A stretch of 64,000 nt of DNA from Minisyncoccota bacterium. GTDB lineage: Bacteria; Patescibacteriota; Minisyncoccia; Phycocordibacterales; UBA9973. The notes beneath the pieces were generated by a model. The model ran no database searches, was not told the origin of the DNA, and saw only the letters and a list, made by a program, of their open reading frames with translations. A program made the translations under genes and the position numbers. Of this stretch, positions 1 through 64,000 are shown piece after piece (positions within the stretch are counted from its first letter, which is position 1; each line of letters begins with the position of its first letter). The stretch is from NCBI GenBank assembly GCA_035353995.1, contig DAOQAL010000001.1:70867-134866 (forward strand), written 5' to 3'.

Positions 1-23
1 AAATAATGTATAATAGTTTTGAT

Positions 24-95
24 GCACCCGTAGTGAAATGGATATCATACCTGCCTTCGAAGCAGTTGTTGGGGGTTCGAATCCCTCCGGGTGCA
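24..95 (+). tRNA. tRNA-Arg (anticodon TCG)
   Basis: Hand-folded cloverleaf. Acceptor GCACCCG/CGGGTGC; T-arm GGGGG-TTCGAAT-CCCTC; anticodon loop CTTCGAA gives TCG; discriminator A; no encoded CCA. Confidence 0.85.
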
Positions 96-344
96 CATAC
101 AGAGTAAAATTTTATTTTTTGTCCTTTAAGAAAAAGAAGCATTAATAAATATACACTTTTTAACCAAAACTGTGGATAACTATGTTAACAATGTTTATAA
201 AGGACATCAAAAATTATTGTCTTTTAATCCAAATTTCTTAAAAATATGTTGTTAAATAAGGATATTTTATAAAAGACAGCATTTTTTATCAAATTGTTTC
301 ACGTGAAACGGTTTAGAGTATGTTATTCATGAAACTTATTCAAA

Positions 345-764
345 ATGCCAAAAAAATTTACATCTGAAACACAAAAAATAGGCGAAATAGGAGAGAATAT
401 AGCAACAAGGTTTCTTATGAAACATGGCTTTTCTATATTAGATAGAAATTACACAAGAAAGTGGGGAGAAATAGATATTATTACTGAGAAGTCTAATAAA
501 ATTCATTTCATTGAAGTAAAGAGCGTTTCTCGTGAAACTTTAGACAATATAATTATAAAGAAAAATGAAGAAAATGATTCATACAGACCCGAAGAAAATA
601 TGCATCCTTGGAAAATGAAAAGGATGTCAAGAACAATACAAACATATATTTTAAATAAAAAAATACCAGATGAAAAAGAATGGCAAGTTGATTTGCTCGT
701 TGTATATTTAGATATAAAAAATAAAAAAGCAAAAGTAAAAGTGGTGAATGATTTAATCTTGTGA
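345..764 (+). CDS. yraN: YraN/UPF0102 family endonuclease-like protein
   Basis: 139 aa. Has the N-terminal motif typical of the YraN family (GEIGENIATRFLMKHGFSILDRNY...GEIDII...IHFIEVKS). Confidence 0.7.
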   Translation: MPKKFTSETQKIGEIGENIATRFLMKHGFSILDRNYTRKWGEIDIITEKSNKIHFIEVKSVSRETLDNIIIKKNEENDSYRPEENMHPWKMKRMSRTIQTYILNKKIPDEKEWQVDLLVVYLDIKNKKAKVKVVNDLIL

Positions 765-785
765 TATAATCACAAAAAGTTTTTT

Positions 786-855
786 CGGGCTGTAGTATAC
801 CGGTAGTACACGTGCTTTGGGAGCATGGAGACTGGGTTCGATTCCCAGCAGCCCG
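786..855 (+). tRNA. tRNA-Pro (anticodon TGG)
   Basis: Acceptor CGGGCTG/CAGCCCG, with the C1:G72 pair typical of bacterial tRNA-Pro. T-arm CTGGG-TTCGATT-CCCAG; anticodon loop TTTGGGA. Confidence 0.8.
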
Positions 856-898
856 ACATATAAAGTTAAGTGGGCTTGCTCACTTGGGCTTTATAAAA

Positions 899-969
899 GC
901 GGGATTAGTTTAATGGTAAAATAACAGTTTTCCAAACTGTGGTTAGGAGTTCGATTCTCCTATCCCGCA
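899..969 (+). tRNA. tRNA-Gly (anticodon TCC)
   Basis: Acceptor GCGGGAT/ATCCCGC; anticodon stem ACAGT/ACTGT with loop TTTCCAA; T-arm AGGAG-TTCGATT-CTCCT. Confidence 0.85.
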
Positions 970-970
970 C

Positions 971-1716
971 ATGGTAGCTTTTTTTATTCTTTTTGTAGTG
1001 TAATAATCGTAAGTCTAGTCTCTTTTATTGGCATTTTTTTTATAGCCTTAAGAGACGATATTTTAAAAAAATATGTTCATATATTAATTAGTCTAGCAGT
1101 TGGAGCTCTTTTAGGAGATGCTTTTATACATCTTATTCCAGAAACTCTACAAGATTTTTCAAATGAAACACTAGCAGGATTATTTATAATAATTGGAATT
1201 TTAATTTTTTTTACTCTGGAAAAATTTCTTCATTGGCACCATCACGGAGAAGATAGTGAAAAACCTCATGTTCATCCTGTAGGGAAATTAGTACTCTTCA
1301 CTGATGGAGTTCATAATTTTATTGATGGCGTTATTATTGGAGCAAGTTTTTTAGTAAGTGTACCAATAGGAATAGCAACTACTTTAACTGTGATTTTGCA
1401 TGAAATACCTCAAGAAGTAGGGGATTTTGCTGTATTAATACATTCTGGATACACAAAAAAGAGGGCATTGTGGCTTAATTTTGCATCTGCTTTAATGGCT
1501 GTTTTAGGAACTTTATTTATATTTGGTTTTGGTAAAATAGCACAAAATTCTGTTATTTGGTTTTTGCCAATTGCAGCAGGAGGATTTATATATATTGCTG
1601 TAGCAGATTTGATACCAGAATTACAAAAAACAAAACAAATAAAATACTCGATTATACAAATAATATCTGTGATAGCAGGAGTTGCATTGATTGCTCTATT
1701 AGGTTTTTTTGAATAA
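971..1716 (+). CDS. ZIP-family (ZupT-like) divalent metal transporter; N-terminal region carries an apparent +1 frame problem
   Basis: An uninterrupted ZIP-like reading frame runs 925-1716 (LLGDAFIHLIPE..., HWHHHGEDSEKPHVHP, HEIPQEVGDFAVLI), but it contains no in-frame ATG. The only ATG (971, directly after tRNA-Gly) is out of frame by one nucleotide across a T7 homopolymer at 979-985. The ORF track lists only 1390-1716. Confidence 0.55.
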
Positions 1717-1732
1717 CAAATATAAACAAATA

Positions 1733-1757
1733 AAAAAATCCCATTACGGGATTTTTT
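1733..1757. terminator. Bidirectional rho-independent terminator between convergent genes
   Basis: Hairpin ATCCC-ATTAC-GGGAT flanked by an A-run upstream and a T-run downstream. Lies between the ZIP gene (+) and the M23 peptidase gene (-). Confidence 0.5.
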
Positions 1758-1774
1758 AGTTTGATTTTTTATTT

Positions 1775-2818
1775 TTATCTTGATGACCAGGACATTGGTG
1801 TCGCACCTCCAGGATTTTTTGCTCCATGAACTTCAAAGTGTATATGAGGACCTGTTGAATGACCAGTTGATCCAACATATCCTATTACTTGACCTTGAGA
1901 AACTTTTGAACCCATAGTTGTACCAAGTCTAGACATATGTGCATACAATGTCTGTGTTCCATTTGAATGTTGAATAATTACCATGTTTCCATAACCACCA
2001 TTGTATCCATTACGTGCAAATATAACTTTTCCTGAAGCAGAAGCAAGTATCTTTGTGCCAGTTGGTGCTGCTAAGTCAATACCATTTTTACCATGCAAGC
2101 CCTGACTTCTTCTTGAATAACCTGGAACAGGGTTAATAAAGTATCCGGCAACATTTTTAGTCGGTGTTTTTGTATAACTAGATTTTGTTTTTGGTTTTGA
2201 ACTTGAGCTTGAAGAGGTTGGTGTGCTCATTTCAGCATCAGGAATAATAAGTTCATTTCCAACTACTAATTGAGCATCTATAGAAATATCATTAAAGCCA
2301 GTTATATCAGAAACTTCTACTTGATATTTTGCAGCAATCTTTTTTAGAGTATCTCCTTTTGCAATAACATGTTTTACTCCATCTATAGGAAGAATAATCA
2401 AAACGTCACCTTCAGACAATTTATCACCCTTTTTCATATTATTTGCCCAAAGTATTGTATTTGCTGAGACTTTAAACATATCGGCTATTTGTCCAATAGA
2501 ATCACCTTTTCTAACAACATAAACACTTATTTCATCAAAAGATGCTTCTTCTTCTGTGCCGTCTGATACACCAGTAGGACTTGTATTTGGAACAAGAGCA
2601 TTATCAGATACTATATTTATATTAGTTGTATCAGTAGTTGAAGTGCTTTTTATATTGCTTTTTTCCTCTAAAACAGCCATTGAAGAAACACTTGCTTGCA
2701 GTAAATCCATGCTTTGAGAATTAATATTTGGGTCTATTTCTTGAGTATTTGTTGGGGTACTTGAACCAAATAGGCTAGCAAGTAAGTTAGCATTTGTATT
2801 CTTTGTAGGCACAAACAA
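1775..2818 (-). CDS. LysM-domain M23 family peptidoglycan endopeptidase
   Basis: Two LysM-like segments (GDSIGQIADMFKVSANTI, GDTLKKIAAKYQVEVSDI) plus an M23 catalytic region (HGKNGIDLAAP...GYVGSTGHSTGPHIHFEV). The listed start is TTG; there is no ATG anywhere upstream in frame. Confidence 0.85.
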   Translation of the reverse strand: MFVPTKNTNANLLASLFGSSTPTNTQEIDPNINSQSMDLLQASVSSMAVLEEKSNIKSTSTTDTTNINIVSDNALVPNTSPTGVSDGTEEEASFDEISVYVVRKGDSIGQIADMFKVSANTILWANNMKKGDKLSEGDVLIILPIDGVKHVIAKGDTLKKIAAKYQVEVSDITGFNDISIDAQLVVGNELIIPDAEMSTPTSSSSSSKPKTKSSYTKTPTKNVAGYFINPVPGYSRRSQGLHGKNGIDLAAPTGTKILASASGKVIFARNGYNGGYGNMVIIQHSNGTQTLYAHMSRLGTTMGSKVSQGQVIGYVGSTGHSTGPHIHFEVHGAKNPGGATPMSWSSR

Positions 2819-3216
2819 ACCACCCGCTAACAGGGAAAAGGTTAATAATGAGCTGAATATTTTATGTTGAGATTTAATAAAACAAACTAAATTATCGCAA
2901 GAATTCCTTTTCTACCCTTGGAAAATAAGGATAAAACACAAGACGACCAAAATGTACTACAAACAAAAGGTTCTTACGAAGGTTACAATCTTTTCGGCTT
3001 TCGGTCACAACTTACCCTACCTCTATTCAGTATATACACATAGTATCATACGAGGACGTTCAGTCAACCAATAGGTGGAAAACTTTGTTAATTGACACTT
3101 GATACTAAATATTTCCTAATATATATTTTAGTGGGGGAAAAAAATAAAAAATATCATAAAACAAAACCACCACAAAACAAAACCACTTAGAAGTATTTTT
3201 ATGTTAAGATTAACCG

Positions 3217-5172
3217 ATGGAAGAACACTTAAAAGGACTAAATAGTGCCCAAAGAGAAGCGGCAATCCACAAAAATGGACCTCTTCTTATTGTAGCTGGA
3301 GCTGGAGCCGGAAAAACAAAGACAATAACACATAGAATAGTGAATTTAATAAAAGAGGGCATTATGCCAGAAAAAATATTAGCTGTAACATTTACAAATA
3401 AAGCAGCAAAGGAAATGAAAGAAAGGGTTATTAAAGAAATAGAAAAAAATGCAAAAGAACAAAGTACTAGCCCATTTATATCAACATTCCACTCTTTAGG
3501 AGTCTATATAATAAAAGAAAATGCACAAATGTTAGGTCTTACGAAGCATTTTACTATTTTGGACGAAAACGATACTACTAGTTTAATAAAAGAGAGCATA
3601 AAAGAACTTGGTTTTGACCCAAAACAATACGATCCACGAAAAATAAAAAATATTATCAGCAGAGAAAAAGGAAAATTTACTAGATTACCTGAATATCAAG
3701 AAAAGGAAAATAATTCTTTTGGAAGAATTGTTGGACAAGTTTGGAGTCTTTATGAAAAGAAAAAAACAAAAGAGAATTCGCTTGATTTTGATGATTTACT
3801 TTTAAAAGCTGTAAAACTTTTAAAAGAAAATGAAGAAATAAAAAAGATTTACCAAAATAAATGGGAATATATTCATATTGATGAATATCAAGATACAAAT
3901 GAAGTGCAATATTTAATGTCACGTCTTCTTTCAGAAAAAAATAAAAATATTTGTGTAGTTGGGGATGCTGATCAAAATATTTATTCTTGGCGTGGAGCAA
4001 ATTTAAAAAATATTTTAAGTTTTGAAAAAGATTATCCTAATGCAAAAATAGTTCTACTTGAAGAAAATTATCGTTCTACTCAAAATATTCTAGAAGCTGC
4101 AAACGAGATAATTAAAAAAAATATTTATCGCCCAGAAAAAAACTTATTTACAAAAAATGAAGCTGGAGAAAAAATTTCTCTTTATGAAGCTATTGATGAA
4201 ACAGACGAAGCAGAATTTGTAGCAACAAAAGTTTTAGAAATTCTAGATCAAGTAGGAAACTTTCCTAATAAACCTGAAAAAGATTTTCCAGATATTGCAA
4301 TTTTATATCGCGCAAATTTCCAATCTAGAGCATTAGAAGAAGCAATGTTGCGATATACCATTCCATATCAAGTTCTTGGCATAAAATTTTTTGAAAGAAA
4401 AGAAATAAAAGATACTCTTGCATATCTTCGAGCTGCTCTTAACCCAGAGAGCTTGTCAGACATAAAAAGAATAATAAATTTTCCTACAAGAGGAATTGGA
4501 AAAGTAACTTTGTTAAAAATTTTCGCCGGACAAAAAGATAATTTGCCAGTAAAAATGAAAATCAAAATAGATAATTTTTATAAAACACTAGAAGAAATAG
4601 GAGAAAAAATAAAAAAAGAAAAAGCATCGGATATAATAAAATTTGTTGTAAAAAAATCAGGCATTGAAATGGAATTACAAAATGGAACTGCTGAAGACCT
4701 AGAAAGACTTGAAAATATAAAGGAATTAGCTACATTAGCAATTAAATATGATGGATTAGAAAATGGTGAAGGTATTGAAAAACTTTTAGAAGACGCATCA
4801 CTATCATCAGACCAAGATAGCTTGATGATTACAGAAAATAAAAAAGAAAACAAATCTGCAATAAAATTAATGACAGTACATGCATCGAAAGGATTAGAAT
4901 TTGAGTATGTATTTATTACTGGTTTAGAAGATGGGCTTTTTCCACACCAAAAAGAAAATAATAGCGAAGCAGAAGACAGAGAAGAAGAACGCAGGCTTTT
5001 CTATGTTGCACTTACTCGTGCAAAGAAAAAATTATTTTTATCTTTCGCAAACTATCGTACAATTTTTGGCTCACGACAAATAAATGCTCCATCTGAATTT
5101 ATAAACGACATACCAAAAGATTTAATAGAAAAGGGGGACGAGGACCCAAGAATAAAAACAATTTATATATGA
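3217..5172 (+). CDS. pcrA: UvrD/PcrA/Rep-type superfamily-1 DNA helicase
   Basis: Walker A AGAGAGKTKTITHR, DEYQDTN motif, VGDADQNIYSWRGA, and C-terminal helicase motifs (VALTRAKKKL). Confidence 0.85.
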   Translation: MEEHLKGLNSAQREAAIHKNGPLLIVAGAGAGKTKTITHRIVNLIKEGIMPEKILAVTFTNKAAKEMKERVIKEIEKNAKEQSTSPFISTFHSLGVYIIKENAQMLGLTKHFTILDENDTTSLIKESIKELGFDPKQYDPRKIKNIISREKGKFTRLPEYQEKENNSFGRIVGQVWSLYEKKKTKENSLDFDDLLLKAVKLLKENEEIKKIYQNKWEYIHIDEYQDTNEVQYLMSRLLSEKNKNICVVGDADQNIYSWRGANLKNILSFEKDYPNAKIVLLEENYRSTQNILEAANEIIKKNIYRPEKNLFTKNEAGEKISLYEAIDETDEAEFVATKVLEILDQVGNFPNKPEKDFPDIAILYRANFQSRALEEAMLRYTIPYQVLGIKFFERKEIKDTLAYLRAALNPESLSDIKRIINFPTRGIGKVTLLKIFAGQKDNLPVKMKIKIDNFYKTLEEIGEKIKKEKASDIIKFVVKKSGIEMELQNGTAEDLERLENIKELATLAIKYDGLENGEGIEKLLEDASLSSDQDSLMITENKKENKSAIKLMTVHASKGLEFEYVFITGLEDGLFPHQKENNSEAEDREEERRLFYVALTRAKKKLFLSFANYRTIFGSRQINAPSEFINDIPKDLIEKGDEDPRIKTIYI

Positions 5173-5969
5173 TACATAAAGCAAAAAAATCTTTGGGACA
5201 AAATTTTTTAAAGTCTGAAACAATTTTAAAAAAGGTTGTTGAGACGGGAGAAATATCTGAAAATGATATCGTTTTAGAAATTGGACCTGGTAAAGGAACT
5301 TTGACAAAAAAACTTTTGGAAAAAGCAAAAATCGTTATTGCAATAGAAAAAGATCGTGAACTTTTTTCTTTCTTGCAAGAAAAATTTAAAAGCGAAATCT
5401 CTGAAAAGAAATTAATTCTTATCGAGGACGACATTTTAAAATTTGAAGCAGATAAAATTTTTTCAGATTCATCACAAAAATTTTGTAATCCATTAAACTA
5501 CAAAATTATTGCAAATATTCCATACAATATTACTGGAGCAATTTTAAAAAAATTTTTGGAAAATAAAAATCAACCAAGCATGATGGTACTAATGGTACAG
5601 CATGAAGTAGCGAGAAGAATCGTCGCAAACGATGGGAAAGAAAGTATTCTTTCTATCTCTGTCAAAGCCTATGGCACACCAAAACTTATTACAAAAGTTC
5701 CAGCACGGTATTTTTCTCCAGCACCAAAAGTTGATTCAGCAATAATATTAATAAAAAATATTTCAAAAAACTTTTTTACAAAAAATAAGATAGGAGAAGA
5801 AAGATTTTGGGAATTAGTTCGTACTGGTTTTGCTCATAAAAGAAAAAAACTTTCATCAAATTTGAAAAAAAATTCTAAAATAGACTTAGAAAAACTAGGT
5901 AATAAAAGAGCCGAAAACTTATCACTAGAAGATTGGAAAAATTTAATTAATTCTAAAAACTTTAATTAG
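5169..5969 (+). CDS. ksgA: 16S rRNA (adenine1518/1519-N6)-dimethyltransferase KsgA/RsmA
   Basis: SLGQNFL, EIGPGKGTLT and NIPYNIT motifs. Overlaps the helicase stop by 4 nt. Confidence 0.9.
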   Translation: MIHKAKKSLGQNFLKSETILKKVVETGEISENDIVLEIGPGKGTLTKKLLEKAKIVIAIEKDRELFSFLQEKFKSEISEKKLILIEDDILKFEADKIFSDSSQKFCNPLNYKIIANIPYNITGAILKKFLENKNQPSMMVLMVQHEVARRIVANDGKESILSISVKAYGTPKLITKVPARYFSPAPKVDSAIILIKNISKNFFTKNKIGEERFWELVRTGFAHKRKKLSSNLKKNSKIDLEKLGNKRAENLSLEDWKNLINSKNFN

Positions 5970-6384
5970 TACCAAACATACCAATAGTACCTTTAGTAAT
6001 AGGAAGCTCTGTACAAGGATCTCCAGTTATTAAACATTCACCACCTTGTGAATATTTACCAAGAATTACAGATCCTCCAGGAATCCCTGTCCCTGCTCTC
6101 TTCTCTGAGGCAGAAGAATAGAGATATGTTCCACTATAATCTGACGGACCAGTAACAGTTACTTGATAGCCATCACTACAAGTACAAGACTGAGTTGATA
6201 CTATCCTACCGCCAAACATAGAAAGTTCAGCACTTGTAGCAAAAACAATAGAAAAAGTAAATATTACTGTAAAAATTAAAATTACTACTAAAAAAATTCC
6301 CAAAATTTTATTTTTAAAAATACTTTCCATAAAAATATTATAGCATAAAAAATAAATCAATGATAGAATACTAATATTATGCAC
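5962..6384 (-). CDS. Small membrane-anchored Cys-containing protein, divergent from the T4SS-like operon
   Basis: Hydrophobic N-terminus (ILGIFLVVILIFTVIFTFSIVFA) followed by about 90 aa containing 5 Cys. The true start is probably the internal MESIF. Confidence 0.4.
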   Translation of the reverse strand: MHNISILSLIYFLCYNIFMESIFKNKILGIFLVVILIFTVIFTFSIVFATSAELSMFGGRIVSTQSCTCSDGYQVTVTGPSDYSGTYLYSSASEKRAGTGIPGGSVILGKYSQGGECLITGDPCTELPITKGTIGMFGTN

Positions 6385-7320
6385 CTTGATGATAATTACA
6401 AAAAATATCTACCGAGTAAAAAGTTTGCTTATTCAATAGCTTCACTGCTTGCATGTGGTTTAATTGTTTTTTTAATTGCAAATTTACTTTCAAGTAAAAA
6501 TAGTTTTTTCTCTTCTAAAAAAGAAACCAAAATAAGTTTAGAAAACATGACAACAAATGAATTAATAACTCTTGATTCAGATGGAGACAGTATTCCAGAT
6601 TGGGAAGAAGCATTATGGGGAACAGATCCAAAAAATAAAAAAACATTTGATAATATTAATGACTCAGAATATATAGAAAATAAAAAAATAGAAAATGGTA
6701 TAAAACCATCCGAAGATGATGGAACTTTAACAGAAACTGATAAATTTGCTAGAGAATTTTTTGCTACTTATATGGCAATGAAAACAACTGGACAGATAGA
6801 TGATAAGGCTATTACTGAATTCTCAACAGCATTAGGGCAAAATATAGCTGAAAATTCTGTTATCGATGAATATTCAAAAGAAAATATACAAATTACAAAA
6901 AGTGATACAGCAGAAGACCAAAAAAGCTATTATATTAAAGCTGGAAGCCTATTTGAACAATATAAAGAAAAAGGAATAGGAGGTGAACTTCAAATAACTG
7001 CAGCTATAGCAAACTCTAGAGAATCTAGTGATATAGAAAAATCGGAAAATTATCTATTAGAAATTTCTAATGCATATCAAGAATTTGCAAAAAAATTGGT
7101 TAATGTACCAGTGCCAGAAAGTTTGACTGATTATCATCTTCAAATAATTAATAATGCAAACAATACAGGAATTTCTATTATTAATATGGCAAAAATTATT
7201 TCAGATCCAATTGTTGGAGTCTCTGGACTTTCTCAATATCAAAAATATAGTAATTCATTAGTAGAATCTGTGGAAAGTTTAGAGAGTTTTTTATCAAAAA
7301 ATGGTATAATACCCGAGTAG
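6379..7320 (+). CDS. Signal-anchored secreted protein with a thrombospondin-type-3-like Ca-binding motif; first gene of the T4SS-like operon
   Basis: N-terminal TM segment (FAYSIASLLACGLIVFLIANLL). DSDGDSIPDWEE at nt 6574-6609 matches a DxDxDGxxDxxE calcium-binding loop. Confidence 0.6.
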   Translation: MHLDDNYKKYLPSKKFAYSIASLLACGLIVFLIANLLSSKNSFFSSKKETKISLENMTTNELITLDSDGDSIPDWEEALWGTDPKNKKTFDNINDSEYIENKKIENGIKPSEDDGTLTETDKFAREFFATYMAMKTTGQIDDKAITEFSTALGQNIAENSVIDEYSKENIQITKSDTAEDQKSYYIKAGSLFEQYKEKGIGGELQITAAIANSRESSDIEKSENYLLEISNAYQEFAKKLVNVPVPESLTDYHLQIINNANNTGISIINMAKIISDPIVGVSGLSQYQKYSNSLVESVESLESFLSKNGIIPE

Positions 7321-7327
7321 TATATAT

Positions 7328-9796
7328 ATGAGAAAAACTTTTTCCAAAATAGTTTGCTCGATTGTAATGATAAGTATTATCATGATGTCTTTTGCGGGCA
7401 TTGAACCAAAAAAAGCTAAAGCTGAATCTATTGAAAATTATATTTCAAAATTATCTCCTATGATTGCTGAACTTCCAGGATGTTCGGATAAAATTTCTGG
7501 TTCTATATCTGGTCTTTTTTCAAAAGTAAAAGATATGGTAAATGGTAAAGAAAAAAACGATAAAACCGAACAAAGTGTTGAAGACCAAGTTAAATTTAAC
7601 GCAGGTGATTATGTTCCTGTTGTTGATGAAGAGAGTGTAGAAATGCTTAAAGACGTTAAAAAAACAACAGAAAGTACAGAAAAAAAGGTTTCTAGTTTGG
7701 AGACTAATAATACCTGTTTAAATGCAATAGGGAAAGCGGTAGCAAAAATTTTAGTTCAAGATATAACAGAAAGTGTTGTTAATTGGATCCAAACTGGAGA
7801 TTTTGGTGATCCATTGTTTATTCAAAATCCAAGTCAATATTTTGAAGATATAGCAAAAAATGAAATATTGGGTTTTGGTCAGGAGATAAGTGACCCAACA
7901 CTATATCCTTTTGGAAAAGCATTTATGCAAATTAAGGCAAATTCTTTTAAAAACAAATTCGCAAATAATGCAAAATATAGTTTAAATACATTAATGGAAG
8001 ATAGATATCCAGGGTTTACTTCAGAAAATTTTTATGCCGATTTTTCACAAGGAGGATGGGGAGCCTGGAATGCAATGGTTCAAAATCCTGCTAATAACCC
8101 ATTGGGTTTCGCTTTAATGGCTTCGGAAGAACTAGAAAAGAGAATTGAAGAAAAAACAAGTTTAGCAAAAGATTCTCTTCAGCAATCAGGTGGGTATTTA
8201 GGAGTTGAAAGATGCGCTAACCCAGAAGGAGTTTCAAAAGAAGAAGATGATAATTATAGAAATGGGGTAGAAGGAGCTCGTAAGTGTAAGAGCTGGGAGA
8301 CTGTTACACCAGGAAGATTAATTGGGGATGAATTAACAAATACATTCATGAAAAAAGATAATGCTTTAATGGATGTAGAAACGTTAAACGATGCTGTTGC
8401 TGCAATACTAGATGCAGTTTTGGATAAATTTGTAAGTTCTTTCCAAGAAGAAGGATTGGCAGATCTAAATATTGATAGTTATTACGAAACATATGACTTT
8501 GAAGGATTTGGCAGTTCTCAAAGTGACCAAGATTATACAGATGCACAAATAAATGCAAGCACATGGCTTAAACAACATCCAGATTTTGATATAAGAACAG
8601 ATTTAAACCAAGCTTTAATAGACGAGCAAAGAATATATTCTGATAAATTAGAAACTCAAAATAAAGAATTATATTCTACAGTAGAAAAATCTACTGAAAA
8701 TCCACTAGGAAATTATGGATTGGTTCCAACAATTTACCAATTAGACTATTGTATACCGGGCCCTCATACTGGCTGGAAGGAGGATACACAAGCAAGTCTT
8801 GAAACGATACAAGAAGAAATGGCAAATAAAAAATTTATAGATTACGAAGATGAATCATGGTTTGAAATTCTTAACTTAATTACACTTGGAGGTGCAAGTA
8901 TGGTAGCAGGGTATATTAATGATTATGCTTTTAAATGCGATGGCAGTACAGGCAGACAAGCAGCTCTTACATATATGAATCAATTTAATATTATGACTAC
9001 TGGTGGAGACAAATACTGGATTAAAAACAAGCAAAGTTCAAATCTTCCATTCTGTACTGTAAATGGTTTTATATCAGCAACTGACAAGGTTGAATCTGAT
9101 TATGAAAAATTAGTAGATACTTTTTATGCTACAAAATTTTTGCCTAGTGTAAGTAGTGAAGCTGAAACTTTATTTGAAAAAATTTCTGGTTATCATCAAA
9201 TAATGGAAGATAATAAATATACAATAGATACCTTAGCTGGGACGATAAGAAGATTAGAACAAATAAAAAAAGAAGTTGATGATATAAATAGCAAACTTGC
9301 TTCTGGAGAAATGGACCAAGACACATATAATGAAAATCTAAAAGTCTGGAAGGGCACTTTTGCAAGACTATCTTCTGGATTATATTCTGGGGACGATATA
9401 GCTAAAGCCGATAATGCAACAAAAGAAATAATAGATGAAAAAGATCATGTATATAACGACTTAATAAAGAGTGCAACTGGTTGCGAGCAAGAGGTAAAAC
9501 AAAATTTTCCTTCAGCTTATTCTTGGGAAATTTATTCTTCTTATAGACCAGATTATACAAAACCACACTTGTATGACTATCCAGACAGATTAGCCTCAGC
9601 TGGTGTTCCTATATCTAAAACAACAAAAGAAAAATCATTCGCACCGAATGTTGTAATTATGGATAGCGCAAGCACTACGTGCCCTACTAGCTATGCTATT
9701 GGCTGTATAGATATTACTGGTTTTGTGCAAACAAAAGATCCACATAAGGCTGAGAATGCAGGATATTATTGGGAACAAGCATTAGGAATATATTAA
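7328..9796 (+). CDS. Large secreted protein (822 aa), function unknown
   Basis: Cleavable-looking signal peptide (MRKTFSKIVCSIVMISIIMMSFAGIEPKKAKA). Long ORF, in-operon, with no recognisable catalytic motif. Confidence 0.65.
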   Translation: MRKTFSKIVCSIVMISIIMMSFAGIEPKKAKAESIENYISKLSPMIAELPGCSDKISGSISGLFSKVKDMVNGKEKNDKTEQSVEDQVKFNAGDYVPVVDEESVEMLKDVKKTTESTEKKVSSLETNNTCLNAIGKAVAKILVQDITESVVNWIQTGDFGDPLFIQNPSQYFEDIAKNEILGFGQEISDPTLYPFGKAFMQIKANSFKNKFANNAKYSLNTLMEDRYPGFTSENFYADFSQGGWGAWNAMVQNPANNPLGFALMASEELEKRIEEKTSLAKDSLQQSGGYLGVERCANPEGVSKEEDDNYRNGVEGARKCKSWETVTPGRLIGDELTNTFMKKDNALMDVETLNDAVAAILDAVLDKFVSSFQEEGLADLNIDSYYETYDFEGFGSSQSDQDYTDAQINASTWLKQHPDFDIRTDLNQALIDEQRIYSDKLETQNKELYSTVEKSTENPLGNYGLVPTIYQLDYCIPGPHTGWKEDTQASLETIQEEMANKKFIDYEDESWFEILNLITLGGASMVAGYINDYAFKCDGSTGRQAALTYMNQFNIMTTGGDKYWIKNKQSSNLPFCTVNGFISATDKVESDYEKLVDTFYATKFLPSVSSEAETLFEKISGYHQIMEDNKYTIDTLAGTIRRLEQIKKEVDDINSKLASGEMDQDTYNENLKVWKGTFARLSSGLYSGDDIAKADNATKEIIDEKDHVYNDLIKSATGCEQEVKQNFPSAYSWEIYSSYRPDYTKPHLYDYPDRLASAGVPISKTTKEKSFAPNVVIMDSASTTCPTSYAIGCIDITGFVQTKDPHKAENAGYYWEQALGIY

Positions 9797-9797
9797 A

Positions 9798-12200
9798 ATG
9801 AAAAAAACAAATCAAAAAATAAAAAAAATTATTTATAAATATTTAATCTTGTGTTTAGTTTTTGTTTTTGCTTTTTCTATTGCAGAAAACTCTTTTGCTT
9901 ATCCAACAGTTAATATAACTGCAAACCCTGATTCAGTTGTATATGAAGGAATATCAACTGTCACTTGGTCATCATCAGAAACTGATTATTGCATTTGGAG
10001 TGATGGCACAACAGCTAAAACTTCTGGTTCTTTTGTTACAGGTCCACTTAAATTTAATAATAATTATTATTCTCTTACATGTAAAAAAGGAAATTCATGT
10101 GTTGCATATTCTCCTGATAAAATTTTATATACATCTAAAAATGGCACAAGCTTGGGATTGGCAAAGAATTTTTGTTATTCAAAAACAACAGATGGAAAAG
10201 AAACATGCGAGTCAGCACAAGCAAGTTATGGATCGGATTTGGTAGAGAATGTTTGTTATTGGGGCAATACAGAAGCATCCAATTCAGTAATAATAACAAC
10301 AAGTCCAAAACAAACATCTGGTGGATCTATAACCAATACTTTAACAGGTGGTGCATCTGGTATAGAGGATACAAAAGCAACATTAAGTGGATCTTTAAAT
10401 CCTGGAGGTAATACATCTATCTCTGGGTATTTTAGATATTCTGCTGTAACACCACAAGACATAACACCTGTCTTTTGTAATGATATATACGGTTCAAATA
10501 TGAGATCAACAAAAGAAATAAATTTAAACGGAGCAGATAGTTCAACAACTTTTACAACCACTATTTCTGGTTTGGAAGAAAATACAACATACTACTACTG
10601 TGCTGTTGGTTCTGGCTATAATGAAATAACATATGGTGGAGTAAGATCATTCACAACAGGACTTTCTTCTTCATCATTCTCAGTAACAACAAATGATGCA
10701 CTAGTCGTAAATGATACATCTGCATATTTAAACGGATATTACAATACGGTTGTTTCTGCAAATACATATTTTGAGTACAGAAAAAAGTTTCAGGCAGTCC
10801 CTAATACATCAAATGCTTCTATTTCTAAAAACACTTCGTCAAGATTCTTAGGATATGTTAAAAATACTTTTAATAAATTATTACAAACAGATAAAGTGCT
10901 AGCTTCAACAAGTGACACTAAATTTTCGGACTGGATAAGAGTTGGAGACCAAAGTCACAACAGAAGCACTTATGGGAAAATGAGCACATTAGTAAGCGGA
11001 CTTTCTCCAAGCTCAACTTATCAATTTAGAGCTGTAATAGAAACAAGCAGTTCATCATCTACTTCCCAAATAAAATATGGAAATCTTTTATCTTTCACAA
11101 CAGCGAGCTCAGATACAACAACACCTGGCGATGTTCCTGGAGGAGAAGAATATAATGACCCATGTGCATCAATAGCAGACAGTGTTGATATAAATTGTAA
11201 TGGTACAGGAGGAGATGAAGAAAATGGGAAAATAACAGGATCTGGTATTGATCTTACTGTTGGTACAGTGACCCCAACAAATGTAACAAAAAATACATTA
11301 ACTCCATTTTATGCTTACGTAAAAAATCAAGGAGGGACATCAACTGGAAAAAATTTCTATGGTTTTTTCCAAATTTCAACTTACGATAGAACACCAGCTG
11401 ACACAGGAAGTAATAATAATATTAAAAATAAAAATCAAACAACACCAGCAAATTCTGCAGGAACACCAGTAAGTAAAATAGAAAAATTGTTAACAATAAA
11501 TAAAGCATTTGCCACATCAGGCAATTCCAATCCTGCAAATAATGCAACAGCAGTCAGCACGACTGTTACAGATGGTTCTCTAATAAATCTTCCAGCTGTT
11601 TCTATATCTACCTTGGGAGCAAAAAAATCAGTAAAAATATCAAGCTCATATGCTTTTGGTTCTTCTGGTACATATTATATGAGAGCTTGTGCTGATAAAA
11701 AAGACAATAAGGATATAGGATTGATAAAAGAATCGTATGAAAATAATAATTGTGGATCTTGGACAAAAATTATTGTTAAATCAGGTGGTGGAGGAAATAA
11801 TAATAGTAATGACGATACAGGCAGTCTTAGTCTTGGACAAATTGCTACACCTCCATCTGACGCAATCGTACGATACCATGAAGGAATTGAGCATGTATTT
11901 GCAAGACAAATAATTAATAATATAGAAATGGCAGAAGCTTATGGATATAAAGAAGGAGATAGTTTAGAAAAATTTGCCTGGAATTTTGCGGACTTACTTG
12001 CAAAAGATTTTGGTTATGTAGCACAAAATAGAAAAGAGATAAGGGTAAGTTTGCCAGATATTGCAGCATACCAGTTAAGAATGGAAGCAAGCGGACTAAC
12101 AGTATATGAATACTTTGATTCAAAAATTGTAAATATTCAAACGACAACAATGTCGTTGCGAGGTATTTATGATTATGAATATTATTTCAATAAAAGATAG
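9798..12200 (+). CDS. Large secreted Ser/Thr-rich protein (800 aa) with fibronectin-III-like modules
   Basis: Signal peptide (ILCLVFVFAFSIAENSFA). Repeated Fn3-like signatures (ISGLEENTTYYYCAV, VSGLSPSSTYQFRAV) and S/T/N-rich linkers. Confidence 0.65.
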   Translation: MKKTNQKIKKIIYKYLILCLVFVFAFSIAENSFAYPTVNITANPDSVVYEGISTVTWSSSETDYCIWSDGTTAKTSGSFVTGPLKFNNNYYSLTCKKGNSCVAYSPDKILYTSKNGTSLGLAKNFCYSKTTDGKETCESAQASYGSDLVENVCYWGNTEASNSVIITTSPKQTSGGSITNTLTGGASGIEDTKATLSGSLNPGGNTSISGYFRYSAVTPQDITPVFCNDIYGSNMRSTKEINLNGADSSTTFTTTISGLEENTTYYYCAVGSGYNEITYGGVRSFTTGLSSSSFSVTTNDALVVNDTSAYLNGYYNTVVSANTYFEYRKKFQAVPNTSNASISKNTSSRFLGYVKNTFNKLLQTDKVLASTSDTKFSDWIRVGDQSHNRSTYGKMSTLVSGLSPSSTYQFRAVIETSSSSSTSQIKYGNLLSFTTASSDTTTPGDVPGGEEYNDPCASIADSVDINCNGTGGDEENGKITGSGIDLTVGTVTPTNVTKNTLTPFYAYVKNQGGTSTGKNFYGFFQISTYDRTPADTGSNNNIKNKNQTTPANSAGTPVSKIEKLLTINKAFATSGNSNPANNATAVSTTVTDGSLINLPAVSISTLGAKKSVKISSSYAFGSSGTYYMRACADKKDNKDIGLIKESYENNNCGSWTKIIVKSGGGGNNNSNDDTGSLSLGQIATPPSDAIVRYHEGIEHVFARQIINNIEMAEAYGYKEGDSLEKFAWNFADLLAKDFGYVAQNRKEIRVSLPDIAAYQLRMEASGLTVYEYFDSKIVNIQTTTMSLRGIYDYEYYFNKR

Positions 12201-12227
12201 ATTTGAGATCGGTTTTAAAATTGAAGA

Positions 12228-14618
12228 ATGGAAATAATTAGAAAAAATAATTTAATAAAGAAAATATTAATACCATTTATTGCTTTGGCTATTTTCTTGA
12301 TGCCTATTAGCCCAAGTTTGAAAATCAATAATGGACATCTGGCAACAAAAATTACTGTAAATAGAGCTTATGCTGAGAGTATAGAAACTGCCACAAAAGA
12401 AATAGGAGAGACGAGTGCAAGTTTTAAAATAATTCTTTTAAACACAATAAATTTATCGGTATATAATACCCCATATAATGTAATAATAACTCTTTATCAG
12501 GGGAAAAGTGACGGAACAACTGAAAAAAATTATATAGAGACACAAAATTTTCCTTTTGAAGTTAACACTGAAAGACAAGAATTTGACGCAGTGTTTAAAA
12601 AACTAAACCCTGGTACTAGTTACTATTTTACAGCTACAGTATATCATACTATATCGGGTGACTCATCAATAAAAATTAGAGATTTTGATACCACGGGGAA
12701 TGGAGGTAGTGGCTTAAGCACTCAAAAAGATGCCTCCGAACTTGTAAATATTGATAATCAAGAATTGAACTTGGAATGTACTATTTGGGATGGCTGGGAA
12801 GGCATAGGAGGTTGCATAGCTAATTTATTTTATATGGTTTGGCAAGTTTCTGAATGGATTGCTAATTTAGCAGGTGGTTTTCTTGATTTTTTTGTTTACT
12901 ATTCAACAAATAGCAGTTCTTACGTTAGTGGTTTTATAACAGAGGGCTGGGGAGCAATACGAGATATTGCTAATATTTTCTTTATTGTTGCTTTATTGTA
13001 TGTTGCTATAAAAACAATATTAAGTTTAGGGGGGCAAGACACAAAAAAATTGATTGGATATATCGTTATTATGGCATTACTTATTAATTTCAGTTTATTT
13101 TTCACACGAGTAATTGTTGATGGATCAAATATTCTGGCGAAGGTATTTTACAACAATATAACACCAAAGAATAAAGACGGAAAAGTAATAACAGGAGATG
13201 AAGGAGAAAAATCTATTACAGTTGGATTAGTTGATAAATTTAATCCAGCAAGTCTTGTAACAAATTCGGTTTATCAAAGTGAAGGTATGACTCTAGGAAA
13301 GTTTATTTTTATAGTTCTCTTACTTACAGCAATTACTCTTTCTATGGCATATATGTTCTTTACGGTTGCAATTGTTTTTGTAAGCAGAACTGTAATGCTG
13401 TGGATTTCTATGATTTTTTCTCCGATTGCTTTTGCATCATACACCTTGCCTTTTAACATACCCGGAATGGGTCATAAGGATTGGTGGGATCAACTATTAA
13501 AAAATGCATTCCTAGCTCCAATTTTTGTATTTTTCTTATATATAATAGTGATGTTTACCAATTTCTTAAAAGAAATTACTTATGATCCAACCAATGATTC
13601 TTTTTTGGGAAGTTTAATGCATATAGTAATTCCTTTTATAATTCTCTTTATGTTGCTGATGAAGGCCAAAGAGATGGCAGTAAAATTATCTGGAGAAATG
13701 GGTAAGGCAATTACAAAAGGAGCCACTATGTTAGGAGGTGTTGCATTAGGCGCAGCTGCTGGCAGTGCAGCTTTTGCAATGCGTGGCACTTTGGGAAGAG
13801 TCGGAAATGCTCTTGGTAATGCGGAGTGGACTAAAAAAACTGGCAAATTTGGAAGAGGTATGCAAAACATTGGACACTCATTAGGTAAAGGAAGTTTTGA
13901 TGTAAGAGGAATAAAGGTTGCTGGAAAGAGCTTGGCAAGCACTGGTATTCCAGTTGGAACAACAAGTGGGACTGGAGGGTATGAAAAGATACGTGCCGAC
14001 AAGATAGAAAAGAGACAAAAGAGAGCAAAAGAACTTGAGGTTGGAGAAAATAGCGGAATGAAACAAGAACTAAACAAAACCGAAGCAGACCTACAGGGTC
14101 TCTTGGTCACGAACGCAAAAGAAATCGAAGATATCGACAAATTAATTGACAAGAAGAAACAAGAAGCCGCTGATGCAGAGAGGAAAATGAAAGGTCTTCC
14201 ACCTGGACAGGAACACGAAGATGCTCAAGCAGCCTTAAGAGCAGCAAACGATGAGGTACAAAATGCTAAAGACAGAAAAAAGAACTTCCGAGAAGGAAGA
14301 GCTCATACGGATCTCGATGGCACAGTACATGACTACGAGACATCAGCAGTCTTAAAAGACAAGAATGGAAATACTATACATAAAAAAGACGCAAATGGGA
14401 ACATAGAGTTGGACGCAAACGGAAGACCAATAGCTATGGGTATTGATGTGCTGGAAAAGCAACAAAAGACACAAGCACAGGGCATCAAGACCGAAAACGT
14501 AATAAGGAGAACCAAATATGCTAAGGCTAAAGGACACTGGTATAATGGTAAAGGAAGTAGAGAAGCAGCTCATAAGATAATAATGGAGACAAAATTAGAT
14601 AGTGGTACTAAAACATAA
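12228..14618 (+). CDS. VirB6/TrbL/ConG-like polytopic membrane protein with N-terminal Fn3-like ectodomain and long charged/Gly-rich C-terminal tail
   Basis: Signal/TM at the N-terminus; Fn3-like NPGTSYYFTATVYH; at least 6 hydrophobic helices between residues about 180-520; Gly-rich then KE-rich coiled-coil-like tail. Confidence 0.6.
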   Translation: MEIIRKNNLIKKILIPFIALAIFLMPISPSLKINNGHLATKITVNRAYAESIETATKEIGETSASFKIILLNTINLSVYNTPYNVIITLYQGKSDGTTEKNYIETQNFPFEVNTERQEFDAVFKKLNPGTSYYFTATVYHTISGDSSIKIRDFDTTGNGGSGLSTQKDASELVNIDNQELNLECTIWDGWEGIGGCIANLFYMVWQVSEWIANLAGGFLDFFVYYSTNSSSYVSGFITEGWGAIRDIANIFFIVALLYVAIKTILSLGGQDTKKLIGYIVIMALLINFSLFFTRVIVDGSNILAKVFYNNITPKNKDGKVITGDEGEKSITVGLVDKFNPASLVTNSVYQSEGMTLGKFIFIVLLLTAITLSMAYMFFTVAIVFVSRTVMLWISMIFSPIAFASYTLPFNIPGMGHKDWWDQLLKNAFLAPIFVFFLYIIVMFTNFLKEITYDPTNDSFLGSLMHIVIPFIILFMLLMKAKEMAVKLSGEMGKAITKGATMLGGVALGAAAGSAAFAMRGTLGRVGNALGNAEWTKKTGKFGRGMQNIGHSLGKGSFDVRGIKVAGKSLASTGIPVGTTSGTGGYEKIRADKIEKRQKRAKELEVGENSGMKQELNKTEADLQGLLVTNAKEIEDIDKLIDKKKQEAADAERKMKGLPPGQEHEDAQAALRAANDEVQNAKDRKKNFREGRAHTDLDGTVHDYETSAVLKDKNGNTIHKKDANGNIELDANGRPIAMGIDVLEKQQKTQAQGIKTENVIRRTKYAKAKGHWYNGKGSREAAHKIIMETKLDSGTKT

Positions 14619-14620
14619 AT

Positions 14621-15118
14621 ATGACCGAGAAATTAAAACAGACAATTAAAGAACAAATGGTAATTATGCCTAAGGAATCACAAGAAGTGGTAAATAATTT
14701 TGATTGGGTAAAAATTTCCGAGGAAATTGGCAAAAAATATCTATTAAGTGAAGAAGAAATTAATATTTTACAAGCGGAGATAGCAACAGTACTGGTATGT
14801 GCCGAAGATCAAGATTATCTTACTCAAGATATAGAAAACGAGGTTGGTACAAGCAAGACTGAAGCAGAAAAAATAGCAAGTGAAGTTTTAGAAAAAATTT
14901 TTAAGCCACTAATTGAGAATTTATCTAAAAAAATAAAATTGGAATTAAAAGATCGTCCGATTAATTGGCAACAAAATTTAGATTTTATTCTTTCGGGGGG
15001 AGACTATACTGCTTTTATAAGAAAACCAATAAAAGAAGAAGACAATGTTGCTCCACAAGGAAATACTTTTTCAAACTATTCTGATTTAGATGATTTAAAA
15101 AGTAAATTTACAATATAG
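14621..15118 (+). CDS. Soluble hypothetical protein, paralogous to the next gene
   Basis: 165 aa with no TM. Shares a roughly 55-aa motif with 15135-15848 (FDW...KKY.LSEEEINILQAEIATVLVCA vs VDW...KKGYSFEQLEDLEIETELLLCG). Confidence 0.5.
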   Translation: MTEKLKQTIKEQMVIMPKESQEVVNNFDWVKISEEIGKKYLLSEEEINILQAEIATVLVCAEDQDYLTQDIENEVGTSKTEAEKIASEVLEKIFKPLIENLSKKIKLELKDRPINWQQNLDFILSGGDYTAFIRKPIKEEDNVAPQGNTFSNYSDLDDLKSKFTI

Positions 15119-15134
15119 TGTATAATAAAATTAT

Positions 15135-15848
15135 ATGGATAAACCGATAGATTTATTACAAATAAAAATAGAGAGAGCTAAAGAGTCTTTACCAAAAGAA
15201 ACATTAAAGGCTATTAATTCTGTCGACTGGAGGGCTTTCATTCTTGCCCTACGAGAAAAAAAGGGGTACAGCTTTGAACAATTAGAGGATTTAGAGATTG
15301 AAACAGAACTTTTACTTTGTGGTCTTTTATCAATTGAAAATTATCCAAAAGAAATAGAGGAAAGATTAAAAATTCCAAAACCACAAGTTGATTTATTAAT
15401 TAATGAAATGAATGAATCAGTATTTAAAAAAATTAGAGAAGAATTAATAAAAAATACAGAAAAAGAAGAATTGTTTGTTAGAAAAGAAGAAAAAATAGAA
15501 CAAAAACAAGTAATACAAACAGGAATAGATCCAACAATAAATAAAAGCGAGTCGAATATACTAAATAAAGCGGGAATAAGTATAATTGAAAGAGCAGAAG
15601 AGATTGCCCCACCTTCTAATACAGAAGTAAAAAAGGAAAACCCAATCGAAAAGCCAGTAGAAAAGCCAGTGGAATCAATTCCGTCTCAAAAATTGGCTGG
15701 TTCATTTCAAATTCCAATGACAAAAACTGAATATTCATTAAACAATAAACAGAATGTACAAAAAAATTTAACAGCAGAAAAAGAACAAACAGAAAAAATA
15801 AAACTTTCTAAAATAGATCCATACAGATTAGACCCAAATGCTGAATAA
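15135..15848 (+). CDS. Soluble hypothetical protein, paralogous to the previous gene
   Basis: 237 aa. N-terminal domain related to 14621-15118; C-terminal low-complexity K/E/P-rich region (PIEKPVEKPVESIP). Confidence 0.5.
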   Translation: MDKPIDLLQIKIERAKESLPKETLKAINSVDWRAFILALREKKGYSFEQLEDLEIETELLLCGLLSIENYPKEIEERLKIPKPQVDLLINEMNESVFKKIREELIKNTEKEELFVRKEEKIEQKQVIQTGIDPTINKSESNILNKAGISIIERAEEIAPPSNTEVKKENPIEKPVEKPVESIPSQKLAGSFQIPMTKTEYSLNNKQNVQKNLTAEKEQTEKIKLSKIDPYRLDPNAE

Positions 15849-15878
15849 AAAAGGAAAGATAAAATAAAAATCAAAAAA

Positions 15879-16301
15879 ATGCAATTTAAGGTACCACAAT
15901 TTTTAGATATAGAAGATAAAATTTTTGGACCATTTACTTTCAGCCAATTTGTATATTTGGCTGGTGGAGCAGGGTTATGTTTTGTGCTATATAAATTATT
16001 AGGTTTTTTACTTGGTTTTATTCCAATACTAGCAGTTGCAGCATTTGCAGTAGCATTAACTTTTTACAAACCAAATGGCAAACCTTTCATAAATACAATA
16101 GAAGCTGGACTAAAATACATGACACAAAATAAATTATATATATGGAAAAGAAGAAAACAAAAAATCACTACAACAAATACAACAGAAACACAAAAGAAAG
16201 ATGATATCATAAACAATAGAAATACAAGATTAACAAATAGTAAGTTACAAGATTTAGCATGGAGTCTCGATGTATTAGATTCCAAAAAAGAAGATAAATA
16301 A
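15879..16301 (+). CDS. VirB3/ConD-like small two-TM protein
   Basis: 140 aa with two adjacent hydrophobic helices (FVYLAGGAGLCFVLYKLLGFLLGFIPILAVAAFAVALTFY). Sits immediately upstream of the VirB4-like ATPase, as in Gram-positive T4SS. Confidence 0.5.
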   Translation: MQFKVPQFLDIEDKIFGPFTFSQFVYLAGGAGLCFVLYKLLGFLLGFIPILAVAAFAVALTFYKPNGKPFINTIEAGLKYMTQNKLYIWKRRKQKITTTNTTETQKKDDIINNRNTRLTNSKLQDLAWSLDVLDSKKEDK

Positions 16302-16302
16302 A

Positions 16303-16938
16303 ATGGCATTAAAAGCAAAAGCAACTCAAGACTTTGTTCCGATAAAAGAGGTTCGAGATGGAATCATCATTTTAAAAGATGGTGGGTTGAGAGCTATCAT
16401 ATTAGCGAACTCTGTAAACCTTTCACTAAAATCAGCAGAAGAACAAAGAGCAACAATTATGCAATTTCAAAATTTTTTAAATACACTCGATTTTCCAATA
16501 CAAATTTCTGTTCAATCAAGAAGACTTGATATAAGACCTTATCTTTTATTGTTGGAAAATAGAATAAAAGTCCAAAATGAACCATTGTTAAAATTACAAA
16601 CAAAAGAATATATGGGGTTTATAAAAGATTTTACCGATTCTGTAAATATTATGACAAAAACATTTTTTATAGTAGTACCATATACACAAACTACAATAAG
16701 GGCTGATTCTGGTATATTTAAAGGATTATTCCAAACAAAAAATAAAGAAATGATAAAAAAAGAAGCCGAAATTGATTTCGAAGAAAAAAGATCACAATTG
16801 GAACAAAGAGTCAGTGTTATAGAGCAAGGTCTTTCACGTTGTGGCGTTAAGGCAGTACAATTAGAAACAGATCAAGTTGTAGAAGCATTTTATAAAGTAT
16901 TTAATCCAGGAGAACTTGAGGGAAAAATAGAAATTTAG
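16303..16938 (+). CDS. N-terminal segment of a split VirB4/ConE-like protein
   Basis: 211 aa with no TM. Same reading frame as the following ATPase ORF, separated only by TAG-AAG-ATT-ATG. Combined length of 826 aa matches full-length ConE/VirB4. Confidence 0.55.
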   Translation: MALKAKATQDFVPIKEVRDGIIILKDGGLRAIILANSVNLSLKSAEEQRATIMQFQNFLNTLDFPIQISVQSRRLDIRPYLLLLENRIKVQNEPLLKLQTKEYMGFIKDFTDSVNIMTKTFFIVVPYTQTTIRADSGIFKGLFQTKNKEMIKKEAEIDFEEKRSQLEQRVSVIEQGLSRCGVKAVQLETDQVVEAFYKVFNPGELEGKIEI

Positions 16939-16944
16939 AAGATT

Positions 16945-18792
16945 ATGTCAATATTTGATTCATTTTTTAATACAAAAAAGAAAAGCAATGAAAACCAAAC
17001 ACAAGTTGGAGCAAATCCTTCTGTTTTGGCAGTACTGCCAGAAGAAATATATGAGTCTGCAAAACTTGAATTGCAAGATGTCATTGCGCCTTCAGCATTA
17101 AGGATTGAGCCAAAATCAATTAACTTAGGAGATAAAATAGCAAGAACATTTTTCATAATTTCTTTTCCAAGATTTTTATCTGATAACTGGTTTTCACCAA
17201 TAATAAACCTAGATAAGGTTTTTGATGTTTCTATTTTTGTTCACCCAATAGATACATCTTTAGCATTAAGACAATTTCAGAAAAAAGTAGCTGAAGTACA
17301 AAGTCAAATAAGTGTCAGAGAAGCAAAAGGGATGGTTAGAGATCCAATGTTAGACACAGCACATGAAGACTTAGAAAGTCTAAGAAATAATTTGATACAA
17401 GCACAAGAAAAAATGTTTGATGTTGGTATATATATAACAATATATGCAGATAATGAACTAGAACTTTTTAAAATAGAAAATGAAATAAAATCTATACTTG
17501 AATCAAAATTAATTTATATAAAACCAGCTCTTTTCCAACAAAATGAAGGATTTAAGAGCGTTATACCAACAGGAACTGATCTTTTAGGCATACATCAAAA
17601 ACTAAATTCTGAGCCTCTTTCTAGTATTTTTCCTTTCATATCTTTCGACCTTACTTCCACTAAAGGAATTTTATATGGTGTTAACAGACACAATTCAAGT
17701 TTAGTAATATTTGATAGATTTTCATTGGAAAATTACAACTCTGTAACTTTTGCAAAATCTGGTTCTGGAAAATCTTATGCAACAAAATTAGAAATATTAA
17801 GATCATTGATGTTTGATGTAGATGTAATAGTTATAGACCCTGAAAGGGAATATGAATACTTAACTGAAGTAGTAGGTGGAAGATATTTTAATATTTCTCT
17901 TTCATCTGATCACCACATAAACCCTTTTGATCTTCCAATACCAAGAGAAGATGAGACAGCAGAGGACGTTCTACGTTCAAATATAATAAACTTAGTTGGA
18001 TTATTCAGACTAATGCTTGGAGGATTAACACCAGAAGAAGATTCTCTTGTTGATAGAGCAATTTCAGAAACATATGCAATGAAAGATATAACCCCAGATT
18101 CTGATTTTTCTAATATTGAACCACCTCTTCTTTCAGATTTTGAAATGATTCTTGCTGGTATGGATGGAAGTGAGTCTGTAATGCAAAGATTGGTAAAATA
18201 TACAAAAGGATCTTGGTCCACATTCTTAAATAAACCATCAAATGTTGATATTAATAAAAAATTCGTAGTATTTTCTGTCCGTGATATGGAAGATGAATTA
18301 AAACCAGTAGCTATGTATATAGTAATGCACTATATTTGGACAGCAGTAAGAAAAAATTTGAAGAAACGATTACTTGTAGTTGATGAGGCTTGGTGGATGA
18401 TGAAATCTGAAGATACTGCTTCTTTCTTGTATTCTATGGCAAAAAGAGGAAGAAAATACTATCTTGGACTTTCAACTATAACACAAGATGCTGCCGACTT
18501 TATGAAGTCTACTTATGGTGTACCAATAATAACTAACTCCTCAATACAAATACTTTTAAAACAGTCACCAACAACCATAGATGTGTTGCAAAAAACATTT
18601 AACCTTACAGATGAAGAAAAATACTTACTTTTGGAATCAGGAGTAGGGGAAGGTATATTCTTTGCGGGAATGAAACACGTTGCAATAAAAATAATAGCTT
18701 CTTACACAGAAGATCAGATTATAACATCAGACCCGTCACAAATATTGTCGATTAAAAAAGAAAAGGAAGAAATTGAGAAAACAAATGAATAG
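16945..18792 (+). CDS. virB4: VirB4/TrbE/ConE-family type IV secretion ATPase
   Basis: Walker A FAKSGSGKSYATK, Walker B LLVVDEAWWMM, and a conserved pre-Walker region (ARTFFIISFPRFLSDNWF...VSIFVHPID). Confidence 0.85.
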   Translation: MSIFDSFFNTKKKSNENQTQVGANPSVLAVLPEEIYESAKLELQDVIAPSALRIEPKSINLGDKIARTFFIISFPRFLSDNWFSPIINLDKVFDVSIFVHPIDTSLALRQFQKKVAEVQSQISVREAKGMVRDPMLDTAHEDLESLRNNLIQAQEKMFDVGIYITIYADNELELFKIENEIKSILESKLIYIKPALFQQNEGFKSVIPTGTDLLGIHQKLNSEPLSSIFPFISFDLTSTKGILYGVNRHNSSLVIFDRFSLENYNSVTFAKSGSGKSYATKLEILRSLMFDVDVIVIDPEREYEYLTEVVGGRYFNISLSSDHHINPFDLPIPREDETAEDVLRSNIINLVGLFRLMLGGLTPEEDSLVDRAISETYAMKDITPDSDFSNIEPPLLSDFEMILAGMDGSESVMQRLVKYTKGSWSTFLNKPSNVDINKKFVVFSVRDMEDELKPVAMYIVMHYIWTAVRKNLKKRLLVVDEAWWMMKSEDTASFLYSMAKRGRKYYLGLSTITQDAADFMKSTYGVPIITNSSIQILLKQSPTTIDVLQKTFNLTDEEKYLLLESGVGEGIFFAGMKHVAIKIIASYTEDQIITSDPSQILSIKKEKEEIEKTNE

Positions 18793-18837
18793 TTTTCAAC
18801 CTGGCATCTATTACAAAATAAATGATATAATAAAAGT

Positions 18838-19803
18838 ATGTTTAAAAAGGGTTTAATTATATTTTTTACGTTAATTTGTTTATTTTTTGGATCACAAGTT
18901 AATGCACAAGTAAAAAGTGGTAATATCGTACTTAGTATAAGTCCCCAATACCCTAAAGCTGGAGAAGAAGTTCAAGCTTCTGTTTCAACATATTCGACAG
19001 ATTTAAATAATTCTAGAATTTCTTGGATAGTTAATGGAACAACAAAACTTGAAGGAGTTGGTAAAAAAACTTTTTCTTTTAGAATGGAAAATTCTGATTT
19101 TCAAACAGTTCTTGAAGTAAAAATTGAAACGCTTGATGGTTCTACAATAAATAAACAAATTACGATATCATCAACTAATGTTGATATGCTTTGGGAAGCG
19201 TATAACACATATACTCCTCCGTTTTATAAGGGAAAAACGTTGGCCACAACAGAAGGAATGATAAAAGTTGTGGCTTTTCCTAATACAACTAATTTAATTG
19301 GTTTTAATTATAAATGGGAAATGGATAATAAAAGCAAACAAGATTCTTCTGGATATGGAAGAAATTATTTTATATATAAAAATAGTTTTTTAGAAGATAG
19401 TAATACTATAGGAGTAAATGTTTCAGATATTTTTGGAAATAGTATAGGAGAAGGCACAACTACAATAAAACCAGGCAGTCCTATAATAAATTTTTATAGG
19501 AAAGACAGGAATCTTGGAATTAAATGGGAAAATATTTTAGAAAATGGATTTTCAATTAATAGAGAAGACGGTGACACAATTATAGTTGAACCATATTTTC
19601 TTTACCCGAAAGATTTTAATTCTGCAGATATATCTTGGGATTGGTTGATTAATGGAGAAAAAGTTCAAAACCAGAATCCTAAAAATTCTCTTTCAGTAAA
19701 ATTAGCAAACGAGGAATCAGGAAATGCAATAATAAAAGTTATGATTAGTAATACTAAAACACTTTTTGAAAGTGTTGAAAAACAATTAAATGTCAATTTC
19801 TAA
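18838..19803 (+). CDS. Secreted protein (321 aa), probable beta-sandwich repeats
   Basis: Signal peptide (LIIFFTLICLFFGSQVNA). No catalytic motifs. Lies in-operon between the VirB4-like gene and the hydrolase. Confidence 0.55.
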   Translation: MFKKGLIIFFTLICLFFGSQVNAQVKSGNIVLSISPQYPKAGEEVQASVSTYSTDLNNSRISWIVNGTTKLEGVGKKTFSFRMENSDFQTVLEVKIETLDGSTINKQITISSTNVDMLWEAYNTYTPPFYKGKTLATTEGMIKVVAFPNTTNLIGFNYKWEMDNKSKQDSSGYGRNYFIYKNSFLEDSNTIGVNVSDIFGNSIGEGTTTIKPGSPIINFYRKDRNLGIKWENILENGFSINREDGDTIIVEPYFLYPKDFNSADISWDWLINGEKVQNQNPKNSLSVKLANEESGNAIIKVMISNTKTLFESVEKQLNVNF

Positions 19804-21070
19804 ATCAAAAAAAATAATTATTTTTTTTCTGCTTATAATATTTTGTGGCAGTATTATTTTACCAGCTAGTGTTCTTGCAGTAGATCAAACAATATCAATT
19901 CAATGTTATTCAATAAACCAAAATGGGACTACGAAAAAATGGTCTCTTGGTTTTAAAATAAGTACTACAAATGTTGCAAATGGAACGAAAATTTATGATT
20001 ATTTATATGAAGATGGTATCAACTTAACAGAAGGAAACAAAATTTCTACTATCAAAGATGATTACGCAGAGTATCTTACTGGACAAATACTAGACTCAGA
20101 AACAAAATACACAGTAACAGCGACAGTAGTAGGCACGCCAAAGCTAACTACTTCTGTAAGCATTACAACACCTAAAGATGGAGAACAAGCAACTTCTTGT
20201 ACACCTTCAAACCCAGAAACTTCCCAAACAATCAAAAATACCATAAACACAGACAAAGAAACAAACAAAGAAACAGAAACAACATATACACTTCTTGCGC
20301 CATTGCCTGGATTAGAGGGTACAATTGATACAAAAATAAGTGCTGAAAATCCTTGCCCATTTGGAAACTACTTAAATATTATTATAAAACTATTTTTGGG
20401 AGTCTGTGCTGTCCTGGCTGTAGTCATGATTGTGATTGGTGGTATAGAATACATGACTAGTGATTTAGTTTCATCCAAAGAGTCTGGTAAAAAAATGATA
20501 ACTAATGCCATATTGGGTCTTCTACTCGGGCTCGGGGCATACGTTATATTGTCTGAACTAAACCCAGACTTGCTCAAAGTGTGCTTAAATAGTTTACCAG
20601 AAGTATCAATGGTTGCAGATGACAATGTTCCACAATCTCCAATTAATGGTAAATACTGCACTAATACATATGGAACAAATGGCGGATATACTGCAGGAGC
20701 AGATTGGTCTGCTATTGCTGGGAAAGCATCCACTTTACCAAGTGGAGTAAAAACTAATAACCCAGAGTGTACAAAAGTTGGAGAAAAAAATTGCACAAGT
20801 TTGCGTGGATTAAATCTCAGTACAATAAAAACTATTCAGTCAAAATGCACTTCTTGCGGAACAATAACAATAACTGGTGGAACTGAATGTTGGTTACATG
20901 GTGGATCAAAACAGAAAACAACACACCACATAAAAAGTCCAACCATAGACTTACGTCTCGAAACAAAATTGGATTCTTATATAAAATCAGGAACAAAAAA
21001 TGGATCCTGGTATAAAAAGGATGGAATTTTGTATTTATTAGAATCAAAACATTGGCACGTAGGAAATTAA
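19790..21070 (+). CDS. Secreted/membrane protein combining a VirB2/TrbC-like two-helix hairpin with a C-terminal peptidase-M15-like (VanY/L,D-peptidase) cell-wall hydrolase domain
   Basis: Signal peptide. Mid-protein TM1 (LFLGVCAVLAVVMIVIGGIEYM), short charged loop, then TM2 (ILGLLLGLGAYVILS). C-terminus has THHIKSPTIDL (matching the SxHxxGxAxD pattern) and ESKHWHV (matching ExWH), as in M15 peptidases. 8 Cys in the C-terminal domain. Confidence 0.6.
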   Translation: MSISKSKKIIIFFLLIIFCGSIILPASVLAVDQTISIQCYSINQNGTTKKWSLGFKISTTNVANGTKIYDYLYEDGINLTEGNKISTIKDDYAEYLTGQILDSETKYTVTATVVGTPKLTTSVSITTPKDGEQATSCTPSNPETSQTIKNTINTDKETNKETETTYTLLAPLPGLEGTIDTKISAENPCPFGNYLNIIIKLFLGVCAVLAVVMIVIGGIEYMTSDLVSSKESGKKMITNAILGLLLGLGAYVILSELNPDLLKVCLNSLPEVSMVADDNVPQSPINGKYCTNTYGTNGGYTAGADWSAIAGKASTLPSGVKTNNPECTKVGEKNCTSLRGLNLSTIKTIQSKCTSCGTITITGGTECWLHGGSKQKTTHHIKSPTIDLRLETKLDSYIKSGTKNGSWYKKDGILYLLESKHWHVGN

Positions 21071-21074
21071 AAAT

Positions 21075-22418
21075 ATGTCAAAAAGAAAAATAATAACAAT
21101 ATTAGTCACAATAATAGCAGTGTTTTTAGTTACTTGGACACTACTAAGTTTTTATAAATCATCAAAAAATACTACTGGAGAAAATACAACAGGAACAAAT
21201 TTTCTTTCTGAATTTTTCCCATTTGGAAAAAATAAAACAAACACAACAGAAAATAATGGGACACCTACAGATATCTCAGGTTATACAACGTCAGAAGATG
21301 GAACATTAGTAGAAAAATTAACAAAAGTTTCAAGTATGCCAGTGGCTGGCTATGGTGTTTTTACAAAAGAAAGATATAAAGAGATAGAAGTACCTGTTAA
21401 TAATACAGAAAATATTATTGAAAATTCCAGCACAGAAGAAAGTTCACAAATCCCAACCCCTCCACAAACAGAATTTATACCAATGATAAGATATGTAGAA
21501 AGAGCTACAGGAAATATTTTTCAAACTTACGCAGATAAAATAGAAGAGAGGAAATTTACAACAACAGTAATTCCACAAATATATGAATCATATTTTGGAG
21601 ACGAAGGAAACTCTGTAGTGATGAGATATCTAAAAGATGACAACAAAACAATAGAAACATATATTGGAAAATTACCAGAACAAATATTAGGTGGAGATAC
21701 TTTAAATAATGGAGACATATCAGGATCTTTTTTGCCAGAAAATATTACAGATATAAGTGTTTCACCTGATGCACTTTCTGTATTTTATGTTTTTAATAGT
21801 GGCAACAATGCAATCGGTTCTATTGCCAAAACTTCCAACAACACAAGAAATCAAATTTTTAGTTCTCCTTTTACAGAATGGTTATCATTTTGGCCAAATG
21901 ACAGAATGATTACAATTACAACAAAACCTTCTTATAATGTAACTGGTTATATGTATTCGATCGATCCTAATACAAAGAAAATGACAAAAATACTCAGTGA
22001 TATAAATGGGCTTACAACACTTACAAGTCCAAGCGGAAAGATTATATTGTATTCTGGTAATGATCTTTCATTGCGAATATATAATTTAGATACAAGAGAA
22101 TCAACTTCAACAGGTATAAAAACTTTGCCTGAAAAATGTACTTGGAGTAAAACAAATACTATATTGTATTGTTCTGTGCCAAAATATATTGATGGAATAA
22201 AATATCCAGATACATGGTATATGGGGGAAGTATCATTTTCCGATGAAATATGGAAAATAAATATAGAAAATGGAACTACAACATTGCTTGCAGATCCTAT
22301 TTCTTTCTCAAAAGGTGAAGAAATTGATGGTATAAAACTATCTTTAGATGAAAAAGAAAATTATTTACTCTTAATAAATAAGAAAGATTCCTATCTTTGG
22401 GAACTTGTTCTCTATTAG
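21075..22418 (+). CDS. Signal-anchored protein with TolB/PD40-like beta-propeller repeats; last gene of the operon
   Basis: N-terminal TM (IITILVTIIAVFLVTWTLLSFY). Repeated PD40-like strands (SPDALSVFYVFNSGNNAIGSI, TSPSGKIILYSGN). Confidence 0.6.
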   Translation: MSKRKIITILVTIIAVFLVTWTLLSFYKSSKNTTGENTTGTNFLSEFFPFGKNKTNTTENNGTPTDISGYTTSEDGTLVEKLTKVSSMPVAGYGVFTKERYKEIEVPVNNTENIIENSSTEESSQIPTPPQTEFIPMIRYVERATGNIFQTYADKIEERKFTTTVIPQIYESYFGDEGNSVVMRYLKDDNKTIETYIGKLPEQILGGDTLNNGDISGSFLPENITDISVSPDALSVFYVFNSGNNAIGSIAKTSNNTRNQIFSSPFTEWLSFWPNDRMITITTKPSYNVTGYMYSIDPNTKKMTKILSDINGLTTLTSPSGKIILYSGNDLSLRIYNLDTRESTSTGIKTLPEKCTWSKTNTILYCSVPKYIDGIKYPDTWYMGEVSFSDEIWKINIENGTTTLLADPISFSKGEEIDGIKLSLDEKENYLLLINKKDSYLWELVLY

Positions 22419-22435
22419 AAATAGGGGATTAAAAA

Positions 22436-22930
22436 TTATAGATTTCCTATATATTTAATTACAACTCTACGAGAAAGTCCTTCTCCTGTTGATTCTGTTT
22501 TTAAATCAGTAGCCTCAGCTAAAAATTCATGAACAATTCTTCTTTCAAAAGCTGTCATTGGATCAACTTCTATATTTGATTTAAAATATCTAGCGCGTTC
22601 AGCCATCATATGTGCAATAGCATGTATATTTTCAATTCTTTTCTTTTGAAAACCATTAATATCAACTAATATTGCTGGATAGCTCATCTCTTTTTGTTCA
22701 GTATTTTTATCATCGGTGACATTACTTGCTTCAACTATCTTTTTAACTAAATGATTTAAAGCAAAAAGAGCCTCTCCGCCATGATTAATGAAGAAATGAG
22801 GTTGATTCACCTCTACGCTAAACCAAGTTGTTTTTGACCCATTTTCTTCTGAAATTGTAATATCTTTTACTGGAACAGTAGTTTTTTCTATTAATTCCTT
22901 TATTAAATTTTGAATATCTGTATTGTTCAT
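22436..22930 (-). CDS. jag: Jag/KhpB-like KH+R3H RNA-binding protein
   Basis: 164 aa with a C-terminal R3H-like region (FERRIVHEFLAE...GEGLSRRVVI). Conserved position downstream of yidC. Confidence 0.75.
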   Translation of the reverse strand: MNNTDIQNLIKELIEKTTVPVKDITISEENGSKTTWFSVEVNQPHFFINHGGEALFALNHLVKKIVEASNVTDDKNTEQKEMSYPAILVDINGFQKKRIENIHAIAHMMAERARYFKSNIEVDPMTAFERRIVHEFLAEATDLKTESTGEGLSRRVVIKYIGNL

Positions 22931-22931
22931 A

Positions 22932-23657
22932 TTATTGTTTAGAAATTGGTGTTAATTTCCTTTTCTTATTTGAATAAAGTTGTTGACCTATTGCAAATAA
23001 ATTATTTGTAACCCAATACAATGCAACTGCGCCAGATATACTATAAGCGATAAATGCAACTATAATTGGAAAAACATATTTCATTTGCACATTCATACTT
23101 TTTGCAAAACTATCTTGAAAAGAGCTAGCTCCGCTTTGTGTACTTGGTTTTGGCATAAAATATGCTTGAAAAAACTGAGTAATACCAGCAAGTATTGCTA
23201 AAATCAAGCTCTTGCTTCCAAGATCTAAAATTCCCAAAAAGTTCATATTAATATTTTGTGGTACTGGAGTAAAGGAATATAAATAACTACTATCAAATTT
23301 CAAACCCTTCAAAAATACATAATACAAAGCAAAAATAATTGGTATCTGTATTAAAACCAAAAAACAACCAGAAAATGGATTTGTTTTATGTTTTTTATAA
23401 AGTTCTAATGTTTGTTGTGCTTGTTCTTCTTTGCTTGCTTTACTGTTTTTTATTTTTTGTAATTCTGGATTAAGCAAATTCATTTTTGCTTGGTTATCAA
23501 TAGAACGCTGAGAAAGAGGGAATAGAAAAGTCTTTACAATAAGAGTTAATATTATAACAGCTACACCAACGTCACCCCCAGGAACAACTGAGACAATAAA
23601 AGCCAAAATGTTAACTAATGGCTTGTATAAAGCAACATCCCAAATATGAGTTATCAT
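22932..23657 (-). CDS. yidC: YidC/Oxa1-type membrane protein insertase (short form)
   Basis: 241 aa. Conserved region NPFSGCFLVLIQIPIIFALYYV, five TM helices. Synteny rnpA-yidD-yidC-jag. Confidence 0.85.
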   Translation of the reverse strand: MITHIWDVALYKPLVNILAFIVSVVPGGDVGVAVIILTLIVKTFLFPLSQRSIDNQAKMNLLNPELQKIKNSKASKEEQAQQTLELYKKHKTNPFSGCFLVLIQIPIIFALYYVFLKGLKFDSSYLYSFTPVPQNINMNFLGILDLGSKSLILAILAGITQFFQAYFMPKPSTQSGASSFQDSFAKSMNVQMKYVFPIIVAFIAYSISGAVALYWVTNNLFAIGQQLYSNKKRKLTPISKQ

Positions 23658-23731
23658 TACCTTATCTTATATTAAAAAATTAAAAAAATCTACCTTAAAA
23701 GTAAGAATAGAATAAAAATAAAAAAGAAACC

Positions 23732-23983
23732 TTATTTTAATGGGTCAAAATGATTTTTTTGCCAAGGATGACATCGCAAAATACGTAAGACCCCAAGATA
23801 AATTCCTTTTAAGACTCCATATTTTTGTATAGCCTCTATTGTATAGTTAGAACAAGATGGGTAAAAAACACAAACAGGTTTTTTAACTAATCCTATCTGT
23901 TTTAAGATACCAGTATCAAGAGAAAGTGTTTTTTGATAGAAAATAATTAAGAAAATTATTATATTTTCAATCTTTTTTTTCAT
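23732..23983 (-). CDS. yidD: Membrane protein insertion efficiency factor YidD
   Basis: 83 aa with the CVFYPSCSNY motif characteristic of YidD. Confidence 0.8.
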   Translation of the reverse strand: MKKKIENIIIFLIIFYQKTLSLDTGILKQIGLVKKPVCVFYPSCSNYTIEAIQKYGVLKGIYLGVLRILRCHPWQKNHFDPLK

Positions 23984-23984
23984 T

Positions 23985-24353
23985 TTAAATACGTAGCTTG
24001 TTTAAAATAACTAAAATCTCTTTATCTATTTGAGCAATAGAGTCTTGTCTTTCTTTTTTATTTCTTTTTTTCCCAAATATAGCCATACTTTTAGACCCAA
24101 AAATAAAGGCACCACAAAAACCACGGGGAAATCTATCTAAATATTTTTCTAAAATAGAATAACCTCTTCTTCTTAAAAGATTTCTATCTACCGCTTTTTT
24201 TGAAATATTTTTCGGAGTAATAAAAGATATTTTCTTTTCAATAGTATTATTAGTTATATATTTCAAGCTCAAAATGCCAGAAGATAAAAATCTTCCTTCT
24301 TTAAATATATTATCGATAGTTCTTTTATCAGCCCTATTCTTTTTAGGAAGCAT
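23985..24353 (-). CDS. rnpA: RNase P protein component
   Basis: 122 aa, basic, AVDRNLLRRRGYSIL motif. Immediately downstream of rpmH. Confidence 0.8.
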   Translation of the reverse strand: MLPKKNRADKRTIDNIFKEGRFLSSGILSLKYITNNTIEKKISFITPKNISKKAVDRNLLRRRGYSILEKYLDRFPRGFCGAFIFGSKSMAIFGKKRNKKERQDSIAQIDKEILVILNKLRI

Positions 24354-24354
24354 A

Positions 24355-24489
24355 TTAAACTGAAAGTTTCGCTCGTCCTTTTCTTCTTCTTCTTAAGAGA
24401 ACTTTCTGTCCGGTTTTTGACTTAGATCTAACTAAAAAACCGTGTGCCTTTGCTCTTTTTCTTTTATTCGGTTGATATGTTTGCGACAT
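24355..24489 (-). CDS. rpmH: 50S ribosomal protein L34
   Basis: Not in the ORF track (44 aa). Manual translation: [44 protein letters not shown]. Confidence 0.85.
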
Positions 24490-24506
24490 AATTGTAGTAT
24501 ATAACA

Positions 24507-24526
24507 TTATCAACAGTTTATCAACA
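24507..24526. promoter_or_regulatory. Two DnaA-box-like 9-mers (TTATCAACA x2) in the rpmH-dnaA spacer
   Basis: TTATCAACA at 24507-24515 and 24518-24526, each one mismatch from TTATCCACA. Lies within the 139-bp AT-rich divergent region upstream of dnaA. Confidence 0.5.
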
Positions 24527-24628
24527 TAGTTAGTAAGGTTTTTATTTCTCTAACTTTTTCACATTATAGTATAATGTTCAAACATCACTTTAATACTGTA
24601 TGTTTATTAATTAACGAAATCTCATTAA

Positions 24629-25972
24629 ATGGACACAAAACAACTTTGGAAAAATTGCTTGGCTGAAATAGAGGGGAGTGTTTCGAAAGCAAACTTTAGT
24701 ACTTGGTTTAAAAACACTTCTATATTAAAAGAAGACGCGGGTATTATTTATGTAGCAGTTCCTAACGAATTTGTAAGAGATTGGTTAAAAAATAAATATC
24801 ATAAATTAATAACTAAAACAATAGCAGACACTTATGAAAGTATGCGTGCTGTTGAATACGTTATTACAAGGACAGATGCTATAAAACAAGAATTACCAAG
24901 GACAAATGACTCTTTTATAAAGCAAGAATTACCACTAAAAGATCTTTATATTAACCCTGAAGATAATTTAAACCCAAGATATCAATTTAATTCTTTTATC
25001 GTTGGTTCATTCAACGAACTTGCTTATGCTGCCTCACAAGCGATTATTGAAAGTCCTGGAACGAAATATAATCCATTCTTTGTTTATGGAGCTACAGGGC
25101 TTGGAAAAACACACTTAATACAAGCTGTTGGAAATTCAATAAAAGAAAAATATCAGAATAAAAAAGTACATTACTTAACTTTAGAAAAGTTTGCTACAGA
25201 TTTTATTAATTCATTACAAAACAATAAAGCAAATTCTTTTAAGGAAAAATATCGTAAATATGATCTTTTAATCATAGACGATATACAATTCATAGGAAAG
25301 ATGGAAAAAATACAAGAAGAATTATTCCATACATTCAATACTTTCTATGAAAACAACAAACAAATAATATTTTCCTCAGATAAACACCCAAATTATATTC
25401 CAGAGCTAGCTGACAGATTAAAGTCTCGTTTTGCAGCTGGAATGATTGTAGATGTTACAGAACCAGAATATGAATCACGATTAGCTATATTAAAGGTAAA
25501 ATTACGTGAACAAAATATAGAACTTGGCCAAGAAATCATTGAATATGTTGCATCAAACATAAGAGGTAACATTCGTGAGCTTGAGGGTAGCTTAAATACG
25601 ATTATATGCCAATATCGCTTGAAAAATAGCACTCTTTCAATTTCTGAGGTCAAAACATTATTAAAAAATAATATGAAGCCTAAGAAAAATGTTTCAGTAA
25701 AGGATGTAGCAAAAATAGTAGGGGATTATTATAACTTAGAAGAAACTTCAATTTATGAAAAAACAAGAAGAAAAGAGATAGTGAAAGCAAGACAAATAGT
25801 AATGTTTTTATTAAGAGAAGACTTCAATGTTTCATATCCTTTAATTGGGCAAAAACTTGGCGGGAAAGATCACACTACGGTAATACATTCTTATTTGAAA
25901 ATTAAAAATGATTTAAAAAACGATCCACAGCTTTTACAAGAAATAGAACAAATAAGAATCATGTTTAAATAG
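24629..25972 (+). CDS. dnaA: Chromosomal replication initiator DnaA
   Basis: Walker A GATGLGKTHL, sensor motifs, and C-terminal DNA-binding domain (KDHTTVIHS). Confidence 0.95.
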   Translation: MDTKQLWKNCLAEIEGSVSKANFSTWFKNTSILKEDAGIIYVAVPNEFVRDWLKNKYHKLITKTIADTYESMRAVEYVITRTDAIKQELPRTNDSFIKQELPLKDLYINPEDNLNPRYQFNSFIVGSFNELAYAASQAIIESPGTKYNPFFVYGATGLGKTHLIQAVGNSIKEKYQNKKVHYLTLEKFATDFINSLQNNKANSFKEKYRKYDLLIIDDIQFIGKMEKIQEELFHTFNTFYENNKQIIFSSDKHPNYIPELADRLKSRFAAGMIVDVTEPEYESRLAILKVKLREQNIELGQEIIEYVASNIRGNIRELEGSLNTIICQYRLKNSTLSISEVKTLLKNNMKPKKNVSVKDVAKIVGDYYNLEETSIYEKTRRKEIVKARQIVMFLLREDFNVSYPLIGQKLGGKDHTTVIHSYLKIKNDLKNDPQLLQEIEQIRIMFK

Positions 25973-26196
25973 TTGTTGAAAAGCAGTTGAAATGGAAATG
26001 ATAACGAGAAATAAAAATGTTAATAAAAATTATTTTTTAAAAATTATTCAAAAGAAAAATAAAATACAAAAAATTATTAGACTTAGAAAAAAAATAATTA
26101 ATTAAAAATAGTTAACAGAATCAATATTAAAATAACTTATCCACTTATCCACACAACTAATAGTAATAATAAATTATATATATAATATATAAACAT
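25973..26196. promoter_or_regulatory. oriC-like AT-rich dnaA-dnaN spacer with tandem consensus DnaA boxes
   Basis: TTATCCACT at 26137-26145 and perfect TTATCCACA at 26145-26153. Flanked by very AT-rich stretches (candidate DNA unwinding element). Confidence 0.7.
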
Positions 26197-27294
26197 ATGA
26201 AAATAGAATGCAACAGTGAAAAAATAAAACAAGCAATTTCTCAAACTGAAAAAATAACAGGTAAGAATCTAACATTGCCTGTTTTGGCTTCAATACTTTT
26301 AATTGCTTCAGGAAAATCTCTTAAACTTCGATCTACAAATTTAAGTCTTGGTGTTGAAGTTGAAATACCATCAAAAGTTGAAAAAGAAGGTATTATGGCT
26401 GTTTCAGGATCTGTTTTATCTAGTATATTTTCTAATATTTCACAAAATGAACAAATAATTCTTGAAGAAGAGAATGGAAATTTATTAATTAAGACAAAAA
26501 AGAGTTTAATTAAATTAAAAGGACAACCTTGCGACGATTTCCCTACAATTCCAGTTGTTTCAGGTAAAACGTTCACAATAGAGTCAAAAAAATTTATTGA
26601 TGGTATAAAATCTGTTTATTACAGTTCTTCTGTTTCTGATATAAAACCAGAAATCTCAAGCGTATTTATATATTCAGATGATGATAATTTAGTTTTTGTT
26701 TCAACCGATTCATTCAGATTGGCTGAGAAAAAAATAAGGATAAAGGGCTTAGAGGAAATACCTGGAATTTTAATACCATTTAAAAACATTTCAGAAATTT
26801 TAAGAATTTTTGGTGATGTAAATGATGAAATAAAGATTTGTTTTAATAAAAATCAAATATCTTTTTCTTCATTAAATATATATCTTACATCAAGAGTTAT
26901 AAATGGCGTCTTTCCTGATTATCGTCAAATTATCCCTAAAGAATATAAAACAGAAGCAATTGTTCTCAAACAAGATTTATTAAATGCTCTTAAAATATCA
27001 AATATTTTTTCAGATAAATTTAATCAAGTTAATCTAAAAATAAAACCAAAAGAAAAAACATTTGAGTTGTCTTCATCTAATAATGATGTTGGAGAAAATA
27101 AAACACATTTAGACGGAGCTTTAACTGGGGAAAATGTAGAACTTGGTTTTAATTATAAATATTTTCTTGATTCTCTCCAATCAATAAATTCAGACAGTAT
27201 TTCTATTAAATTAAATCAAACAATTAAACCATTAGTTGTTTCTGGTGTTTCTGATAATTCATTTATTTATTTAATAATGCCAATGAATAGATAA
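26197..27294 (+). CDS. dnaN: DNA polymerase III beta sliding clamp
   Basis: 365 aa with three-domain clamp architecture. Position after dnaA. Confidence 0.9.
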   Translation: MKIECNSEKIKQAISQTEKITGKNLTLPVLASILLIASGKSLKLRSTNLSLGVEVEIPSKVEKEGIMAVSGSVLSSIFSNISQNEQIILEEENGNLLIKTKKSLIKLKGQPCDDFPTIPVVSGKTFTIESKKFIDGIKSVYYSSSVSDIKPEISSVFIYSDDDNLVFVSTDSFRLAEKKIRIKGLEEIPGILIPFKNISEILRIFGDVNDEIKICFNKNQISFSSLNIYLTSRVINGVFPDYRQIIPKEYKTEAIVLKQDLLNALKISNIFSDKFNQVNLKIKPKEKTFELSSSNNDVGENKTHLDGALTGENVELGFNYKYFLDSLQSINSDSISIKLNQTIKPLVVSGVSDNSFIYLIMPMNR

Positions 27295-27298
27295 TATT

Positions 27299-27556
27299 GT
27301 GATAGAAATAAAAGATCTTTTATTAAGATTTAATGGCTTTCTACTCTCTGAAGAAATAAAGAAAGAATATATTCAGAGTGTTATTTCTGATATTGTAAAT
27401 ATACAAATCAAAAAAGAGGATATTAAAATTAAAAATGGAACTCTTTTTCTAAATATTAAACCAATATACAAAAGTGAAATTTTTATGAAGAGAGATCAAA
27501 TATTTTTTGAACTAGAAAAAAAGCTAGGTAAAAAAGCACCAAAAAATATAAGATAA
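27299..27556 (+). CDS. Small post-dnaN protein (possibly DUF721/DciA-like)
   Basis: 85 aa, basic C-terminus. Assignment rests on position only. Confidence 0.4.
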   Translation: MIEIKDLLLRFNGFLLSEEIKKEYIQSVISDIVNIQIKKEDIKIKNGTLFLNIKPIYKSEIFMKRDQIFFELEKKLGKKAPKNIR

Positions 27557-30082
27557 TTATTTTACTCTAAAGTTAGAAATTATTTCTGTATTATTGTAAG
27601 CAGTATCATATGCTATGATTCTTATTTCATTTAAATCTTTTAGATTATTTAGTTCAGAAGGAATAAAAGAAAAAATGAAAGGATATTTTGATGTTCCTAT
27701 ATAGGTGTCATTTATAAATATATCAATTTTTTGAAGTGGTAGACTGCTAAAGTTTTGAACTTGTACTTGAATTTTTTCATTTTCTGCATATATTGTTGAA
27801 GTATTTGGTTCTACTATTGATATTCTTGGTTTTGAATTCTCAGTATGTATATCATCTGTGCCTATTGGTTTACTTGCTAATGTTGTAATTGCATATTTAT
27901 AACTATTTTGAGCCCACCAGTTTTGAATTGGTATTTCCCAATGATTAAATTGTGGATCATCACTTGGATTTGATGGTGAAGGTCCTAATATATCTTTTTT
28001 ATTTACCCAATATAATATAGTGTGAACATTTGTTATTACTTTTTCTTGTTTTGTTTCTTTTGGTGTGAATGCAGTAGCGAGTTTCCCAGAAATTTTATCT
28101 ATGAAGAAATTATCATTTCCTTGCCAAAATCCTCTCAATGCTGGTTTCACTGTTTCTGGATTAGCATAAAGATTTGGTTCTTCGAATTTTTCATTAGGCA
28201 TAGTTTTTAATGCTTCATTCATAAATTTATTCCAAATAGGTCCAGCAACAGCCGAGCCTCCTTTTTTCATTGGTTTATTGTCATTATTTCCTGCCCATAC
28301 ACCAACAACGATAGATGGTGTGTATCCCATGGTCCAAGCATCTTTATTATTATTTGTTGTTCCAGTTTTTGCTGCAACATCTCTTCCTGCTATTACTAAT
28401 GGAGAATTTGCACCAAATGTTGGTGTTCGTGCAACATTATCAGACAAAACATCTGAAATAGTTAGAGCAACATTCTTAGTTAATACTTCTCTTGTATTTT
28501 GTTTATATTCTTCTAGAACTTTTCCTTTTTCTGTTTCTACTTTTAGAATTCCTGTATATGGATTTCTTTGTCCATTATTTGCAAAAACTCCATAAGCTGA
28601 TGTCATATCAAGTAATGAAACTTCTCCACCTCCTATTACAAGAGTAAGTCCATATCTACTAATATCTGAAAGTGTACTTATTCCCATATCCTCTGCTGTT
28701 TTTAAGGAGTCTGAAAGTCCAGCTAGATAAAATAATTTTACTGCTATAACGTTTATTGATTGTCCTAATGCATCTCGTAAAGTCATTGGGCCACGAAATT
28801 TTCCATCATAATTGTCTGGCATATAACAACTTGATTGGCTATGGCCAGCTAAAGCCTTACCATAAGCGCTACAGGTTGTTTGGAACTCTGTTGGTAAGTC
28901 AAACAGTACTGTGTCTGGTGTAAAACCTTTACTGAAGGCTGTAGCGTAAATAAAAGGCTTAAAAGATGAACCCGGTTGTCTTTTTGCTGTTGCAACATTA
29001 AAATTCCCGTCTATGTTTTTATCGAAATAATCTCTTGAACCTACCATTGTGAGAATTTGTCCAGTTTTAGGATCTATTGCTACAAGACTAGCATTTGAAC
29101 CATTCCATTTTGTTTCATTTTCCAATGCTCCAGCCTTAACAAATTCTTCTGCTTTTGCTTCTAAGTTATAATCCAATGTAGTCGTTACTTTTAGTCCACC
29201 ATTTTCTACAAGATCTACTCCGTATTTTTCTTCTAAATAATTTTTTATAAAGAAAACAAAATGTGGAGCTTTTATATTTGCAGTCGCTTGAGGTAGGAAT
29301 GTTACGATTTCAGTTTTTGCTTTATTGTAGTCTTCCTGAGAGATAAATTTATTTTCTAGCATTCTTAAAAGTACATAATTTTTTCTATTTTCTAATTTAT
29401 CTTTGTTTTTTCCATAAGGAGAAAGAGAAGTAGGAGATTGTGGAATAGCAGCTAAGTAAGCTGATTCAGCTAATGTTAAATCTTGTGCTTTTTTTCCAAA
29501 ATATGTTTTAGATGCTTCCTCTATACCATAAATTGTTCCACCGTATGGTGCTTCGTTTAAATAAGCTTCCAGAATTTTTTCTTTTGTCATAGAATTGTCT
29601 ATCTTTATTGCAAGTATCCACTCTTTAAATTTTCTTCCTATTGTTTTTTTTGAAGTAAGTAATGTATTTTTTACAAGTTGTTGAGTTATTGTTGATCCTC
29701 CTTGAGTTTTTCCAAGATTTAATGCATTTGATATTACCGCTCTTATTATAGAAGTAACTCTTATACCGCTATGATTATAAAATTCAGCATCTTCTATCGC
29801 TACAGTTGCATTTTTTATATTTGAACCCATTGCATCAAAATCAATATTTGTTCTTTTAACATCTTGATGTATGTCGTATAAAAGTATTTCTCCTGTTCTA
29901 TCATAAATTTTTGTTGAACTAACAACTTTTCTATCTTCAAAAGAATGAAAATCAGGAATTCTGATAGAGGAAATCCAAATTATTAAAATTCCAACTATTA
30001 ATATGCCAGCTCCAATCAAAAACAAGCTTCTGTTATGTTTTGATGTCTTATTTTTTAGTCTTTTAATCATAATGTTAATCAT
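27557..30082 (-). CDS. Class A penicillin-binding protein (transglycosylase + transpeptidase) with C-terminal extension
   Basis: Glycosyltransferase motifs EDAEFYNHSGI and GGSTITQQLVKN. Transpeptidase motifs SSFKPF, SxN and KTGTT. N-terminal TM anchor. Confidence 0.9.
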   Translation of the reverse strand: MINIMIKRLKNKTSKHNRSLFLIGAGILIVGILIIWISSIRIPDFHSFEDRKVVSSTKIYDRTGEILLYDIHQDVKRTNIDFDAMGSNIKNATVAIEDAEFYNHSGIRVTSIIRAVISNALNLGKTQGGSTITQQLVKNTLLTSKKTIGRKFKEWILAIKIDNSMTKEKILEAYLNEAPYGGTIYGIEEASKTYFGKKAQDLTLAESAYLAAIPQSPTSLSPYGKNKDKLENRKNYVLLRMLENKFISQEDYNKAKTEIVTFLPQATANIKAPHFVFFIKNYLEEKYGVDLVENGGLKVTTTLDYNLEAKAEEFVKAGALENETKWNGSNASLVAIDPKTGQILTMVGSRDYFDKNIDGNFNVATAKRQPGSSFKPFIYATAFSKGFTPDTVLFDLPTEFQTTCSAYGKALAGHSQSSCYMPDNYDGKFRGPMTLRDALGQSINVIAVKLFYLAGLSDSLKTAEDMGISTLSDISRYGLTLVIGGGEVSLLDMTSAYGVFANNGQRNPYTGILKVETEKGKVLEEYKQNTREVLTKNVALTISDVLSDNVARTPTFGANSPLVIAGRDVAAKTGTTNNNKDAWTMGYTPSIVVGVWAGNNDNKPMKKGGSAVAGPIWNKFMNEALKTMPNEKFEEPNLYANPETVKPALRGFWQGNDNFFIDKISGKLATAFTPKETKQEKVITNVHTILYWVNKKDILGPSPSNPSDDPQFNHWEIPIQNWWAQNSYKYAITTLASKPIGTDDIHTENSKPRISIVEPNTSTIYAENEKIQVQVQNFSSLPLQKIDIFINDTYIGTSKYPFIFSFIPSELNNLKDLNEIRIIAYDTAYNNTEIISNFRVK

Positions 30083-30109
30083 ACCAGAAAATGTGTTATA
30101 ATCCAGGAG

Positions 30110-31303
30110 ATGTCACATATAATAATTGACGAAAAGAGAATAAATAATCTATTAGAAAGAGGAGTTGAGGATATTTTTGTTAAGGAAAATCTAAAGAAAA
30201 AGCTTATGTCTGGTAAACAACTTAGAATAAAGCTTGGTTTTGACCCAACTGGTTCAAAAATTCATATTGGACGTGCTATTGTTTTGCGTAAATTAAGAGA
30301 ATTTCAAGATTTAGGACATAAGATCTTCTTTATAGTTGGTGATTTTACAGCTCAAGTTGGTGATCCTTCAGATAAGTTGGAAAAACGCCCAATGCTTAAG
30401 AAAGAACAAATAAAAGAAAACTTAAAGACATATAAAAAACAAGTAGGTAAAATTATTGACCTTAAAAAAGTTAAATTTTGTTACAACAGTAAATGGCTTA
30501 AGAAATTAGACTTTCAAGAAATTTCTGAACTAGCTGAAAGTTTTTCTGTTCAACAAATGTCTGCTCGTAGAAATTTTAAAGATAGAATTGAAAAAGGGGA
30601 CGAAGTGTCATTACGTGAATTTTTATATCCATTAATGCAGGGTTATGATTCTGTTGCTATAAAAGCTGATGTAGAAATTGGTGGTTTTGATCAGCTTTTT
30701 AATTTAAAAGCAGGAAGAGTAATTCAAAAACATTATGGTCAGAACGAGCAAGATGTATTAACATGCCAAATGTTAGAAGGAACAGATGGACGTAAGATGT
30801 CTACATCTTGGGGCAATATAGTAACAATAGTTGATGAATCAAATGATATGTTTGGCAAGTTGATGGCTGTTCATGATTCATTAATAACAAAATATTTTAA
30901 ATTATGTACTGATACAGATTTATCTGAAATATTAAAAATGGATAATGATATAAAAGAAGGCAAAGTAAATCCGCGTGATTTAAAGATGAAACTTGCTTAT
31001 GAAATAGTAAAAATTTATCACGGAGAAAAAAAAGCAAAAGAAGCAGAAGAAAATTTTATTAAAACTTTTCAAAAAAAAGAGATACCAGATAATTTGGAAG
31101 AAATAAAAGCTGATCATGGTTTGGGGAATACATTAGTTATAAATAAAATTGTTAGTTCTATGAGTGAATACCGTCGTTTAATTGAAGAAGGAGCAATAAA
31201 AAAACTTTCTGACAACAAAGAAGCAAAAATTACTGATACTAAGGCTGAAGCAGATAAAGGAATTTATAAAGTTGGCAAAAGGAGGTTTGTAAAAATTATT
31301 TAA
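30110..31303 (+). CDS. tyrS: Tyrosyl-tRNA synthetase
   Basis: Class I HIGH-like KIHIGRA, TyrRS-specific GDFTAQVGDPSDK, KMSTS, and C-terminal S4 domain. Confidence 0.85.
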   Translation: MSHIIIDEKRINNLLERGVEDIFVKENLKKKLMSGKQLRIKLGFDPTGSKIHIGRAIVLRKLREFQDLGHKIFFIVGDFTAQVGDPSDKLEKRPMLKKEQIKENLKTYKKQVGKIIDLKKVKFCYNSKWLKKLDFQEISELAESFSVQQMSARRNFKDRIEKGDEVSLREFLYPLMQGYDSVAIKADVEIGGFDQLFNLKAGRVIQKHYGQNEQDVLTCQMLEGTDGRKMSTSWGNIVTIVDESNDMFGKLMAVHDSLITKYFKLCTDTDLSEILKMDNDIKEGKVNPRDLKMKLAYEIVKIYHGEKKAKEAEENFIKTFQKKEIPDNLEEIKADHGLGNTLVINKIVSSMSEYRRLIEEGAIKKLSDNKEAKITDTKAEADKGIYKVGKRRFVKII

Positions 31304-31320
31304 AAATAAAAGTAAATAAA

Positions 31321-31348
31321 AAGTCCCGCATTTCGCGGGACTTTTTAT
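31321..31348. terminator. Bidirectional rho-independent terminator
   Basis: GTCCCGC-ATTTC-GCGGGAC hairpin with flanking A-run and T-run. Lies between tyrS (+) and a small minus-strand ORF. Confidence 0.6.
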
Positions 31349-31513
31349 TTAGATGTTTTCTGGTTCTTCCAACTCTTCTTCATCGTCACTGAATTTAAAA
31401 CCATCGTTGTCGTCAAATGATTCATCTTCTTCTATAGGTTCATCTAGTGCATCATCAGCACTTGGATTGAATCCTGAATCATTTAACGAGTCTTCTTGTT
31501 CTTCGTAATCCAT
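31349..31513 (-). CDS. Small highly acidic protein (54 aa)
   Basis: Manual translation MDYEEQEDSLNDSGFNPSADDALDEPIEEDESFDDNDGFKFSDDEEELEEPENI. Below the ORF-track size cutoff. Upstream of ruvC on the same strand. Confidence 0.35.
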   Translation of the reverse strand: MDYEEQEDSLNDSGFNPSADDALDEPIEEDESFDDNDGFKFSDDEEELEEPENI

Positions 31514-31615
31514 TAGAATTATTTAAATTTTATTAAAACGACCAATTAATAATTTATTATTTTCTATTTTGTACCAAAATATAAACTACTTAGCAATAAA
31601 ATATGTGGATAACTT

Positions 31616-32089
31616 TTATTTAATGTGGGCAAGTGCAGTTAATGCAATAGCAATTGCGTCCAATTCATCGTCTGAAGTTTTAGAATTGTCTATTTTAACA
31701 AGTATTTTTACCATTTTAATTATTTGTTCTTTGTCAGCTCTACCGTATCCTGTTGTTGCCATTTTTATTTGTGGAGGAGAAGCTTCAAAAATTTTTAAAC
31801 CTGCATTTTTGCATTCATATATTACGACGCCTCGTGCTTCTGCAACTTTCATAACCGTTTTTTGATTTGTGTTTAGAAAAAGTGTTTCAATAGATAAAAT
31901 TTCAGGCTTGTATTTTTTTATAACACTTTTTATTTCTTCTCCAATTAGTTTTAATCTTTCAGAAAAATCTAAACTGGACTTTGTCTTAAAACATTCGGAG
32001 TATAATACTTCTTCTTTATTTGTTTTATTTTTCTCAAGGACTGCCACTCCCAATCTTTCATACCCTGGATCAATTCCTAAAATTCTCAT
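31616..32089 (-). CDS. ruvC: Holliday junction resolvase RuvC
   Basis: MRILGIDPGYERLGVAVLE N-terminus and catalytic acidic residues. Confidence 0.9.
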   Translation of the reverse strand: MRILGIDPGYERLGVAVLEKNKTNKEEVLYSECFKTKSSLDFSERLKLIGEEIKSVIKKYKPEILSIETLFLNTNQKTVMKVAEARGVVIYECKNAGLKIFEASPPQIKMATTGYGRADKEQIIKMVKILVKIDNSKTSDDELDAIAIALTALAHIK

Positions 32090-32104
32090 ATTTAAATTTT
32101 ATCA

Positions 32105-32641
32105 CTATTCAGCGTTAGTATAAACATCTTGAACGTCGTCTAGTTCTTCAAGTTCATCAATAACTTTTTCTAATAATTCTAAATCAGTATCAGAAAGAGG
32201 AATTGTTGTATTTGGTTTCCAAATTAAACCCTCAGGTGTTTTTTCTTTTACAAAAGACCAAACAACGGAACCAATTCCAGCCAAAGCAAAACCATTTTTT
32301 GAAAGTATATGTTTTATTTCTTGTGCAGTTCTATTTTTACTATCAGTGAGAGTTTCTATAATTATTCCAGCTCCTCCTGGCCCATAAGTTTCATAAGTAA
32401 TAGATTCCATACTTGCACCAGGTTCTGATGCTTTTTTTATTGCTCTTTCTATATTTTCTGATGGCATATTAACTTTTTTTGCTTTTTCTATTGCTGCACG
32501 TAAGCCTGGAGATTCTTTTCCTCCTGATAATTTTGCTTCAACTGCAATATAACGCACAAGCTTAGAAAAGATTTTGCTCTTTTTAGAATCTGTAATCGCT
32601 TTTTTATGTTTAATTTGTGCCCATTTATTATGTCCTGACAT
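32105..32641 (-). CDS. yebC: YebC/PmpR family DNA-binding regulator
   Basis: Start set at the conserved MSGHNKWAQIKHKKA. The longer listed ORF would overlap ruvB. Confidence 0.8.
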   Translation of the reverse strand: MSGHNKWAQIKHKKAITDSKKSKIFSKLVRYIAVEAKLSGGKESPGLRAAIEKAKKVNMPSENIERAIKKASEPGASMESITYETYGPGGAGIIIETLTDSKNRTAQEIKHILSKNGFALAGIGSVVWSFVKEKTPEGLIWKPNTTIPLSDTDLELLEKVIDELEELDDVQDVYTNAE

Positions 32642-32645
32642 ATTT

Positions 32646-33695
32646 TTATAAAAGTTTTTTTTGTAATCCTTCTGGTACTTCAATATCTAAATGCTCATAT
32701 GCTTTTTGTGTGGCAACTCTACCTCTCGCTGTTCTTTCTAAAAGTCCAAGTTGAATTAAATATGGTTCTACTACTTCTTCTAAAGTAGCTTCTTCTTCTG
32801 ACATTGCAGCTGCCATTGTTTTTAGTCCAACTGGTCCTCCATTAAATTTTTTAATTAAAATTTCTAAAAATTTTCTATCAGATTTATTTAACCCTATTTC
32901 ATCAATGGAAAGCATTTCAAGAGCTTCGCTTACTGTATCTTTATCAAGCCCTCTTTTATTTACTTGTGCATAATCTCTGCATCTTTTTAAAAAATAATTT
33001 GCTGTTCTAGGTGTAAAGCGACTTCTTTTTGCTATTTCCTTTAATCCATTTTCTTCTAACTCTGTTTCAAGAAGTTTACTAGATCTTTTTATTATTTGAG
33101 CAATTTCTTCATTTGAATAAAATTCTAAACGAAATACTCCTCCAGAGAAACGTGATCGTAAAGGTGATGATACAAGTGCTACTCTTGTCGTGGCTGCAAT
33201 CAATGTGAATGGTGGCAAATCTAATTGAATTGTTCTTGCTGATGGACCTTTGCCGATTATAATATCAAGCACGCCAGATTCCATAGCTGGATAAAGAATT
33301 TCTTCTACCATTTTATTTAGTCTATGTATCTCATCTATGAAAAGGATATCCCCAGGTGATAGGTTTGTTAAAATAGAGGCTAAATCACCAACTTTTTCAA
33401 TTGCTGGACCTGATGTGATCTTCATTTGTTTTCCTGTTTCGTGTGCTATAAGGTGTGCCAGTGTGGTTTTTCCAAGTCCTGGCGGTCCATAAAATAAAAT
33501 ATGTTCTGGTATATGCCCGCGTTCTTCTGCTGCACGTAATAGTATTTTTACGTTGTCTTTTATATGTTTTTGGCCGATATATTCATCCCAATGGGTTGGA
33601 CGAAGGGTTTGATCTAGGAAGGAATCATCACCATTTTCTGTTTTTTTTGTTTCGCTTTTCATTTTGTATTTTGTATTATATATCGATTGTTTCAA
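32646..33695 (-). CDS. ruvB: Holliday junction branch-migration ATPase RuvB
   Basis: Walker A GPPGLGKTTLA, Walker B FIDEIHRL, sensor and winged-helix C-terminus. Confidence 0.9.
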   Translation of the reverse strand: MKQSIYNTKYKMKSETKKTENGDDSFLDQTLRPTHWDEYIGQKHIKDNVKILLRAAEERGHIPEHILFYGPPGLGKTTLAHLIAHETGKQMKITSGPAIEKVGDLASILTNLSPGDILFIDEIHRLNKMVEEILYPAMESGVLDIIIGKGPSARTIQLDLPPFTLIAATTRVALVSSPLRSRFSGGVFRLEFYSNEEIAQIIKRSSKLLETELEENGLKEIAKRSRFTPRTANYFLKRCRDYAQVNKRGLDKDTVSEALEMLSIDEIGLNKSDRKFLEILIKKFNGGPVGLKTMAAAMSEEEATLEEVVEPYLIQLGLLERTARGRVATQKAYEHLDIEVPEGLQKKLL

Positions 33696-33704
33696 GCAGG
33701 GGAC

Positions 33705-33733
33705 TTGACATTTATATTGCTTTGTGATATACT
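33705..33733 (+). promoter_or_regulatory. Near-consensus sigma-70-type promoter with no downstream protein gene on the + strand
   Basis: TTGACA (33705-33710), 17-nt spacer, TATACT (33728-33733). The next plus-strand CDS is 2 kb away. Confidence 0.35.
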
Positions 33734-33984
33734 CTAGTAAAGTTAATTATCAACACGATATTCACATTATAACATTTGCTTGTTTTTGAATATAGTATAA
33801 TCAACAATACATAGAAATTGGTGTTTCAAGAAGGCATTAATCTCTAAGCAATCAGCCACAGGTTATATAGGTTTGCGTAGGACGTTCTGGTACTTTTTAA
33901 GTTTTCTGGGGCCATCCTTCAAGAGCTTGTTACTTTTTGGGTTTAGCTCGAAAAGGATTGTTTGGAGATTAATGCTTTTTTATT

Positions 33985-35682
33985 TTATTCCTCAGTTAAA
34001 TCAACAACACTTTGAACTTCTTCAAATGAAGTAATACCGTTGATTATTTTTACCATGCCATCTTGTCGCATGGAAAGTATTCCTTGATTTTTTGCTATTC
34101 TTTTTATTTCACGCTCAGAAGGATTTTGTGGAATTATTTTTTCTATTGCTTCATCTGTTTTAATTGCTTCAAAAATACCTATTCTTCCTTTAAAACCTGT
34201 CATGTTACATTTTTCACAACCAACAGGCATATAAATTTTAAATGGTGCATTAGGATCTATATTGTATTTAGAAAGATCTTTTCCTTCCTCTTTTATACTG
34301 TCTATAACATTTTTCATAGTTGTAACTTCTTTTTCATCTGGTATTTTTTCTTTTTTACAAAATTGACAAAGTTTTCTAACAAGACGTTGTGCAATGGAAA
34401 GAGATAATGCAGATACCATTATTTTTGGATTAGCTTCCAAGTCTATTAGACGAGGGATAACACCAGCGGCATTATTTGTGTGCAATGTTGAAAAGACCAT
34501 ATGTCCTGTGAGGGCTGATTCTATGGCAATTTTTGCTGTTTCTGCATCTCGTATTTCTCCAACCATCACTACATCAGGATCTTGACGAAGTGCTGAGCGC
34601 AATCCTTCTAAGAATGTATAACCCTTTTCTTCATTTGTTTGTGTTTGTGTAATTCCAGGCAAATGGTATTCAATAGGGTCTTCAATTGTAATTATTTTTA
34701 TTTCAGTTGAATATATTTTTCTTAAAAATGCATAAAGGGTAGTGGTTTTACCAGATCCTGTAGGTCCTGTAATCAATATTAAACCATTTGGTTTTGTTAT
34801 TTCTTCTTGTATTATTGAAAAAAGAAATGGTTCGATTCCAATTTCCTCCAAATTTACTTGAATAGATTTTGGATCCAAAATACGCATTACTATAGATTCT
34901 CCATATGCTCCAGGAATCATAGATGAACGGATACTAATTTCTTCTGCTCCTTCGGCTATACTAAAACGTCCATCTTGTGCAACAACAGATGTTAATTTCA
35001 TTCCAGACAATAATTTTATTCTTGAATTAAGTAAATGATAAATATCGTGCTCGAAAAACATTACATCTTGAAGCACACCATCCAAACGCAAACGTAATCT
35101 ACTCATATCTTTTTCAGCTTCTATGTGAATATCAGAAGCCTTAATGGAAATAGCACCAGCTAATATTATTTCAAGTATATGTGATACTTTATGTGTTTGG
35201 CTTCCTTCCATTGCTTCTTTTATTAATTTTTCTATATCCTGCATTTTTTCAATGTTCTTTGCTGTATCTCTTAAAATTTCAGATGAAATTTCTATTCCTC
35301 CAACTTTTGAACTTTCTGCCATTGATATTTCTTTATATCTTTCCCAAATTTTATTAACACTATAATGAGATGCCATATAAAAAAGAGGAGTAAGATCTTT
35401 TCTTGCCATTTCCTCTTTTAATTTTGAAAGTAAGTCCTCAGATGGTGAAAGTATAGCTATGTAAATATTTTTTCCAGAAAGCTTGAATGGTCCAACTTTA
35501 AGATCGCGTGCATCTTTTTCTGATATTGCGCGTAATGACTCATTGTCTATTCCTAATCGTGACATATCAACGTAGGGTAGGCCATACTTTGACTCAGCAA
35601 GAACTTGAACTAATTGTTCTTCTTCTTGCTTGCGTAATTCTTCTAATTGTTTTTGTTGTTTTTCTTCATCAAAGTCTGTCAT
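33985..35682 (-). CDS. pilB: Type IV pilus / type II secretion assembly ATPase PilB/GspE family
   Basis: Walker A GPTGSGKTTTLYA, Asp/His boxes, and C-terminal CxxC...CxxC zinc motif (CQFCKK...CEKC). Confidence 0.85.
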   Translation of the reverse strand: MTDFDEEKQQKQLEELRKQEEEQLVQVLAESKYGLPYVDMSRLGIDNESLRAISEKDARDLKVGPFKLSGKNIYIAILSPSEDLLSKLKEEMARKDLTPLFYMASHYSVNKIWERYKEISMAESSKVGGIEISSEILRDTAKNIEKMQDIEKLIKEAMEGSQTHKVSHILEIILAGAISIKASDIHIEAEKDMSRLRLRLDGVLQDVMFFEHDIYHLLNSRIKLLSGMKLTSVVAQDGRFSIAEGAEEISIRSSMIPGAYGESIVMRILDPKSIQVNLEEIGIEPFLFSIIQEEITKPNGLILITGPTGSGKTTTLYAFLRKIYSTEIKIITIEDPIEYHLPGITQTQTNEEKGYTFLEGLRSALRQDPDVVMVGEIRDAETAKIAIESALTGHMVFSTLHTNNAAGVIPRLIDLEANPKIMVSALSLSIAQRLVRKLCQFCKKEKIPDEKEVTTMKNVIDSIKEEGKDLSKYNIDPNAPFKIYMPVGCEKCNMTGFKGRIGIFEAIKTDEAIEKIIPQNPSEREIKRIAKNQGILSMRQDGMVKIINGITSFEEVQSVVDLTEE

Positions 35683-35740
35683 ATAGTATAAAGTATAGCT
35701 TATTTTTAATTTAAACCAAAGAGTATGCTAATATTTAAAA

Positions 35741-36211
35741 ATGCAGAAGATTTCAAAAAATATTGAAGAAACAAGAGAAATAGCAGAAGATTTTTTTTCT
35801 AAATTAAAACCTATAAAAAATCAAGCAACTATTGTTTGTCTTTTTGGTGATCTTGGGGCTGGAAAGACTGCTTTTACTCAATCTGTGGCCAAAAATCTGG
35901 GAATTAAAAGAAAAGTAGCAAGTCCGACTTTTGTCATTATGAAAAATTATGAACTGCCAAACAATACTATTCGTAAAAACTTTTCTGAGTCGTCTTTTTT
36001 TGAACATTTTATCCATATAGATGCGTATCGTTTAAAAAATGAAAAAGAGTTATTGCAATTAGGCTTTGAAGGTGTCATTTCAAATCCTAAAAATTTAGTT
36101 TTTATAGAATGGCCGGAAAATATAAAAAAAGCATTACCTAAAAAACATTACAAAATTGAGATTTCTCATACTAAAGAAGGACATAGAAAATTCAAGATAA
36201 AAAACTTTTGA
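35741..36211 (+). CDS. tsaE: tRNA t6A37 biosynthesis ATPase TsaE (YjeE)
   Basis: P-loop GDLGAGKTAF; 156 aa. Confidence 0.75.
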   Translation: MQKISKNIEETREIAEDFFSKLKPIKNQATIVCLFGDLGAGKTAFTQSVAKNLGIKRKVASPTFVIMKNYELPNNTIRKNFSESSFFEHFIHIDAYRLKNEKELLQLGFEGVISNPKNLVFIEWPENIKKALPKKHYKIEISHTKEGHRKFKIKNF

Positions 36212-36230
36212 AATGTTATAATTTAACACA

Positions 36231-38624
36231 ATGGAGAAAGAAAAAAACGGAAAAAAAACGCTAGTTTTGCTTGATTCTCACGCAATAATTCATCGTGCTT
36301 ATCATGCATTGCCGGAGTTTTTGTCATCAAAAGGTGAACCAACGGGAGCACTTTATGGATTATCAAGTATGCTGATGAAAATAATTTCTGATTTGAAGCC
36401 AGACTATATTGTAGCTTGTTATGATTTACCTCAAAAAACTTTTAGACATGAAGCATATGAAGCTTATAAAGCAGGTAGAGCAAAAGCGGATGAAGCATTA
36501 ATTTCTCAATTGAAATCTTCAAGAAGAATTTTTGAAGCATTTAATATTCCTATTTATGATTCTCCTGGTTTTGAAGCGGATGACTTACTAGGAACAATTG
36601 TTGAAAAATTAAAAAAAGAAAAAAATATAAACATAGTTATTGCATCTGGTGACATGGATACAATGCAATTAGTAAAGGATAAAAAAGTTCAAGTTTATAC
36701 TCTTAAAAAGGGGATTAACGATACTATTTTATATGATGAAGAAAAAGTTTTAGAACGTTTTAATTTTTCTCCAAAATTTTTGCCAGATTATAAGGGATTA
36801 CGTGGTGACCCTTCAGATAATATTATCGGTATTAAAGGCATAGGAGAAAAGACAGCAACAAGTTTGATTGTTAAATTTGGCACGATAGAAGAAATTTATA
36901 AAAAAATAAAAAAAGGAGAAAAGGAATTTTCAGAAATTGGCATAAGCCCTAGAGTTATTGAATTGATAAAAAATAACGAGGAAGAAGCATTATTCTCTAA
37001 AACATTAGCTACAATAAGAAAAGATGCACCAATTGATTTTAATATTCCAGAAAAAACTTTTTGGGATAATGTAGATTACAAAAAAATTGAACAAATTTTC
37101 TCTGAATTTGAATTTCGTAGTTTACTTACAAGGGTTAAGAATTTTTTTGGAAAGAATGGTGCTGAAAGTAAGACGAATGTAACAGGTTTATTTGCAGATA
37201 CAAAAAATAAAGAAGAAATAAATGAGGAAAAATTACAAGAAGCATCAATTGGTTTGTGGCTTATAAATTCAGAGATGACAAATCCTACAATAGAAGATAT
37301 ATTACATTTTGCAAAAACCGATTCATTTTCAACTGCCTATGAATTTATTTTAAAGAAAATAAAAGAACAAAAACTAGATAAGGTTTTTGAAGAGATAGAA
37401 AAACCAATTATAAAAATCGTAAAAGAAATGGAAGATCATGGTATTTTAATAGATCAAAAATATTTTAGTGACCTATCTGTGGAATATCATAAAGAATTGG
37501 ATAAATTGACTAAAAAAATATATGAAATGGCTGGATCAGAATTTAATATAAATTCTCCAAAACAATTGAGTGAAGTGCTTTTTAGTAAAATGGGTATGAA
37601 ATCAGGAAAGAAAAAAGGAGCCAGTGGTTCTTTTTCTACTAAGGTTTCTATATTGGAAGAACTTGAAGAAAAAAATCCAATAATAAAAGAAATTTTATCT
37701 TATAGAGAATTACAGAAATTACTTTCAACTTATGTTGATGTTATTCCTAAAATGGTAGGAAAAGATGAAAGACTGCATGCAAAATTTTTACAAAATGGAA
37801 CTTCAACAGGGAGGTTTTCTTCTCAAGAACCTAATTTGCAAAATCTACCAATTAGATCTGAACTTGGTAAAAAAATAAGAGGTGGCTTTATACCACAAAA
37901 AGGTTATAAATTGTCGTCTTTTGATTATTCTCAAATAGAATTGAGAGTTGCAGCTATTCTTTCAAAAGATAAAAAAATGACAAAAATATTTCATGAAAAA
38001 AAAGATGCTCACGCTGGTGTTGCTTCTTTTGTTTTTGATGTGCCATTAGAAAAAGTAGATAGTGAAATGCGTCGCAAAGCAAAAGTAATAAATTTCGGAA
38101 TAATATATGGTATGGGTGTTTCTGCTTTACAGAAAAATCTTGGTAGTAATCGTGAGGAAGCTCAAAAATTTTATAATAATTACTTTAACCAATTTTCTGG
38201 AATAAGAGATTATTTAGATGGTGTAAAAGAATTTGCAATGAAAAATACTTTTACTCTTACTCTTTTTGGCAGGAGAAGATATTTTCCAAATATAAATTCC
38301 AGAATTCCTTTTTTAAAAAATATGGCAGAACGAACTGCAACCAATGCTCCTATACAGGGTACTGCAGCTGACATTATAAAATTGGCTATTAGGTTTGCGG
38401 AAGAAGATTTAGAAAAAGCTGATCTTTTAGATAAAGCACATTTAGTGTTACAGATACATGATGAATTAGTTTATGAAATAGAAGAAAGTGTGCTTGAAAA
38501 AGCAACGAAAATAATACAAAAAGCAATGGAAGAAGTATTACAAAGATCATATCTAAAATATGAAACAGATATTCCATTATCTGTTCATTTTGGTTCAGGG
38601 GATAATTTGGTAGAAGCTAAATAG
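36231..38624 (+). CDS. polA: DNA polymerase I
   Basis: 5'-3' exonuclease N-terminus (LLDSHAIIHRAYHA) and family-A polymerase motifs (RRKAKVINFGIIYGMG, QIHDELV). Confidence 0.9.
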   Translation: MEKEKNGKKTLVLLDSHAIIHRAYHALPEFLSSKGEPTGALYGLSSMLMKIISDLKPDYIVACYDLPQKTFRHEAYEAYKAGRAKADEALISQLKSSRRIFEAFNIPIYDSPGFEADDLLGTIVEKLKKEKNINIVIASGDMDTMQLVKDKKVQVYTLKKGINDTILYDEEKVLERFNFSPKFLPDYKGLRGDPSDNIIGIKGIGEKTATSLIVKFGTIEEIYKKIKKGEKEFSEIGISPRVIELIKNNEEEALFSKTLATIRKDAPIDFNIPEKTFWDNVDYKKIEQIFSEFEFRSLLTRVKNFFGKNGAESKTNVTGLFADTKNKEEINEEKLQEASIGLWLINSEMTNPTIEDILHFAKTDSFSTAYEFILKKIKEQKLDKVFEEIEKPIIKIVKEMEDHGILIDQKYFSDLSVEYHKELDKLTKKIYEMAGSEFNINSPKQLSEVLFSKMGMKSGKKKGASGSFSTKVSILEELEEKNPIIKEILSYRELQKLLSTYVDVIPKMVGKDERLHAKFLQNGTSTGRFSSQEPNLQNLPIRSELGKKIRGGFIPQKGYKLSSFDYSQIELRVAAILSKDKKMTKIFHEKKDAHAGVASFVFDVPLEKVDSEMRRKAKVINFGIIYGMGVSALQKNLGSNREEAQKFYNNYFNQFSGIRDYLDGVKEFAMKNTFTLTLFGRRRYFPNINSRIPFLKNMAERTATNAPIQGTAADIIKLAIRFAEEDLEKADLLDKAHLVLQIHDELVYEIEESVLEKATKIIQKAMEEVLQRSYLKYETDIPLSVHFGSGDNLVEAK

Positions 38625-38647
38625 CCTATTTGTAGTATAATTATTAT

Positions 38648-39130
38648 ATGGAAGATGCACAAAAAACAATTGAAAAAGAAGCAGAAACTAATCTATATAA
38701 AAATAAAGTGCACTGGACTTTAACGCATTCTTACTTTTTTTATTTTTTTATGTTTTTAATAGGTTTTTTCTTTGAATTGATTTTTCCATTAAAAATATTT
38801 AAAGATTCTATAGCTATACATTTTGGTGCTATTCTTATTCTTGCAGGCACAGTATTAATTTTTTGGGCACAAAAAACTTCTAGAAATTTAAAAAAGGATG
38901 AAGTTACTTTTCTTAAAGGACCTTATAAAATTACTCGTAGTCCTACACACTGGGGATTATTTTTGCTTATGTTAGGTTTTAGTTTTATAGCGAATGCTCT
39001 TTTTGTAATTATTTCTACACTTATATCATTTATTGTAGCTAAGTTTATTTTCTTAAAGAAAGAAGAATTAATTTTAGAAAATAAATATGGTGAATTATAT
39101 AAAGAGTACAAAAAATCAGTTAAGTTTTAA
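38648..39130 (+). CDS. ICMT/PEMT-like membrane methyltransferase family protein
   Basis: Four TM helices. GPYKITRSPTHWG resembles the isoprenylcysteine carboxyl methyltransferase motif. Confidence 0.6.
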   Translation: MEDAQKTIEKEAETNLYKNKVHWTLTHSYFFYFFMFLIGFFFELIFPLKIFKDSIAIHFGAILILAGTVLIFWAQKTSRNLKKDEVTFLKGPYKITRSPTHWGLFLLMLGFSFIANALFVIISTLISFIVAKFIFLKKEELILENKYGELYKEYKKSVKF

Positions 39131-39133
39131 ATT

Positions 39134-39781
39134 ATGATATACCTTTTTGCTGGTGATGACGTAAAAAACAAAATTGAGAACTATGAAATTTTTTTAGAGT
39201 CTCTTAAAAAAGAAATGGAGATCTTTTTTGTTAATAAAAATAATTTTGATCCTATTCAAATTGAAAGTTTTTATTCTGGTAGTGGTTTATTTTTTTCCAA
39301 ATGTGTGATTGTTTTTACAAATATATTTGAAAAAGAAGAAATACAAAATTTTGTTTTAGAAAAATTGTCTTTTTTTGGTGAATCACAAAATTTATTTATT
39401 TTTTCTGAAGGCAAATTAAACAAGACAACTATTGATGCTTTTAAAAAAGCTAGAGCAGAATTAAATATATTTGAATTACCAAAATATAAAAAAGAAAAAT
39501 ATAATAGTTTTCTTTTGGCAAATGCTTTTGAAGCAAAAGATAAAATCAAACTCTGGATTTATTTTAGACAAGCAATTGATCTTGATGTAGCAATGGAAGA
39601 ATTGGCCGGAATCCTTTCTTGGAAGGTGAAAGATATGATCTTAAAAAGAAACTTTAGTAAGTTTAAAGAAGAAGAATTACAGAATTTTTCTTCTAAACTT
39701 TCATATTTATTACCTGAAGCTAGACGCAATGGAATAGATGCAGAATCAGCGTTCGAACAGTTTCTACTTGAAGCTTTTTAA
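39134..39781 (+). CDS. Possible DNA polymerase III delta subunit (short HolA-like)
   Basis: MIYLFAGDDVKNKIENYEIFL resembles the HolA N-terminus. Position after polA. Weak call. Confidence 0.4.
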   Translation: MIYLFAGDDVKNKIENYEIFLESLKKEMEIFFVNKNNFDPIQIESFYSGSGLFFSKCVIVFTNIFEKEEIQNFVLEKLSFFGESQNLFIFSEGKLNKTTIDAFKKARAELNIFELPKYKKEKYNSFLLANAFEAKDKIKLWIYFRQAIDLDVAMEELAGILSWKVKDMILKRNFSKFKEEELQNFSSKLSYLLPEARRNGIDAESAFEQFLLEAF

Positions 39782-39804
39782 AAAAAATGTTAATTTAAGA
39801 GAAT

Positions 39805-39880
39805 CCGCCCTTAGCTCAGCTGGTAGAGCTGCTCCCTTTTAAGGAGAAGGTCGCAGGTTCGATTCCTGCAGGGCGGACCA
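39805..39880 (+). tRNA. tRNA-Lys (anticodon TTT), CCA encoded
   Basis: 76 nt. Acceptor CCGCCCT/AGGGCGG with an unusual C1:G72 pair. D-arm GCTCAGCTGGTAGAGC; anticodon loop CTTTTAA; T-arm GCAGG-TTCGATT-CCTGC; discriminator A followed by CCA. Confidence 0.85.
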
Positions 39881-39884
39881 CGTT

Positions 39885-39924
39885 AAGAAAAATCCTCCCT
39901 GCGGAGGATTTTTTAGTGGTCCGA
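39885..39924. repeat. 40-bp perfect direct repeat, copy 1 (contains terminator hairpin)
   Basis: AAGAAAAATCCTCCCTGCGGAGGATTTTTTAGTGGTCCGA. Identical copy at 40372-40411. Confidence 0.8.
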
Positions 39925-40007
39925 AATGGGGATTAAACTTATTGACAAGGTACTGTATAAAAGGTAATCTAAAAAAAGATTTGTATAAATTTTAAAAACA
40001 TATATAT

Positions 40008-40271
40008 ATGGAAAAAACAAATTGGCAAATTCATCCCGCTGATTTTTATTGGGAAATCTCTGATAAATTGTCATATGTAAAAATGTTTTTTTGTAGTCGT
40101 TTGAGGTTGTTTTTGTATCGCTTTTATATTTGTAACGATGAATTCCATCATTCTTTGAGTACAGATATTGAAGCATTGATGACAATGAATGACAAACAAA
40201 AAGCAAAATATATGGCTTATTTAGACAGAAAAAAAATAATTGCCCATGAAAGAGAATCTAAAGCGGTTTAA
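40008..40271 (+). CDS. Hypothetical 87-aa protein inside the repeat-flanked cassette
   Basis: The only sizeable ORF between the two 40-bp repeats. An overlapping antisense ORF (39913-40206) also exists, so coding status is uncertain. Confidence 0.3.
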   Translation: MEKTNWQIHPADFYWEISDKLSYVKMFFCSRLRLFLYRFYICNDEFHHSLSTDIEALMTMNDKQKAKYMAYLDRKKIIAHERESKAV

Positions 40272-40371
40272 CTAACAAATGACCATTTCTTTGTTAAAAA
40301 GGAGTGGCCATTTTTCTTTCTATAATACCCTATAAACATCAATTGATTATATAATTCTCTCAAATACAACA

Positions 40372-40411
40372 AAGAAAAATCCTCCCTGCGGAGGATTTTT
40401 TAGTGGTCCGA
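40372..40411. repeat. 40-bp perfect direct repeat, copy 2
   Basis: Identical to 39885-39924. Flanking sequence diverges immediately on both sides. Confidence 0.8.
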
Positions 40412-40466
40412 GCCGGAGCAGGTTTTTATGAAAAGTTTTGTTTTATTGGTATGATATAATTTTAAT

Positions 40467-43025
40467 ATGGAAAATAATACAAATACAGTTAAGTATCAGG
40501 GTGTTTCACAAATAGAAGCTGATGAGATTCTTAAAAAAGACGGTTTTAATGAACTCCCTTCACAAAAAAAGAAGAATAGCTTAATAATTTTATTAAAAAT
40601 TATGTCAGAGCCAATGCTTTTATTGCTAGTTGGAGCTGGTGTAATTTATTTATTCTTAGGTGAAATAAGAGATGCTCTTTTGCTTGTGTTTTCTGTAATT
40701 GTTGTTATTGGTATAACTTTCTACCAGGAAAAAAAGACTGAGAGGACGTTAGAAGCATTGAAAGATTTATCTAGCCCAAGAGCTTTAGTCTTTAGAGATG
40801 GAGAACAAAAAAGAATTGCAGGTAAAGAAGTTGTTAAAGGTGACATAATAATAATTCACGAAGGTGACAGAATACCTGCTGATGCGACAATTTTATCTTG
40901 TGAAAATCTTTCAGTTGATGAATCTTTATTAACCGGTGAATCCATTCCTGTAAGAAAAACAGAATGGAGCAAAGATGAAAAACAACCAAGACCAGGAGGA
41001 GATGATTTACCTTTTGTATTTTCAAGTACTTTAGTTGTAGATGGTCGTGGTGTTGCAAGAGTAAGTTCTACTGGACCAAATACAGAAATTGGTAAAATTG
41101 GAAAAAGTCTTGAGAAAATTAAAGATGAAGATACGCTTTTACATAAAGAAACAAAAAAAATTGTTCGCTCTGTTGCTCTTGTTGGGATAGTTTTGTGTAT
41201 TATTGTTGTTTTATTTTATGTTTTTGTAAAAGGAAATATAATGGGTGGTTTTCTAGCTGGAATAACATTAAGTATGGCTATTCTTCCAGAAGAATTTCCT
41301 GTTGTACTTTTAGTTTTTTTAACATTAGGAGCATGGAGAATTTCAAAAAGGAAAGTTCTTACAAGAAGATCAGCTGCTATTGAAACATTAGGAGCTGCAA
41401 CTGTTCTTTGCACGGATAAAACTGGTACTTTAACTTTAAATAAAATGGAATTGGTTAATTTATATGCTGGTGGTTTATTTTACGATATTGATTCTTCTTC
41501 TAACAAAAATGAAATGCCTGAACAGTTTAAAACTCTTTTAGAATATGGAATTTTAGCTAGTCAGAAAGACCCATTTGATCCTATTGAAAAAGAATTAAAA
41601 AAATTTGGCAATACACATGTTGAAAGAGTAAAAGATTTACAAAATAATTTTGATCTTACAAAAGAATATCCTTTATCAAAAAAATTATTAGCATTGTCTC
41701 ATGTTTGGCAATCAAAAGATAAGAAAGAATTTATTATTGCATCTAAAGGAGCGCCAGAAGCAATTTTAGAATTATGTCATTCAAGTGATGAACAGAAAAA
41801 AGAAATTTTAAAAAAGGTAAAAGAAATGTCAGAAAAAGGTTTGCGTGTTCTTGGTGTTGCAAAAGGTGCAGTTGTTGGCAACTCTCTTTCAGATAATCAG
41901 CACGATTTTGATTTTGAATTTATTGGTCTTCTTGGTTTTGTTGATCCTGTTCGTCAAACAGTACCTACTGCTGTTGCTGAAGCTTATGAAGCTGGTATGA
42001 GAGTGATAATGATTACAGGAGATTATCCTGGAACTGCTCAATTTGTAGCAGAAAAAATAGGTATTAAAAATTACAAAGAATATTTAACTGGAGAAGATTT
42101 AGCAAAGATGAGTCATTTAGAGCTCAAAGAAAAAATAAAATCAGTAAATATTTTTGCAAGAGTTGTGCCTGAGCAAAAATTGCTTATCATTGATGCTTTG
42201 AAAGCAAACAATGAAATTGTTGCTATGACAGGTGATGGTGTAAACGATGCTCCTGCACTTAAATCTGCTCATATAGGTGTGGCTATGGGCGAAAGAGGGA
42301 CAGATGTTGCAAGAGAAGCCTCAGCCCTTGTTTTGCTTAATGATGATTTTTCTTCAATAGTTTCCGCTGTTCGTTTAGGAAGAAGAATTTATGACAATAT
42401 AAAAAGATCAATGGGATATTTATTAGCAGTTCATGTTCCTATCGCTGGTATGTCTTTATTACCTTTAATTTTTGATTTTCCAATTGTATTATTGCCTGCA
42501 CACGTTGCGTTTTTGGAATTAATTATTGACCCTGCTTGTTCAATAGCATTTGAATCAGAGAATGAAGAAAAAAATATAATGAAAAGACCACCGAGAAATT
42601 TGCATGAACCAATGTTTAATAGAAAAACAATTGGAATTAGTGTAATTCAAGGATTATCAATATTGATAGCAACTTTTGTTTTGTATTTTATCGCTGTTAA
42701 AACTGGTAGAAGTGAGCAAGAAATAAGATCATTTGCTTTTGTGTCATTAGTTTTCTCTAATTTAATGCTTATAGCCATTAACTTATCTTGGGATAAGAGT
42801 TTACATAGAATACTTATGTCAGCAAATAGAATTTTATTTATTATTTTAATTGGTGCTATTCTTTGTTTGCTAGCCGTACTTTATGTGCCATTTTTCTCTA
42901 ATCTATTTCATATGGCCCCATTACGTATAATGGATATAGGATTTATTGTTTTGATTGTGTTTATAAGTTTATTTTGGTTTGAATTGTTTAAATTATTTAA
43001 AATTAAAAAACTAAAGACATTATAA
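40467..43025 (+). CDS. P-type cation-transporting ATPase (P2-type, Ca2+/cation pump-like)
   Basis: Phosphorylation motif CTDKTGTLT, TGES, hinge TGDGVNDAPALK, and 10 predicted TM helices. Confidence 0.9.
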   Translation: MENNTNTVKYQGVSQIEADEILKKDGFNELPSQKKKNSLIILLKIMSEPMLLLLVGAGVIYLFLGEIRDALLLVFSVIVVIGITFYQEKKTERTLEALKDLSSPRALVFRDGEQKRIAGKEVVKGDIIIIHEGDRIPADATILSCENLSVDESLLTGESIPVRKTEWSKDEKQPRPGGDDLPFVFSSTLVVDGRGVARVSSTGPNTEIGKIGKSLEKIKDEDTLLHKETKKIVRSVALVGIVLCIIVVLFYVFVKGNIMGGFLAGITLSMAILPEEFPVVLLVFLTLGAWRISKRKVLTRRSAAIETLGAATVLCTDKTGTLTLNKMELVNLYAGGLFYDIDSSSNKNEMPEQFKTLLEYGILASQKDPFDPIEKELKKFGNTHVERVKDLQNNFDLTKEYPLSKKLLALSHVWQSKDKKEFIIASKGAPEAILELCHSSDEQKKEILKKVKEMSEKGLRVLGVAKGAVVGNSLSDNQHDFDFEFIGLLGFVDPVRQTVPTAVAEAYEAGMRVIMITGDYPGTAQFVAEKIGIKNYKEYLTGEDLAKMSHLELKEKIKSVNIFARVVPEQKLLIIDALKANNEIVAMTGDGVNDAPALKSAHIGVAMGERGTDVAREASALVLLNDDFSSIVSAVRLGRRIYDNIKRSMGYLLAVHVPIAGMSLLPLIFDFPIVLLPAHVAFLELIIDPACSIAFESENEEKNIMKRPPRNLHEPMFNRKTIGISVIQGLSILIATFVLYFIAVKTGRSEQEIRSFAFVSLVFSNLMLIAINLSWDKSLHRILMSANRILFIILIGAILCLLAVLYVPFFSNLFHMAPLRIMDIGFIVLIVFISLFWFELFKLFKIKKLKTL

Positions 43026-43030
43026 TTTTT

Positions 43031-43501
43031 ATGAAAGAGTCTATTTTAATTCTTCCTGATATAAGAAGTGCTCAAAACGTAGGAGCAATTTTTAGAACAG
43101 CTGAAGCTGCAGGTATTTCAAAGATTTATTTAACAGGATATACTCCTTGCCCAATCGATAAATTCAATAGAGCAAGAAAAGATATTGCAAAAGCTTCTCT
43201 TGGTGCAGAAATTTATGTTCCTTGGGAATATAAAAAATCAATAATTCCTCTTTTGTCTATTTTGAAAAAGAAAAATTATAAAATAATTGCTATTGAACAA
43301 GATAAAAATTCTACTGATTACAAAAAAATAAAAATAGGGAATAAAAATGCATTTATTGTCGGAACAGAAGTGTCTGGTCTTGATAAAAAAGTTCTTAAAA
43401 AATGTGATGTAATTGCTGAAATACCAATGAATGGCAAAAAAGAATCACTGAATGTTTCAGTGGCTCTTGGAATTGGGCTATTTAGAATTTTAAATATTTA
43501 A
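43031..43501 (+). CDS. SpoU/TrmH-class RNA 2'-O-methyltransferase
   Basis: 156 aa. Motifs NVGAIFRTAEAAG and IPMNGKKESLNVSVA. Confidence 0.75.
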   Translation: MKESILILPDIRSAQNVGAIFRTAEAAGISKIYLTGYTPCPIDKFNRARKDIAKASLGAEIYVPWEYKKSIIPLLSILKKKNYKIIAIEQDKNSTDYKKIKIGNKNAFIVGTEVSGLDKKVLKKCDVIAEIPMNGKKESLNVSVALGIGLFRILNI

Positions 43502-44058
43502 TGAGATAAGATTTTTAGCGCTTCTTTAATCTTTTTATTTGTGTCCATATTGGAAGGTATTTTTTTCAATGCTTCACGTGCTTGAGATTGTGAATAGCCT
43601 AAAGTCTTTAATGCTTCCATTGCATCAAGTTCTTCTTGTAGAGAACCATCCATGTTTTCTTTTCCTATTTTGTCTCTTAATTCCAATACGATTTTTTCCG
43701 CAGTTTTTTTACCTATACCTGATATTTTTGTTAAATAAGAAATATCTCCAGTTCCAATCGCTTTTTTTAATGTTTCTATTTGTGCAATGCCAAGAATAGT
43801 TAGTGCTGATCTTGGACCAATTCCAGATACTGCCAAAAGCATTTCAAAAAATTCTAATTCTTGATAGTCTAAGAAACCATAAATATCTTCTGCGTCTTCT
43901 TTTATATGTACATGAGTCCAAAAGAAAATTTCGTCTACTTTCTGAATTTTTAACAATGTATCTGGCGAAATGTTTATTTTATAACCAATACCACCAGTCT
44001 CAACAATGATAAATTTGTCTTTTTTAAACGTTATTTTGCCTTTTATGCTACCAATCAT
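43498..44058 (-). CDS. ruvA: Holliday junction DNA helicase RuvA
   Basis: OB-fold N-terminus (MIGSIKGKI), HhH motifs (LLAVSGIGPRSAL), and C-terminal domain. Confidence 0.85.
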   Translation of the reverse strand: MIGSIKGKITFKKDKFIIVETGGIGYKINISPDTLLKIQKVDEIFFWTHVHIKEDAEDIYGFLDYQELEFFEMLLAVSGIGPRSALTILGIAQIETLKKAIGTGDISYLTKISGIGKKTAEKIVLELRDKIGKENMDGSLQEELDAMEALKTLGYSQSQAREALKKIPSNMDTNKKIKEALKILSH

Positions 44059-44111
44059 GCTTTTAGTATAACATATTTGCGTTTTTTGCAGATTTTTGAT
44101 ATGTTTAACCT

Positions 44112-44363
44112 ATGCCAATAATTAGATCAGCAAAAAAAGCAATCCGTGTTTCAGCTAGAAAAAAAGCTGTAAACGATCGCAGAAAGAGAACAATGAAAGA
44201 TGTAATCAAGAAGATTGAGAAACTTTCAAAAACAGACAAGAAAGAGGCTGAACAAACACTAAGCTCTGCTTTTCAGGTAATTGATAAGGCGGCAAAAAGG
44301 GGTATTATAAAAAAGAACAATGCTGCTAGAAAAAAGTCTCGCCTTTCAAGATTAGTAAAATAA
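44112..44363 (+). CDS. rpsT: 30S ribosomal protein S20
   Basis: MPIIRSAKKAIRVSARKKAVNDRRK. Confidence 0.85.
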   Translation: MPIIRSAKKAIRVSARKKAVNDRRKRTMKDVIKKIEKLSKTDKKEAEQTLSSAFQVIDKAAKRGIIKKNNAARKKSRLSRLVK

Positions 44364-44373
44364 TCTGAAAAAA

Positions 44374-44637
44374 ATGTCACATCTTCTTGAATTTTATGGA
44401 ACAGAGTGTCCACATTGTGTTAGAATGCATAATTTGGTAATTCGTCTTGAACAAAAAGAAGGAATAAAAATAGATTCTATAGAAGTCTGGCATAATAAGG
44501 AAAATGAAAAACGTCTAATTGAAATAGATCGAGATTTTTGTGGGGGAGTTCCATTTTTCTATAATGAAAAAACAAAAAAATATATTTGTGGAGATGTAAG
44601 TTATAGAGAATTAAAAAAATGGGCAGAGGATAAATAA
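44374..44637 (+). CDS. Glutaredoxin/NrdH-like thioredoxin-fold protein
   Basis: CPHC active-site motif near the N-terminus; 87 aa. Confidence 0.6.
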   Translation: MSHLLEFYGTECPHCVRMHNLVIRLEQKEGIKIDSIEVWHNKENEKRLIEIDRDFCGGVPFFYNEKTKKYICGDVSYRELKKWAEDK

Positions 44638-44638
44638 T

Positions 44639-45451
44639 ATGGCAATAATTGAAGTACAAAATTTAACTAAGAAATTTGAAGACTTCACAGCAGTGAATAA
44701 TATTTCTTTTTCAATCGAAGAGGGTGAAATTTTTGCTTTTTTGGGTCCCAATGGAGCTGGTAAATCTACAACTATTAAAATGCTAACAACTGTTCTCTCT
44801 CCATCTTCTGGTAACCTTATGCTTGATGGACATAATATAGTTAGTGAACAAAGAGATGTTAGGAATTCATTTGGAATCGTATTTCAGGACCCTAGTTTAG
44901 ATGATGAACTTACTGCGTATGAAAATATGGAAACGCATGGTGTTCTTTATCATATGAAAAAAAAGAATCGTCGCGAGAGGATCAAACAATTACTTGAATT
45001 TGTAGAATTATGGGACAGAAAAGATGTTTTTGTTAAAAAGTTTTCTGGTGGTATGAAACGACGTCTTGAAATAGCCCGTGGTTTACTTCATTGTCCAAAA
45101 GTTTTATTTTTAGATGAACCTACACTAGGTCTTGATCCACAAACACGTAATCATATGTGGGAATATTTACGTAAGCTTAATCAAACTGAAAAGATTACAA
45201 TTTTTTTTACTACGCATTATATGGAAGAAGTAGAACATATAGCAAATAGAGTTGCTATTATTGATCATGGAAATATTGTTACTTCAGGCACAGTGGATCA
45301 ATTAAAAAAGAGTACTGGCGCTCAATCGTTAGAAGAAGCATTTTTAAAATTAACAGGTAATGATATTCGTAAAGATGAGGCAAATAAAATAGATGCAATG
45401 CGTTCTCATCGCAAGGTCTGGAGAAACACAACTGATGTTAAATCAGTATAA
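44639..45451 (+). CDS. ABC transporter ATP-binding protein (ABC-2 exporter type)
   Basis: Walker A GPNGAGKSTT, signature LSGGMKRRL, Walker B LFLDEPT. Confidence 0.85.
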   Translation: MAIIEVQNLTKKFEDFTAVNNISFSIEEGEIFAFLGPNGAGKSTTIKMLTTVLSPSSGNLMLDGHNIVSEQRDVRNSFGIVFQDPSLDDELTAYENMETHGVLYHMKKKNRRERIKQLLEFVELWDRKDVFVKKFSGGMKRRLEIARGLLHCPKVLFLDEPTLGLDPQTRNHMWEYLRKLNQTEKITIFFTTHYMEEVEHIANRVAIIDHGNIVTSGTVDQLKKSTGAQSLEEAFLKLTGNDIRKDEANKIDAMRSHRKVWRNTTDVKSV

Positions 45452-45455
45452 AAAT

Positions 45456-46199
45456 ATGAATGTAATTTTTATTTTATGGCTTAGACAAATTAAAAGATAT
45501 TTAAGATCTAAATCAAGAGTATTTGGTTCTTTAGCTCAACCACTTTTCTTTTTATTTGCTCTTGGTTTTGGTTTTGGACCAGTATTTTCTAAAGCAGGGG
45601 AAGGTAACTATATACAATTTTTGGTTCCTGGAATTATTAGCATGACAATAATTTTCACATCTATATCTGCCGGTATGGAAATTATTTGGGATAAACAATT
45701 CGGATTCTTAAAAGAAACTCTTGTCGCCCCTGTTTCTCGTCTTAATATAATGATAGGGCGAACTCTGGGAGGAGCTACAATTGCTACATTCCAAGGAACC
45801 GTTGTTTTGTTTTTGTCTTTAATAGTTGGCTTTCACCCAATTTCTTGGATGCTTGTTCCTTTGGCTATATTAATTATGTTTTTATCTTCATTATTATTTA
45901 CAGCTTTAGGTACTGCTATTGCTTCAAAATTAGACGATATGCAAGGTTTCCAGATGATAATGAACTTTTTAGTTATGCCATTATTTTTTCTTTCAGGAGC
46001 AATTTTTCCTCTTGATAGAACAACTACACTTGGTACGATAGCGTCCTTTGATCCATTGTCATATACAGTAGATGCATTAAGAAATTTACTTACTAATATT
46101 CATTTTTTCTCTCTTGCTAGAGATGTTTCCTTGCTAGCAATTTTAACAATTGTATTTTTAGTAATTGGAAGTTATTTTTTCTCAAAGGTTCAAATTTAA
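45456..46199 (+). CDS. ABC-2 family transporter permease
   Basis: Six TM helices. Start moved to MNVIFILWLRQ just after the ATPase stop. Confidence 0.7.
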   Translation: MNVIFILWLRQIKRYLRSKSRVFGSLAQPLFFLFALGFGFGPVFSKAGEGNYIQFLVPGIISMTIIFTSISAGMEIIWDKQFGFLKETLVAPVSRLNIMIGRTLGGATIATFQGTVVLFLSLIVGFHPISWMLVPLAILIMFLSSLLFTALGTAIASKLDDMQGFQMIMNFLVMPLFFLSGAIFPLDRTTTLGTIASFDPLSYTVDALRNLLTNIHFFSLARDVSLLAILTIVFLVIGSYFFSKVQI

Positions 46200-46921
46200 A
46201 TAATTTGGATAGAACCAAAAGTTTGTTTCAAAAAAGTTTCCAATTCTTTTCCTTTTATTTCTCTAGATTCATTTGGTTTTAAATTACCAAGAGCTATATT
46301 CATAATTCTTATTCTCTTTAAGTCAGATATTTCTTGAAATAATGCAGAGCACATTCTTCTGATCTGATGTTTTTTGCCCTCTGTAAGAACAATTTTAAAT
46401 GTAAAATTATCTATAATTTCTACTTTGCATTTTTTTGTAATATAACCTTCAATGTTTACTCCAGCTTCAATTTTTTGTTTAAAATTAGAACGTAATTTAT
46501 TTGATGTTTTTACTATATATTCTTTTTCATGAAAATATTTTGGATTCAGTAATCTGTCTGTAATACGTCCATCATTTGTAAGCAACATAAGTCCATGTGA
46601 TCCTTTGTCCAATCTTCCAATAGGGAATATGTCTTTTGGTAAGGATAAGCTTTTAACTTTTTCTTTTATATCTTTTTCAAAATATTGTGGCGAATGTGTA
46701 ATTATTCCTATTGGTTTATTATAAGCATAATATTTGTAAGCCTTTAAATTTTTATCTTCTTTAACTTGTACATCATCATTTTCATTTACCTTGCTACCTA
46801 AAACAGCTAGTTTGCCATTGATTAAAACCTTTTTGTTTTTTACTAATTCATCCGCTCCTTTTCTTGTCGCGATTTGTTTTAATGCTATATATTTATTTAT
46901 TCTCATTGGGTATTTGTCCAT
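46196..46921 (-). CDS. RsuA/RluB-family pseudouridine synthase (S4 domain)
   Basis: S4 N-terminus (MRINKYIA...), catalytic GRLDKGSHGLMLLTNDG. Confidence 0.8.
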   Translation of the reverse strand: MDKYPMRINKYIALKQIATRKGADELVKNKKVLINGKLAVLGSKVNENDDVQVKEDKNLKAYKYYAYNKPIGIITHSPQYFEKDIKEKVKSLSLPKDIFPIGRLDKGSHGLMLLTNDGRITDRLLNPKYFHEKEYIVKTSNKLRSNFKQKIEAGVNIEGYITKKCKVEIIDNFTFKIVLTEGKKHQIRRMCSALFQEISDLKRIRIMNIALGNLKPNESREIKGKELETFLKQTFGSIQII

Positions 46922-47008
46922 TAGTCCAATATAGCATTTAATTTAAAAACAAAAAAACACCTCGGAAAGGTCTTCGAAGTGTTTTTTTGATCTAATAATA
47001 TTTGGTTG

Positions 47009-47476
47009 TTAATTTTTTATATCATCTTCTGATTTTATAGATATATTTTGAGCGCTTATACTACCATCTGTATTTGTTGTACCAATAATATTTACATTTT
47101 TTCCAACCTCTATATCAGAAATTGCTCCATCGATTGTTTTTGAAACAGTAGTTGTTCCTGTGTAAAAAATTATTTTTGATCCTGATCCAGATGAATCTGT
47201 ATTTTTCCCAGTATCGTTACTTTGTGTAGGAGATTTTAATTGTACAGTTATACTATTTTCATCTTTTGCCATAACTGTTCCATTTATCATTCCATTTCCA
47301 TTCTGGTTTTTTTGTTCCATAGTATTTGGATTTTGTCCTCCTGGTCCAAAGCTTGCCCCAGCTTGTCCTTGTGGTCCATTATTATTTGAACCAGAAAGCT
47401 TACTACCTGCGTAGAAAGATACTACTGCCAAGATGATAAAACCAGCTATTAAATATATTGTTTTTTTATTTTTCAT
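47009..47476 (-). CDS. Secreted Gly/Asn/Thr-rich protein, one of three paralogs
   Basis: Signal peptide. C-terminal beta-rich domain with the pattern ITVQ...GTTTV...ISDIEVGKNVNIIG, shared with 51076-51582 and 61873-62379. Confidence 0.5.
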   Translation of the reverse strand: MKNKKTIYLIAGFIILAVVSFYAGSKLSGSNNNGPQGQAGASFGPGGQNPNTMEQKNQNGNGMINGTVMAKDENSITVQLKSPTQSNDTGKNTDSSGSGSKIIFYTGTTTVSKTIDGAISDIEVGKNVNIIGTTNTDGSISAQNISIKSEDDIKN

Positions 47477-47502
47477 ATTTTTCTAATAAAATTATTAATA
47501 AA

Positions 47503-48726
47503 TTATTCATATCTTAGCGCATCGATTGGGTTTAAATTTGCCGCACGATGAGCTGGATAATAACCAAATAAAATACCTATTACTGCAGAAACACCGAAAG
47601 CAAGAAGAACAGAAGATAAAGAGACTGATGCTTCTATACTACTGAAATATCCTATTCCTATTGAAATTAGCCAGCCTAAAATTACTCCGGCAATTCCACC
47701 TATAAATGTGAGCATTGTAGCCTCAAATAAAAATTGATTATTTATATCTCTTTTTTTTGCACCAATTGCTTTACGTAAACCAATTTCACGTGTTCGTTCT
47801 GTAACTGTAGTTAGCATCATGTTCATAATTCCTATACCCCCAACTAAAAGGGAAATACCAGCAACAGCAGCAAGTAATGTTGTAAATGTACTAGTTACAC
47901 TTGATGCTGTTTCTATTATGTCTGACTGATTCATTGTGCTGAAATCTGCATCTTCGCTATTTTCAATATCATGTAGTTCGAGCAACAAAGTAGTGATATC
48001 CTCTTGGACTTGTGATGAAACCTCAGAGCTTGTTGCAGATACATCTATTTCGCTTAAATACTTATTTCCAGATAAATATCTTTGTGCAGTGGTATATGGA
48101 ATATAAACAATATCATCACTATTACTAAAGCCAGATCCACCTTTTGATTCCGTTATTCCTATTATTGTATATTCTGATCCAGAAATTCTTATTTTTTGTC
48201 CAATTACGTCTGTAGCATCTTCACCAAAAAGATCATCTCTTGTTGTTGGACCCAGAACTGCTACCTTAGATCCGCTTGATACATTTTGTTCTGATATGAA
48301 ATTACCTTCAGCAATAGAAACATTTCTGACTGTTTGATAAGAAGATTCTGTTCCCATGATACTTGTATTTGTATTAGTACCAGTTGCTACTACTTGTTGT
48401 CTTGTACTTACTTCACGAACTAAGTCATCAACATTTGAAATTTGATTTTCAATGGCATCTGCATCCTCTAGTGTTAATGATTGTGCGCCACCTCTTGCAC
48501 CGCTAGGTCCACCAAAAGATTTTTGTGCTCCGGGTGTGATCATTACTAAATTAGCTCCTATTGATTCAATCTGTGAAGATACTGAATTTTGTGCTCCTTG
48601 CCCTATTGCTGTCATTGCTATGACAGATGCAATACCAATAATAATTCCAAGCATTGTAAGCCCAGTGCGAACTTTGTTAGTGAATAAAGCAGAATATGTT
48701 TCATGTAATATATCTCTTATTTTCAT
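47503..48726 (-). CDS. MacB/FtsX-family ABC transporter permease
   Basis: N-terminal TM, large periplasmic loop, three C-terminal TM helices. Confidence 0.8.
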   Translation of the reverse strand: MKIRDILHETYSALFTNKVRTGLTMLGIIIGIASVIAMTAIGQGAQNSVSSQIESIGANLVMITPGAQKSFGGPSGARGGAQSLTLEDADAIENQISNVDDLVREVSTRQQVVATGTNTNTSIMGTESSYQTVRNVSIAEGNFISEQNVSSGSKVAVLGPTTRDDLFGEDATDVIGQKIRISGSEYTIIGITESKGGSGFSNSDDIVYIPYTTAQRYLSGNKYLSEIDVSATSSEVSSQVQEDITTLLLELHDIENSEDADFSTMNQSDIIETASSVTSTFTTLLAAVAGISLLVGGIGIMNMMLTTVTERTREIGLRKAIGAKKRDINNQFLFEATMLTFIGGIAGVILGWLISIGIGYFSSIEASVSLSSVLLAFGVSAVIGILFGYYPAHRAANLNPIDALRYE

Positions 48727-49427
48727 ATATGTTTTACTTTTTTATCACTAATTAAATGACCGTCTCTAATAAATAAAATTCTATCTGCATGTTCTGCTAC
48801 ATCCTGTTCGTGAGTTATAAGAACAATTGTTCTACCAAGTTCTTTATTTAATTTCTGAAATGTTGCTAAAACTATTTCTCCAGTTTTTGTGTCAAGATTT
48901 CCAGTTGGTTCATCGGCTAAAATAAGGGAAGGATTATTTACTAAAGCTCTTGCTATTGCAACACGTTGAATTTGTCCTCCCGATAATTGATTTGAAAGAT
49001 GGGTGAAGTGCCCTTCATCAAGACCTGCAGCAATAAGAGATTTTTTTGCTCTTTCTTCTCGTTTTCCTCTTTCAATTCCATCATAAACAAGCGGAAGCAT
49101 AACATTTTTTAGTACAGTTGTTCTCGGTAGAAGATTGAAAGATTGGAATACGAAGCCTATTTCATCTTTTCTTATGTCAGCTAATTGATCATCAGACAGT
49201 GTCGAAACATCTTTATCAGCAAGAAAATATGTGCCCGATGTTGGATTATCTAATGCTCCAAGTATATGCATTAATGTTGATTTTCCTGATCCTGATGGAC
49301 CCATTATTGCTACAAATTCTCCGTCATCTATTTTAAAGGAAACATTGTCAAGCGCGGTAAATTCTACATCTCCAGTCTTATATATTTTTGTTATATTTTT
49401 AATTTCAATCATATATTTTAATTTCAA
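48723..49427 (-). CDS. ABC transporter ATP-binding protein (MacB/LolD type)
   Basis: Walker A GPSGSGKSTL, signature LSGGQIQRVAIARAL, Walker B LILADEPTGNLD. Confidence 0.85.
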   Translation of the reverse strand: MKLKYMIEIKNITKIYKTGDVEFTALDNVSFKIDDGEFVAIMGPSGSGKSTLMHILGALDNPTSGTYFLADKDVSTLSDDQLADIRKDEIGFVFQSFNLLPRTTVLKNVMLPLVYDGIERGKREERAKKSLIAAGLDEGHFTHLSNQLSGGQIQRVAIARALVNNPSLILADEPTGNLDTKTGEIVLATFQKLNKELGRTIVLITHEQDVAEHADRILFIRDGHLISDKKVKHI

Positions 49428-49430
49428 TTT

Positions 49431-51095
49431 TTAGTCAGGTGGACCTCCTCCCATTACTCCTCCCATCATTGACCCTGTGGATGACTTTGTTGATGAAGAA
49501 GATGATTTTGTACTTGTTGTGCTAGAAGAAGACGTTGTTCCTTTTATTGTTTTTGTTACAACAATATCTCCCTCTTTTAATCCTGAAGTTATTTCAGTTC
49601 TTGTGTCGTCTGATATTCCGATTTCAACGGTTGTTTGTTCTGGTTCAGTACTAGACACAGATCCTTGAGTTCCATCTGTTGATTCAGATAGTGCATTTGC
49701 AAATGTTTCTACATAAGACGTGTCTCCTTTGGTTTTTAATGCACTGCTTGAAACAACAAGTACATCTTGTTTTACATCTGTAATAATTGTTGCGCTTACT
49801 GTCATTCCAGGTTTTACACGATCGTCTTGAGCGTCAAATTTTATTTTGACGTCATATGTAACAACTCCAGAACTTACTGTTCCAACAGAATCTATTTCTG
49901 CAACTTCTCCTGTTATTGTTAAATCTTCAATAGCATCAAATGAAACTGTAGCTTTTTGTCCAAGTTCAACTTTTGCTGCATCAACTTCATTTAACGAAAT
50001 AGTTGCTACTCTTTGATCTGTAATAATTGTTCCCAATGTTCCCGAAGAAGTATCTCCAACTTCTACGTCAACACTGGAAATTTTTCCATCAAATGGTGCA
50101 GTGACATAATAATCTGAAAGGTCATCTTTTGCGTCTTGTAGAGCATTTTCTTTTTGCTTAATAGAAATATCGGATGATTGTGTTTCTATATTTGCAGTTT
50201 CAAATGCTTCCTTGCTATCTTTTATTGTTGATTCAGCGGAAGAAATATCAGTCAAGTCTCCATTTATTGTATTTGCTTCTGATGATAGTGTACTTTGATA
50301 TGTCGAATAATCTGAAGAACTAATAGCATCATCAGCCATGTAATTTACAAAACTCTGTAAACTTTTTATTGCCTCAGACGCAAGCTTAGTTGTTTTGTAA
50401 GTTTCACTCATTATCGAATCTATATCTTCGCTAGTTGCTGAATTGCGATCAAGTAATCTAAATGTTGCTCTATTACTCTTGAAAGATTTTTGAGCTTGAT
50501 AGAAAGCTGTTTCAGCCTTTTCTCTATAATCTTGTGCAGTTGTTCCAGTTAATCTAGCTGAATTTTGAGATAAAATACTTTCTCCAAGCAAACTATCAAG
50601 TTCGTCAAATGTTGATTGTAAGTCTGTAAATGTGTTTGATAGGGTATTAAAGCCATCATCATAAGCTTTTTCTAAATCATCGTTCATTGTTTCTTCTGAA
50701 TTTTGCAACTGTGTTTGTTTATATGACAACTTTGCACTCTCTAAACTAATTTCTGCATCTCGAACAGCTTTTTGTGCTTCAGTACTGTCTATTGAAAAAA
50801 GAGTTTTCCCTTTTTTAACCTGATCACCAGCAGATACACCAATGTAAGTTATTTTGCCAGTAGCATCTGCTGTAAGATCAATTGAATTTGAAGCGGAGAC
50901 TTGTCCTGTGCCAGTTATCGAAGAAATAATTGTTCCTTTTTCTACTACAGCAGTTACATATCTTGTTTCACCAGAAGTGTCAGATATTTTTTTATAGCCA
51001 TAAAATCCTAAAGCTAGAATTACTATGAGAACTATTATGCTCAACTTTTTATGACTTTTTATATAAAGTTTTATTTTATTGAATTTTTCCTTCAT
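49431..51095 (-). CDS. HlyD/MacA-family periplasmic adaptor (membrane fusion protein)
   Basis: N-terminal TM anchor, long coiled-coil, lipoyl/beta-barrel segments, and a Ser/Thr-rich C-terminal tail. Confidence 0.7.
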   Translation of the reverse strand: MKEKFNKIKLYIKSHKKLSIIVLIVILALGFYGYKKISDTSGETRYVTAVVEKGTIISSITGTGQVSASNSIDLTADATGKITYIGVSAGDQVKKGKTLFSIDSTEAQKAVRDAEISLESAKLSYKQTQLQNSEETMNDDLEKAYDDGFNTLSNTFTDLQSTFDELDSLLGESILSQNSARLTGTTAQDYREKAETAFYQAQKSFKSNRATFRLLDRNSATSEDIDSIMSETYKTTKLASEAIKSLQSFVNYMADDAISSSDYSTYQSTLSSEANTINGDLTDISSAESTIKDSKEAFETANIETQSSDISIKQKENALQDAKDDLSDYYVTAPFDGKISSVDVEVGDTSSGTLGTIITDQRVATISLNEVDAAKVELGQKATVSFDAIEDLTITGEVAEIDSVGTVSSGVVTYDVKIKFDAQDDRVKPGMTVSATIITDVKQDVLVVSSSALKTKGDTSYVETFANALSESTDGTQGSVSSTEPEQTTVEIGISDDTRTEITSGLKEGDIVVTKTIKGTTSSSSTTSTKSSSSSTKSSTGSMMGGVMGGGPPD

Positions 51096-51582
51096 TTTGT
51101 TGTTTCATTAAATTATTTAATAAATCTGGCTCTGGCATTACTCGTATAAACTTTGCTTCTATTTGCCCGTTATCATTAGGTGTACCAATTACGGTTATAA
51201 AATCATCAATAGCAAGATCAGTTGATTTTAATTCTGATTTCATTTTCTGTATTTTAGTATCATCTTTTATCACAACTACTTTTTCTGTATTATCTCTGTC
51301 TTGTACTATTATGTTTGGCAATTCGATTTTAATTATTTTGCCATTTGCACCGTGGGCATTTGGAAAATTATTTTCATTTAATCCAAAACGTGGTTGCATC
51401 ATACCAAAATTTCTTTGATAATTATCGCCCCAATCATGTCCGAAAGATGCCTTATGAAAACCAACTGACATTCCAGCTGAAAAAACCAAAGCAAACACTA
51501 ACACTATTCCTACTCCATACAAAATTCCAACTAAAATTTTTGACTCAAATATTTTTAATATTTTTTCGTGTATTTTTCTCAT
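51076..51582 (-). CDS. Membrane-anchored protein, paralog of 47009 and 61873 domains
   Basis: TM anchor. C-terminal pattern IIKIELPNIIVQ...VVVIKDDTKI...ITVIGTPNDNGQIEAKFI. Overlaps the adaptor gene by 20 nt. Confidence 0.5.
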   Translation of the reverse strand: MRKIHEKILKIFESKILVGILYGVGIVLVFALVFSAGMSVGFHKASFGHDWGDNYQRNFGMMQPRFGLNENNFPNAHGANGKIIKIELPNIIVQDRDNTEKVVVIKDDTKIQKMKSELKSTDLAIDDFITVIGTPNDNGQIEAKFIRVMPEPDLLNNLMKQQNEGKIQ

Positions 51583-51586
51583 ATTT

Positions 51587-52015
51587 TTATACAGGCCTTG
51601 CCTGCAAGAATGATGATGTTAATTGACCTTTAATAATTTGTTTCATTGCATAACGTAAACATAAAAAGAAAATGAATATAAGAGTTAAGGAATAAAGTGT
51701 GCTTGCCATAGGCAGTGATTCAGTAATGGAAAAAGCAAATTCCTTCCAGTATGTGACAAGAATATCTTTGTTTGAAAAGGCCATTGATAAATACTGATAA
51801 AAACCCGATTGTGATAGATCGGACAATAACGTTTTAAACATAAAAATAAAACCAACTAGTGATGTCGTTCCTAAAAACGAAAAAATGCCCAGTTTTACTT
51901 TTAAGGCATGCTTTTTTTGTTTAATTATTCGCTTCCAAACCACTAAAGGTAAATCTTCATTTGCCATATAGCAGGTTTTTTTAAAAGCCTTAGCTAATTC
52001 TTTATTCATACTCAT
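51587..52015 (-). CDS. Putative membrane anti-sigma factor
   Basis: 142 aa with 2 TM segments. Immediately downstream of the ECF sigma factor. Confidence 0.45.
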   Translation of the reverse strand: MSMNKELAKAFKKTCYMANEDLPLVVWKRIIKQKKHALKVKLGIFSFLGTTSLVGFIFMFKTLLSDLSQSGFYQYLSMAFSNKDILVTYWKEFAFSITESLPMASTLYSLTLIFIFFLCLRYAMKQIIKGQLTSSFLQARPV

Positions 52016-52047
52016 ATATACGATAGATGAGTATGTTTTGGTGCAAA

Positions 52048-52605
52048 TTATTTTATTTTTCTTCTTAATTCTAGAATTGCTCTATAGTGCCAGCTTTTTA
52101 TTGTATTTAAAGGTTTATCCAAAATTTTTCCTATTTCTTCGAATGTCATTTCTTCCTGATAGTGTAATGTTAAGACAGTTTTATAATTTATTGAAAGTTC
52201 GTCTAATAATTTATTTAGCAAAACAGAGTCTTGCAACTTTTGTATTTCTTCGTCAGGTAGAAGATTTTCGTCCTCTATTGTTTCTGAGAAATCTATATAG
52301 TCTTCTGTGATTATATTTGAAAAAGAAATACTTTTCTTTTTTTTCAAAAAATCATAACAAGTATTTTTAGAAATAATAAAAATCCATGTTTTAAAACTGG
52401 ATTTTTCTACATCAAACTTTTTTAAATTTTTCCAAACTTTTATGAAAATGTCTTGAACAATATCAGAAGCGTACTCTTTTCCTACTATTCGTGCTGTAAG
52501 GTTAAAAACTGAAGGTGAGTATCTTTCAATTAGTTCCTTGAAAGTATCTTCATTCCCATCTTTGTATGAATCAATTAACTCTTTGTCAGTTTTTTCGTAC
52601 GACAT
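52048..52605 (-). CDS. ECF-type RNA polymerase sigma factor
   Basis: Region 2 (DIVQDIFIKVWKNLKKFD) and region 4 (TFEEIGKILDKPLNTIKSWHYRAI). Start set at MSYEK because the longer listed ORF would overlap a tRNA. Confidence 0.75.
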   Translation of the reverse strand: MSYEKTDKELIDSYKDGNEDTFKELIERYSPSVFNLTARIVGKEYASDIVQDIFIKVWKNLKKFDVEKSSFKTWIFIISKNTCYDFLKKKKSISFSNIITEDYIDFSETIEDENLLPDEEIQKLQDSVLLNKLLDELSINYKTVLTLHYQEEMTFEEIGKILDKPLNTIKSWHYRAILELRRKIK

Positions 52606-52638
52606 AGGATAAATAATAGCATGTAACAAAGCACCTTG

Positions 52639-52710
52639 TCCTCTCGGCAGGAATCGAACCTGCATCATAACTTCCGCAAAGTTACGTCCTATCCATTGAA
52701 CGACGAGAGG
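52639..52710 (-). tRNA. tRNA-Arg (anticodon GCG)
   Basis: Acceptor CCTCTCG/CGAGAGG (C1:G72). Anticodon stem TAACT/AGTTA, loop TTGCGGA. T-arm GCAGG-TTCGATT-CCTGC. Discriminator A. Confidence 0.7.
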
Positions 52711-52770
52711 ATTGCAACAATATGTTGCATATTTTAGATTAACAGTTTTTGTTAAAAAATCAAAATAGAA

Positions 52771-53235
52771 TTAAAAACCTAGAACTTCCATTATTTTATT
52801 TGAGAAATGTTCCTTCATTTCTTCTTCAACAATATTATTTTTTAGCATTACATCATGAATTTTATTTGCAGAAGAAAGTTCTATCGGTATCGAAATTATT
52901 GGCATAATTACTCTTTTAGTTTTTACAAAAAGAGTTGGTTTTGTTTCTTTTTGTACCCAAAAACATTTTATATCTTCAAAAGGGTAGAGAATATTATGGA
53001 TTTTCAAACCGTCCTCATTTAATTCGTAAGAAATTACCTCTGGTTTTTTTACTGCAAAATATCCAAGCATTACTCCACCTATTACTAACAATGCTGCAAA
53101 AAAATAATTTTTAAAAATAATTGAAGCAGCAGCACTTGCCACAATAATAACACCAAGAGCCCAGAACCAGTCTATGTTTCTTTCTTTCTCTTCGTATTCA
53201 AGCATAGACCATTCAATTTTTTCTCCTTTTTCCAT
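52771..53235 (-). CDS. Hypothetical membrane protein
   Basis: 154 aa with two TM helices near the N-terminus. Confidence 0.5.
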   Translation of the reverse strand: MEKGEKIEWSMLEYEEKERNIDWFWALGVIIVASAAASIIFKNYFFAALLVIGGVMLGYFAVKKPEVISYELNEDGLKIHNILYPFEDIKCFWVQKETKPTLFVKTKRVIMPIISIPIELSSANKIHDVMLKNNIVEEEMKEHFSNKIMEVLGF

Positions 53236-53329
53236 AACTTGATTATATCAAACTGCTTCTTATTTAGAAAGGCAAGAAAGAGTGTTATCTATAATAGATG
53301 CAAATTTTAATAGTATCTCGCACGAAAAA

Positions 53330-54094
53330 TTATTTATTATTTAATAATTTTATATAATTTTCGTTTAGACCCCCGAGTCTAAATATAATTCCTGTTTTAA
53401 TATTATTCACTTTCATAAAATCTATATCATTTTTAAGTGACTCAATAGAAAGAATTGGCTCATCCCCAAGTACTCCTACTGCAATAGTTCCTAAGCCAAG
53501 CTGTAAATTTGGGTTAAGTTTTCTTACTTTAGTAATTTCATTTCTTATTAATTTTAATTTTAATTTATTAGAGATCATGCTTGTGTAATACATAATACAT
53601 TGTGTATGTTTATATTTTTTAACATTAAAAGAAATACCAAGCAGACGATATATTAAATTAATACCAATAAAGAATGGTGGGTATTCTGCTGTCACAATAT
53701 TTATATTGTGACTTAGTGCTTCTTGAAAGAATTTTTTTATAATCTTTTTATTCTTCCAAAAAGAGAAAAAGTTTTTGAAATATAATTCTTTATGTTTCAT
53801 TAGAGGAAGTTCAAGATCTATTAATACAGTAAGAGGTTCATTAATTGAAAAAATTTCTTTTATAAAATTTTGTAAATCTTTCGTGTTAGAAAATGGAGAA
53901 ATCCAATATGAATTTGGAATTATTGGCCAATATGCAGTAGAGATATTTGAATTAATTGAGGTAAGTAATTTTTTATTTTCTTTGTATTCATTAAAAGAAT
54001 TTGCAGTAAGAAAAATAGTTGATTTAAAATCAATTAATTTAGCTTTTTCTAGATTTTCAAAAGTCGGGTATTCTTCAAAGAAATTAAATCTCAT
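53330..54094 (-). CDS. Hypothetical protein
   Basis: Start placed at the internal MRFNFFEEYP. The 49 codons upstream in the listed ORF (to 54241) look non-coding (C/H/R-rich). Confidence 0.4.
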   Translation of the reverse strand: MRFNFFEEYPTFENLEKAKLIDFKSTIFLTANSFNEYKENKKLLTSINSNISTAYWPIIPNSYWISPFSNTKDLQNFIKEIFSINEPLTVLIDLELPLMKHKELYFKNFFSFWKNKKIIKKFFQEALSHNINIVTAEYPPFFIGINLIYRLLGISFNVKKYKHTQCIMYYTSMISNKLKLKLIRNEITKVRKLNPNLQLGLGTIAVGVLGDEPILSIESLKNDIDFMKVNNIKTGIIFRLGGLNENYIKLLNNK

Positions 54095-54344
54095 GAATGT
54101 ATTATATACGATATTGTAGAAATAGATTACATCTAGTGCCAGCACGGCTTTGTGGAGGCGGTGAGAACACGAGTACGTTTTTCTCCCTCGACTAAATTTT
54201 TTGTCGACACAAAAAATTTGTCTGGTCACCGACTCATACATTTTTTCTACTGAAAAAATGATATTCCGTCGTTCTCATCTCACACGAAAGCCAAGCAGTT
54301 GGCTTTCTCGCCTCCGCAAAGCTTTTGCTTCGCGAAAACCTTTG

Positions 54345-54429
54345 CGGAGGCGGTGAGATTCGAACTCACGGTGCCTTGCGACACTCCGGTTTTCAAGACC
54401 GGTGCACTAAACCACTATGCGACGCCTCC
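54345..54429 (-). tRNA. tRNA-Ser (anticodon TGA), long variable arm
   Basis: Acceptor GGAGGCG/CGCCTCC. Anticodon stem CCGGT/ACCGG, loop CTTGAAA. Variable arm GAGTGTCGCAAGGCACC. T-arm GTGAG-TTCGAAT-CTCAC. Discriminator G. Confidence 0.8.
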
Positions 54430-54506
54430 TTTATTATCTTTAATTTTTCTCGAACATTACTTTTTAGTATATATACACTATAATTCATATGAGATTATGT
54501 GTTTTT

Positions 54507-54552
54507 ACTAAACCACTACCCCGAAGGGGCCCCCTAGGGGTGCGACGCCTCC
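54507..54552. repeat. Partial duplicate of the tRNA-Ser 5' end (24 nt in two 12-nt blocks) interrupted by a 22-nt GC-rich palindromic insert
   Basis: 54507-54518 equals 54406-54417, and 54541-54552 equals 54418-54429. Between them lies CCCCGAAGGGGCCCCCTAGGGG at 54519-54540. Confidence 0.6.
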
Positions 54553-54602
54553 GTATATCAAACACTACTTTATTTTTAGCTTTTTTTCAAGGGCTGTAAA
54601 TT

Positions 54603-54630
54603 AAAATACCCCGACATGCGGGGCATTTTA
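54603..54630. terminator. Rho-independent terminator for the 54635-54880 minus-strand gene
   Basis: CCCCG-ACATG-CGGGG hairpin with a T-rich tract on the minus strand. Confidence 0.5.
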
Positions 54631-54634
54631 ATTT

Positions 54635-54880
54635 CTATTTTTTAGGTTTAAAAGAAAGAAGTCTTTTAAATGCTCTTCCTACATCAGACCATTTCTTCTT
54701 TGCTACTCCGAAAACATATATCACTTCTAGTAATCCAAAAGTATTAACTATTAAAAGAACAATAAACCAGATTTTGTTGTTGTTCTTAACAGTTGTCCAA
54801 AGTGCATAACCCTTCCAAGGAATAACCCAGAAAATCATTATTAATAAAAATATTAAATTGTTTCCTGCTAAATTTTGCAT
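54635..54880 (-). CDS. Small two-TM membrane protein
   Basis: 81 aa: LIFLLIMIFWVIPWKGYALW and IWFIVLLIVNTFGLLEVIYVFGV. Confidence 0.45.
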   Translation of the reverse strand: MQNLAGNNLIFLLIMIFWVIPWKGYALWTTVKNNNKIWFIVLLIVNTFGLLEVIYVFGVAKKKWSDVGRAFKRLLSFKPKK

Positions 54881-54925
54881 AACTTTATTATATCATAAAA
54901 CTATTTTTTGTGATAATATGCAAAT

Positions 54926-55348
54926 ATGAAATTTTTAGGTATAGATTATGGCTCAAAAAGGATTGGTATTGCCATATCAGACGAACAGGGGCGTATTGCT
55001 TTTCCAAGAAATATTTTGTTAAATAACAAAGAAGTTTTTGAAAAAATTAGTGATTTAATAGAAAAAGAAAAGATAGAAGAAATTGTAATAGGGGAATCCA
55101 CAGATTTTAAAGGTAAACCAAATATTATCTCAAAAGATATAGAAATTTTTATTGAAAAACTTTTTAATAAATTTAAATTAAGAATCCATAAGCAAAAAGA
55201 ATTTTTAACTTCTGTAGAGGCTCGAGGGCACGAAGGAAAAGTAAAAAATAATGCAAGAAAAATTAGAAAAGTAGAAAATAAAAAGGTCGACGATTCTGCA
55301 GCAGCATTGATATTACAAAGATTTTTGGACAAAAATGATAAACATTGA
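54926..55348 (+). CDS. ruvX: YqgF/RuvX putative Holliday junction resolvase / pre-16S rRNA nuclease
   Basis: MKFLGIDYGSKRIGIAISD N-terminus, RNase H-like fold. Confidence 0.85.
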   Translation: MKFLGIDYGSKRIGIAISDEQGRIAFPRNILLNNKEVFEKISDLIEKEKIEEIVIGESTDFKGKPNIISKDIEIFIEKLFNKFKLRIHKQKEFLTSVEARGHEGKVKNNARKIRKVENKKVDDSAAALILQRFLDKNDKH

Positions 55349-55664
55349 AGATTTTAAAAAAATAGAATTAACTGTCGGGGAAATTCTTTCTGCGGAAAAA
55401 ATTCCAGATACAGATAAACTTTTAAAATTGTCGGTTAATTTGGGAGAAGAAAAACCAAGACAGATTGTTTCTGGAATAGCTCTGTATTATCCAGACATTA
55501 ATGTTTTGATAGGTAAAAAATGTTTTTTTGTTTCTAATTTGGAGCCAAGAATTATACGAGGTATAGAAAGTCAGGGTATGATTTGTGCTCTTTCTGATTC
55601 TAATGGACTTTTTTCTTTAGTTGTTCCAGAAAAAGATGTTCCGCCAGGAACAAAAGCTAAATAA
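55335..55664 (+). CDS. tRNA-binding domain protein (CsaA/Trbp111/EMAP-like OB fold)
   Basis: FKKIELTVGEILSAEKIPDTDKLLKLSVNLGEE matches the MetRS C-terminal/CsaA tRNA-binding domain. Confidence 0.7.
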   Translation: MINIEDFKKIELTVGEILSAEKIPDTDKLLKLSVNLGEEKPRQIVSGIALYYPDINVLIGKKCFFVSNLEPRIIRGIESQGMICALSDSNGLFSLVVPEKDVPPGTKAK

Positions 55665-55704
55665 TATTAGCAAGAAAGAAAGGAATATTATATAATAAGT
55701 TTGT

Positions 55705-56784
55705 ATGTTTAAGAATTTTTTTCATCTTTTTTTCCCTACACCAAAACTTCTCACGGTGCCTTCTTTTGGTTTAGATATTTCTGACGAATCTATAAAATTT
55801 ATCGAGCTTATACAAACCAATCATGGTATTAAATTAGGTAAACATGGAGAACGAAAAATTCCTGCTGGTACAATAGAGTCTGGAAAAATAAAAGACCTCA
55901 GAAAAATGGAAGAGATTTTATCTTCATTAAGAAAAGAAGACAAAATAAAGTCTGTAAGAGTTTCATTACCAGAAGAACAAGTTTACCTTTTTGAACTTAG
56001 GCTTGAAAAAGCTGGACTTCTAAATATTAGGGACAGTATCGAACTCTCTTTAGAAGAATATATACCTATATCAGCTCAAGATGCTATTTTTGACTATGAA
56101 ATTTTAAGTGAAGACGAAAAAGGTTTTGATCTTCAAGTTTCGGCAATACCTAAAAATATAGTAGAAGGGTATTTGTCTGTATTTAAAAATTCAATGATTA
56201 ATGTTCGTTCATTTGAACTTGAAGCACAAGCTATTGCGCGAGCTGTAATAAAAAAAGAAGACAAAGAGACTTACATGATTGTTGATTTTGGTGAAAAACG
56301 AGCAGGCATTTTTATTGTTTCTCGCGGTATTGTAATGTTTACTTCAACTCTGGATGTTGGAGGATCATTGCTTACAAAAATGATACAGAAAAACTTCAAA
56401 GTAACTTTTGAGGAAGCAGAAAAAATGAAGAAGAAGTATGGTTTGGAACGTAATACCGAAAACAAAGAAATGTTTTCTGTTTTATTAAATAGTATTTCGA
56501 TTCTTCGTGATGAAGTTGTTAAACATTTTGTGTATTGGCACACTCACAAAGAGGGAGGTAAGGATAGACCACCAATAAAAAAAATAATAATGTGTGGTGG
56601 TGATTCAAACTTAATAGGATTATCAGATTATTTTGCAGTAAGCACTAAAAATACTATTGAAATAGCAAATGTTTGGGTTAATATAAATAATAATAATAAA
56701 TATATTCCAGAGATTAAATTTGACCAATCTCTTACTTATGCGGCTGCTATAGGTCTTGCTTTAGGGAATTTTGAACATGATTAA
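55705..56784 (+). CDS. pilM: Type IV pilus assembly protein PilM (actin-like ATPase fold)
   Basis: 359 aa. VDFGEKRAGIFIVSRGIVMFTSTLDVGGSLLTKMI matches the PilM/FtsA-like core. Confidence 0.8.
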   Translation: MFKNFFHLFFPTPKLLTVPSFGLDISDESIKFIELIQTNHGIKLGKHGERKIPAGTIESGKIKDLRKMEEILSSLRKEDKIKSVRVSLPEEQVYLFELRLEKAGLLNIRDSIELSLEEYIPISAQDAIFDYEILSEDEKGFDLQVSAIPKNIVEGYLSVFKNSMINVRSFELEAQAIARAVIKKEDKETYMIVDFGEKRAGIFIVSRGIVMFTSTLDVGGSLLTKMIQKNFKVTFEEAEKMKKKYGLERNTENKEMFSVLLNSISILRDEVVKHFVYWHTHKEGGKDRPPIKKIIMCGGDSNLIGLSDYFAVSTKNTIEIANVWVNINNNNKYIPEIKFDQSLTYAAAIGLALGNFEHD

Positions 56785-57319
56785 TTTAATTCCAATTGAA
56801 GAGAAAAAAAAGATAAAAATAGATTTCTATTTTCGTCTTTTGTCTGTATTTTTTGTAGTTCTTAGTTTTTCTATTCTTATCTCCTCTGTTTCTATAATGC
56901 CTGCTTATATAAGTTCTCTTGAAAAGAAAAATTCCGTAAATAAAAAATTAGAAGCACAAAAAAGTGAAGTTATGCCAGAAATTGATAAACAGGCTCAAGT
57001 TGCAATTAAAGATTTGAATACGCGTTTAAGTGTAATCGAAAAAGCAATAAGTAATAAATATGTTTTTTCACAAAATATAATAAATGAAGTTCTTCTTAAG
57101 CAAGAAACGGGAATAAAAATAACAAGAATTTTTTATGAAAATGATAAATTTAAAGGTCGAGTTGTTACAGTAAGTGGCATTGCGTCAAGCCGACAGCAAC
57201 TACTTTTGTTTCGTAAGGCGTTTGAAAATTCAGGTGCTTTTAAAAGCATAGATTTACCAATTTCAAACTTTGTTAAAGGTAGTGATATACAATTTACTTT
57301 AAACTTAGTGGCTATATAA
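56771..57319 (+). CDS. pilN: Type IV pilus assembly protein PilN
   Basis: INLIP motif near the N-terminus, single TM, coiled-coil periplasmic domain. Overlaps pilM by 14 nt. Confidence 0.65.
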   Translation: MNMINLIPIEEKKKIKIDFYFRLLSVFFVVLSFSILISSVSIMPAYISSLEKKNSVNKKLEAQKSEVMPEIDKQAQVAIKDLNTRLSVIEKAISNKYVFSQNIINEVLLKQETGIKITRIFYENDKFKGRVVTVSGIASSRQQLLLFRKAFENSGAFKSIDLPISNFVKGSDIQFTLNLVAI

Positions 57320-57320
57320 T

Positions 57321-57857
57321 ATGCAAAATAAATTTAAAAAAACTCCATTAATAATTTCTGTTTTATTTCTGCTAATTTCATGTGGTATTTTTTATTTTAT
57401 TTTTTATGAAATAAGAAATAATGTTGAAGTCACGCAACAGTCAGAAATTGATTTGCAGAAAGAGATAATAAAAAGAAATGAAGTTAGAATTTTAAATAAT
57501 TATTTCAACTCGATACAAACAGAAAAAGCACTTTTTGAAACACACTTTGTTCAAAGTTCAAACGTTGTTCCATTTTTAAATAATATTGAATATTTAGCAA
57601 AAAGCGTAGAAGTCAAAACAGAGGTAAGTTCAATAAGTATTAATGAAACTGATAATAGTTTGGTCTTAGAAATAAAAAGCTCTGGTGATTTTGAAAATAT
57701 ATACCGTTTTATCACATTGTTAGAAAATTCTTCTTATGAATTAGAGTTTATTTCTTCTGATATATATAGTGATATTGATAAAAATACCGTAAAAAGTAAA
57801 GATAATACAGACAAGTGGGAAGCTTTATTTAAAATTAAATTAGTAAGCTTTATATAA
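57321..57857 (+). CDS. PilO-like bitopic pilus assembly protein
   Basis: Single N-terminal TM plus periplasmic domain. Called on position after pilN. Confidence 0.5.
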   Translation: MQNKFKKTPLIISVLFLLISCGIFYFIFYEIRNNVEVTQQSEIDLQKEIIKRNEVRILNNYFNSIQTEKALFETHFVQSSNVVPFLNNIEYLAKSVEVKTEVSSISINETDNSLVLEIKSSGDFENIYRFITLLENSSYELEFISSDIYSDIDKNTVKSKDNTDKWEALFKIKLVSFI

Positions 57858-57860
57858 AAA

Positions 57861-58169
57861 ATGAAAATAAAATTTCCAAAATTTAAGAAGAATTATGAAA
57901 ATCAAAATTTCAAAATTAGTCCAGATATATACTGGAATATTTTAATTGTTTTGTTTTTTATAATAATAATAGCCGTTTTTATTTTTTCCTTTAATCTTTA
58001 TAAGCAAACAAGTGTTGAGAGCGAAGTTACATATCAAAATATAAGCGGAAAAATTGAAAAAGAGAAAAAAGAAAAAATAAATAGAGTGTTGGAATACTTT
58101 TCAGAAAGAGAACAAAAGTCAAATGAAATATTAAATTCACCTGCACCTGTTGTTGACCCTTCGCTTTAA
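57861..58169 (+). CDS. Small single-TM protein associated with pilMNO (PilP-position)
   Basis: 102 aa with an N-terminal TM and charged C-terminus. Confidence 0.4.
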   Translation: MKIKFPKFKKNYENQNFKISPDIYWNILIVLFFIIIIAVFIFSFNLYKQTSVESEVTYQNISGKIEKEKKEKINRVLEYFSEREQKSNEILNSPAPVVDPSL

Positions 58170-58215
58170 AAATGTTAATTTAGATTTTATACGCTTTGCT
58201 AAGTAAATATTGAAT

Positions 58216-58288
58216 GCGCGGTTAGCTCAGTTGGTAGAGCAACCCGTTTACACCGGGAAGGTCGGGGGTTCGAGTCCCTCACCGCGCA
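58216..58288 (+). tRNA. tRNA-Val (anticodon TAC)
   Basis: Acceptor GCGCGGT/ACCGCGC. Anticodon loop TTTACAC. T-arm GGGGG-TTCGAGT-CCCTC. Confidence 0.85.
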
Positions 58289-58303
58289 CAAAGGCATTTA
58301 TAT

Positions 58304-58375
58304 GCCCTCGTAGTTCAATGGATAGAACAGAGCTCTTCTAAGGCTTTGATGTAGGTTCGATTCCTACCGAGGGCA
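58304..58375 (+). tRNA. tRNA-Arg (anticodon TCT)
   Basis: Acceptor GCCCTCG/CGAGGGC. Anticodon loop CTTCTAA. T-arm GTAGG-TTCGATT-CCTAC. Confidence 0.85.
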
Positions 58376-58460
58376 CAGAACTGAAAGTTTTGTGAGTCCG
58401 CAGCGCGACGGCGCGAGGAGCGGGTTGAGAAATTTTTCAGCAGAAAAATATTTGTAACCA

Positions 58461-59183
58461 ATGAAAATAAAAATACTCTATGAAGATAAAGACATCTTAG
58501 CAATAGATAAACCATCTGGTATTTCTGTGCATGCAGATGGTAGAAGCAATGATAAAACGATTGTTGATTGGTTTTTGAAGAAATATCCAAAAGTAAAAAA
58601 TGTTGGTGAACCCATTTTTGTTGATGGAAAAGAAATTAAAAAACCTGGAATCGTACATCGATTAGACAGGGAAACTTCTGGCGTACTTGTTTTGGCAAAA
58701 AATCAAAAAAGTTTTTTATTTCTAAAAAAACAATTTCAAAATAGAGAAATAAAAAAAATCTACAATGCTATTGTTTCTGGTTCTGTAAAAAATGATCACG
58801 GGATAATAAATAAACCTATTGGTAGAAGTCCAAGCGATTTTAGACGCCGACTTGCTGGACGTGGCGCAAGAGGGGAGCTTCGCGATGCTATTACTGAATA
58901 TAAAGTTTTAAAAAGGTTTTCAACTTCAAAACCTTTTACTTATTTAGAAGTGAAACCTAAAACAGGACGAACTCATCAAATTCGTGTGCATATGAAATAC
59001 TTAAACCATCCAATTGTTTGTGACTCGCTTTATGATCTAAAAGGTTTTTGTCCTAAAAATCTTTCTAGAATGGCACTTCATGCAAAATCAATAGAATTCA
59101 AAAATTTAAAAGGTGAAACTCTTAAAGTAGAATCACCCATACCAAAAGAATTCGAAAAAATACTAGATCGTAAAAGTTCTTAG
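58461..59183 (+). CDS. RluA-family pseudouridine synthase
   Basis: Catalytic HRLDRETSGVLVLAKN. No S4 domain. Confidence 0.8.
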   Translation: MKIKILYEDKDILAIDKPSGISVHADGRSNDKTIVDWFLKKYPKVKNVGEPIFVDGKEIKKPGIVHRLDRETSGVLVLAKNQKSFLFLKKQFQNREIKKIYNAIVSGSVKNDHGIINKPIGRSPSDFRRRLAGRGARGELRDAITEYKVLKRFSTSKPFTYLEVKPKTGRTHQIRVHMKYLNHPIVCDSLYDLKGFCPKNLSRMALHAKSIEFKNLKGETLKVESPIPKEFEKILDRKSS

Positions 59184-59210
59184 TAAAAATGTTGGTGTAA
59201 ATAAAATACA

Positions 59211-59242
59211 AAAAAAGGACGTCCTAGGGCGTCCTCGTTTTT
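59211..59242. terminator. Bidirectional rho-independent terminator
   Basis: GGACG-TCCTAGGG-CGTCC hairpin with an A-run before and a T-run after. Lies between convergent genes. Confidence 0.5.
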
Positions 59243-59798
59243 ATGCTATTTCATCTTCCTCCTCATTGAATTCCTCATTACAAAAATTATACTGAGGTTC
59301 TCTGCCAAAAAGTACTTTTACCTCTGAAATGTAATAAGTCGGTGTTGAAAAATAAATTTCTCTCCGTAACGTACCATAATCTTTTTGAAATTCTTTTTTT
59401 CTTGGCGTTACAAAAGTAATAGAATGATACTGTTCTATTACAATTTTTGTAATGTGCACTTCCAAAATTTTACATTGAATCTCGGTTATTTTTCCATTTC
59501 CATGATTCAAAGTTATAAAGGCAGAATGTTTTTTGTTTAAAGTACAAGGTGTTAAAACCCCCATCATTTTTTGAGAAAAATCAAAATAGTTTTTAGCTAT
59601 TATGTCTTCTGGATCTAAAAAAACAGGAGGAACAATCCTTTTAATAAGATTTTTAAAAAAACTTCCCATCAGGATCGTTAGAATTCCAGGGTCTATGCTT
59701 TCTTTAAACAAGACCTTCATTTCGTTGGTATTTTCTACGTATTCTTTTGTCATAGAGCGTTTTTCTTTTAAAATATCATTATTATTATTGCAAGTCAA
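59241..59798 (-). CDS. Hypothetical protein
   Basis: 185 aa with an acidic C-terminus and no TM. No recognisable motif. Confidence 0.5.
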   Translation of the reverse strand: MTCNNNNDILKEKRSMTKEYVENTNEMKVLFKESIDPGILTILMGSFFKNLIKRIVPPVFLDPEDIIAKNYFDFSQKMMGVLTPCTLNKKHSAFITLNHGNGKITEIQCKILEVHITKIVIEQYHSITFVTPRKKEFQKDYGTLRREIYFSTPTYYISEVKVLFGREPQYNFCNEEFNEEEDEIA

Positions 59799-59853
59799 AC
59801 GATAAAATTTAGTATTTGCTATAAAAAAAAATTTATGCTAAAGTGTTTTCATT

Positions 59854-60258
59854 ATGTTAGTAAGTAAAACAAAATTAAGTCCAGTGGACACAGAGGCTCG
59901 TAGCAAAATAGATTTTCACGCAGGTGATACCATTCGTGTATGGTCTAAGATTTTGGACGAAAAAGGAAAACAAAGACTTCAGGCATTTGAAGGTTTGGTT
60001 TTGGCTAAAAAGCACGGTAAAGAAATTGGTGCCACTTTTACAGTCAGAAGAGTTGCTTCTGGTGTTGGTGTAGAAAGAATATTTCCACTTTTCTCTCCAT
60101 CTATAGATAAAATTGAAGTAATTAAAAAATCACGTGCTCGCAGAGCAAAGTTGTATTATGTTAGAAATAAAGCCGTAAAAGATGTAAGAAGAAAATTGCG
60201 TTCATTTGCAAATTCAGTGGAGGAAGATTCAGTTGAAGAAGAAAAAAAAGAAGAATAA
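59854..60258 (+). CDS. rplS: 50S ribosomal protein L19 with acidic C-terminal extension
   Basis: GDTIRVWSKILDEKGKQRLQAFEGLVLAKKHGKEIGATFTVRRV. Confidence 0.85.
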   Translation: MLVSKTKLSPVDTEARSKIDFHAGDTIRVWSKILDEKGKQRLQAFEGLVLAKKHGKEIGATFTVRRVASGVGVERIFPLFSPSIDKIEVIKKSRARRAKLYYVRNKAVKDVRRKLRSFANSVEEDSVEEEKKEE

Positions 60259-60330
60259 TAAAAAAGAAAAACCCACAATTGTGGGTTTTTCTTTTTGTGA
60301 AATATGATAATATAAAAAAGTTCGAAAAGA

Positions 60331-60414
60331 GCCCAGGTGGCGAAACTGGTAGACGTACTACCTTGAGGTGGTAGCGCCCGCAAGGGCATGGGAGTTCAAA
60401 TCTCCCCCTGGGCA
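60331..60414 (+). tRNA. tRNA-Leu (anticodon GAG), long variable arm
   Basis: Acceptor GCCCAGG/CCTGGGC. Anticodon stem CTACC/GGTAG, loop TTGAGGT. T-arm GGGAG-TTCAAAT-CTCCC. Confidence 0.85.
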
Positions 60415-61155
60415 CTATTCTTTTGGAAAATAAGGATGTGGGAATGATTTTACAATTGCCCGCGCTTTTATTTCATTATTTATTATGATTCCTTCTATGT
60501 ATATACTGTCACCAATTTGAAAAGTTTTAGGTTTTATATTTTCTAACACAACTCGATAATTTAATATCTCGTCTTCTTCTATTTTTGGTTCGATAGCAAC
60601 CAAAAGGGAATTTTGTTGTATATCAAGAATTATTCCTCTAAATATTTTTTCATCAAGATCAGGACGTGTTCTAACTTTTTCATAGATGCTTCCAATAAAA
60701 ATTGGATTGTCATGTGTGTCGTGCCAAATATTATATTGCAATGAAGTTCCCTGGTCTATTATTACTCCACATATTGTCATTACAAAAACAGTTCCAAGTC
60801 CAAGATAAAGTATTGGTGTTTTATAACCAAAACGAAAAGAACGAATCATAAGTCCAGCCCAGATTATTAAAGCAGAATTAAGTAAAAATAATCCCCAAGG
60901 AAATAATTTAAAAAATAAAACAGTTCCATGTCCTCCAAGCCCAATTAGTGATATTTGGTCGCTTGCTCTTAGGCTGAATAAAACAAAACTACATAAAAAA
61001 ATCGAAATTATAAAAATAGCGATTATTATTAAAACAAGAAAAACGATCCTTAGTTTAAAATAAGTTTTTGATTTTTGTTTCAAACCCTCTTTTTCTATCC
61101 TTTGAAACAGTTCTTTTGTGATTTCTTTTTGTTGATATCCCTTATCGTTTTCCAT
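60415..61155 (-). CDS. Polytopic membrane protein, putative anti-sigma factor partner
   Basis: 246 aa with about 4 TM helices. Overlaps the upstream ECF sigma gene by 14 nt, suggesting translational coupling. Confidence 0.5.
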   Translation of the reverse strand: MENDKGYQQKEITKELFQRIEKEGLKQKSKTYFKLRIVFLVLIIIAIFIISIFLCSFVLFSLRASDQISLIGLGGHGTVLFFKLFPWGLFLLNSALIIWAGLMIRSFRFGYKTPILYLGLGTVFVMTICGVIIDQGTSLQYNIWHDTHDNPIFIGSIYEKVRTRPDLDEKIFRGIILDIQQNSLLVAIEPKIEEDEILNYRVVLENIKPKTFQIGDSIYIEGIIINNEIKARAIVKSFPHPYFPKE

Positions 61156-61723
61156 TTTTTTCTTCTATATTGTTATAAGCTTTTTTTAATGATTCTTTAC
61201 CTCTTTTAATTCTTACGCCAACGGTTCCAGTAGGAATTTTGAGAATATCAGAAATCTCTTTATAACTAAAATCTTCAATATAGTGCAGAATAATAACTTC
61301 TTTGTATTTTGGTTCTAACGTGTCTAAACATGAATCAATTATTTTTTTTAATTCTTTTGTTTCGCGCTCTCTTTCCTCTGGGTCTTCATAAACTTGATGA
61401 GAAATTAATGTATCAAAATCAAAATAATTTATTGGATTGAAAAATTGTTTTTTTAATCCATTTATAAAAGCGTTATGTGCGATTCTGTAGATCCAAGATG
61501 AAAATTTAAAAGAAGGATCATAGTTTTGTATACTTTGATAAGTATTTATAAAAATATCTTGCACAATGTCATCAATATTTTCTTTGCGAGAAAGAAATTT
61601 TCTTCCGTAACGAGACAATTTATCATTATAACGTTCTATCAATAAACCAAATTTTTCCTTGTCTCCTTGTTGTACAAGAATTGCGATGTCTTCATCTGTT
61701 ATCTCTTTTTTCCCATGATACAT
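61142..61723 (-). CDS. ECF-type RNA polymerase sigma factor
   Basis: Region 2 (DIVQDIFINTYQSIQNYD) and region 4 (SYKEISDILKIPTGTVGVRIKRGKE). Confidence 0.75.
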   Translation of the reverse strand: MYHGKKEITDEDIAILVQQGDKEKFGLLIERYNDKLSRYGRKFLSRKENIDDIVQDIFINTYQSIQNYDPSFKFSSWIYRIAHNAFINGLKKQFFNPINYFDFDTLISHQVYEDPEERERETKELKKIIDSCLDTLEPKYKEVIILHYIEDFSYKEISDILKIPTGTVGVRIKRGKESLKKAYNNIEEKNGKR

Positions 61724-61780
61724 AGCGTATTATTTATATACTTAATATCGCTTTATAACAAGGGATATTGTATTTCTATA

Positions 61781-61808
61781 AAAAAACCCATAAAATATGG
61801 GTTTTTTA
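61781..61808. terminator. Rho-independent terminator for the 61873-62379 gene
   Basis: AACCCATA-AAA-TATGGGTT hairpin flanked by an A-run and a T-run. Confidence 0.5.
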
Positions 61809-61872
61809 GTTGAATATTCAACTAATGCTAAACATGTCAGCATTTGTTATCTTATTAAATTTTATTATATTT

Positions 61873-62379
61873 TTACACCATATCAACATAGAAAAGTTTG
61901 TCTTTTATCTCGTTCTTTGCAATTTTTGTTTTAGCTAAATTATTTTTGCTATTTTCTACTACCGCTTTTATTGATGTTTCACTTATTACGCCTCTAACTT
62001 TTACAATGTCACCAACTTTTATATCAGAAAGCGCGATAGCAACAGGAACACCTGGAATAGCTACTCCGTTTCTTGATGTAAGAACGGAAGATTTCAAAAG
62101 AGTTGCATCAGAAGCATCTACAACGTATATAACATTGTGTTTGCCTGTTATCGTTAGCATTGGACCTGAAATCGCAGTAACCACTCCACTTGCTCCTTGC
62201 CCTTTTCCTTTTCCAAAGCCATACCTATTACCGGTAGAATTATTTGCACTCGATATATTACCTGACGATGTGTCTGCTCGAGCAGTATTTGTAAAACTTA
62301 CCGGGCCTACCCCTAGCGTTGTGACTAAAGAAGCCATCACTAGCGGGATAAAAATTTTTCTTTTTTTTATACGTCTCAT
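61873..62379 (-). CDS. Secreted protein, paralog of 47009 and 51076 domains
   Basis: Signal peptide (IFIPLVMASLVTTLGVGPVSFTNTARA). Beta-rich C-terminal pattern VVTAISGPMLTITGK...IKVGDIVKVRGVI. Confidence 0.5.
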   Translation of the reverse strand: MRRIKKRKIFIPLVMASLVTTLGVGPVSFTNTARADTSSGNISSANNSTGNRYGFGKGKGQGASGVVTAISGPMLTITGKHNVIYVVDASDATLLKSSVLTSRNGVAIPGVPVAIALSDIKVGDIVKVRGVISETSIKAVVENSKNNLAKTKIAKNEIKDKLFYVDMV

Positions 62380-62522
62380 TTTTTTAAAGGTATTACTAAT
62401 AATGGCACGAGGCTAACTAAAACTATGTTTCTAAATTTTCGACCTGTATATACTATTACAATAATAAAAATCTTTTATTTCACCTTGACGACTTTTTTTA
62501 AAAAAATTGCTATATTATATAT

Positions 62523-63077
62523 ATGCTATACACAGGAAAAGGTGATGATGGTACAACAAAAACTTTTGGATGTGACCAAAGGATTTCTAAAAGTTCAAAG
62601 ATAGCTGAAGCCTTAGGATCTTTAGATGAGATCAATTCTTTTCTTGGAATTTGCAAAGTAAAAGCAGAAGATAAAAAAATAACATTAACAAATGGAACAA
62701 AGGTGGAAGAAATTGTTAATGATATTCAAAAAAATCTTTTCATCGTTCAAGCAGAGTTAGCTGGTGCTTCGATGTCGATTGATAAAAATAAATTAGAAGA
62801 AGCTGAAGAAATAATTTCTCTTATCGAAAAAGAACTTCCACCAATAAAACATTTTTTTATTTCCGGAGGAACAGAACTGGCATCATTGTTTGATTTTGCT
62901 CGTACTGTTGCTCGCAGAGCCGAGAGGAGAATAATTGATGTTGATCTAGAAAAAATGGTAGAAGTCAGTGACAGAACTAAAGCATATTTAAATCGTCTAT
63001 CAAGTTTACTTTATGCATTAGCTAGACTTGCGAACCATAAATCTGGTATAACAGAAGAAGGTCCTGATTATAAATAG
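62523..63077 (+). CDS. PduO-type ATP:cob(I)alamin adenosyltransferase family protein
   Basis: LYTGKGDDGTTKTFGCDQRISKSSKIAEALGSLDEINSFLG matches the PduO/MMAB N-terminal signature. Confidence 0.7.
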   Translation: MLYTGKGDDGTTKTFGCDQRISKSSKIAEALGSLDEINSFLGICKVKAEDKKITLTNGTKVEEIVNDIQKNLFIVQAELAGASMSIDKNKLEEAEEIISLIEKELPPIKHFFISGGTELASLFDFARTVARRAERRIIDVDLEKMVEVSDRTKAYLNRLSSLLYALARLANHKSGITEEGPDYK

Positions 63078-63088
63078 GACTTACATAT

Positions 63089-63161
63089 GGTGCCTATAGT
63101 GTAATGGTTAGCACTAGGGTTTGTGGAACCCTCAGTCAGAGTTCGAATCTCTGTAGGCACC
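63089..63161 (+). tRNA. tRNA-His (anticodon GTG) with encoded G-1
   Basis: G-1 at 63089. Acceptor GTGCCTA/TAGGCAC. Anticodon stem AGGGT/ACCCT, loop TTGTGGA. Discriminator C73. Confidence 0.85.
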
Positions 63162-63378
63162 CAGCAGTCAGCGACTAAAGAATAGACCGGTAAGGTATAG
63201 GTTTTTCTAGATTCATCAAAAATCTGGTTCTAGACCTTTTAGGTTCAAAATTCGATAATATTCTTTATTATCAACTTAAAAATCAAAAATTCAAAAGTTC
63301 TAATCTCTAGAGGTCGGGATTACTAGGTGTCCTGAAAGGGTCGAGTGTTTTATTGGTAAGTTTTGATATAATAAACTT

Positions 63379-64000
63379 ATGAAAAGTAGACTTTTACATT
63401 GGATCCCAAGAGTTTTATCGATAATTTTTGTTTTATTTTTGTGTTTATTTTCTTTGGACGGTTTTGCTGAATTCAATGGTTGGCAAACCATTTTAGTTGT
63501 CATTACTCACTTGATTATTCCATTTATAGTTTTATTAGGAACGATTATCTCTTGGAAAAGAGATTTGGTTGGTACTATAATATTTTTCTTTTTTGCTATG
63601 TATTATGTCTATATGGTTGGACTTGATCGTCACTTTAGTTGGTATGTATCTATTTCTGGGCCAGCATTACTAATAGCCATTCTTTTCTTTACAAATTGGT
63701 TATCTAGTAGAAAAAATATTCAAAATTTTCAATATATAAAAACAAAAGACGGATTAGAGATATTTACAGAATCAATTGGTAATAAAAATAATCCAGCAAT
63801 TATTTTGATAATGGGAGCAATGAATCAAAGTGTATTTTGGTATGATTCTTTTTGTAAAAAGTTGGCAGATTCTGGATTTTTTGTAATTAGATACGATCAT
63901 AGAGATACTGGTTTTTCTTCTGTTGTAGATTTTAAAGAAAATTCATATACATTAGATAATTTAACAGAAGATGTTATATGTATTTTAGATGGATATAATA
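63379..64000 (+). CDS. Membrane-anchored alpha/beta-hydrolase-fold protein (partial, runs off window end)
   Basis: Manual translation from the ATG at 63379: about 4 TM helices, then an alpha/beta-hydrolase-like start (AIILIMGAMNQSVFWYDSFCKKLADSGFFVIRYDHRDTG). No stop before 64000. Confidence 0.55.
   Translation, partial: MKSRLLHWIPRVLSIIFVLFLCLFSLDGFAEFNGWQTILVVITHLIIPFIVLLGTIISWKRDLVGTIIFFFFAMYYVYMVGLDRHFSWYVSISGPALLIAILFFTNWLSSRKNIQNFQYIKTKDGLEIFTESIGNKNNPAIILIMGAMNQSVFWYDSFCKKLADSGFFVIRYDHRDTGFSSVVDFKENSYTLDNLTEDVICILDGYN

Follow-up and report, generated by a model that had tools for sequence, protein, structure and literature searches.

Does the only pilin gene of a chromosomal T4SS in an ultra-small Paceibacteria (Patescibacteria/CPR) bacterium also encode the enzyme that opens the cell wall for it? 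The question is raised by one ORF in the window (the whole 64-kb stretch of DNA analysed here), which the first-pass annotation had read as a VirB2/TrbC-like pilin hairpin fused to an M15-like cell-wall hydrolase domain. The ORF was recovered as annotated (Table 1), and its 426-aa product is 100% identical to the public entry 'pilin [Candidatus Paceibacterota bacterium]'. An annotation artefact or frameshift fusion was rejected, as hundreds of proteins and 78 species-level genomes show the same architecture; since the hairpin module and the C-terminal domain (C-domain) are kept in hundreds of proteins, the features of this protein are not due to chance. The signal peptide comprises an MSISKSKK n-region, a hydrophobic core and a probable cleavage site at ...ASVLA/VD, and the conserved pilin module runs from a TYTLLAPLPGL...NPCPFGNYLN lead-in through helix 1, a polar Lys-rich loop and helix 2 to NPDLL. 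The strings LFLGVCAV, THHIKS and ESKHWHV, the last two of which had been singled out in the first-pass annotation, begin at aa 201, 378 and 418, respectively.

Table 1. Features of the fusion gene and of the neighbouring T4SS genes (nt positions refer to the window)
Feature	Residues (aa)	Position (nt)	Strand	Basis
Modular pilin-hydrolase fusion gene	1-426 + stop codon	19790..21070	+	ORF list
Signal peptide	1-29	19790..19876	+	Hydropathy, sequence inspection; AlphaFold helix 6-23
FN3-like beta-sandwich, N-terminal, predicted extracytoplasmic	34-126	19889..20167	+	
Disordered linker rich in Thr/Ser/Asn/Lys/Glu	127-164	20168..20281	+	pLDDT <50 at 139-160
Conserved pilin module	165-262	20282..20575	+	Pfam T4SS_pilin, AlphaFold hairpin, conservation
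Pilin module helix 1	190-223	20357-20458	+	AlphaFold
Pilin module helix 2	227-257	20468-20560	+	AlphaFold
Inter-domain linker KVCLNSLPEVSM	263-274	20576..20611	+	pLDDT dips ~aa 271-280
LAS-like (Hedgehog/DD-peptidase fold) C-terminal domain, 152 aa	275-426	20612..21067	+	
Candidate metal/catalytic codons	E366; H370; H379; D387	20885; 20897; 20924; 20948	+	
Candidate metal/catalytic codons, continued	E418; H421; H423	21041; 21050; 21056	+	
Polytopic membrane protein, VirB6-like candidate	796 aa	12228..14618	+	~8 hydrophobic segments
PrgI/VirB3-like protein		15879..16301	+	Pfam PrgI, 36.3 bits
TraC-like protein	211 aa	16303..16938	+	85% identical to L001 gene with precomputed PF26593 TraC-like match
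VirB4-type ATPase		16945..18792	+	Pfam P-loop_TraG (86 bits), AAA_10, DUF87
Conserved exported protein, directly upstream	321 aa	18838..19803	+	ORF list
Conserved N-terminally anchored protein, directly downstream	447 aa	21075..22418	+	ORF list

The hairpin was examined for its relationship to VirB2-type pilins. Hydropathy analysis revealed hydrophobic stretches at aa 1-35 (signal-like), ~197-222 and ~238-257, and the loop between the latter two (aa 223-237, TSDLVSSKESGKKMI) is polar and carries three Lys, in agreement with the charged loop described from the sequence at the outset. AlphaFold modelled two long helices (pLDDT 90-96) folded into a hairpin. Reading the hydrophobic pair as one signal-anchor was rejected, given that AlphaFold and hydropathy both yield two helices. 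The Pfam T4SS_pilin model PF18895 matched aa 195-254 just above its gathering cut-off (27.2 versus 26.6 bits) and, at E<=1, 106 of the 108 homologues (best E 5.9e-11). The classical TrbC/VirB2 model PF04956 scored the query below its cut-off (11.4 versus 27.9 bits) and matched 89/108 homologues at E<=1 (best E 9.3e-07), and the NCBIfam Mbov_0395 pilin-like model matched the hairpin module below threshold. When an HMM of the hairpin was run against the six-frame translation of the window, this gene was the sole match (E 1.7e-42).

A VirB2-type pilin is expected to carry a signal peptide and two hydrophobic helices with a short polar or basic loop between them, the combination found here with a predicted membrane topology, and to be encoded in a T4SS cluster with VirB3 and VirB4, as this protein is; the mature protein is also expected to be small, hardly more than the hairpin, whereas this one derives from 426 aa and has two extra folded domains. 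The gene is therefore best explained as the VirB2-type pilin, in a decorated form, of an oriC-proximal T4SS, which bears out the pilin assignment of the first-pass annotation. It shares with the Patescibacteria T4SS_pilin family PF18895 (Quinonero-Coronel et al. 2025; Wang et al. 2023) the signal peptide, the two-helix hydrophobic hairpin with its short basic loop, the Pfam match above cut-off and a location next to VirB3/VirB4, close to dnaA, in a T4SS of monoderm (MPF-FATA-like) type. It differs in length (members of that family have ~100-150 aa), with the FN3-like domain inserted before the hairpin and the LAS-like domain appended after it, and it is a single pilin gene, whereas Saccharimonadia and Microgenomatia have been reported to carry arrays of 2-11 short pilins.

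The cluster that houses the fusion gene adjoins dnaA, in agreement with the published layout of Patescibacteria T4SS loci (PMC12102498), and is ordered PrgI/VirB3, TraC-like, VirB4, 321-aa protein and fusion gene, the last two overlapping by 14 nt. The 796-aa membrane protein had no Pfam match, and its VirB6-like label is drawn solely from position and topology. Most of the 78 genome loci share the gene order, VirB4 being present in 56, the upstream 321-aa protein in 57, and the hairpin and the downstream 447-aa protein in 66 each; the remainder lie largely on truncated contigs. A domain scan of the T4SS cluster found no hydrolase domain other than the putative one of the fusion, and neither an SLT or CHAP domain nor a VirB1 HMM match was detected.

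In orthologous loci the slot again carries this hairpin module (72-79% identical), joined to unrelated N- and C-terminal parts and flanked by VirB4 (88-94% identical), the upstream protein (46-60%, present in every variant locus) and the downstream protein (52-56%, regardless of C-domain type). The C-terminal position is filled in these variants by NlpC/P60 (36 bits), VanY (P0115; 36.3 bits, and E 2e-7 against 5hnm, a VanY structure), YkuD (46 bits) or, weakly, lysozyme-like domains. In some genomes the slot is occupied by a plain 143-aa pilin with no fused domain, so the fused hydrolase is not obligatory for the system. Stand-alone pilins of 114-161 aa are up to 76% identical to the hairpin module, and one of them, P0338, terminates at the position of the inter-domain linker (...NPQLLSVCLDKLK*). 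The central point, which the first-pass annotation had not made, is that the hairpin is the T4SS locus's own pilin, with a C-terminal enzyme head that is swappable or missing in orthologous loci. This interchange with known peptidoglycan-acting domains is the strongest functional evidence for the C-domain, and together with the fold it points to an enzyme. The modular pilin-hydrolase family is large and widespread (~1,600 clusters at 50% identity) and has no entry in Pfam, NCBIfam or PHROGs.

The C-domain had been called M15-like from two putative zinc-binding motifs, SxHxxGxAxD and ExWH, and had been described as Cys-rich. The high-confidence model adopts the Hedgehog/DD-peptidase fold, which includes the M15 enzymes, with Hedgehog signalling domains as its nearest structural neighbours. 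The secondary structure follows the order helix, strand (..TE.W), loop (H), strand (D), helix, strand (..E) and strand (HxH), which we take to be the order of the ShhN core. When aligned to Shh by hhalign, E366/H379/D387/E418/H421/H423 pair collinearly, at a non-significant P of ~0.2, with E127/H141/D148/E177/H181/H183; E127 is a calcium-binding residue of Shh, and E366 is the sole counterpart of the Hedgehog calcium site found in the C-domain. Zinc and catalytic roles have been described for the aligned Shh residues (PMC6027127). The hhalign comparisons were not significant, whether with ShhN alone or a 23-sequence Hedgehog alignment (both P ~0.2) or with the VanY domain of P0115, for which the alignment was spurious. 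Among these comparisons, only those with Shh were biologically coherent.

Conservation scored across alignments of 108 and of 31 sequences revealed C327, C335, T336, S337, E366, W368, H370, H379, D387, H421 and H423 to be invariant and E418 to be conserved in at least 90%. When the C-domain was shuffled with its composition preserved, 0.45% of the shuffles contained a relaxed H..D..E..HxH pattern. Relative to the zinc motif defined as H-x(6)-D plus H-x-H (PMC6027127), the H379-D387 spacing is x7, and H421-W-H423 is invariant. Of the two motifs proposed, E418-x2-H421 fits ExxH, with a spacing that varies in the family from 2 to ~11 residues, while no literal SxHxxGxAxD is present: the query reads T-T-H-H-I-K-S-P-T-I-D, and neither Gly nor Ala is conserved. 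The count of eight Cys was also too high: seven lie past the hairpin (265, 290, 327, 335, 353, 356 and 367), six of them in the folded domain, and those at 327, 335, 353 and 356 are conserved.

Sequence searches did not connect the C-domain with a peptidase family. Scans of the C-domain against Pfam, NCBIfam and PHROGs returned no match; M15 HMMs (VanY PF02557, Peptidase_M15_2/3/4 and others) matched neither the query nor any of the 108 homologues at E<=1, NCBIfam models gave none, and the Hedgehog model PF01085 likewise had no Pfam match in the query or the 108 homologues. The VanY-type variant P0115 served as the positive control for the M15 search and was matched. Against the PDB, phmmer with the C-domain returned nothing but a chance CHIPS match (E 0.96), the profile search (hmmsearch) returned nothing, and Foldseek found no match at E <1. 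A protein search with ShhN for bacterial Hh-like relatives gave animal Hedgehogs for all 120 matches listed. The M15-like reading is thus right at the level of the modelled fold, and membership of the M15 family has no support from sequence methods. Compared with the LAS metallopeptidases, taken here as M15 (S. albus DD-carboxypeptidase, VanX, VanY, LdcB and phage L-Ala-D-Glu peptidases), M74 MepA, the Hedgehog N-terminal domain and bacterial Hh-like M15A relatives, the C-domain has H-x7-D rather than H-x6-D, lacks the SxHxxGxAxD consensus and HMM-level similarity, and has an extra N-terminal sub-domain of ~70 residues with four conserved Cys. It is best explained as a divergent representative, not curated before, of the zinc-peptidase fold LAS (lysostaphin / D-Ala-D-Ala peptidase / Sonic hedgehog), in which H379, D387 and H423 are most likely the Zn2+ ligands and E418 the water activator.

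A pilin whose tail domain has the fold of a zinc cell-wall peptidase, and whose relatives carry other wall-acting domains or none, suggests that the pilin itself may contain the wall-cutting function that is otherwise missing. We consider it probable that the decorated VirB2-type pilin, through its LAS zinc-peptidase head, gives the locus its VirB1-type wall-opening function. The protein would be exported by Sec and, after removal of the signal peptide, would form a two-helix hairpin in the membrane with the Lys-rich loop in the cytoplasm and both ends outside the cell, which would place the FN3-like domain and the 152-aa C-terminal domain on the extracytoplasmic side. There, H379, D387 and H423 would bind Zn2+ and E418 would activate water, with H421 and H370 assisting, and the peptide bond cleaved by the domain would lie in the stem or cross-link of peptidoglycan. 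The domain would in this way provide the VirB1-type opening otherwise lacking at the locus, tethered at the very site of machine or pilus assembly. A wall to be cut does exist, since PBP1a and an M23/LysM peptidase are encoded in the genome. In this account the architecture, the T4SS setting, the likeness in fold, the invariant residues and the exchange with known peptidoglycan-acting domains are observations, and metal binding, catalysis, substrate, topology and the choice between own and host wall are deductions. Like the monoderm VirB1-type hydrolases (PrgK of pCF10, TraG of pIP501, CwlT of ICEBs1 and TcpG), the protein has, by prediction, a membrane-tethered, extracytoplasmic and wall-degrading domain encoded in a T4SS cluster, and its catalytic domains are modular and interchangeable, with NlpC/P60 and lysozyme-like domains in orthologues. 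It differs from them in its anchor, a VirB2-like pilin hairpin instead of a single N-terminal TM helix, and in its domain, which is LAS/Hedgehog-like rather than SLT, CHAP, NlpC/P60 or M23 and shows no sequence homology to VirB1 profiles.

The target may instead be the wall of the host, although we regard this as rather unlikely. The fusion would then polymerise as a major or minor subunit, and since the hairpin termini would face outward, the filament would show FN3-like and hydrolase heads able to breach the host wall. Swaps of the C-domain would fit host wall chemistry, as in 'evolved' VgrG/PAAR or polymorphic-toxin effector domains. Such a role is in line with the hairpin being the sole VirB2-like sequence in the window and orthologous to a stand-alone pilin from the same slot, with the replacement of the N- and C-terminal parts even where the VirB4 proteins are 88-94% identical, and with the fast divergence of the exported neighbours (46-60% identity) against 85-94% for the cytoplasmic parts; in Southlakia, moreover, epibiotic growth requires both the T4SS and its pilins (PMC10633639). 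However, no pilus is known from Paceibacteria, and crowded packing is to be expected from the F- and T-pilus structures. No T4SS pilin is known to assemble when each of its ends bears a folded domain of 100-150 aa. VirB1-type hydrolases of Gram-positive conjugation systems likewise vary in domain make-up, so domain swapping is no proof of host targeting. Nor does an immunity-type gene co-vary with the C-domain; the 447-aa downstream gene was rejected as a cognate immunity protein because it is the same for every C-domain type. An analogy, and no more than that, can be drawn with 'evolved' or specialised effectors of contractile and other secretion systems, such as VgrG3 of the Vibrio cholerae T6SS with its peptidoglycan hydrolase at the C-terminus: in both cases a structural component of the machine ends in an exchangeable domain for wall degradation, predicted in the present one. 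The subunit here is a T4SS pilin rather than a T6SS spike, the locus shows no cognate immunity gene, and delivery of the fusion into another cell is hypothetical.

It is less probable still that the C-domain is a non-catalytic Hedgehog-like module, which would keep the LAS fold and perhaps a metal and act as a ligand- or wall-binding adhesin or a structural cap. Its closest structural neighbours are signalling domains whose own enzymatic role is disputed (PMC6027127), so a Hedgehog-like fold is no guarantee of catalysis; the motif departs from the canonical one in H-x7-D and in the variable loop from E to HxH, and no peptidase HMM matches. On the other hand, a very large family keeps the full LAS catalytic-type set invariant, with the general-base Glu and the first HxH His among its members, and the slot is otherwise occupied by bona fide enzymes. 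Such residues are usually lost in binding modules. Drosophila Hh, for instance, has lost D148, E177 and H183 (PMC6027127). Finally, we think it highly improbable that the fold itself is wrong and that the LAS likeness is a chance alpha/beta-sandwich match of a novel Cys-/His-rich domain, such as another metalloenzyme or a disulfide-stabilised receptor-binding domain.

The first-pass annotation had found the arrangement unfamiliar, and no description of a pilin-hydrolase fusion was found in the T4SS and Patescibacteria papers searched; in the supplements of PMC12102498 the names NLPC_P60, VanY, YkuD and T4SS_pilin do not occur. The modular pilin-hydrolase is thus apparently undescribed, and its C-domain extends the Hedgehog/DD-peptidase fold by a divergent branch. 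A large share of bacterial diversity belongs to Patescibacteria. For the saccharibacterium Southlakia epibionticum, the one member tested, the T4SS is essential for epibiotic growth (PMC10633639), and a recent survey concluded that most genomes with VirB2-like pilins have no VirB1 hydrolase and that pili may therefore be built without it (PMC12102498). The Paceibacteria locus suggests a different answer, in which the wall-cutting domain is covalently part of the pilin. The natural series of domain swaps on a constant scaffold (LAS-like, VanY, NlpC/P60, YkuD, lysozyme-like and none) offers a ready experimental system for deciding between the cell's own wall and the host's as the target. If the fusions assemble into pili, these would be the first enzyme-displaying T4SS filaments. 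One conceivable, though not likely, form is a Paceibacteria T4SS filament of 'evolved pilins', each with an adhesin-like head and a swappable wall-degrading head, acting as an enzyme-studded drill that opens the host wall, a delivery principle that to our knowledge is unprecedented among T4SSs. Such a drill, if real, would account both for the need for a T4SS in the epibiotic lifestyle and for the swapping of heads between near-identical loci.

The gene, whose first 14 nt are shared with the upstream ORF, encodes a 426-aa protein. An identical public entry, annotated as 'pilin', comes from a metagenome-assembled genome of Candidatus Paceibacterota; the G+C content is ~30% across the window. 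By hydropathy, the protein begins with a signal-like segment, and two further hydrophobic stretches (~aa 197-222 and ~238-257) flank a polar loop with three lysines. The full-length AlphaFold model (mean pLDDT 81), built from 113 aligned sequences, divides the protein into the parts listed in the table. Pfam T4SS_pilin matched aa 195-254 (27.2 bits, cut-off 26.6) and 106 of 108 homologues at E<=1; the classical TrbC/VirB2 model gave only a sub-threshold hit on the protein. The first-pass annotation had proposed a VirB2/TrbC-like pilin hairpin fused to an M15-like hydrolase; all the sequence strings it quoted were found in the protein, and the fusion of a pilin hairpin with a hydrolase-like domain is upheld. 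Searching the six-frame translation of the window with a hairpin HMM detected no further pilin.

Sequence searches with the C-terminal domain (aa 275-426, C-domain) against Pfam, NCBIfam, PHROGs and the PDB (phmmer and profile) returned no matches. Modelled alone (pLDDT 96.1, pTM 0.90), it consists of a helix, a strand ending in GTE.W, a loop bearing H370 and H379, a strand bearing D387, a helix, a hairpin insert, a strand ending in E418 and the strand H421-W-H423, which we take to be the element order of the ShhN core. Alignment with ShhN by hhalign (ShhN sequence checked against PDB 6e1h) was non-significant (P ~0.2), and its single best alignment was collinear, pairing E366 with mouse Shh E127, a calcium ligand, and H379, D387, E418, H421 and H423 with H141, D148, E177, H181 and H183, respectively. 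The zinc ligands of Shh are H141, D148 and H183, the general base is E177, and the family motif is H-x6-D plus H-x-H (PMC6027127). The C-domain differs from this motif in having H-x7-D, and its E-to-HxH loop ranges from 2 to ~11 residues within the family; a relaxed regular expression for the motif is present in 0.45% of C-domain shuffles. We read the C-domain as a divergent LAS-fold (lysostaphin/D-Ala-D-Ala peptidase/Sonic hedgehog) domain with an intact set of catalytic-type residues. The earlier interpretation is supported in part: the fusion and the M15-like fold stand, whereas a literal fit to the motif and M15 membership could not be demonstrated.

A profile built from 31 trimmed C-domain sequences matched 1,631 cluster representatives at E<=1e-3, of which 130 also reach E<=1e-30; the C-domain is a large, well-conserved family. 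Among the best 150 of the 1,631 matches, it lies C-terminal to a pilin hairpin wherever the upstream sequence suffices, the short matches being 5'-truncated fragments. In four homologues (P0011, P0021, P0043 and P0157) ~100 residues extend past the C-domain; in these and in P0049, the ~100 residues after the terminal HWH form a further beta-rich segment. Residues C327, C335, T336, S337, E366, W368, H370, H379, D387, H421 and H423 are invariant, and conservation is 90% or higher at E418, C353 and C356. The four conserved cysteines (C327, C335; C353, C356) fall within aa 327-356 (window ~20768-20857), the second pair having a variable C-x(1-3)-C spacing among homologues, and may be paired in two disulfides or bind a structural metal.

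The T4SS cluster containing the gene directly adjoins a Jag/YidC/DnaA/DnaN/PBP1a block, which follows the gene for the 447-aa protein and marks the replication origin. This position agrees with the published layout for Paceibacteria. The locus corresponds to the T4SS known from Patescibacteria, which is oriC-proximal and MPF-FATA-like and has VirB2-like pilins (PMC12102498, PMC12857230, PMC10633639). A polytopic 796-aa protein, without a match in a Pfam scan, is a likely candidate for a VirB6-like component of the channel, carrying a large additional domain. Two neighbouring N-terminally anchored ~800-aa proteins stand near the head of the cluster and are possible surface adhesins of the T4SS; the first had no match in a Pfam scan, and the second matched CARDB and FN3-like (Pur_ac_phosph_N) only. 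The flanking 321-aa and 447-aa proteins recur as partners of the pilin gene in almost every related locus and are candidates for pilus-associated or VirB5/VirB8-like roles. Elsewhere in the window are genes for a PilB/T2SSE-type ATPase and for a peptidase with LysM and M23 domains, so the genome also has machinery of a type IV pilus or T2SS and a wall endopeptidase encoded separately.

Features of the pilin fusion and its neighbourhood (nucleotide positions refer to the window)
Feature	Position	Strand	Remarks
LysM + M23 peptidase	1775-2818	-	
T4SS cluster	6379-22418	+	
~800-aa protein, first	7328-9796	+	
~800-aa protein, second	9798-12200	+	
796-aa protein	12228-14618	+	further upstream; ~8 hydrophobic segments
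PrgI/VirB3-like protein	15879-16301	+	upstream of pilin fusion
TraC-like protein	16303-16938	+	upstream of pilin fusion
VirB4 ATPase	16945-18792	+	upstream of pilin fusion
321-aa protein	18838-19803	+	exported; upstream of pilin fusion; no family assignment
Pilin fusion	19790-21070	+	from ORF list
Signal helix	aa 6-23		full-length AlphaFold model
Beta-sandwich	aa 34-126		full-length AlphaFold model
Disordered linker	aa 127-164		full-length AlphaFold model
Two long helices	aa 190-223, 227-257		full-length AlphaFold model, pLDDT 90-96
Compact C-terminal domain			full-length AlphaFold model, pLDDT >94
447-aa protein	21075-22418	+	anchored; downstream of pilin fusion; no family assignment
Jag/YidC/DnaA/DnaN/PBP1a block	22436-30082		
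PilB/T2SSE-type ATPase	33985-35682	-	

A minority of homologues carry a different C-terminal part: VanY in P0115 (36.3 bits; E 2e-7 to VanY structure 5hnm), NlpC/P60 in P0088 (36 bits), YkuD in P0119 (46 bits), a weak lysozyme-like signal in P0120 (SLT_3 E 0.008; C-type lysozyme E 0.23) and a part with no assigned domain in P0109. All four variant genes with contigs retrieved (P0088, P0115, P0119 and P0120) directly follow an orthologue of the 321-aa protein, and the longer contigs of P0088 and P0120 read PrgI, TraC-like, VirB4, ~320-aa protein, pilin fusion and ~380-470-aa protein, continuing into Jag, YidC, RnpA, DnaA, DnaN and PBP1. Their flanking genes are orthologues of the ones described here, with VirB4 88-94% and the TraC-like protein 85% identical, and the upstream exported and downstream anchored proteins 46-60% and 52-56% identical, respectively. 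All variants match the hairpin module (aa 165-262) at 72-79% identity, with unrelated N- and C-terminal parts. A hairpin-only search recovered stand-alone pilins of 114-161 aa (<=76% identity), of which P0338 (143 aa, L084 8001-8432) is a plain pilin in the same slot of another genome, 76% identical to the hairpin module and ending exactly where the linker to the C-domain starts. Because the hairpin module is conserved in the variants and a plain pilin can fill the same slot, the constant element of the locus is the pilin, to which a domain acting on peptidoglycan can be added at the C-terminus; the LAS-like domain is by far the commonest addition. P0338 and the YkuD-fused P0119 have nearly the same signal peptide, which indicates that the extra domains were gained or lost very recently.

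Scanning one genome per species for the sequence pattern yielded 78 loci, with record titles of Nomura-, Kaiser-, Yonath-, Zambryski-, Moran-, Azam- and Lloydbacteria, other Paceibacterota or Patescibacteria and unclassified bacteria, together with auto-labelled assemblies titled Saccharibacteria or Bdellovibrionales. The hairpin is directly upstream in 66 loci, VirB4 is present in 56 and DnaA lies downstream in 54, most loci that lack one of these being on truncated contigs; the oriC-type neighbourhood is kept in most of the species-level genomes. In L043, L059 and L075, loci of Kaiserbacteria and unclassified MAGs, the homologue of the 447-aa gene follows the 321-aa gene and precedes the pilin gene, and the gene order has therefore been rearranged in this lineage. 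Two 'Bdellovibrionales' MAG loci (L028 and L034) have the hairpin + C-domain gene with VirB4 absent within 6 kb; these could be Patescibacteria contigs binned in error, or the gene could be an additional copy that lies apart from the T4SS locus.

In the mechanism we propose, the pilin fusion would be exported by Sec and its signal peptide then cleaved, and the hairpin would insert into the membrane so that its basic loop faces the cytoplasm and both termini lie on the outer side, which would make the FN3-like and LAS-like domains extracytoplasmic. The LAS-like domain would bind zinc via H379, D387 and H423 and, using E418 as the base, would hydrolyse a peptide bond of the peptidoglycan. Like a VirB1-type protein, it would thereby make a local opening in the wall for the T4SS or pilus. 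Genes for PBP1a and an M23/LysM peptidase show that the genome makes a wall; the wall attacked may be the cell's own or that of a host. The recent domain swaps and the fast divergence of all exported components beside nearly invariant cytoplasmic ones point towards host interaction, but no immunity-like gene co-varies with the C-terminal domain, and Gram-positive VirB1 analogues are likewise modular. Comparing one operon (window 16303-22418) with four related loci (L001, L003, L004 and L005) revealed a sharp rate contrast between the cytoplasmic and the three exported proteins, which suggests that surface-exposed parts are under selection.

Membrane-tethered T4SS wall hydrolases, the functional class proposed for the pilin fusion, are already known from PrgK, TraG, CwlT and TcpG. 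Literature searches on T4SSs and Patescibacteria found no description of a hydrolase fused to the pilin hairpin itself, of a swappable or absent enzyme head in an orthologous slot, or of the commonest head as an uncurated divergent Hedgehog/DD-peptidase-fold family, and all three appear to be undescribed. In a published survey, VirB1 was absent from most VirB2-bearing genomes, and pilus biogenesis was inferred to be independent of VirB1 (PMC12102498); for Paceibacteria, the present locus offers an alternative explanation of this absence.

Follow-up and report, generated by a model that had tools for sequence, protein, structure and literature searches.

A single-gene cassette bracketed by exact 40-bp terminator-like repeats downstream of a tRNA-Lys gene in a metagenome-derived bacterial genome

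Results

Repeat pair and tRNA-Lys

The window, i.e. the whole stretch of 64,000 nucleotides analyzed here, was assigned to a Candidatus Paceibacterota MAG (metagenome-assembled genome; GCA_964524305.1, contig CAZGCM010000001.1) and contains at the locus of interest the gene order TsaE, PolA, a PEMT-like protein, a 215-aa holA-like protein, tRNA-Lys, a first copy of a 40-bp repeat, a small gene referred to as ORF87 and a second copy of the repeat. Past copy 2 follow genes for a P-type cation ATPase, a SpoU-type methylase, RuvA (on the minus strand) and S20. The tRNA-Lys(UUU) gene (39805–39880, + strand) was identified with ARAGORN, scores 67.8 bits with the Rfam tRNA model and has its CCA end encoded. 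Four nucleotides, CGTT (39881–39884, + strand), separate it from repeat copy 1 (39885–39924), an exact 40-mer (AAGAAAAATCCTCCCTGCGGAGGATTTTTTAGTGGTCCGA) that is found again as the identical copy 2 at 40372–40411, both on the + strand. Copy 2 is followed by GCCGGAGC (40412–40419, + strand). The downstream neighbor, which lies outside the repeat-bracketed segment, encodes the 852-aa P-type cation ATPase (40452–43025, + strand; Pfam E1-E2_ATPase, 9.6e-43), and an extended -10 element (TGATATAAT, 40452–40460) lies 6 nt before the ATG of this gene. The initial annotation had reported perfect direct repeats at these positions, the spacing of four nucleotides between the CCA end and copy 1, and the divergence of the sequence directly outside both copies. 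All three observations hold: ARAGORN places the tRNA end immediately before CGTT, and in an alignment of the two copies with their flanks the similarity stops at once on either side. The annotation was also right in considering such a repeat far beyond chance, with 0 occurrences expected (100 shuffles). A third copy is absent from the 64 kb window, with up to three mismatches allowed, and the 40-mer pair is the sole long exact repeat of the entire window.

Each copy of the 40-mer forms a hairpin with a 12-bp stem (39887–39898 with 39903–39914 in copy 1) and the loop CTGC, with a T run after it, then AGTGGTCCGA, and with a flanking A run. A terminator-like hairpin had already been recognized here and is real, but it is longer than was described and reads as a terminator on both strands. 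The combination by which intrinsic terminators are recognized, a GC-containing stem-loop and a T run, is present in the form of the 12-bp stem and T6. The terminator scan detected the 40-mer on the - strand, and the + strand folds with about -20 kcal/mol. The hairpin thus reads as a predicted bidirectional intrinsic terminator. In copy 1 it can be prolonged by the neighboring tRNA gene. The octamer CGGACCAC (39874–39881, + strand), corresponding to the tRNA 3' end and one further base, is complementary to GTGGTCCG at 39916–39923, and their pairing adds an outer helix around the terminator hairpin, resulting in a helix of about 20 bp. The z-score of this fold is -4.5 as RNA and about -6 as DNA (range -4.5 to -6.5). 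At copy 2, GTGGTCCG is without an upstream partner. The tRNA 3' end can become locked up in the helix CGGACCAC/GUGGUCCG, and this suggests that the sequence takes part in target recognition or in the processing of tRNA 3' ends. It was also considered that the 40-mer tail (TGGTCCGA...) might derive from the 3' part of a tRNA in inverted orientation, or belong to a second tRNA pointing toward the first. Both were rejected, as ARAGORN detected no such tRNA and the T-arm does not fit; the 8-nt complementarity alone was kept. Rfam searches at permissive thresholds with the window locus and with two further contigs carrying the 40-mer (L010 and L011, see below) gave only the tRNA and sub-threshold noise. 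The segment between the repeats is not a known ncRNA.

The cassette and its gene

The unique body of the cassette comprises 447 bp (39925–40371, + strand) with a GC content of 27%, versus 30.5% for the window. A promoter-like site, TTGACA-17 nt-TAATCT (39942–39970, + strand), is the single match to this pattern in the window; both the site and the 5' UTR are conserved in the related contig L003. We infer that it is a promoter. ORF87 follows at 40008–40271 (+ strand), and downstream of it the cassette has its own terminator-like hairpin with a T run (40283–40319, + strand). The last recognizable feature is a stretch designated motif X (ATAAACAT..TTGATTATATAA..CTCTCA; 40313–40366, + strand), which is unique within the window and has a homologous stretch upstream of the ORF87 homolog of L003.

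The 87-aa ORF had initially been dismissed as dubious, a view that has to be abandoned. It belongs to an uncharacterized family of small helical proteins, for which a profile search retrieved 335 clusters at E≤1e-3, of which 63 reached E≤1e-10; a further search with the profile gave 59 hits. The members are 56–211 aa long and share the motif RLYIRKDEFHxSLxxD...RRRxIAH. When ORF87 is compared with the 74%-identical homolog of L003, the differences at the three codon positions number 7, 11 and 19, i.e. they are concentrated at the third position, and within 69 codons there are 12 synonymous and 18 non-synonymous codon differences. The AlphaFold2 model consists of three helices (pLDDT 81.7). Sequence searches gave no Pfam or PDB match and the fold had no match in the PDB; no homolog was found in phages by tblastn. 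A blastn search of plasmids likewise gave no hit. Judged by the profile search, the codon bias and the structural model, ORF87 is a real gene. With the signals predicted around it, the insert is an intact promoter–gene–terminator unit from a conserved family and not a decayed one.

The locus in the same species and in relatives

ORF87 was found on 10 contigs from several sources, four of the 50–200 kb class and six of the 0.2–1 Mb class. An identical holA is present on 10 long contigs, all of which carry ORF87, and on an eleventh, short one that ends inside the tRNA. Among these contigs with identical holA neither an empty site nor a circular form nor any polymorphism was seen. A mis-join or a collapsed strain bubble caused by the 40-bp repeat could be suspected, since the source is a metagenome-assembled genome (MAG) and the short-k Logan contigs break around tRNA-Lys. 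But the breaks lie inside the tRNA and are explained by k-mers common to the tRNA-Lys of other species, not by the 40-mer, and the spacing of 487 bp is within the reach of read pairs. Because the same gene order is seen concordantly on 10 contigs from several sources, we consider an assembly artefact highly improbable.

The nearest holA homologs outside this group are at most 73% identical. Among the relatives with the holA-tRNA-Lys arrangement, neither the 40-mer nor the cassette occurs at this locus. In L017, tRNA-Lys (no CCA: GGGCGGACA) passes straight into the start codon of SpoU; L002 has a uracil-DNA glycosylase gene between tRNA-Lys and SpoU, and L008 and L009 have other genes in this interval. 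The P-type ATPase is missing from the locus in L002, L009 and L017. Since relatives with the same synteny are without them, the 40-mer, ORF87 and the ATPase are derived in this lineage, and since the cargo differs between relatives, the interval holA-tRNA-Lys-SpoU is a variable hot spot.

A single copy of the module behind other tRNAs

The 28-nt core of the 40-mer was scanned against 241 million metagenome records. Outside the window it matched only two contigs, L010 and L011, with one copy each, located directly after a tRNA and 39/40 identical to the 40-mer of the window. No match to the 40-mer or to its 28-nt core was found among viral contigs. In L010, the sequence reads tRNA-Ile(UAU) ...GCGGACTA-CGTT-TAGAAAAATCC...GGTCCGA-GCCGGAGCC and is followed by a convergent gene. 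In L011, which is a different Paceibacterota MAG (WCX46_ locus tags) whose GyrA forms its own 90% cluster, it reads tRNA-Lys(CUU) ...GGCGGACCA-CGTT-TAGAAAAATCC...GGTCCGA-GGCGCAG. At these single-copy sites the left border is CGTT, as at copy 1 of the window, and the right border is GCCGGAGC (L010) or GGCGCAG (L011), as at copy 2; the match between L010 (726–772) and the window (40373–40419) is 47/47. A second insertion at the same point of the module was considered for L011 and dropped, as GGCGCAG may in the alignment be a diverged GCCGGAG. Because the single copies of L010 and L011 bear the outer flanks of both copies of the window, the uninterrupted unit is tRNA-C(C/T)A-CGTT-40mer-GCCGGAGC, and the window has this unit with an insertion of 487 bp and 40 nt duplicated. 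The 40-mer is then the core of a trailer module of about 52 nt that is conserved on three contigs (n = 3). The initial annotation had proposed the footprint of an integrated element: an insertion that duplicated tRNA-adjacent terminator sequence is supported by these single copies, whereas the idea of a remnant is at odds with the intact gene unit. It had further suggested a comparison with relatives for a tRNA-Lys followed by a single repeat. That comparison gave no such site in the same species, and the nearest relatives are without both 40-mer and cassette; the single copy was found instead behind other tRNAs, in L010 and L011.

The module is associated with an encoded CCA end. According to the 3' ends of all 10 tRNA genes of the window, only tRNA-Lys, the one that bears the module, encodes CCA. 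The same is seen for one of the three tRNAs of L011, again the module-bearing one, and L010 has CTA at that position. The tRNA-Lys genes of relatives lacking the module are without CCA. The module starts directly after the discriminator base, because the encoded CCA tracks it. In L010, CGGACUAC stands at the tRNA 3' end, and despite the C-to-U change the pairing with the 40-mer tail is kept via G-U.

These observations could also be read as the trace of a larger, composite mobile element with the structure CCA-CGTT-40mer-cassette-40mer-GCCGGAGC, which would insert after the discriminator base of tRNAs and of which L010 and L011 would be solo footprints, comparable to solo LTRs. The module would then bring its own CCA (1/10 tRNAs in the window, 1/3 in L011), three different tRNAs are followed by modules with identical outer borders, CGTT and GCCGGAGC, and one mobility process would account for both the cassette and the identity of the module across genomes; the complementarity of GTGGTCCG to the tRNA 3' end could serve target recognition. 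Against this, the complementarity extends over just 8 nt and could belong to a terminator or processing structure, an enzyme is lacking and insertion after N73 is not known to occur by any mechanism, one filled and two solo sites are known, and no other cargo was seen between pairs of 40-mers. Such an element is, in our opinion, rather unlikely.

Homologs of ORF87 elsewhere

In L003, the promoter, the 5' UTR and the ORF are 77% identical to the window over 322 nt (blastn, E 3e-63), and motif X is identical at 43/55 positions (blastn, E 2e-7). The order in L003 is X, a different terminator-like hairpin, promoter and ORF, so that X is located upstream of the ORF. If the cassette of the window is closed as a circle via the repeat, the order becomes X-hairpin-promoter-ORF, which is collinear with L003. 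This collinearity fits a circular intermediate. Alternatively, X and the hairpin may be a shared 3' module of a preceding cassette in an array, in which case no circle would be needed.

Other members of the family are also bracketed by direct repeats. In L024 (the NCBI member of its cluster is from Candidatus Staskawiczbacteria), a 37-nt direct repeat (92% identity), which is a promoter, is spaced by 476 nt; the bracketed insert has a GC content of 44.6% versus 33% for the locus, and an exact repeat of 19 nt flanks the gene that follows. In L012, a 48-nt direct repeat spaced by 498 nt brackets the ORF87 homolog. This repeat is part of an intergenic element of 140 nt that occurs three times in L012 and five times in L015. 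The element (about 140 nt) is also found upstream of the homolog in L023, it separates unrelated genes, and L012, L015 and L016 contain gene arrays with this repeated element between successive genes. A profile of the 140-nt element gave no match in the window with nhmmer at E≤10 and only E 0.65 in L003, and a resemblance by eye between the element of L012 and L015 and the cassette borders of the window was dropped. An attC-like fold of the relatives' intergenic element was likewise rejected, as only a central terminator-like hairpin forms. The repeats around the family members differ both in sequence and in kind, being a terminator, a promoter, a 5' UTR or an intergenic element. From these sequence arrangements, ORF87 family members elsewhere look like cassettes as well.

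The homolog in L013 is a further case of such cassette-like behavior. It is situated about 1.5 kb from a Phage_integrase gene, and after the integrase lies a partial tRNA-Lys(CUU), a 3' half that starts in the anticodon loop, in an att-like layout; a reverse transcriptase and an S49 peptidase are encoded on the same contig. This raises the question of whether the window locus derives from a larger tyrosine-integrase island at tRNA-Lys, whose att core comprised the 40-mer or was identical with it, and in which deletions left ORF87 between attL and attR and the ATPase may be cargo. Such an island would be in line with the tRNA-adjacent site, the direct repeats on either side, the integrase-associated homolog of L013 and the hot-spot character of the holA-tRNA-Lys-SpoU interval with its different cargo in each relative. 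But the deletions would have had to stop exactly at both 40-mers and yet spare a whole promoter–gene–terminator unit, and repeats that are 100% identical do not fit an old, decayed element. The repeat excludes the tRNA, and the tRNA 3' end (GGGCGGACCACGTT) has no second match in the window with up to three mismatches. According to the precomputed Pfam annotation, neither the cassette nor the roughly 6 kb to its left and right contain a recombinase gene (no Phage_integrase or resolvase), and a motif screen of the six-frame translation of the window, which is a weak screen, revealed no integrase or resolvase. Because the repeat is devoid of tRNA sequence and there is neither a second tRNA end nor a nearby integrase, classical integration of the tRNA attL/attR type, which the initial annotation had brought forward, is not supported, and we regard the island as quite unlikely.

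A non-mobile local event was the other possibility raised at the outset. A tandem duplication or gene conversion may have copied the tRNA terminator downstream of a resident gene, the 40-mer being a reused bidirectional terminator. The 40-mer indeed reads as a good intrinsic terminator on both strands, the GC content of the cassette (27%) is host-like, and L003 has its ORF87 homologs in roughly the corresponding region ahead of SpoU, so that the gene could be an old resident. However, the borders are sharp, with flanks devoid of similarity, and the outer flanks of both copies together give a module found uninterrupted elsewhere. A terminator is already present within the cassette, relatives with up to 73% holA identity are without ORF87 at this place, and other family members are likewise flanked by repeats, of unrelated sequence. 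A local duplication is disfavored on these grounds and appears very unlikely.

Discussion

The arrangement described above is best explained, with a probability of roughly one half, by Campbell-type integration, in which a circular cassette and the chromosomal 40-mer next to tRNA-Lys underwent one reciprocal crossover. A single crossover is favored because the junctions are the exact ends of the shared 40 nt and because the outer flanks reconstitute a contiguous module. A putative circular cassette carrying one 40-mer would meet the chromosomal 40-mer of the trailer module, and one crossover would place the cassette inside the module, bracketed by two perfect 40-mers. In the reverse reaction, the two copies would recombine, the cassette would be released and the module would be whole again. 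The empty site predicted by this scheme is ...GGGCGGACCA-CGTT-40mer-GCCGGAGCAGG..., and the predicted junction of the circle is ...CTCTCAAATACAACA-40mer-AATGGGGATTAAACTT... (X-ACAACA-40mer-AATGGGG). The joining could be carried out by the host machinery for homologous recombination, for which the 40 bp would be the substrate, or by a site-specific recombinase provided in trans that recognizes the hairpin site. Since the repeats flanking the family members are unrelated to each other, we lean toward joining driven by homology and not by a dedicated att site. One point against the crossover model is that 40 bp comes close to the shortest length on which RecA-type recombination acts. Others are that the same species showed no empty site, circular form or polymorphism, that no recombinase gene was found in the cassette or in about 6 kb to each side, and that the module is known from just two other sites. 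That the module is 39/40 identical behind different tRNAs is an observation that also speaks against the crossover model, in that the crossover alone leaves it unexplained.

By analogy with known systems, the closest parallels in mode of action would be Campbell-type insertions and modules that lack a recombinase of their own, such as the XerCD/dif-using IMEX and the pdif modules of Acinetobacter plasmids. With Campbell-type integration, as known from suicide plasmids, the arrangement shares an identical geometry of the product, in which the shared homology is duplicated around the insert, and no element-encoded enzyme is needed, which also fits the unrelated repeats around other family members; it differs in that the homology is just 40 bp and that there is no known natural source of circular cassettes in these bacteria. 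IMEX and pdif modules are, as here, small units without a recombinase flanked by short palindromic sites, and the hairpin of the 40-mer can be parsed into two 10-bp arms with a 6-bp center (11-6-11 in dif). No resemblance to the dif sequences of E. coli or B. subtilis is apparent in the 40-mer, and its position after tRNA genes on three contigs, and not at the replication terminus, speaks against dif.

The locus fails the defining tests of three other types of system. Like tRNA-targeting integrative elements, it has an insert directly 3' of a tRNA and exact direct repeats, and the unoccupied site with a single repeat that is expected for integration at a tRNA att site exists, though at other tRNAs on other contigs (L010, L011) and with none seen in the same species; in L013 a member of the cargo-gene family lies close to an integrase and a tRNA-Lys fragment. 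But the repeat, which begins 4 nt past the tRNA, is free of tRNA sequence, and the insert is a single gene on 447 bp with no integrase in or near it. Integron cassettes resemble the insert in being single-ORF units of about 0.5 kb between imperfectly palindromic sites, with a putative circular intermediate, and the arrays in relatives, where a repeated intergenic element stands between unrelated genes, are reminiscent of integrons too. The 40-mer, in contrast, was seen by inspection to have neither the R''/L''/L'/R' layout nor RYYYAAC...GTTRRRY cores: GTTAAGA is on the 5' (wrong) side of the hairpin, and no complementary RYYYAAC partner is present at copy 2. No IntI or attI was found in the 64 kb window. 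Integron cassettes usually hold one promoterless ORF on about 0.5–1 kb; the size of the insert and its single ORF agree with this, but it has its own conserved promoter-like site and terminator, and its site is a tRNA trailer, not attI. Finally, IS200/IS605-derived PATEs and REP elements similarly have same-orientation hairpins near both ends, no terminal inverted repeats and no encoded transposase. Empty sites of PATEs, unlike the single-copy sites found here, which keep one full copy with the same outer flanks, are without the hairpin. The initial annotation had considered that the 40-mer might turn out to be a REP element or generic terminator in many copies. Such a dispersed repeat has many intergenic copies per genome, and this is not the case here, with two copies in 64 kb and two other contigs in 241 million metagenome records.

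In CPR bacteria, whose genomes are very small and streamlined and in which few mobile elements are recognized, gene gain and loss is poorly understood. The locus appears to be a clean insertion of one gene, with an exact 40-bp duplication in a conserved tRNA trailer and no recombinase gene in the cassette or in about 6 kb around it, and the pattern recurs in that the same small-protein family is elsewhere bracketed by short direct repeats or present in repeat-separated arrays. Should a general route of recombination lie behind this, it would account for variable hot spots, holA-tRNA-Lys-SpoU among them, and would provide a sequence signature for recent gene gain in MAGs. If it was just one event of homologous recombination, the locus would be an ordinary though tidy case. 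A more far-reaching and speculative idea, to which we would give little weight at present, is that Paceibacterota and other CPR bacteria have an undescribed form of single-gene mobility without an integrase in the cassette. Small promoter–gene–terminator cassettes, among whose passengers the ORF87 family would recur, would move from one short conserved regulatory sequence (a terminator hairpin, a promoter or an intergenic repeat) to another and duplicate 20–50 nt each time, and the 52-nt module might itself be mobile, attaching after the discriminator base, supplying the CCA and pairing with the tRNA 3' end. The trailer module is of interest on its own, as it accompanies the sole CCA-encoding tRNA gene both in the window (1/10) and in L011 (1/3).

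Variable gene content downstream of tRNA-Lys

The cargo of the interval between holA/tRNA-Lys and the gene for a SpoU-type methylase differs in each relative, as shown by comparison of the window (39781–43031) with five related contigs (L002, L003, L008, L009 and L017). The relatives carry nothing, a UDG gene, a cupin gene with five small ORFs, genes for PRK and a PG-binding protein, or ORF82 with the gene for a 151-aa protein. In the window, this place is occupied by ORF87, which encodes an uncharacterised 87-aa protein, and a P-type ATPase gene, with 5 nt between the ATPase stop codon and the SpoU start. At 40452–40469, the extended -10 element of the ATPase gene (TGATATAAT) ends 6 nt upstream of its ATG, and therefore the ATPase mRNA is predicted to have no leader or almost none.

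Three independent short-read (Logan) contigs terminate inside or at tRNA-Lys (the ends of L005, L006 and L013), which is consistent with tRNA k-mers that are common to co-occurring Paceibacterota. Variation downstream of tRNA-Lys is thus systematically under-assembled. Just upstream of the intact tRNA-Lys, several related contigs present degenerate fragments resembling a tRNA 5' half (e.g. ACCGCCCGTAACTCAGTTGTAGCGG; L006 5680–5755, L017 3680–3712 and L011 345–372). Past recombination at tRNA-Lys may have left these fragments as scars. The window contains no such fragment.

Genomic settings of the ORF87 family

Contig L013 (1–6867) encodes a reverse transcriptase (RVT_1), an S49/NfeD-like peptidase, an ORF87 homologue, three small ORFs and a tyrosine integrase (5723–6652), and at the contig end lies a partial tRNA-Lys(CUU) 3' half that begins in the anticodon loop (6838–6867). 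This layout is an att-like arrangement of an integrative element from Paceibacterota. Two adjoining insertions, each located between short direct repeats of host regulatory sequence, are present in L024. The first, an ORF87-family gene with a GC content of 44.6%, much above that of its surroundings (25–35%), is bordered by a 37-nt promoter repeat (3914–3950 and 4390–4426); the second lies between 19-nt repeats comprising 5' UTR plus start codon (4427–4445 and 4889–4907).

In four other contigs, an intergenic element of about 140 nt is repeated between successive unrelated genes of the same orientation (L015 4440–8082, L016, L012 144–1432 and L023 3886–4016). It consists of a box TCGAACATyCTCCCAAGTnCGGAGCC, split by 30-nt insertions in some copies, a terminator-like hairpin, a second box GTAGAAGTTCGAACCTA and a promoter ATTGAC-N17-GTAATGT. 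The genes parted by this element include an ORF87 homologue and those for an AAA kinase with DUF4440, a 159-aa protein, NYN and an S51 peptidase. Element and genes together resemble an array of cassettes in which no integrase is seen.

Encoded CCA and the trailer module

Only one of the ten tRNA genes of the window (24–96 to 63090–63162) encodes CCA, namely the one followed by the conserved trailer module. The same holds for one of three tRNA genes in L011 (160–888), a metagenome contig with a single uninterrupted module, and in both sequences the tRNA genes without the module stop at the discriminator base. Between two tRNA genes of L011, 3' of the module, lies a GC-rich stretch (540–760) with reiterated short motifs (ACGAGCCGGG / ACGAGCCGAG / ACGAGCTGGGG; also TGTGATGACAA / TGTGACGACAA, 3–4 times), for which Rfam gave no match. 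The module-bearing tRNA-Ile gene of L010, a second such contig, has CTA where CCA would stand. A stand-alone GIY-YIG nuclease ORF of 78 aa (406–645; Pfam, 5.7e-15) lies upstream of this tRNA-Ile gene, its end 3 nt away.

Follow-up and report, generated by a model that had tools for sequence, protein, structure and literature searches.

Probable relic of a small tRNA-gene-dwelling GIY-YIG nuclease element beside a tRNA-Ser gene of a Minisyncoccota bacterium

Results and discussion

Upstream of a tRNA-Ser gene in the window (the whole 64,000-nt stretch of Minisyncoccota DNA that we analysed), positions 54430-54552 are very probably the left portion, now decayed, of a small selfish element that dwells in tRNA genes and is built around a gene for a stand-alone GIY-YIG (Slx1/UPF0213) nuclease of about 85 aa. 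Where the element is intact, an exact copy of the tRNA 5′ end (the first 20-45 nt, interrupted by one or more GC-rich hairpins) is followed 0-20 nt later by the ORF and then by a complete tRNA. From loci with related genes (L001, L008-L087, L101 and L113) we define a tRNA-nested small GIY-YIG family. The features of the window locus are collected in Table 1.

Table 1. Features at and around the tRNA-Ser gene of the window
Feature	Position	Strand	Evidence or remark
tRNA-Ser(UGA), intact	54344-54429	-	ARAGORN; Rfam tRNA 62.1 bits
Left half of displaced fragment, GGAGGCGTCGCA, tRNA-Ser nt 1-12	54541-54552	-	exact 12/12 repeat of 54418-54429
22-nt GC-rich insert CCCCGAAGGGGCCCCCTAGGGG (+ strand letters), between fragment nt 12 and 13	54519-54540	-	two tandem mini-hairpins
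Right half of displaced fragment, TAGTGGTTTAGT, tRNA-Ser nt 13-24	54507-54518	-	exact 12/12 repeat of 54406-54417
77-nt spacer, predicted remnant of a small GIY-YIG nuclease gene	54430-54506	-	ATG at 54488; reads MNYSVYILKSNVREKLKI...
Promoter-like site, TTTACA, 17 nt, AAAAAT	54572-54600	-	9/12 matches; consensus scan only
Inverted repeat, tRNA 3′ acceptor strand plus CAAAG trailer pairing with downstream GCTTTGCGGAGGCG	54309-54352	-	18-nt arms, 94% complementary
Second tRNA-Ser-derived pseudo-copy, hairpin-rich	54147-54322	-	begins 31 nt after tRNA
Acceptor 5′ strand of second pseudo-copy, GGAGGCG	54315-54309	-	
3′ part of second pseudo-copy, TCTCAC-CGCCTCC-A-CAAAG	54166-54148	-	

The tRNA-Ser 5′ end is duplicated and split

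A repeat search matches the displaced fragment to the 5′ end of tRNA-Ser at 24 of 24 nt in two blocks. Read in tRNA sense, the region upstream of the gene consists of GGAGGCGTCGCA, CCCCTAGGGGGCCCCTTCGGGG and TAGTGGTTTAGT in that order, then 77 nt, then the tRNA itself starting GGAGGCGTCGCATAGTGGTTTAGT. The original prediction had described a 24-nt tRNA-Ser copy split by a GC-rich insert, and this observation is real: the repeats are exact, the 22-mer is single and the locus is identical in three assemblies (GCA_964524305.1, JGI 3300009694 and Logan SRR4236661, over 551 nt in two of them and, in the third, over all 298 nt that could be compared). The protein context around the locus is likewise shared by these assemblies and, because the identical sequence is found in three independent assemblies, an artefact of assembly is ruled out. 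The GC content of the window is 27-35%. Only one of its ten tRNAs, tRNA-Ser, has an upstream copy of its own first 12 nt.

ARAGORN and Rfam detect only the tRNA at the locus, and no Rfam intron matches it. A tRNA intron (group I or archaeal bulge-helix-bulge) was considered and rejected: the interrupted copy is incomplete, stopping at nt 24, and the genome is bacterial. We also rejected a split, permuted or intron-containing tRNA and a tmRNA-like RNA, given a bacterial host (RuvX/YqgF, PilM) and an upstream copy that ends at nt 24.

The tRNA may originally have been transcribed from the promoter-like site that lies immediately 5′ of the displaced fragment; six such sites were found in the region against 4.3 expected, which is no excess overall. 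Among the neighbouring genes are those for an 81-aa DUF5652 protein and a 254-aa protein without a Pfam match, and other neighbours resemble RuvX/YqgF and a sigma factor.

The spacer resembles the remnant of a nuclease gene

The 254-aa protein encoded downstream has graded homologues, but the neighbourhood differs in nearly every relative and only the closest of them, L001, is informative. There the homologue of the 254-aa protein is 92% identical to that of the window, and upstream of its gene lies a tRNA-Ser(GGA), different from the tRNA-Ser of the window. About 290 nt further up, L001 carries GGAGGGTTCGCA, CCCCAAAGGGGCCCCGTTGGGG and TAGCGGTC in succession. Here, too, the 5′ end of the local tRNA is divided, at the position seen in the window, by an insert of the same architecture with different loops. 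The interval between fragment and tRNA holds an intact 84-aa ORF with a GIY-YIG domain (Pfam E = 3e-19). The last codons of this ORF, GGA GGG TTC GCA TAG, are nt 1-15 of the tRNA, with the D-loop TAG as the stop codon. The same is seen in the intact relatives, where the C-terminus of the nuclease (GGVA) and its stop codon are read from the first 15 nt of tRNA-Ser.

In the window, the spacer reads ATG AAT TAT AGT GTA TAT ATA CTA AAA AGT AAT GTT CGA GAA AAA TTA AAG ATA ATA AA. Its translation, MNYSVYILKSNVREKLKII, fuses the N-terminus of the family (M.Y.VYILKS) to a C-terminal EKLKIIK. Alignment of the DNA with the intact loci L001 and L013-L015 places an internal deletion of about 200 nt between the two ends of the spacer. 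The first ~13 codons are retained, as is the EKLKIIK tail; the deleted part includes the catalytic core, and the frame into the tRNA is shifted. Family members match 54488-54435 best within the window, at an E of about 0.01-0.03 (tblastn, HMM), a weak match because the remnant is so short. The protein match being weak alone, it is the position together with the DNA alignment that points to a putative nuclease remnant.

No intact copy of the nuclease was found elsewhere in the window. Family members have an ORF of ~85 aa that ends in the D-loop TAG of the tRNA; at the window locus there is a remnant only, and the window copy is therefore a relic and not a functional member of the family. The fragment, the double hairpin and the tRNA persist despite the loss of the ORF. 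The original prediction had proposed the scar of an element that integrated into or recombined with tRNA-Ser. In its essentials this is correct: relatives carry an intact nuclease gene at exactly the site of the 77-nt remnant. However, the element is not an island of the integrase type.

The layout recurs at tRNA genes of many types

Homologues of about 85 aa number more than 130 and come mostly from Patescibacteria. Most of the aligned C-termini are GGVA, GGFA, GEVA or similar, corresponding to coding by tRNA-Ser 5′ ends. The proteins closest to the family profile are the UPF0213 proteins BH0048 (1zg2, E = 2e-12) and EF2693 (1ywl, 9e-10), followed by SLX1 (~1e-6); the similarity to I-TevI is marginal (8e-3). 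Because the closest matches are UPF0213 and SLX1, we assign the proteins to the minimal stand-alone Slx1-like branch; a stand-alone prokaryotic branch of this kind was classified by Dunin-Horkawicz et al. (PMC1564403). The family protein consists of the minimal catalytic domain with no additional DNA-binding domain.

We scanned one genome per species, which yielded more than 568 relatives, and fetched 80 loci. At 67 of the 80, a co-oriented tRNA starts between -20 and +130 nt from the end of the ORF. The tRNA is most often Arg (29) or Ser (24), followed by Glu, Met, Tyr, Asn, Gln, Leu and Lys. Seven further loci have the tRNA just upstream of the ORF instead, and six show neither arrangement. 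At about 45 loci the ORF is preceded by an exact or near-exact tRNA 5′ copy that begins at nt 1, and nearly every such copy is interrupted by GC-rich hairpin inserts. A hairpin was counted if it had a GC content of at least 60% and a dG of -8 or lower and lay no more than 130 nt upstream of the ORF; by this criterion 63 of the 67 loci have one, compared to 112 of 417 control windows (27%) from the same loci. Rfam finds nothing except tRNAs in these regions.

Within the family, ORFs are found at Ser tRNAs with the anticodons GGA, UGA, CGA and GCU and at Tyr, Asn, Pro, Arg, Met and other tRNAs. At some loci as many as five ORFs form a tandem array, in which the repeat unit is tRNA nt 1-22, hairpin, tRNA nt 23-43 and ORF. 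Others (L071, L075, L083 and L042) have the mirror-image layout, with an intact tRNA, the ORF and then a hairpin-riddled tRNA copy. One locus (L061) has a full-length tRNA copy with a single hairpin, which ARAGORN calls as an intron-containing tRNA, followed by an intact copy. Among the related loci compared, no filled and empty pair was recovered at one orthologous tRNA. Identical proteins at several loci, as expected of recent transposition, were not seen for P0181 and P0164, each of which occurs at one locus.

The end of the ORF is encoded by the start of the tRNA. The element therefore brings a replacement 5′ end with it, so that the tRNA is functional and the old end lies dead upstream.

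The insert is a covarying double hairpin that belongs to the element

The insert CCCCGAAGGGGCCCCCTAGGGG has a single match in 64 kb even when three mismatches are allowed, and none of 100 shuffles gave one; the relaxed pattern CCCCNNNGGGGCCCCNNNGGGG is likewise single in the window. The search for further copies of the 22-nt palindrome that the original prediction had proposed thus comes out negative within the 64 kb. This single occurrence in 64 kb also speaks against the insert being one of the palindromic GC-rich repeats that are scattered in many copies (REP/BIME, yeast GC clusters, DHE), as does the confinement of the CCTGCC-type palindromes of related loci to tRNA-derived copies (see below). 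Scanning a metagenome collection that lacks the window's own contig for GGAGGCGTCGCA-N(1-30)-TAGTGGTNNA returned 15 matches, of which 14 are chance matches in GC-rich contigs and one, L101, is real.

The hairpins of the original prediction are present, but its parse of the insert has to be corrected, as the second half, CCCCCTAGGGG, has four G and not five. Comparative data support two 11-nt units, which in tRNA sense are CCCC-TAG-GGGG and CCCC-TTC-GGGG. We aligned 17 distinct homologous inserts of 22 nt from Ser, Tyr and Pro elements. Under the two-hairpin model 99.3% of cells are paired, a percentage biased by the choice of some inserts by eye; this choice does not bias the compensatory changes, which are seen in five of the eight pairs, and none of 500 shuffles matches the score. 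The covarying arms include CCCC/GGGG, ACCC/GGGT, CCCT/AGGG, TCCC/GGGA, AGCC/GGCT and GCCC/GGGC. The window insert fits the covarying double mini-hairpin of the Patescibacteria Ser clade, NCCC-NNN-GGGN twice. One long hairpin of 9 bp for the 22-mer was rejected, since it scores no better than shuffles. The RNA fold of the window fragment on its own is ordinary (z = -0.03), and the case for the hairpins comes from comparison rather than from thermodynamics.

The copy of tRNA nt 1-12 followed by an insert between nt 12 and 13 is common to the window and six relatives (L001, L013, L014, L015, L020 and L101). Insertion restricted to tRNA loops was rejected, as several Ser-clade inserts sit between nt 10 and 11, within the D-stem. 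In Bacteroidota and allies the insert is typically a perfect 20-nt palindrome, CCTGCCTGCCGGCAGGCAGG, and mostly lies between nt 21 and 22 (..GGATA, then GAGC..). Throughout the ~240 kb of related loci, all 39 CCTGCC...GGCAGG palindromes are inside tRNA-derived copies. Inspected by eye for an asymmetry of G-U versus A-C mismatches, decayed CCTGCC palindromes offer cases too few and too mixed to tell whether the RNA-sense or the antisense strand is selected.

The type of hairpin tracks the clade of the nuclease across phyla and not the host or the type of tRNA. For example, a Parcubacteria tRNA-Asn element (L079) has a CCTGCC palindrome, and its protein clusters with those of Bacteroidota. The hairpin is an integral, clade-specific part of the element and is selected to fold in a single-stranded nucleic acid.

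Orthologous tRNA-Arg loci of Flavobacterium show such hairpins coming and going. A 20-nt palindrome between nt 12 and 13 is present in L048 and L084 and absent from L045, L049, L056, L076 and L040, and at the same loci the palindrome between nt 22 and 23 is 16, 20 or 24 nt long. Gain and loss are precise, with the adjoining tRNA-derived bases unchanged. Multiple hairpins are found in single pseudo-copies at L009, L028, L075, L101 and L113.

One explanation for these observations would be an independent mobile mini-palindrome, a self-standing 22-nt double hairpin, comparable to the GC clusters of yeast mitochondria or the double-hairpin elements of Allomyces, that by chance landed in a defunct piece of tRNA gene and is unconnected with the nuclease. 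The insertion is clean, the insert forms hairpins and is GC-rich in an AT-rich genome, the 20-nt palindrome is precisely gained or lost between Flavobacterium species and several hairpins pile up in single pseudo-copies, all of which would be expected of such a unit. We nevertheless regard it as very unlikely. The insert is not dispersed, with its one copy in 64 kb, and the CCTGCC-type palindromes of related loci are all in tRNA-derived copies beside a GIY-YIG gene; the hairpin type follows the nuclease clade across phyla, and the AG target duplication reported for yeast clusters is missing (PMC4478555). The original prediction had offered a pseudogene hit by a small GC-rich hairpin as an alternative. 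Hairpins do come and go precisely in such fragments, but as constant and clade-specific companions of the nuclease gene they are not there by a chance hit.

A second tRNA-derived relic lies downstream

On the other side of tRNA-Ser, the hairpin-rich pseudo-copy at 54147-54322 is probably what remains of an insertion on the tRNA 3′ side. Its acceptor 5′ strand is followed by a hairpin (GAAAGCCAA-CTGC-TTGGCTTTC), by GTGAG, the 5′ strand of the T-stem, and by ~110 nt of AT-rich palindromes. The closing helix measures 14 nt, and the RNA fold is exceptionally stable (z = -6.7, with none of 200 shuffles as stable). We also observe that 54148-54166 is a partial duplicate of the tRNA 3′ end, 18 of 19 nt (95%) being identical to 54340-54358, which the original prediction had not described. 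Analogous 3′ fragments occur at L010, L026, L028, L050, L059, L075 and L113, some of them enclosing a second GIY-YIG ORF. No GIY-YIG remnant is recognisable in the 172 nt that separate the tRNA of the window from its 3′ fragment. The call of a 303-aa ORF at 53330-54241 and the calls of intron-containing tRNAs are artefacts of such relics.

tRNA genes are classical integration sites, and the 19-nt repeat at 54148-54166 spans the 3′ end of the tRNA together with its trailer in an att-like manner. It is conceivable on these grounds that the locus is the scar of an integrase acting at an att site or, alternatively, a plain local duplication by replication slippage, and we consider either reading extremely improbable. 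A Pfam scan of three flanking products, namely the nuclease of L001, the 254-aa protein and the DUF5652 protein of 81 aa, turned up no recombinase, and the duplicated end upstream is the 5′ end of the tRNA, the wrong end for an att-type duplication, which would involve the 3′ end. Dozens of unrelated genomes show the same architecture, split by a hairpin and accompanied by a nuclease ORF. Chance is not expected to yield two exact 12-nt blocks in 150 nt. The check for a nearby integrase that the original prediction had proposed is beside the point, as the element is not of the integrase type.

A selfish element or a host leader

The same architecture could be read as beneficial to the host, the tRNA 5′ copy and hairpins forming a cis-regulatory leader that acts on the tRNA, or on a housekeeping UPF0213 nuclease co-transcribed with it, as a decoy, attenuator or processing signal, with nothing selfish involved. 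The regulatory decoy that the original prediction also suggested gained no support in our analysis. Several observations fit such a leader. The perfect identity of the fragment to the tRNA and the covarying hairpins suggest constraint in a single-stranded molecule, a promoter-like site directly precedes the fragment, and the fragment and hairpins of the window are intact although the ORF is lost; the overlap of ORF stop and tRNA would moreover couple expression to processing by RNase P. However, the distribution is patchy even in close relatives of the window, only one of the ten tRNAs in the window has such a leader, and many tRNA types are found within one protein clade. Tandem arrays with up to five ORFs, decayed, hairpin-riddled pseudo-copies on both sides of the tRNA and a presence/absence polymorphism of hairpins at orthologous loci also argue against a host function. 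The relatives do not show a conserved leader duplication free of mobile-element hallmarks. Taken together, these results make a host leader unlikely and favor a selfish element.

Proposed mechanism

The likeliest mechanism, as far as sequence comparison can suggest one, would be that of a homing-like element which enters tRNA genes and restores them. We hypothesize that the predicted nuclease nicks or cuts the DNA of the tRNA gene in the region of the D-arm, and that repair would then copy the element from a filled allele, with the conserved tRNA sequences on either side serving as portable homology arms. Spread by repair copying would explain the presence of the family at several Ser isoacceptors and at other tRNAs, the tandem arrays and the identity between fragment and tRNA. 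Transcription would presumably start from the old tRNA promoter, in which case the fragment and its hairpins would form the 5′ leader of a co-transcript of nuclease and tRNA. How a catalytic domain of 85 aa with no obvious DNA-binding module would achieve sequence specificity is hard to see.

The main difficulty is that the rebuilt tRNA is identical in sequence to a naive target; immunity by disruption of the site leaves the sparing of the host gene unexplained. Since the rebuilt tRNA is an intact target, an enzyme that nicks, or one that is very weakly expressed, would be favored; failing that, another form of protection would have to be invoked. Nicking intron endonucleases that nick their own genome too are known, I-HmuI being one.

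As to the hairpin, we would prefer a role in which it destroys the nuclease site in the displaced copy. Our second preference is that it may break up the direct repeat of 24-45 nt, which would otherwise delete the ORF by recombination, and our third that it may be a cis site recognised by a structure-specific nuclease. A structure in the leader of the mRNA is a further candidate. Because the hairpin is flanked on both sides by tRNA sequence specific to the target, a cassette moving in one piece fails to explain its co-inheritance with the nuclease across tRNA types. We add a tentative hypothesis, which we hold possible at best: rather than passive scars, the hairpins may be the cognate cis-acting partner of the minimal, structure-specific Slx1-like nuclease, the two making up a two-part mobile system that colonises tRNA genes across bacterial phyla, restores each gene that it enters and keeps inserting hairpins typical of its clade cleanly, with no target duplication, into all redundant tRNA-like copies. 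If this pairing of hairpin and nuclease is true, it would represent an unrecognised class of bacterial mobile element and a hairpin-directed DNA transaction by a GIY-YIG enzyme.

Significance

Small stand-alone GIY-YIG proteins (UPF0213) are among the commonest annotations as 'nuclease family protein' in Patescibacteria and Bacteroidota. Our results provide a genomic grammar for hundreds of UPF0213 genes, composed of a displaced 5′ piece of a tRNA with its cognate hairpin, an ORF overlapping the tRNA and a rebuilt tRNA. If the elements are homing-like, partial tRNA genes, tRNAs annotated with introns and tandem nuclease arrays would be explained; universally conserved tRNA sequence would be shown to serve as portable homology arms, and cultured Flavobacterium would offer an experimentally accessible system. 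The targeting of a minimal GIY-YIG domain and the role of the GC-rich mini-palindromes can now be tested.

Comparison with known systems

In the open-access full text searched, small GIY-YIG/UPF0213 genes at tRNA genes with hairpin-split tRNA fragments are undescribed, and an earlier description elsewhere is possible. The UPF0213 proteins BH0048 and EF2693, the best sequence matches to the family, share with it the minimal domain with no auxiliary domains; a link of UPF0213 proteins to tRNA genes, tRNA fragments or palindromic inserts is not reported in the same searched texts.

Integrative att elements depend on a recombinase of the tyrosine or serine type, and what they duplicate is the 3′ end of the tRNA, with a spacing of the size of the element. 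They are similar in that a tRNA gene is the landing site and is restored by the element, but neither the recombinase nor the 3′ duplication nor the element-sized spacing applies to the 5′ feature described here. A closer precedent for a replaced gene end is the atp6-orf360 of Allomyces, in which an endonuclease ORF reportedly entered a gene together with a replacement gene end and left the displaced end as a pseudogene.

Double-hairpin elements (DHEs) of fungal mitochondria were reportedly described by Paquin, Laforest and Lang (cited in PMC4478555). Together with the GC clusters of yeast mitochondria they resemble our hairpins in being short and GC-rich in AT-rich genomes, in their structural constraint and in a suspected mobilisation by endonucleases. 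The fungal elements are organellar, are dispersed in many copies and have AG target duplications, as documented for the yeast clusters (PMC4478555). In contrast, the hairpins of the tRNA-nested family are confined to tRNA-derived copies beside a nuclease gene, are inserted cleanly and are specific to a clade.

Within the same phylum, rRNA genes of CPR bacteria carry insertions, some of which encode GIY-YIG proteins outside recognisable introns (PMC11270868). Their sites, too, are in highly conserved genes for structural RNAs, frequently at the top or the base of a stem-loop, and many of the insertions are short and lack an ORF (PMC11270868). They interrupt the rRNA gene itself and have to be removed or tolerated, whereas in our family the tRNA is made whole again and it is a dead duplicate that is interrupted. 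The study of the rRNA insertions does not deal with tRNA genes (PMC11270868).

SegB of phage T4 is a free-standing GIY-YIG homing endonuclease that recognises a site including the T-psi-C stem-loop, a motif conserved in tRNAs (PMC2330249). As in our family, a GIY-YIG gene lies among tRNA genes, and SegB promotes its own inheritance and that of the neighbouring tRNA genes (PMC2330249). SegB is however a larger, multi-domain phage enzyme, for which a partial tRNA duplication, an overlap of ORF and tRNA or hairpin inserts are not described. The proteins of the family, known from sequence, are catalytic domains of ~85 aa that are nearer to Slx1/UPF0213 and are chromosomal in Patescibacteria and Bacteroidota. 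Overall, the family looks like an undescribed variant of homing-type elements.

A second pseudo-copy on the 3' side of tRNA-Ser

Downstream of tRNA-Ser(UGA) lies a second pseudo-copy derived from this tRNA. Both its acceptor and its T-stem strands are present, as is the CAAAG trailer, and three palindromic hairpins take the place of the tRNA sequence in its interior. The tRNA 3' end is repeated over 19 nt at 54148-54166, and the predicted fold of the pseudo-copy has a z of -6.7. No ORF remnant was found in this region. The pseudo-copy is probably what remains of an insertion on the 3' side.

The tRNA gene itself does not encode CCA; the sequence there reads ..CGCCTCCG CAAAG (54344-54352). Compared with the window, the tRNA-Ser genes of several relatives (L001, L013 and L014) do encode CCA (..CCTCCGCCA). 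CGCCTCCACAAAG is also read in the 3' fragment downstream of the window tRNA. The 3' end and the trailer of the window tRNA-Ser may have been replaced jointly.

Features of the tRNA-Ser locus and of related loci in other genomes
Feature	Location	Strand	Remark
Second tRNA-Ser-derived pseudo-copy	window 54147-54343	-	downstream of tRNA
Mechanical 303-aa ORF	window 53330-54241	-	passes through the pseudo-copy
16-nt inverted repeat	window 54598-54634		AAATTAAAATACCCCG / CGGGGCATTTTAATTT
Tandem small GIY-YIG ORFs	L069 (Bacteroidales MAG) 67-1731		also L053, L062, L063
tRNA-Ser(GGA) locus with nested insertions	L113 (JGI 3300035047) 1286-2420
tRNA fragment mismatched to next tRNA	L011 1400-2010
Hairpin-interrupted copies called as tRNAs	L061 1394-1488; L033 379-471		ARAGORN and Rfam

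Upstream of the split 5' copy, the inverted repeat is located between the DUF5652 gene and the promoter-like site preceding the tRNA fragment, and it resembles a bidirectional terminator for that gene's downstream end.

Arrays and nested insertions in other genomes

Small GIY-YIG ORFs also occur in tandem, with up to five per array, and in the L053 and L063 arrays a separate hairpin-split tRNA fragment stands in front of every ORF. At the JGI locus, the tRNA-Ser(GGA) is intact and is accompanied by an ORF and by two further fragments: one is old and decayed, and the other holds two double hairpins, among them CCCCCTAGGGGG, which the window also has. These are followed by nested 3' tRNA fragments surrounding another GIY-YIG ORF, which belongs to a different clade. 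This locus is a hotspot combining 5'-side and 3'-side insertions. At L011, the fragment upstream of the ORF (GGAGAGGTCGCATAG..) does not correspond to the next tRNA (Ser-CGA) but matches a 3' tRNA piece farther downstream (..GGTTCGAATCCCTCCCTCTCCGCCA); at this locus a resident tRNA appears to have been split, with another tRNA inside.

The Flavobacterium ranwuense element has a Flavo-1 RNA (Rfam RF01705, 47 bits; L045 688-828, minus strand) some 600 nt upstream of it, which is probably unrelated.

Consequences for annotation

The NCBI MAG gene call (L088) likewise runs through the pseudo-copy to give 303 aa. Given that homologues are 254-256 aa long and that the JGI call is 254 aa, the true start is the ATG near 54094. 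Members of this protein family are common across Patescibacteria and match no Pfam domain.

Hairpin-interrupted copies are reported as a 'tRNA-Arg' of 95 nt that seems to contain an intron, or as 'tRNA-???'. Such calls are likely annotation artefacts and would raise the tRNA counts of these genomes.
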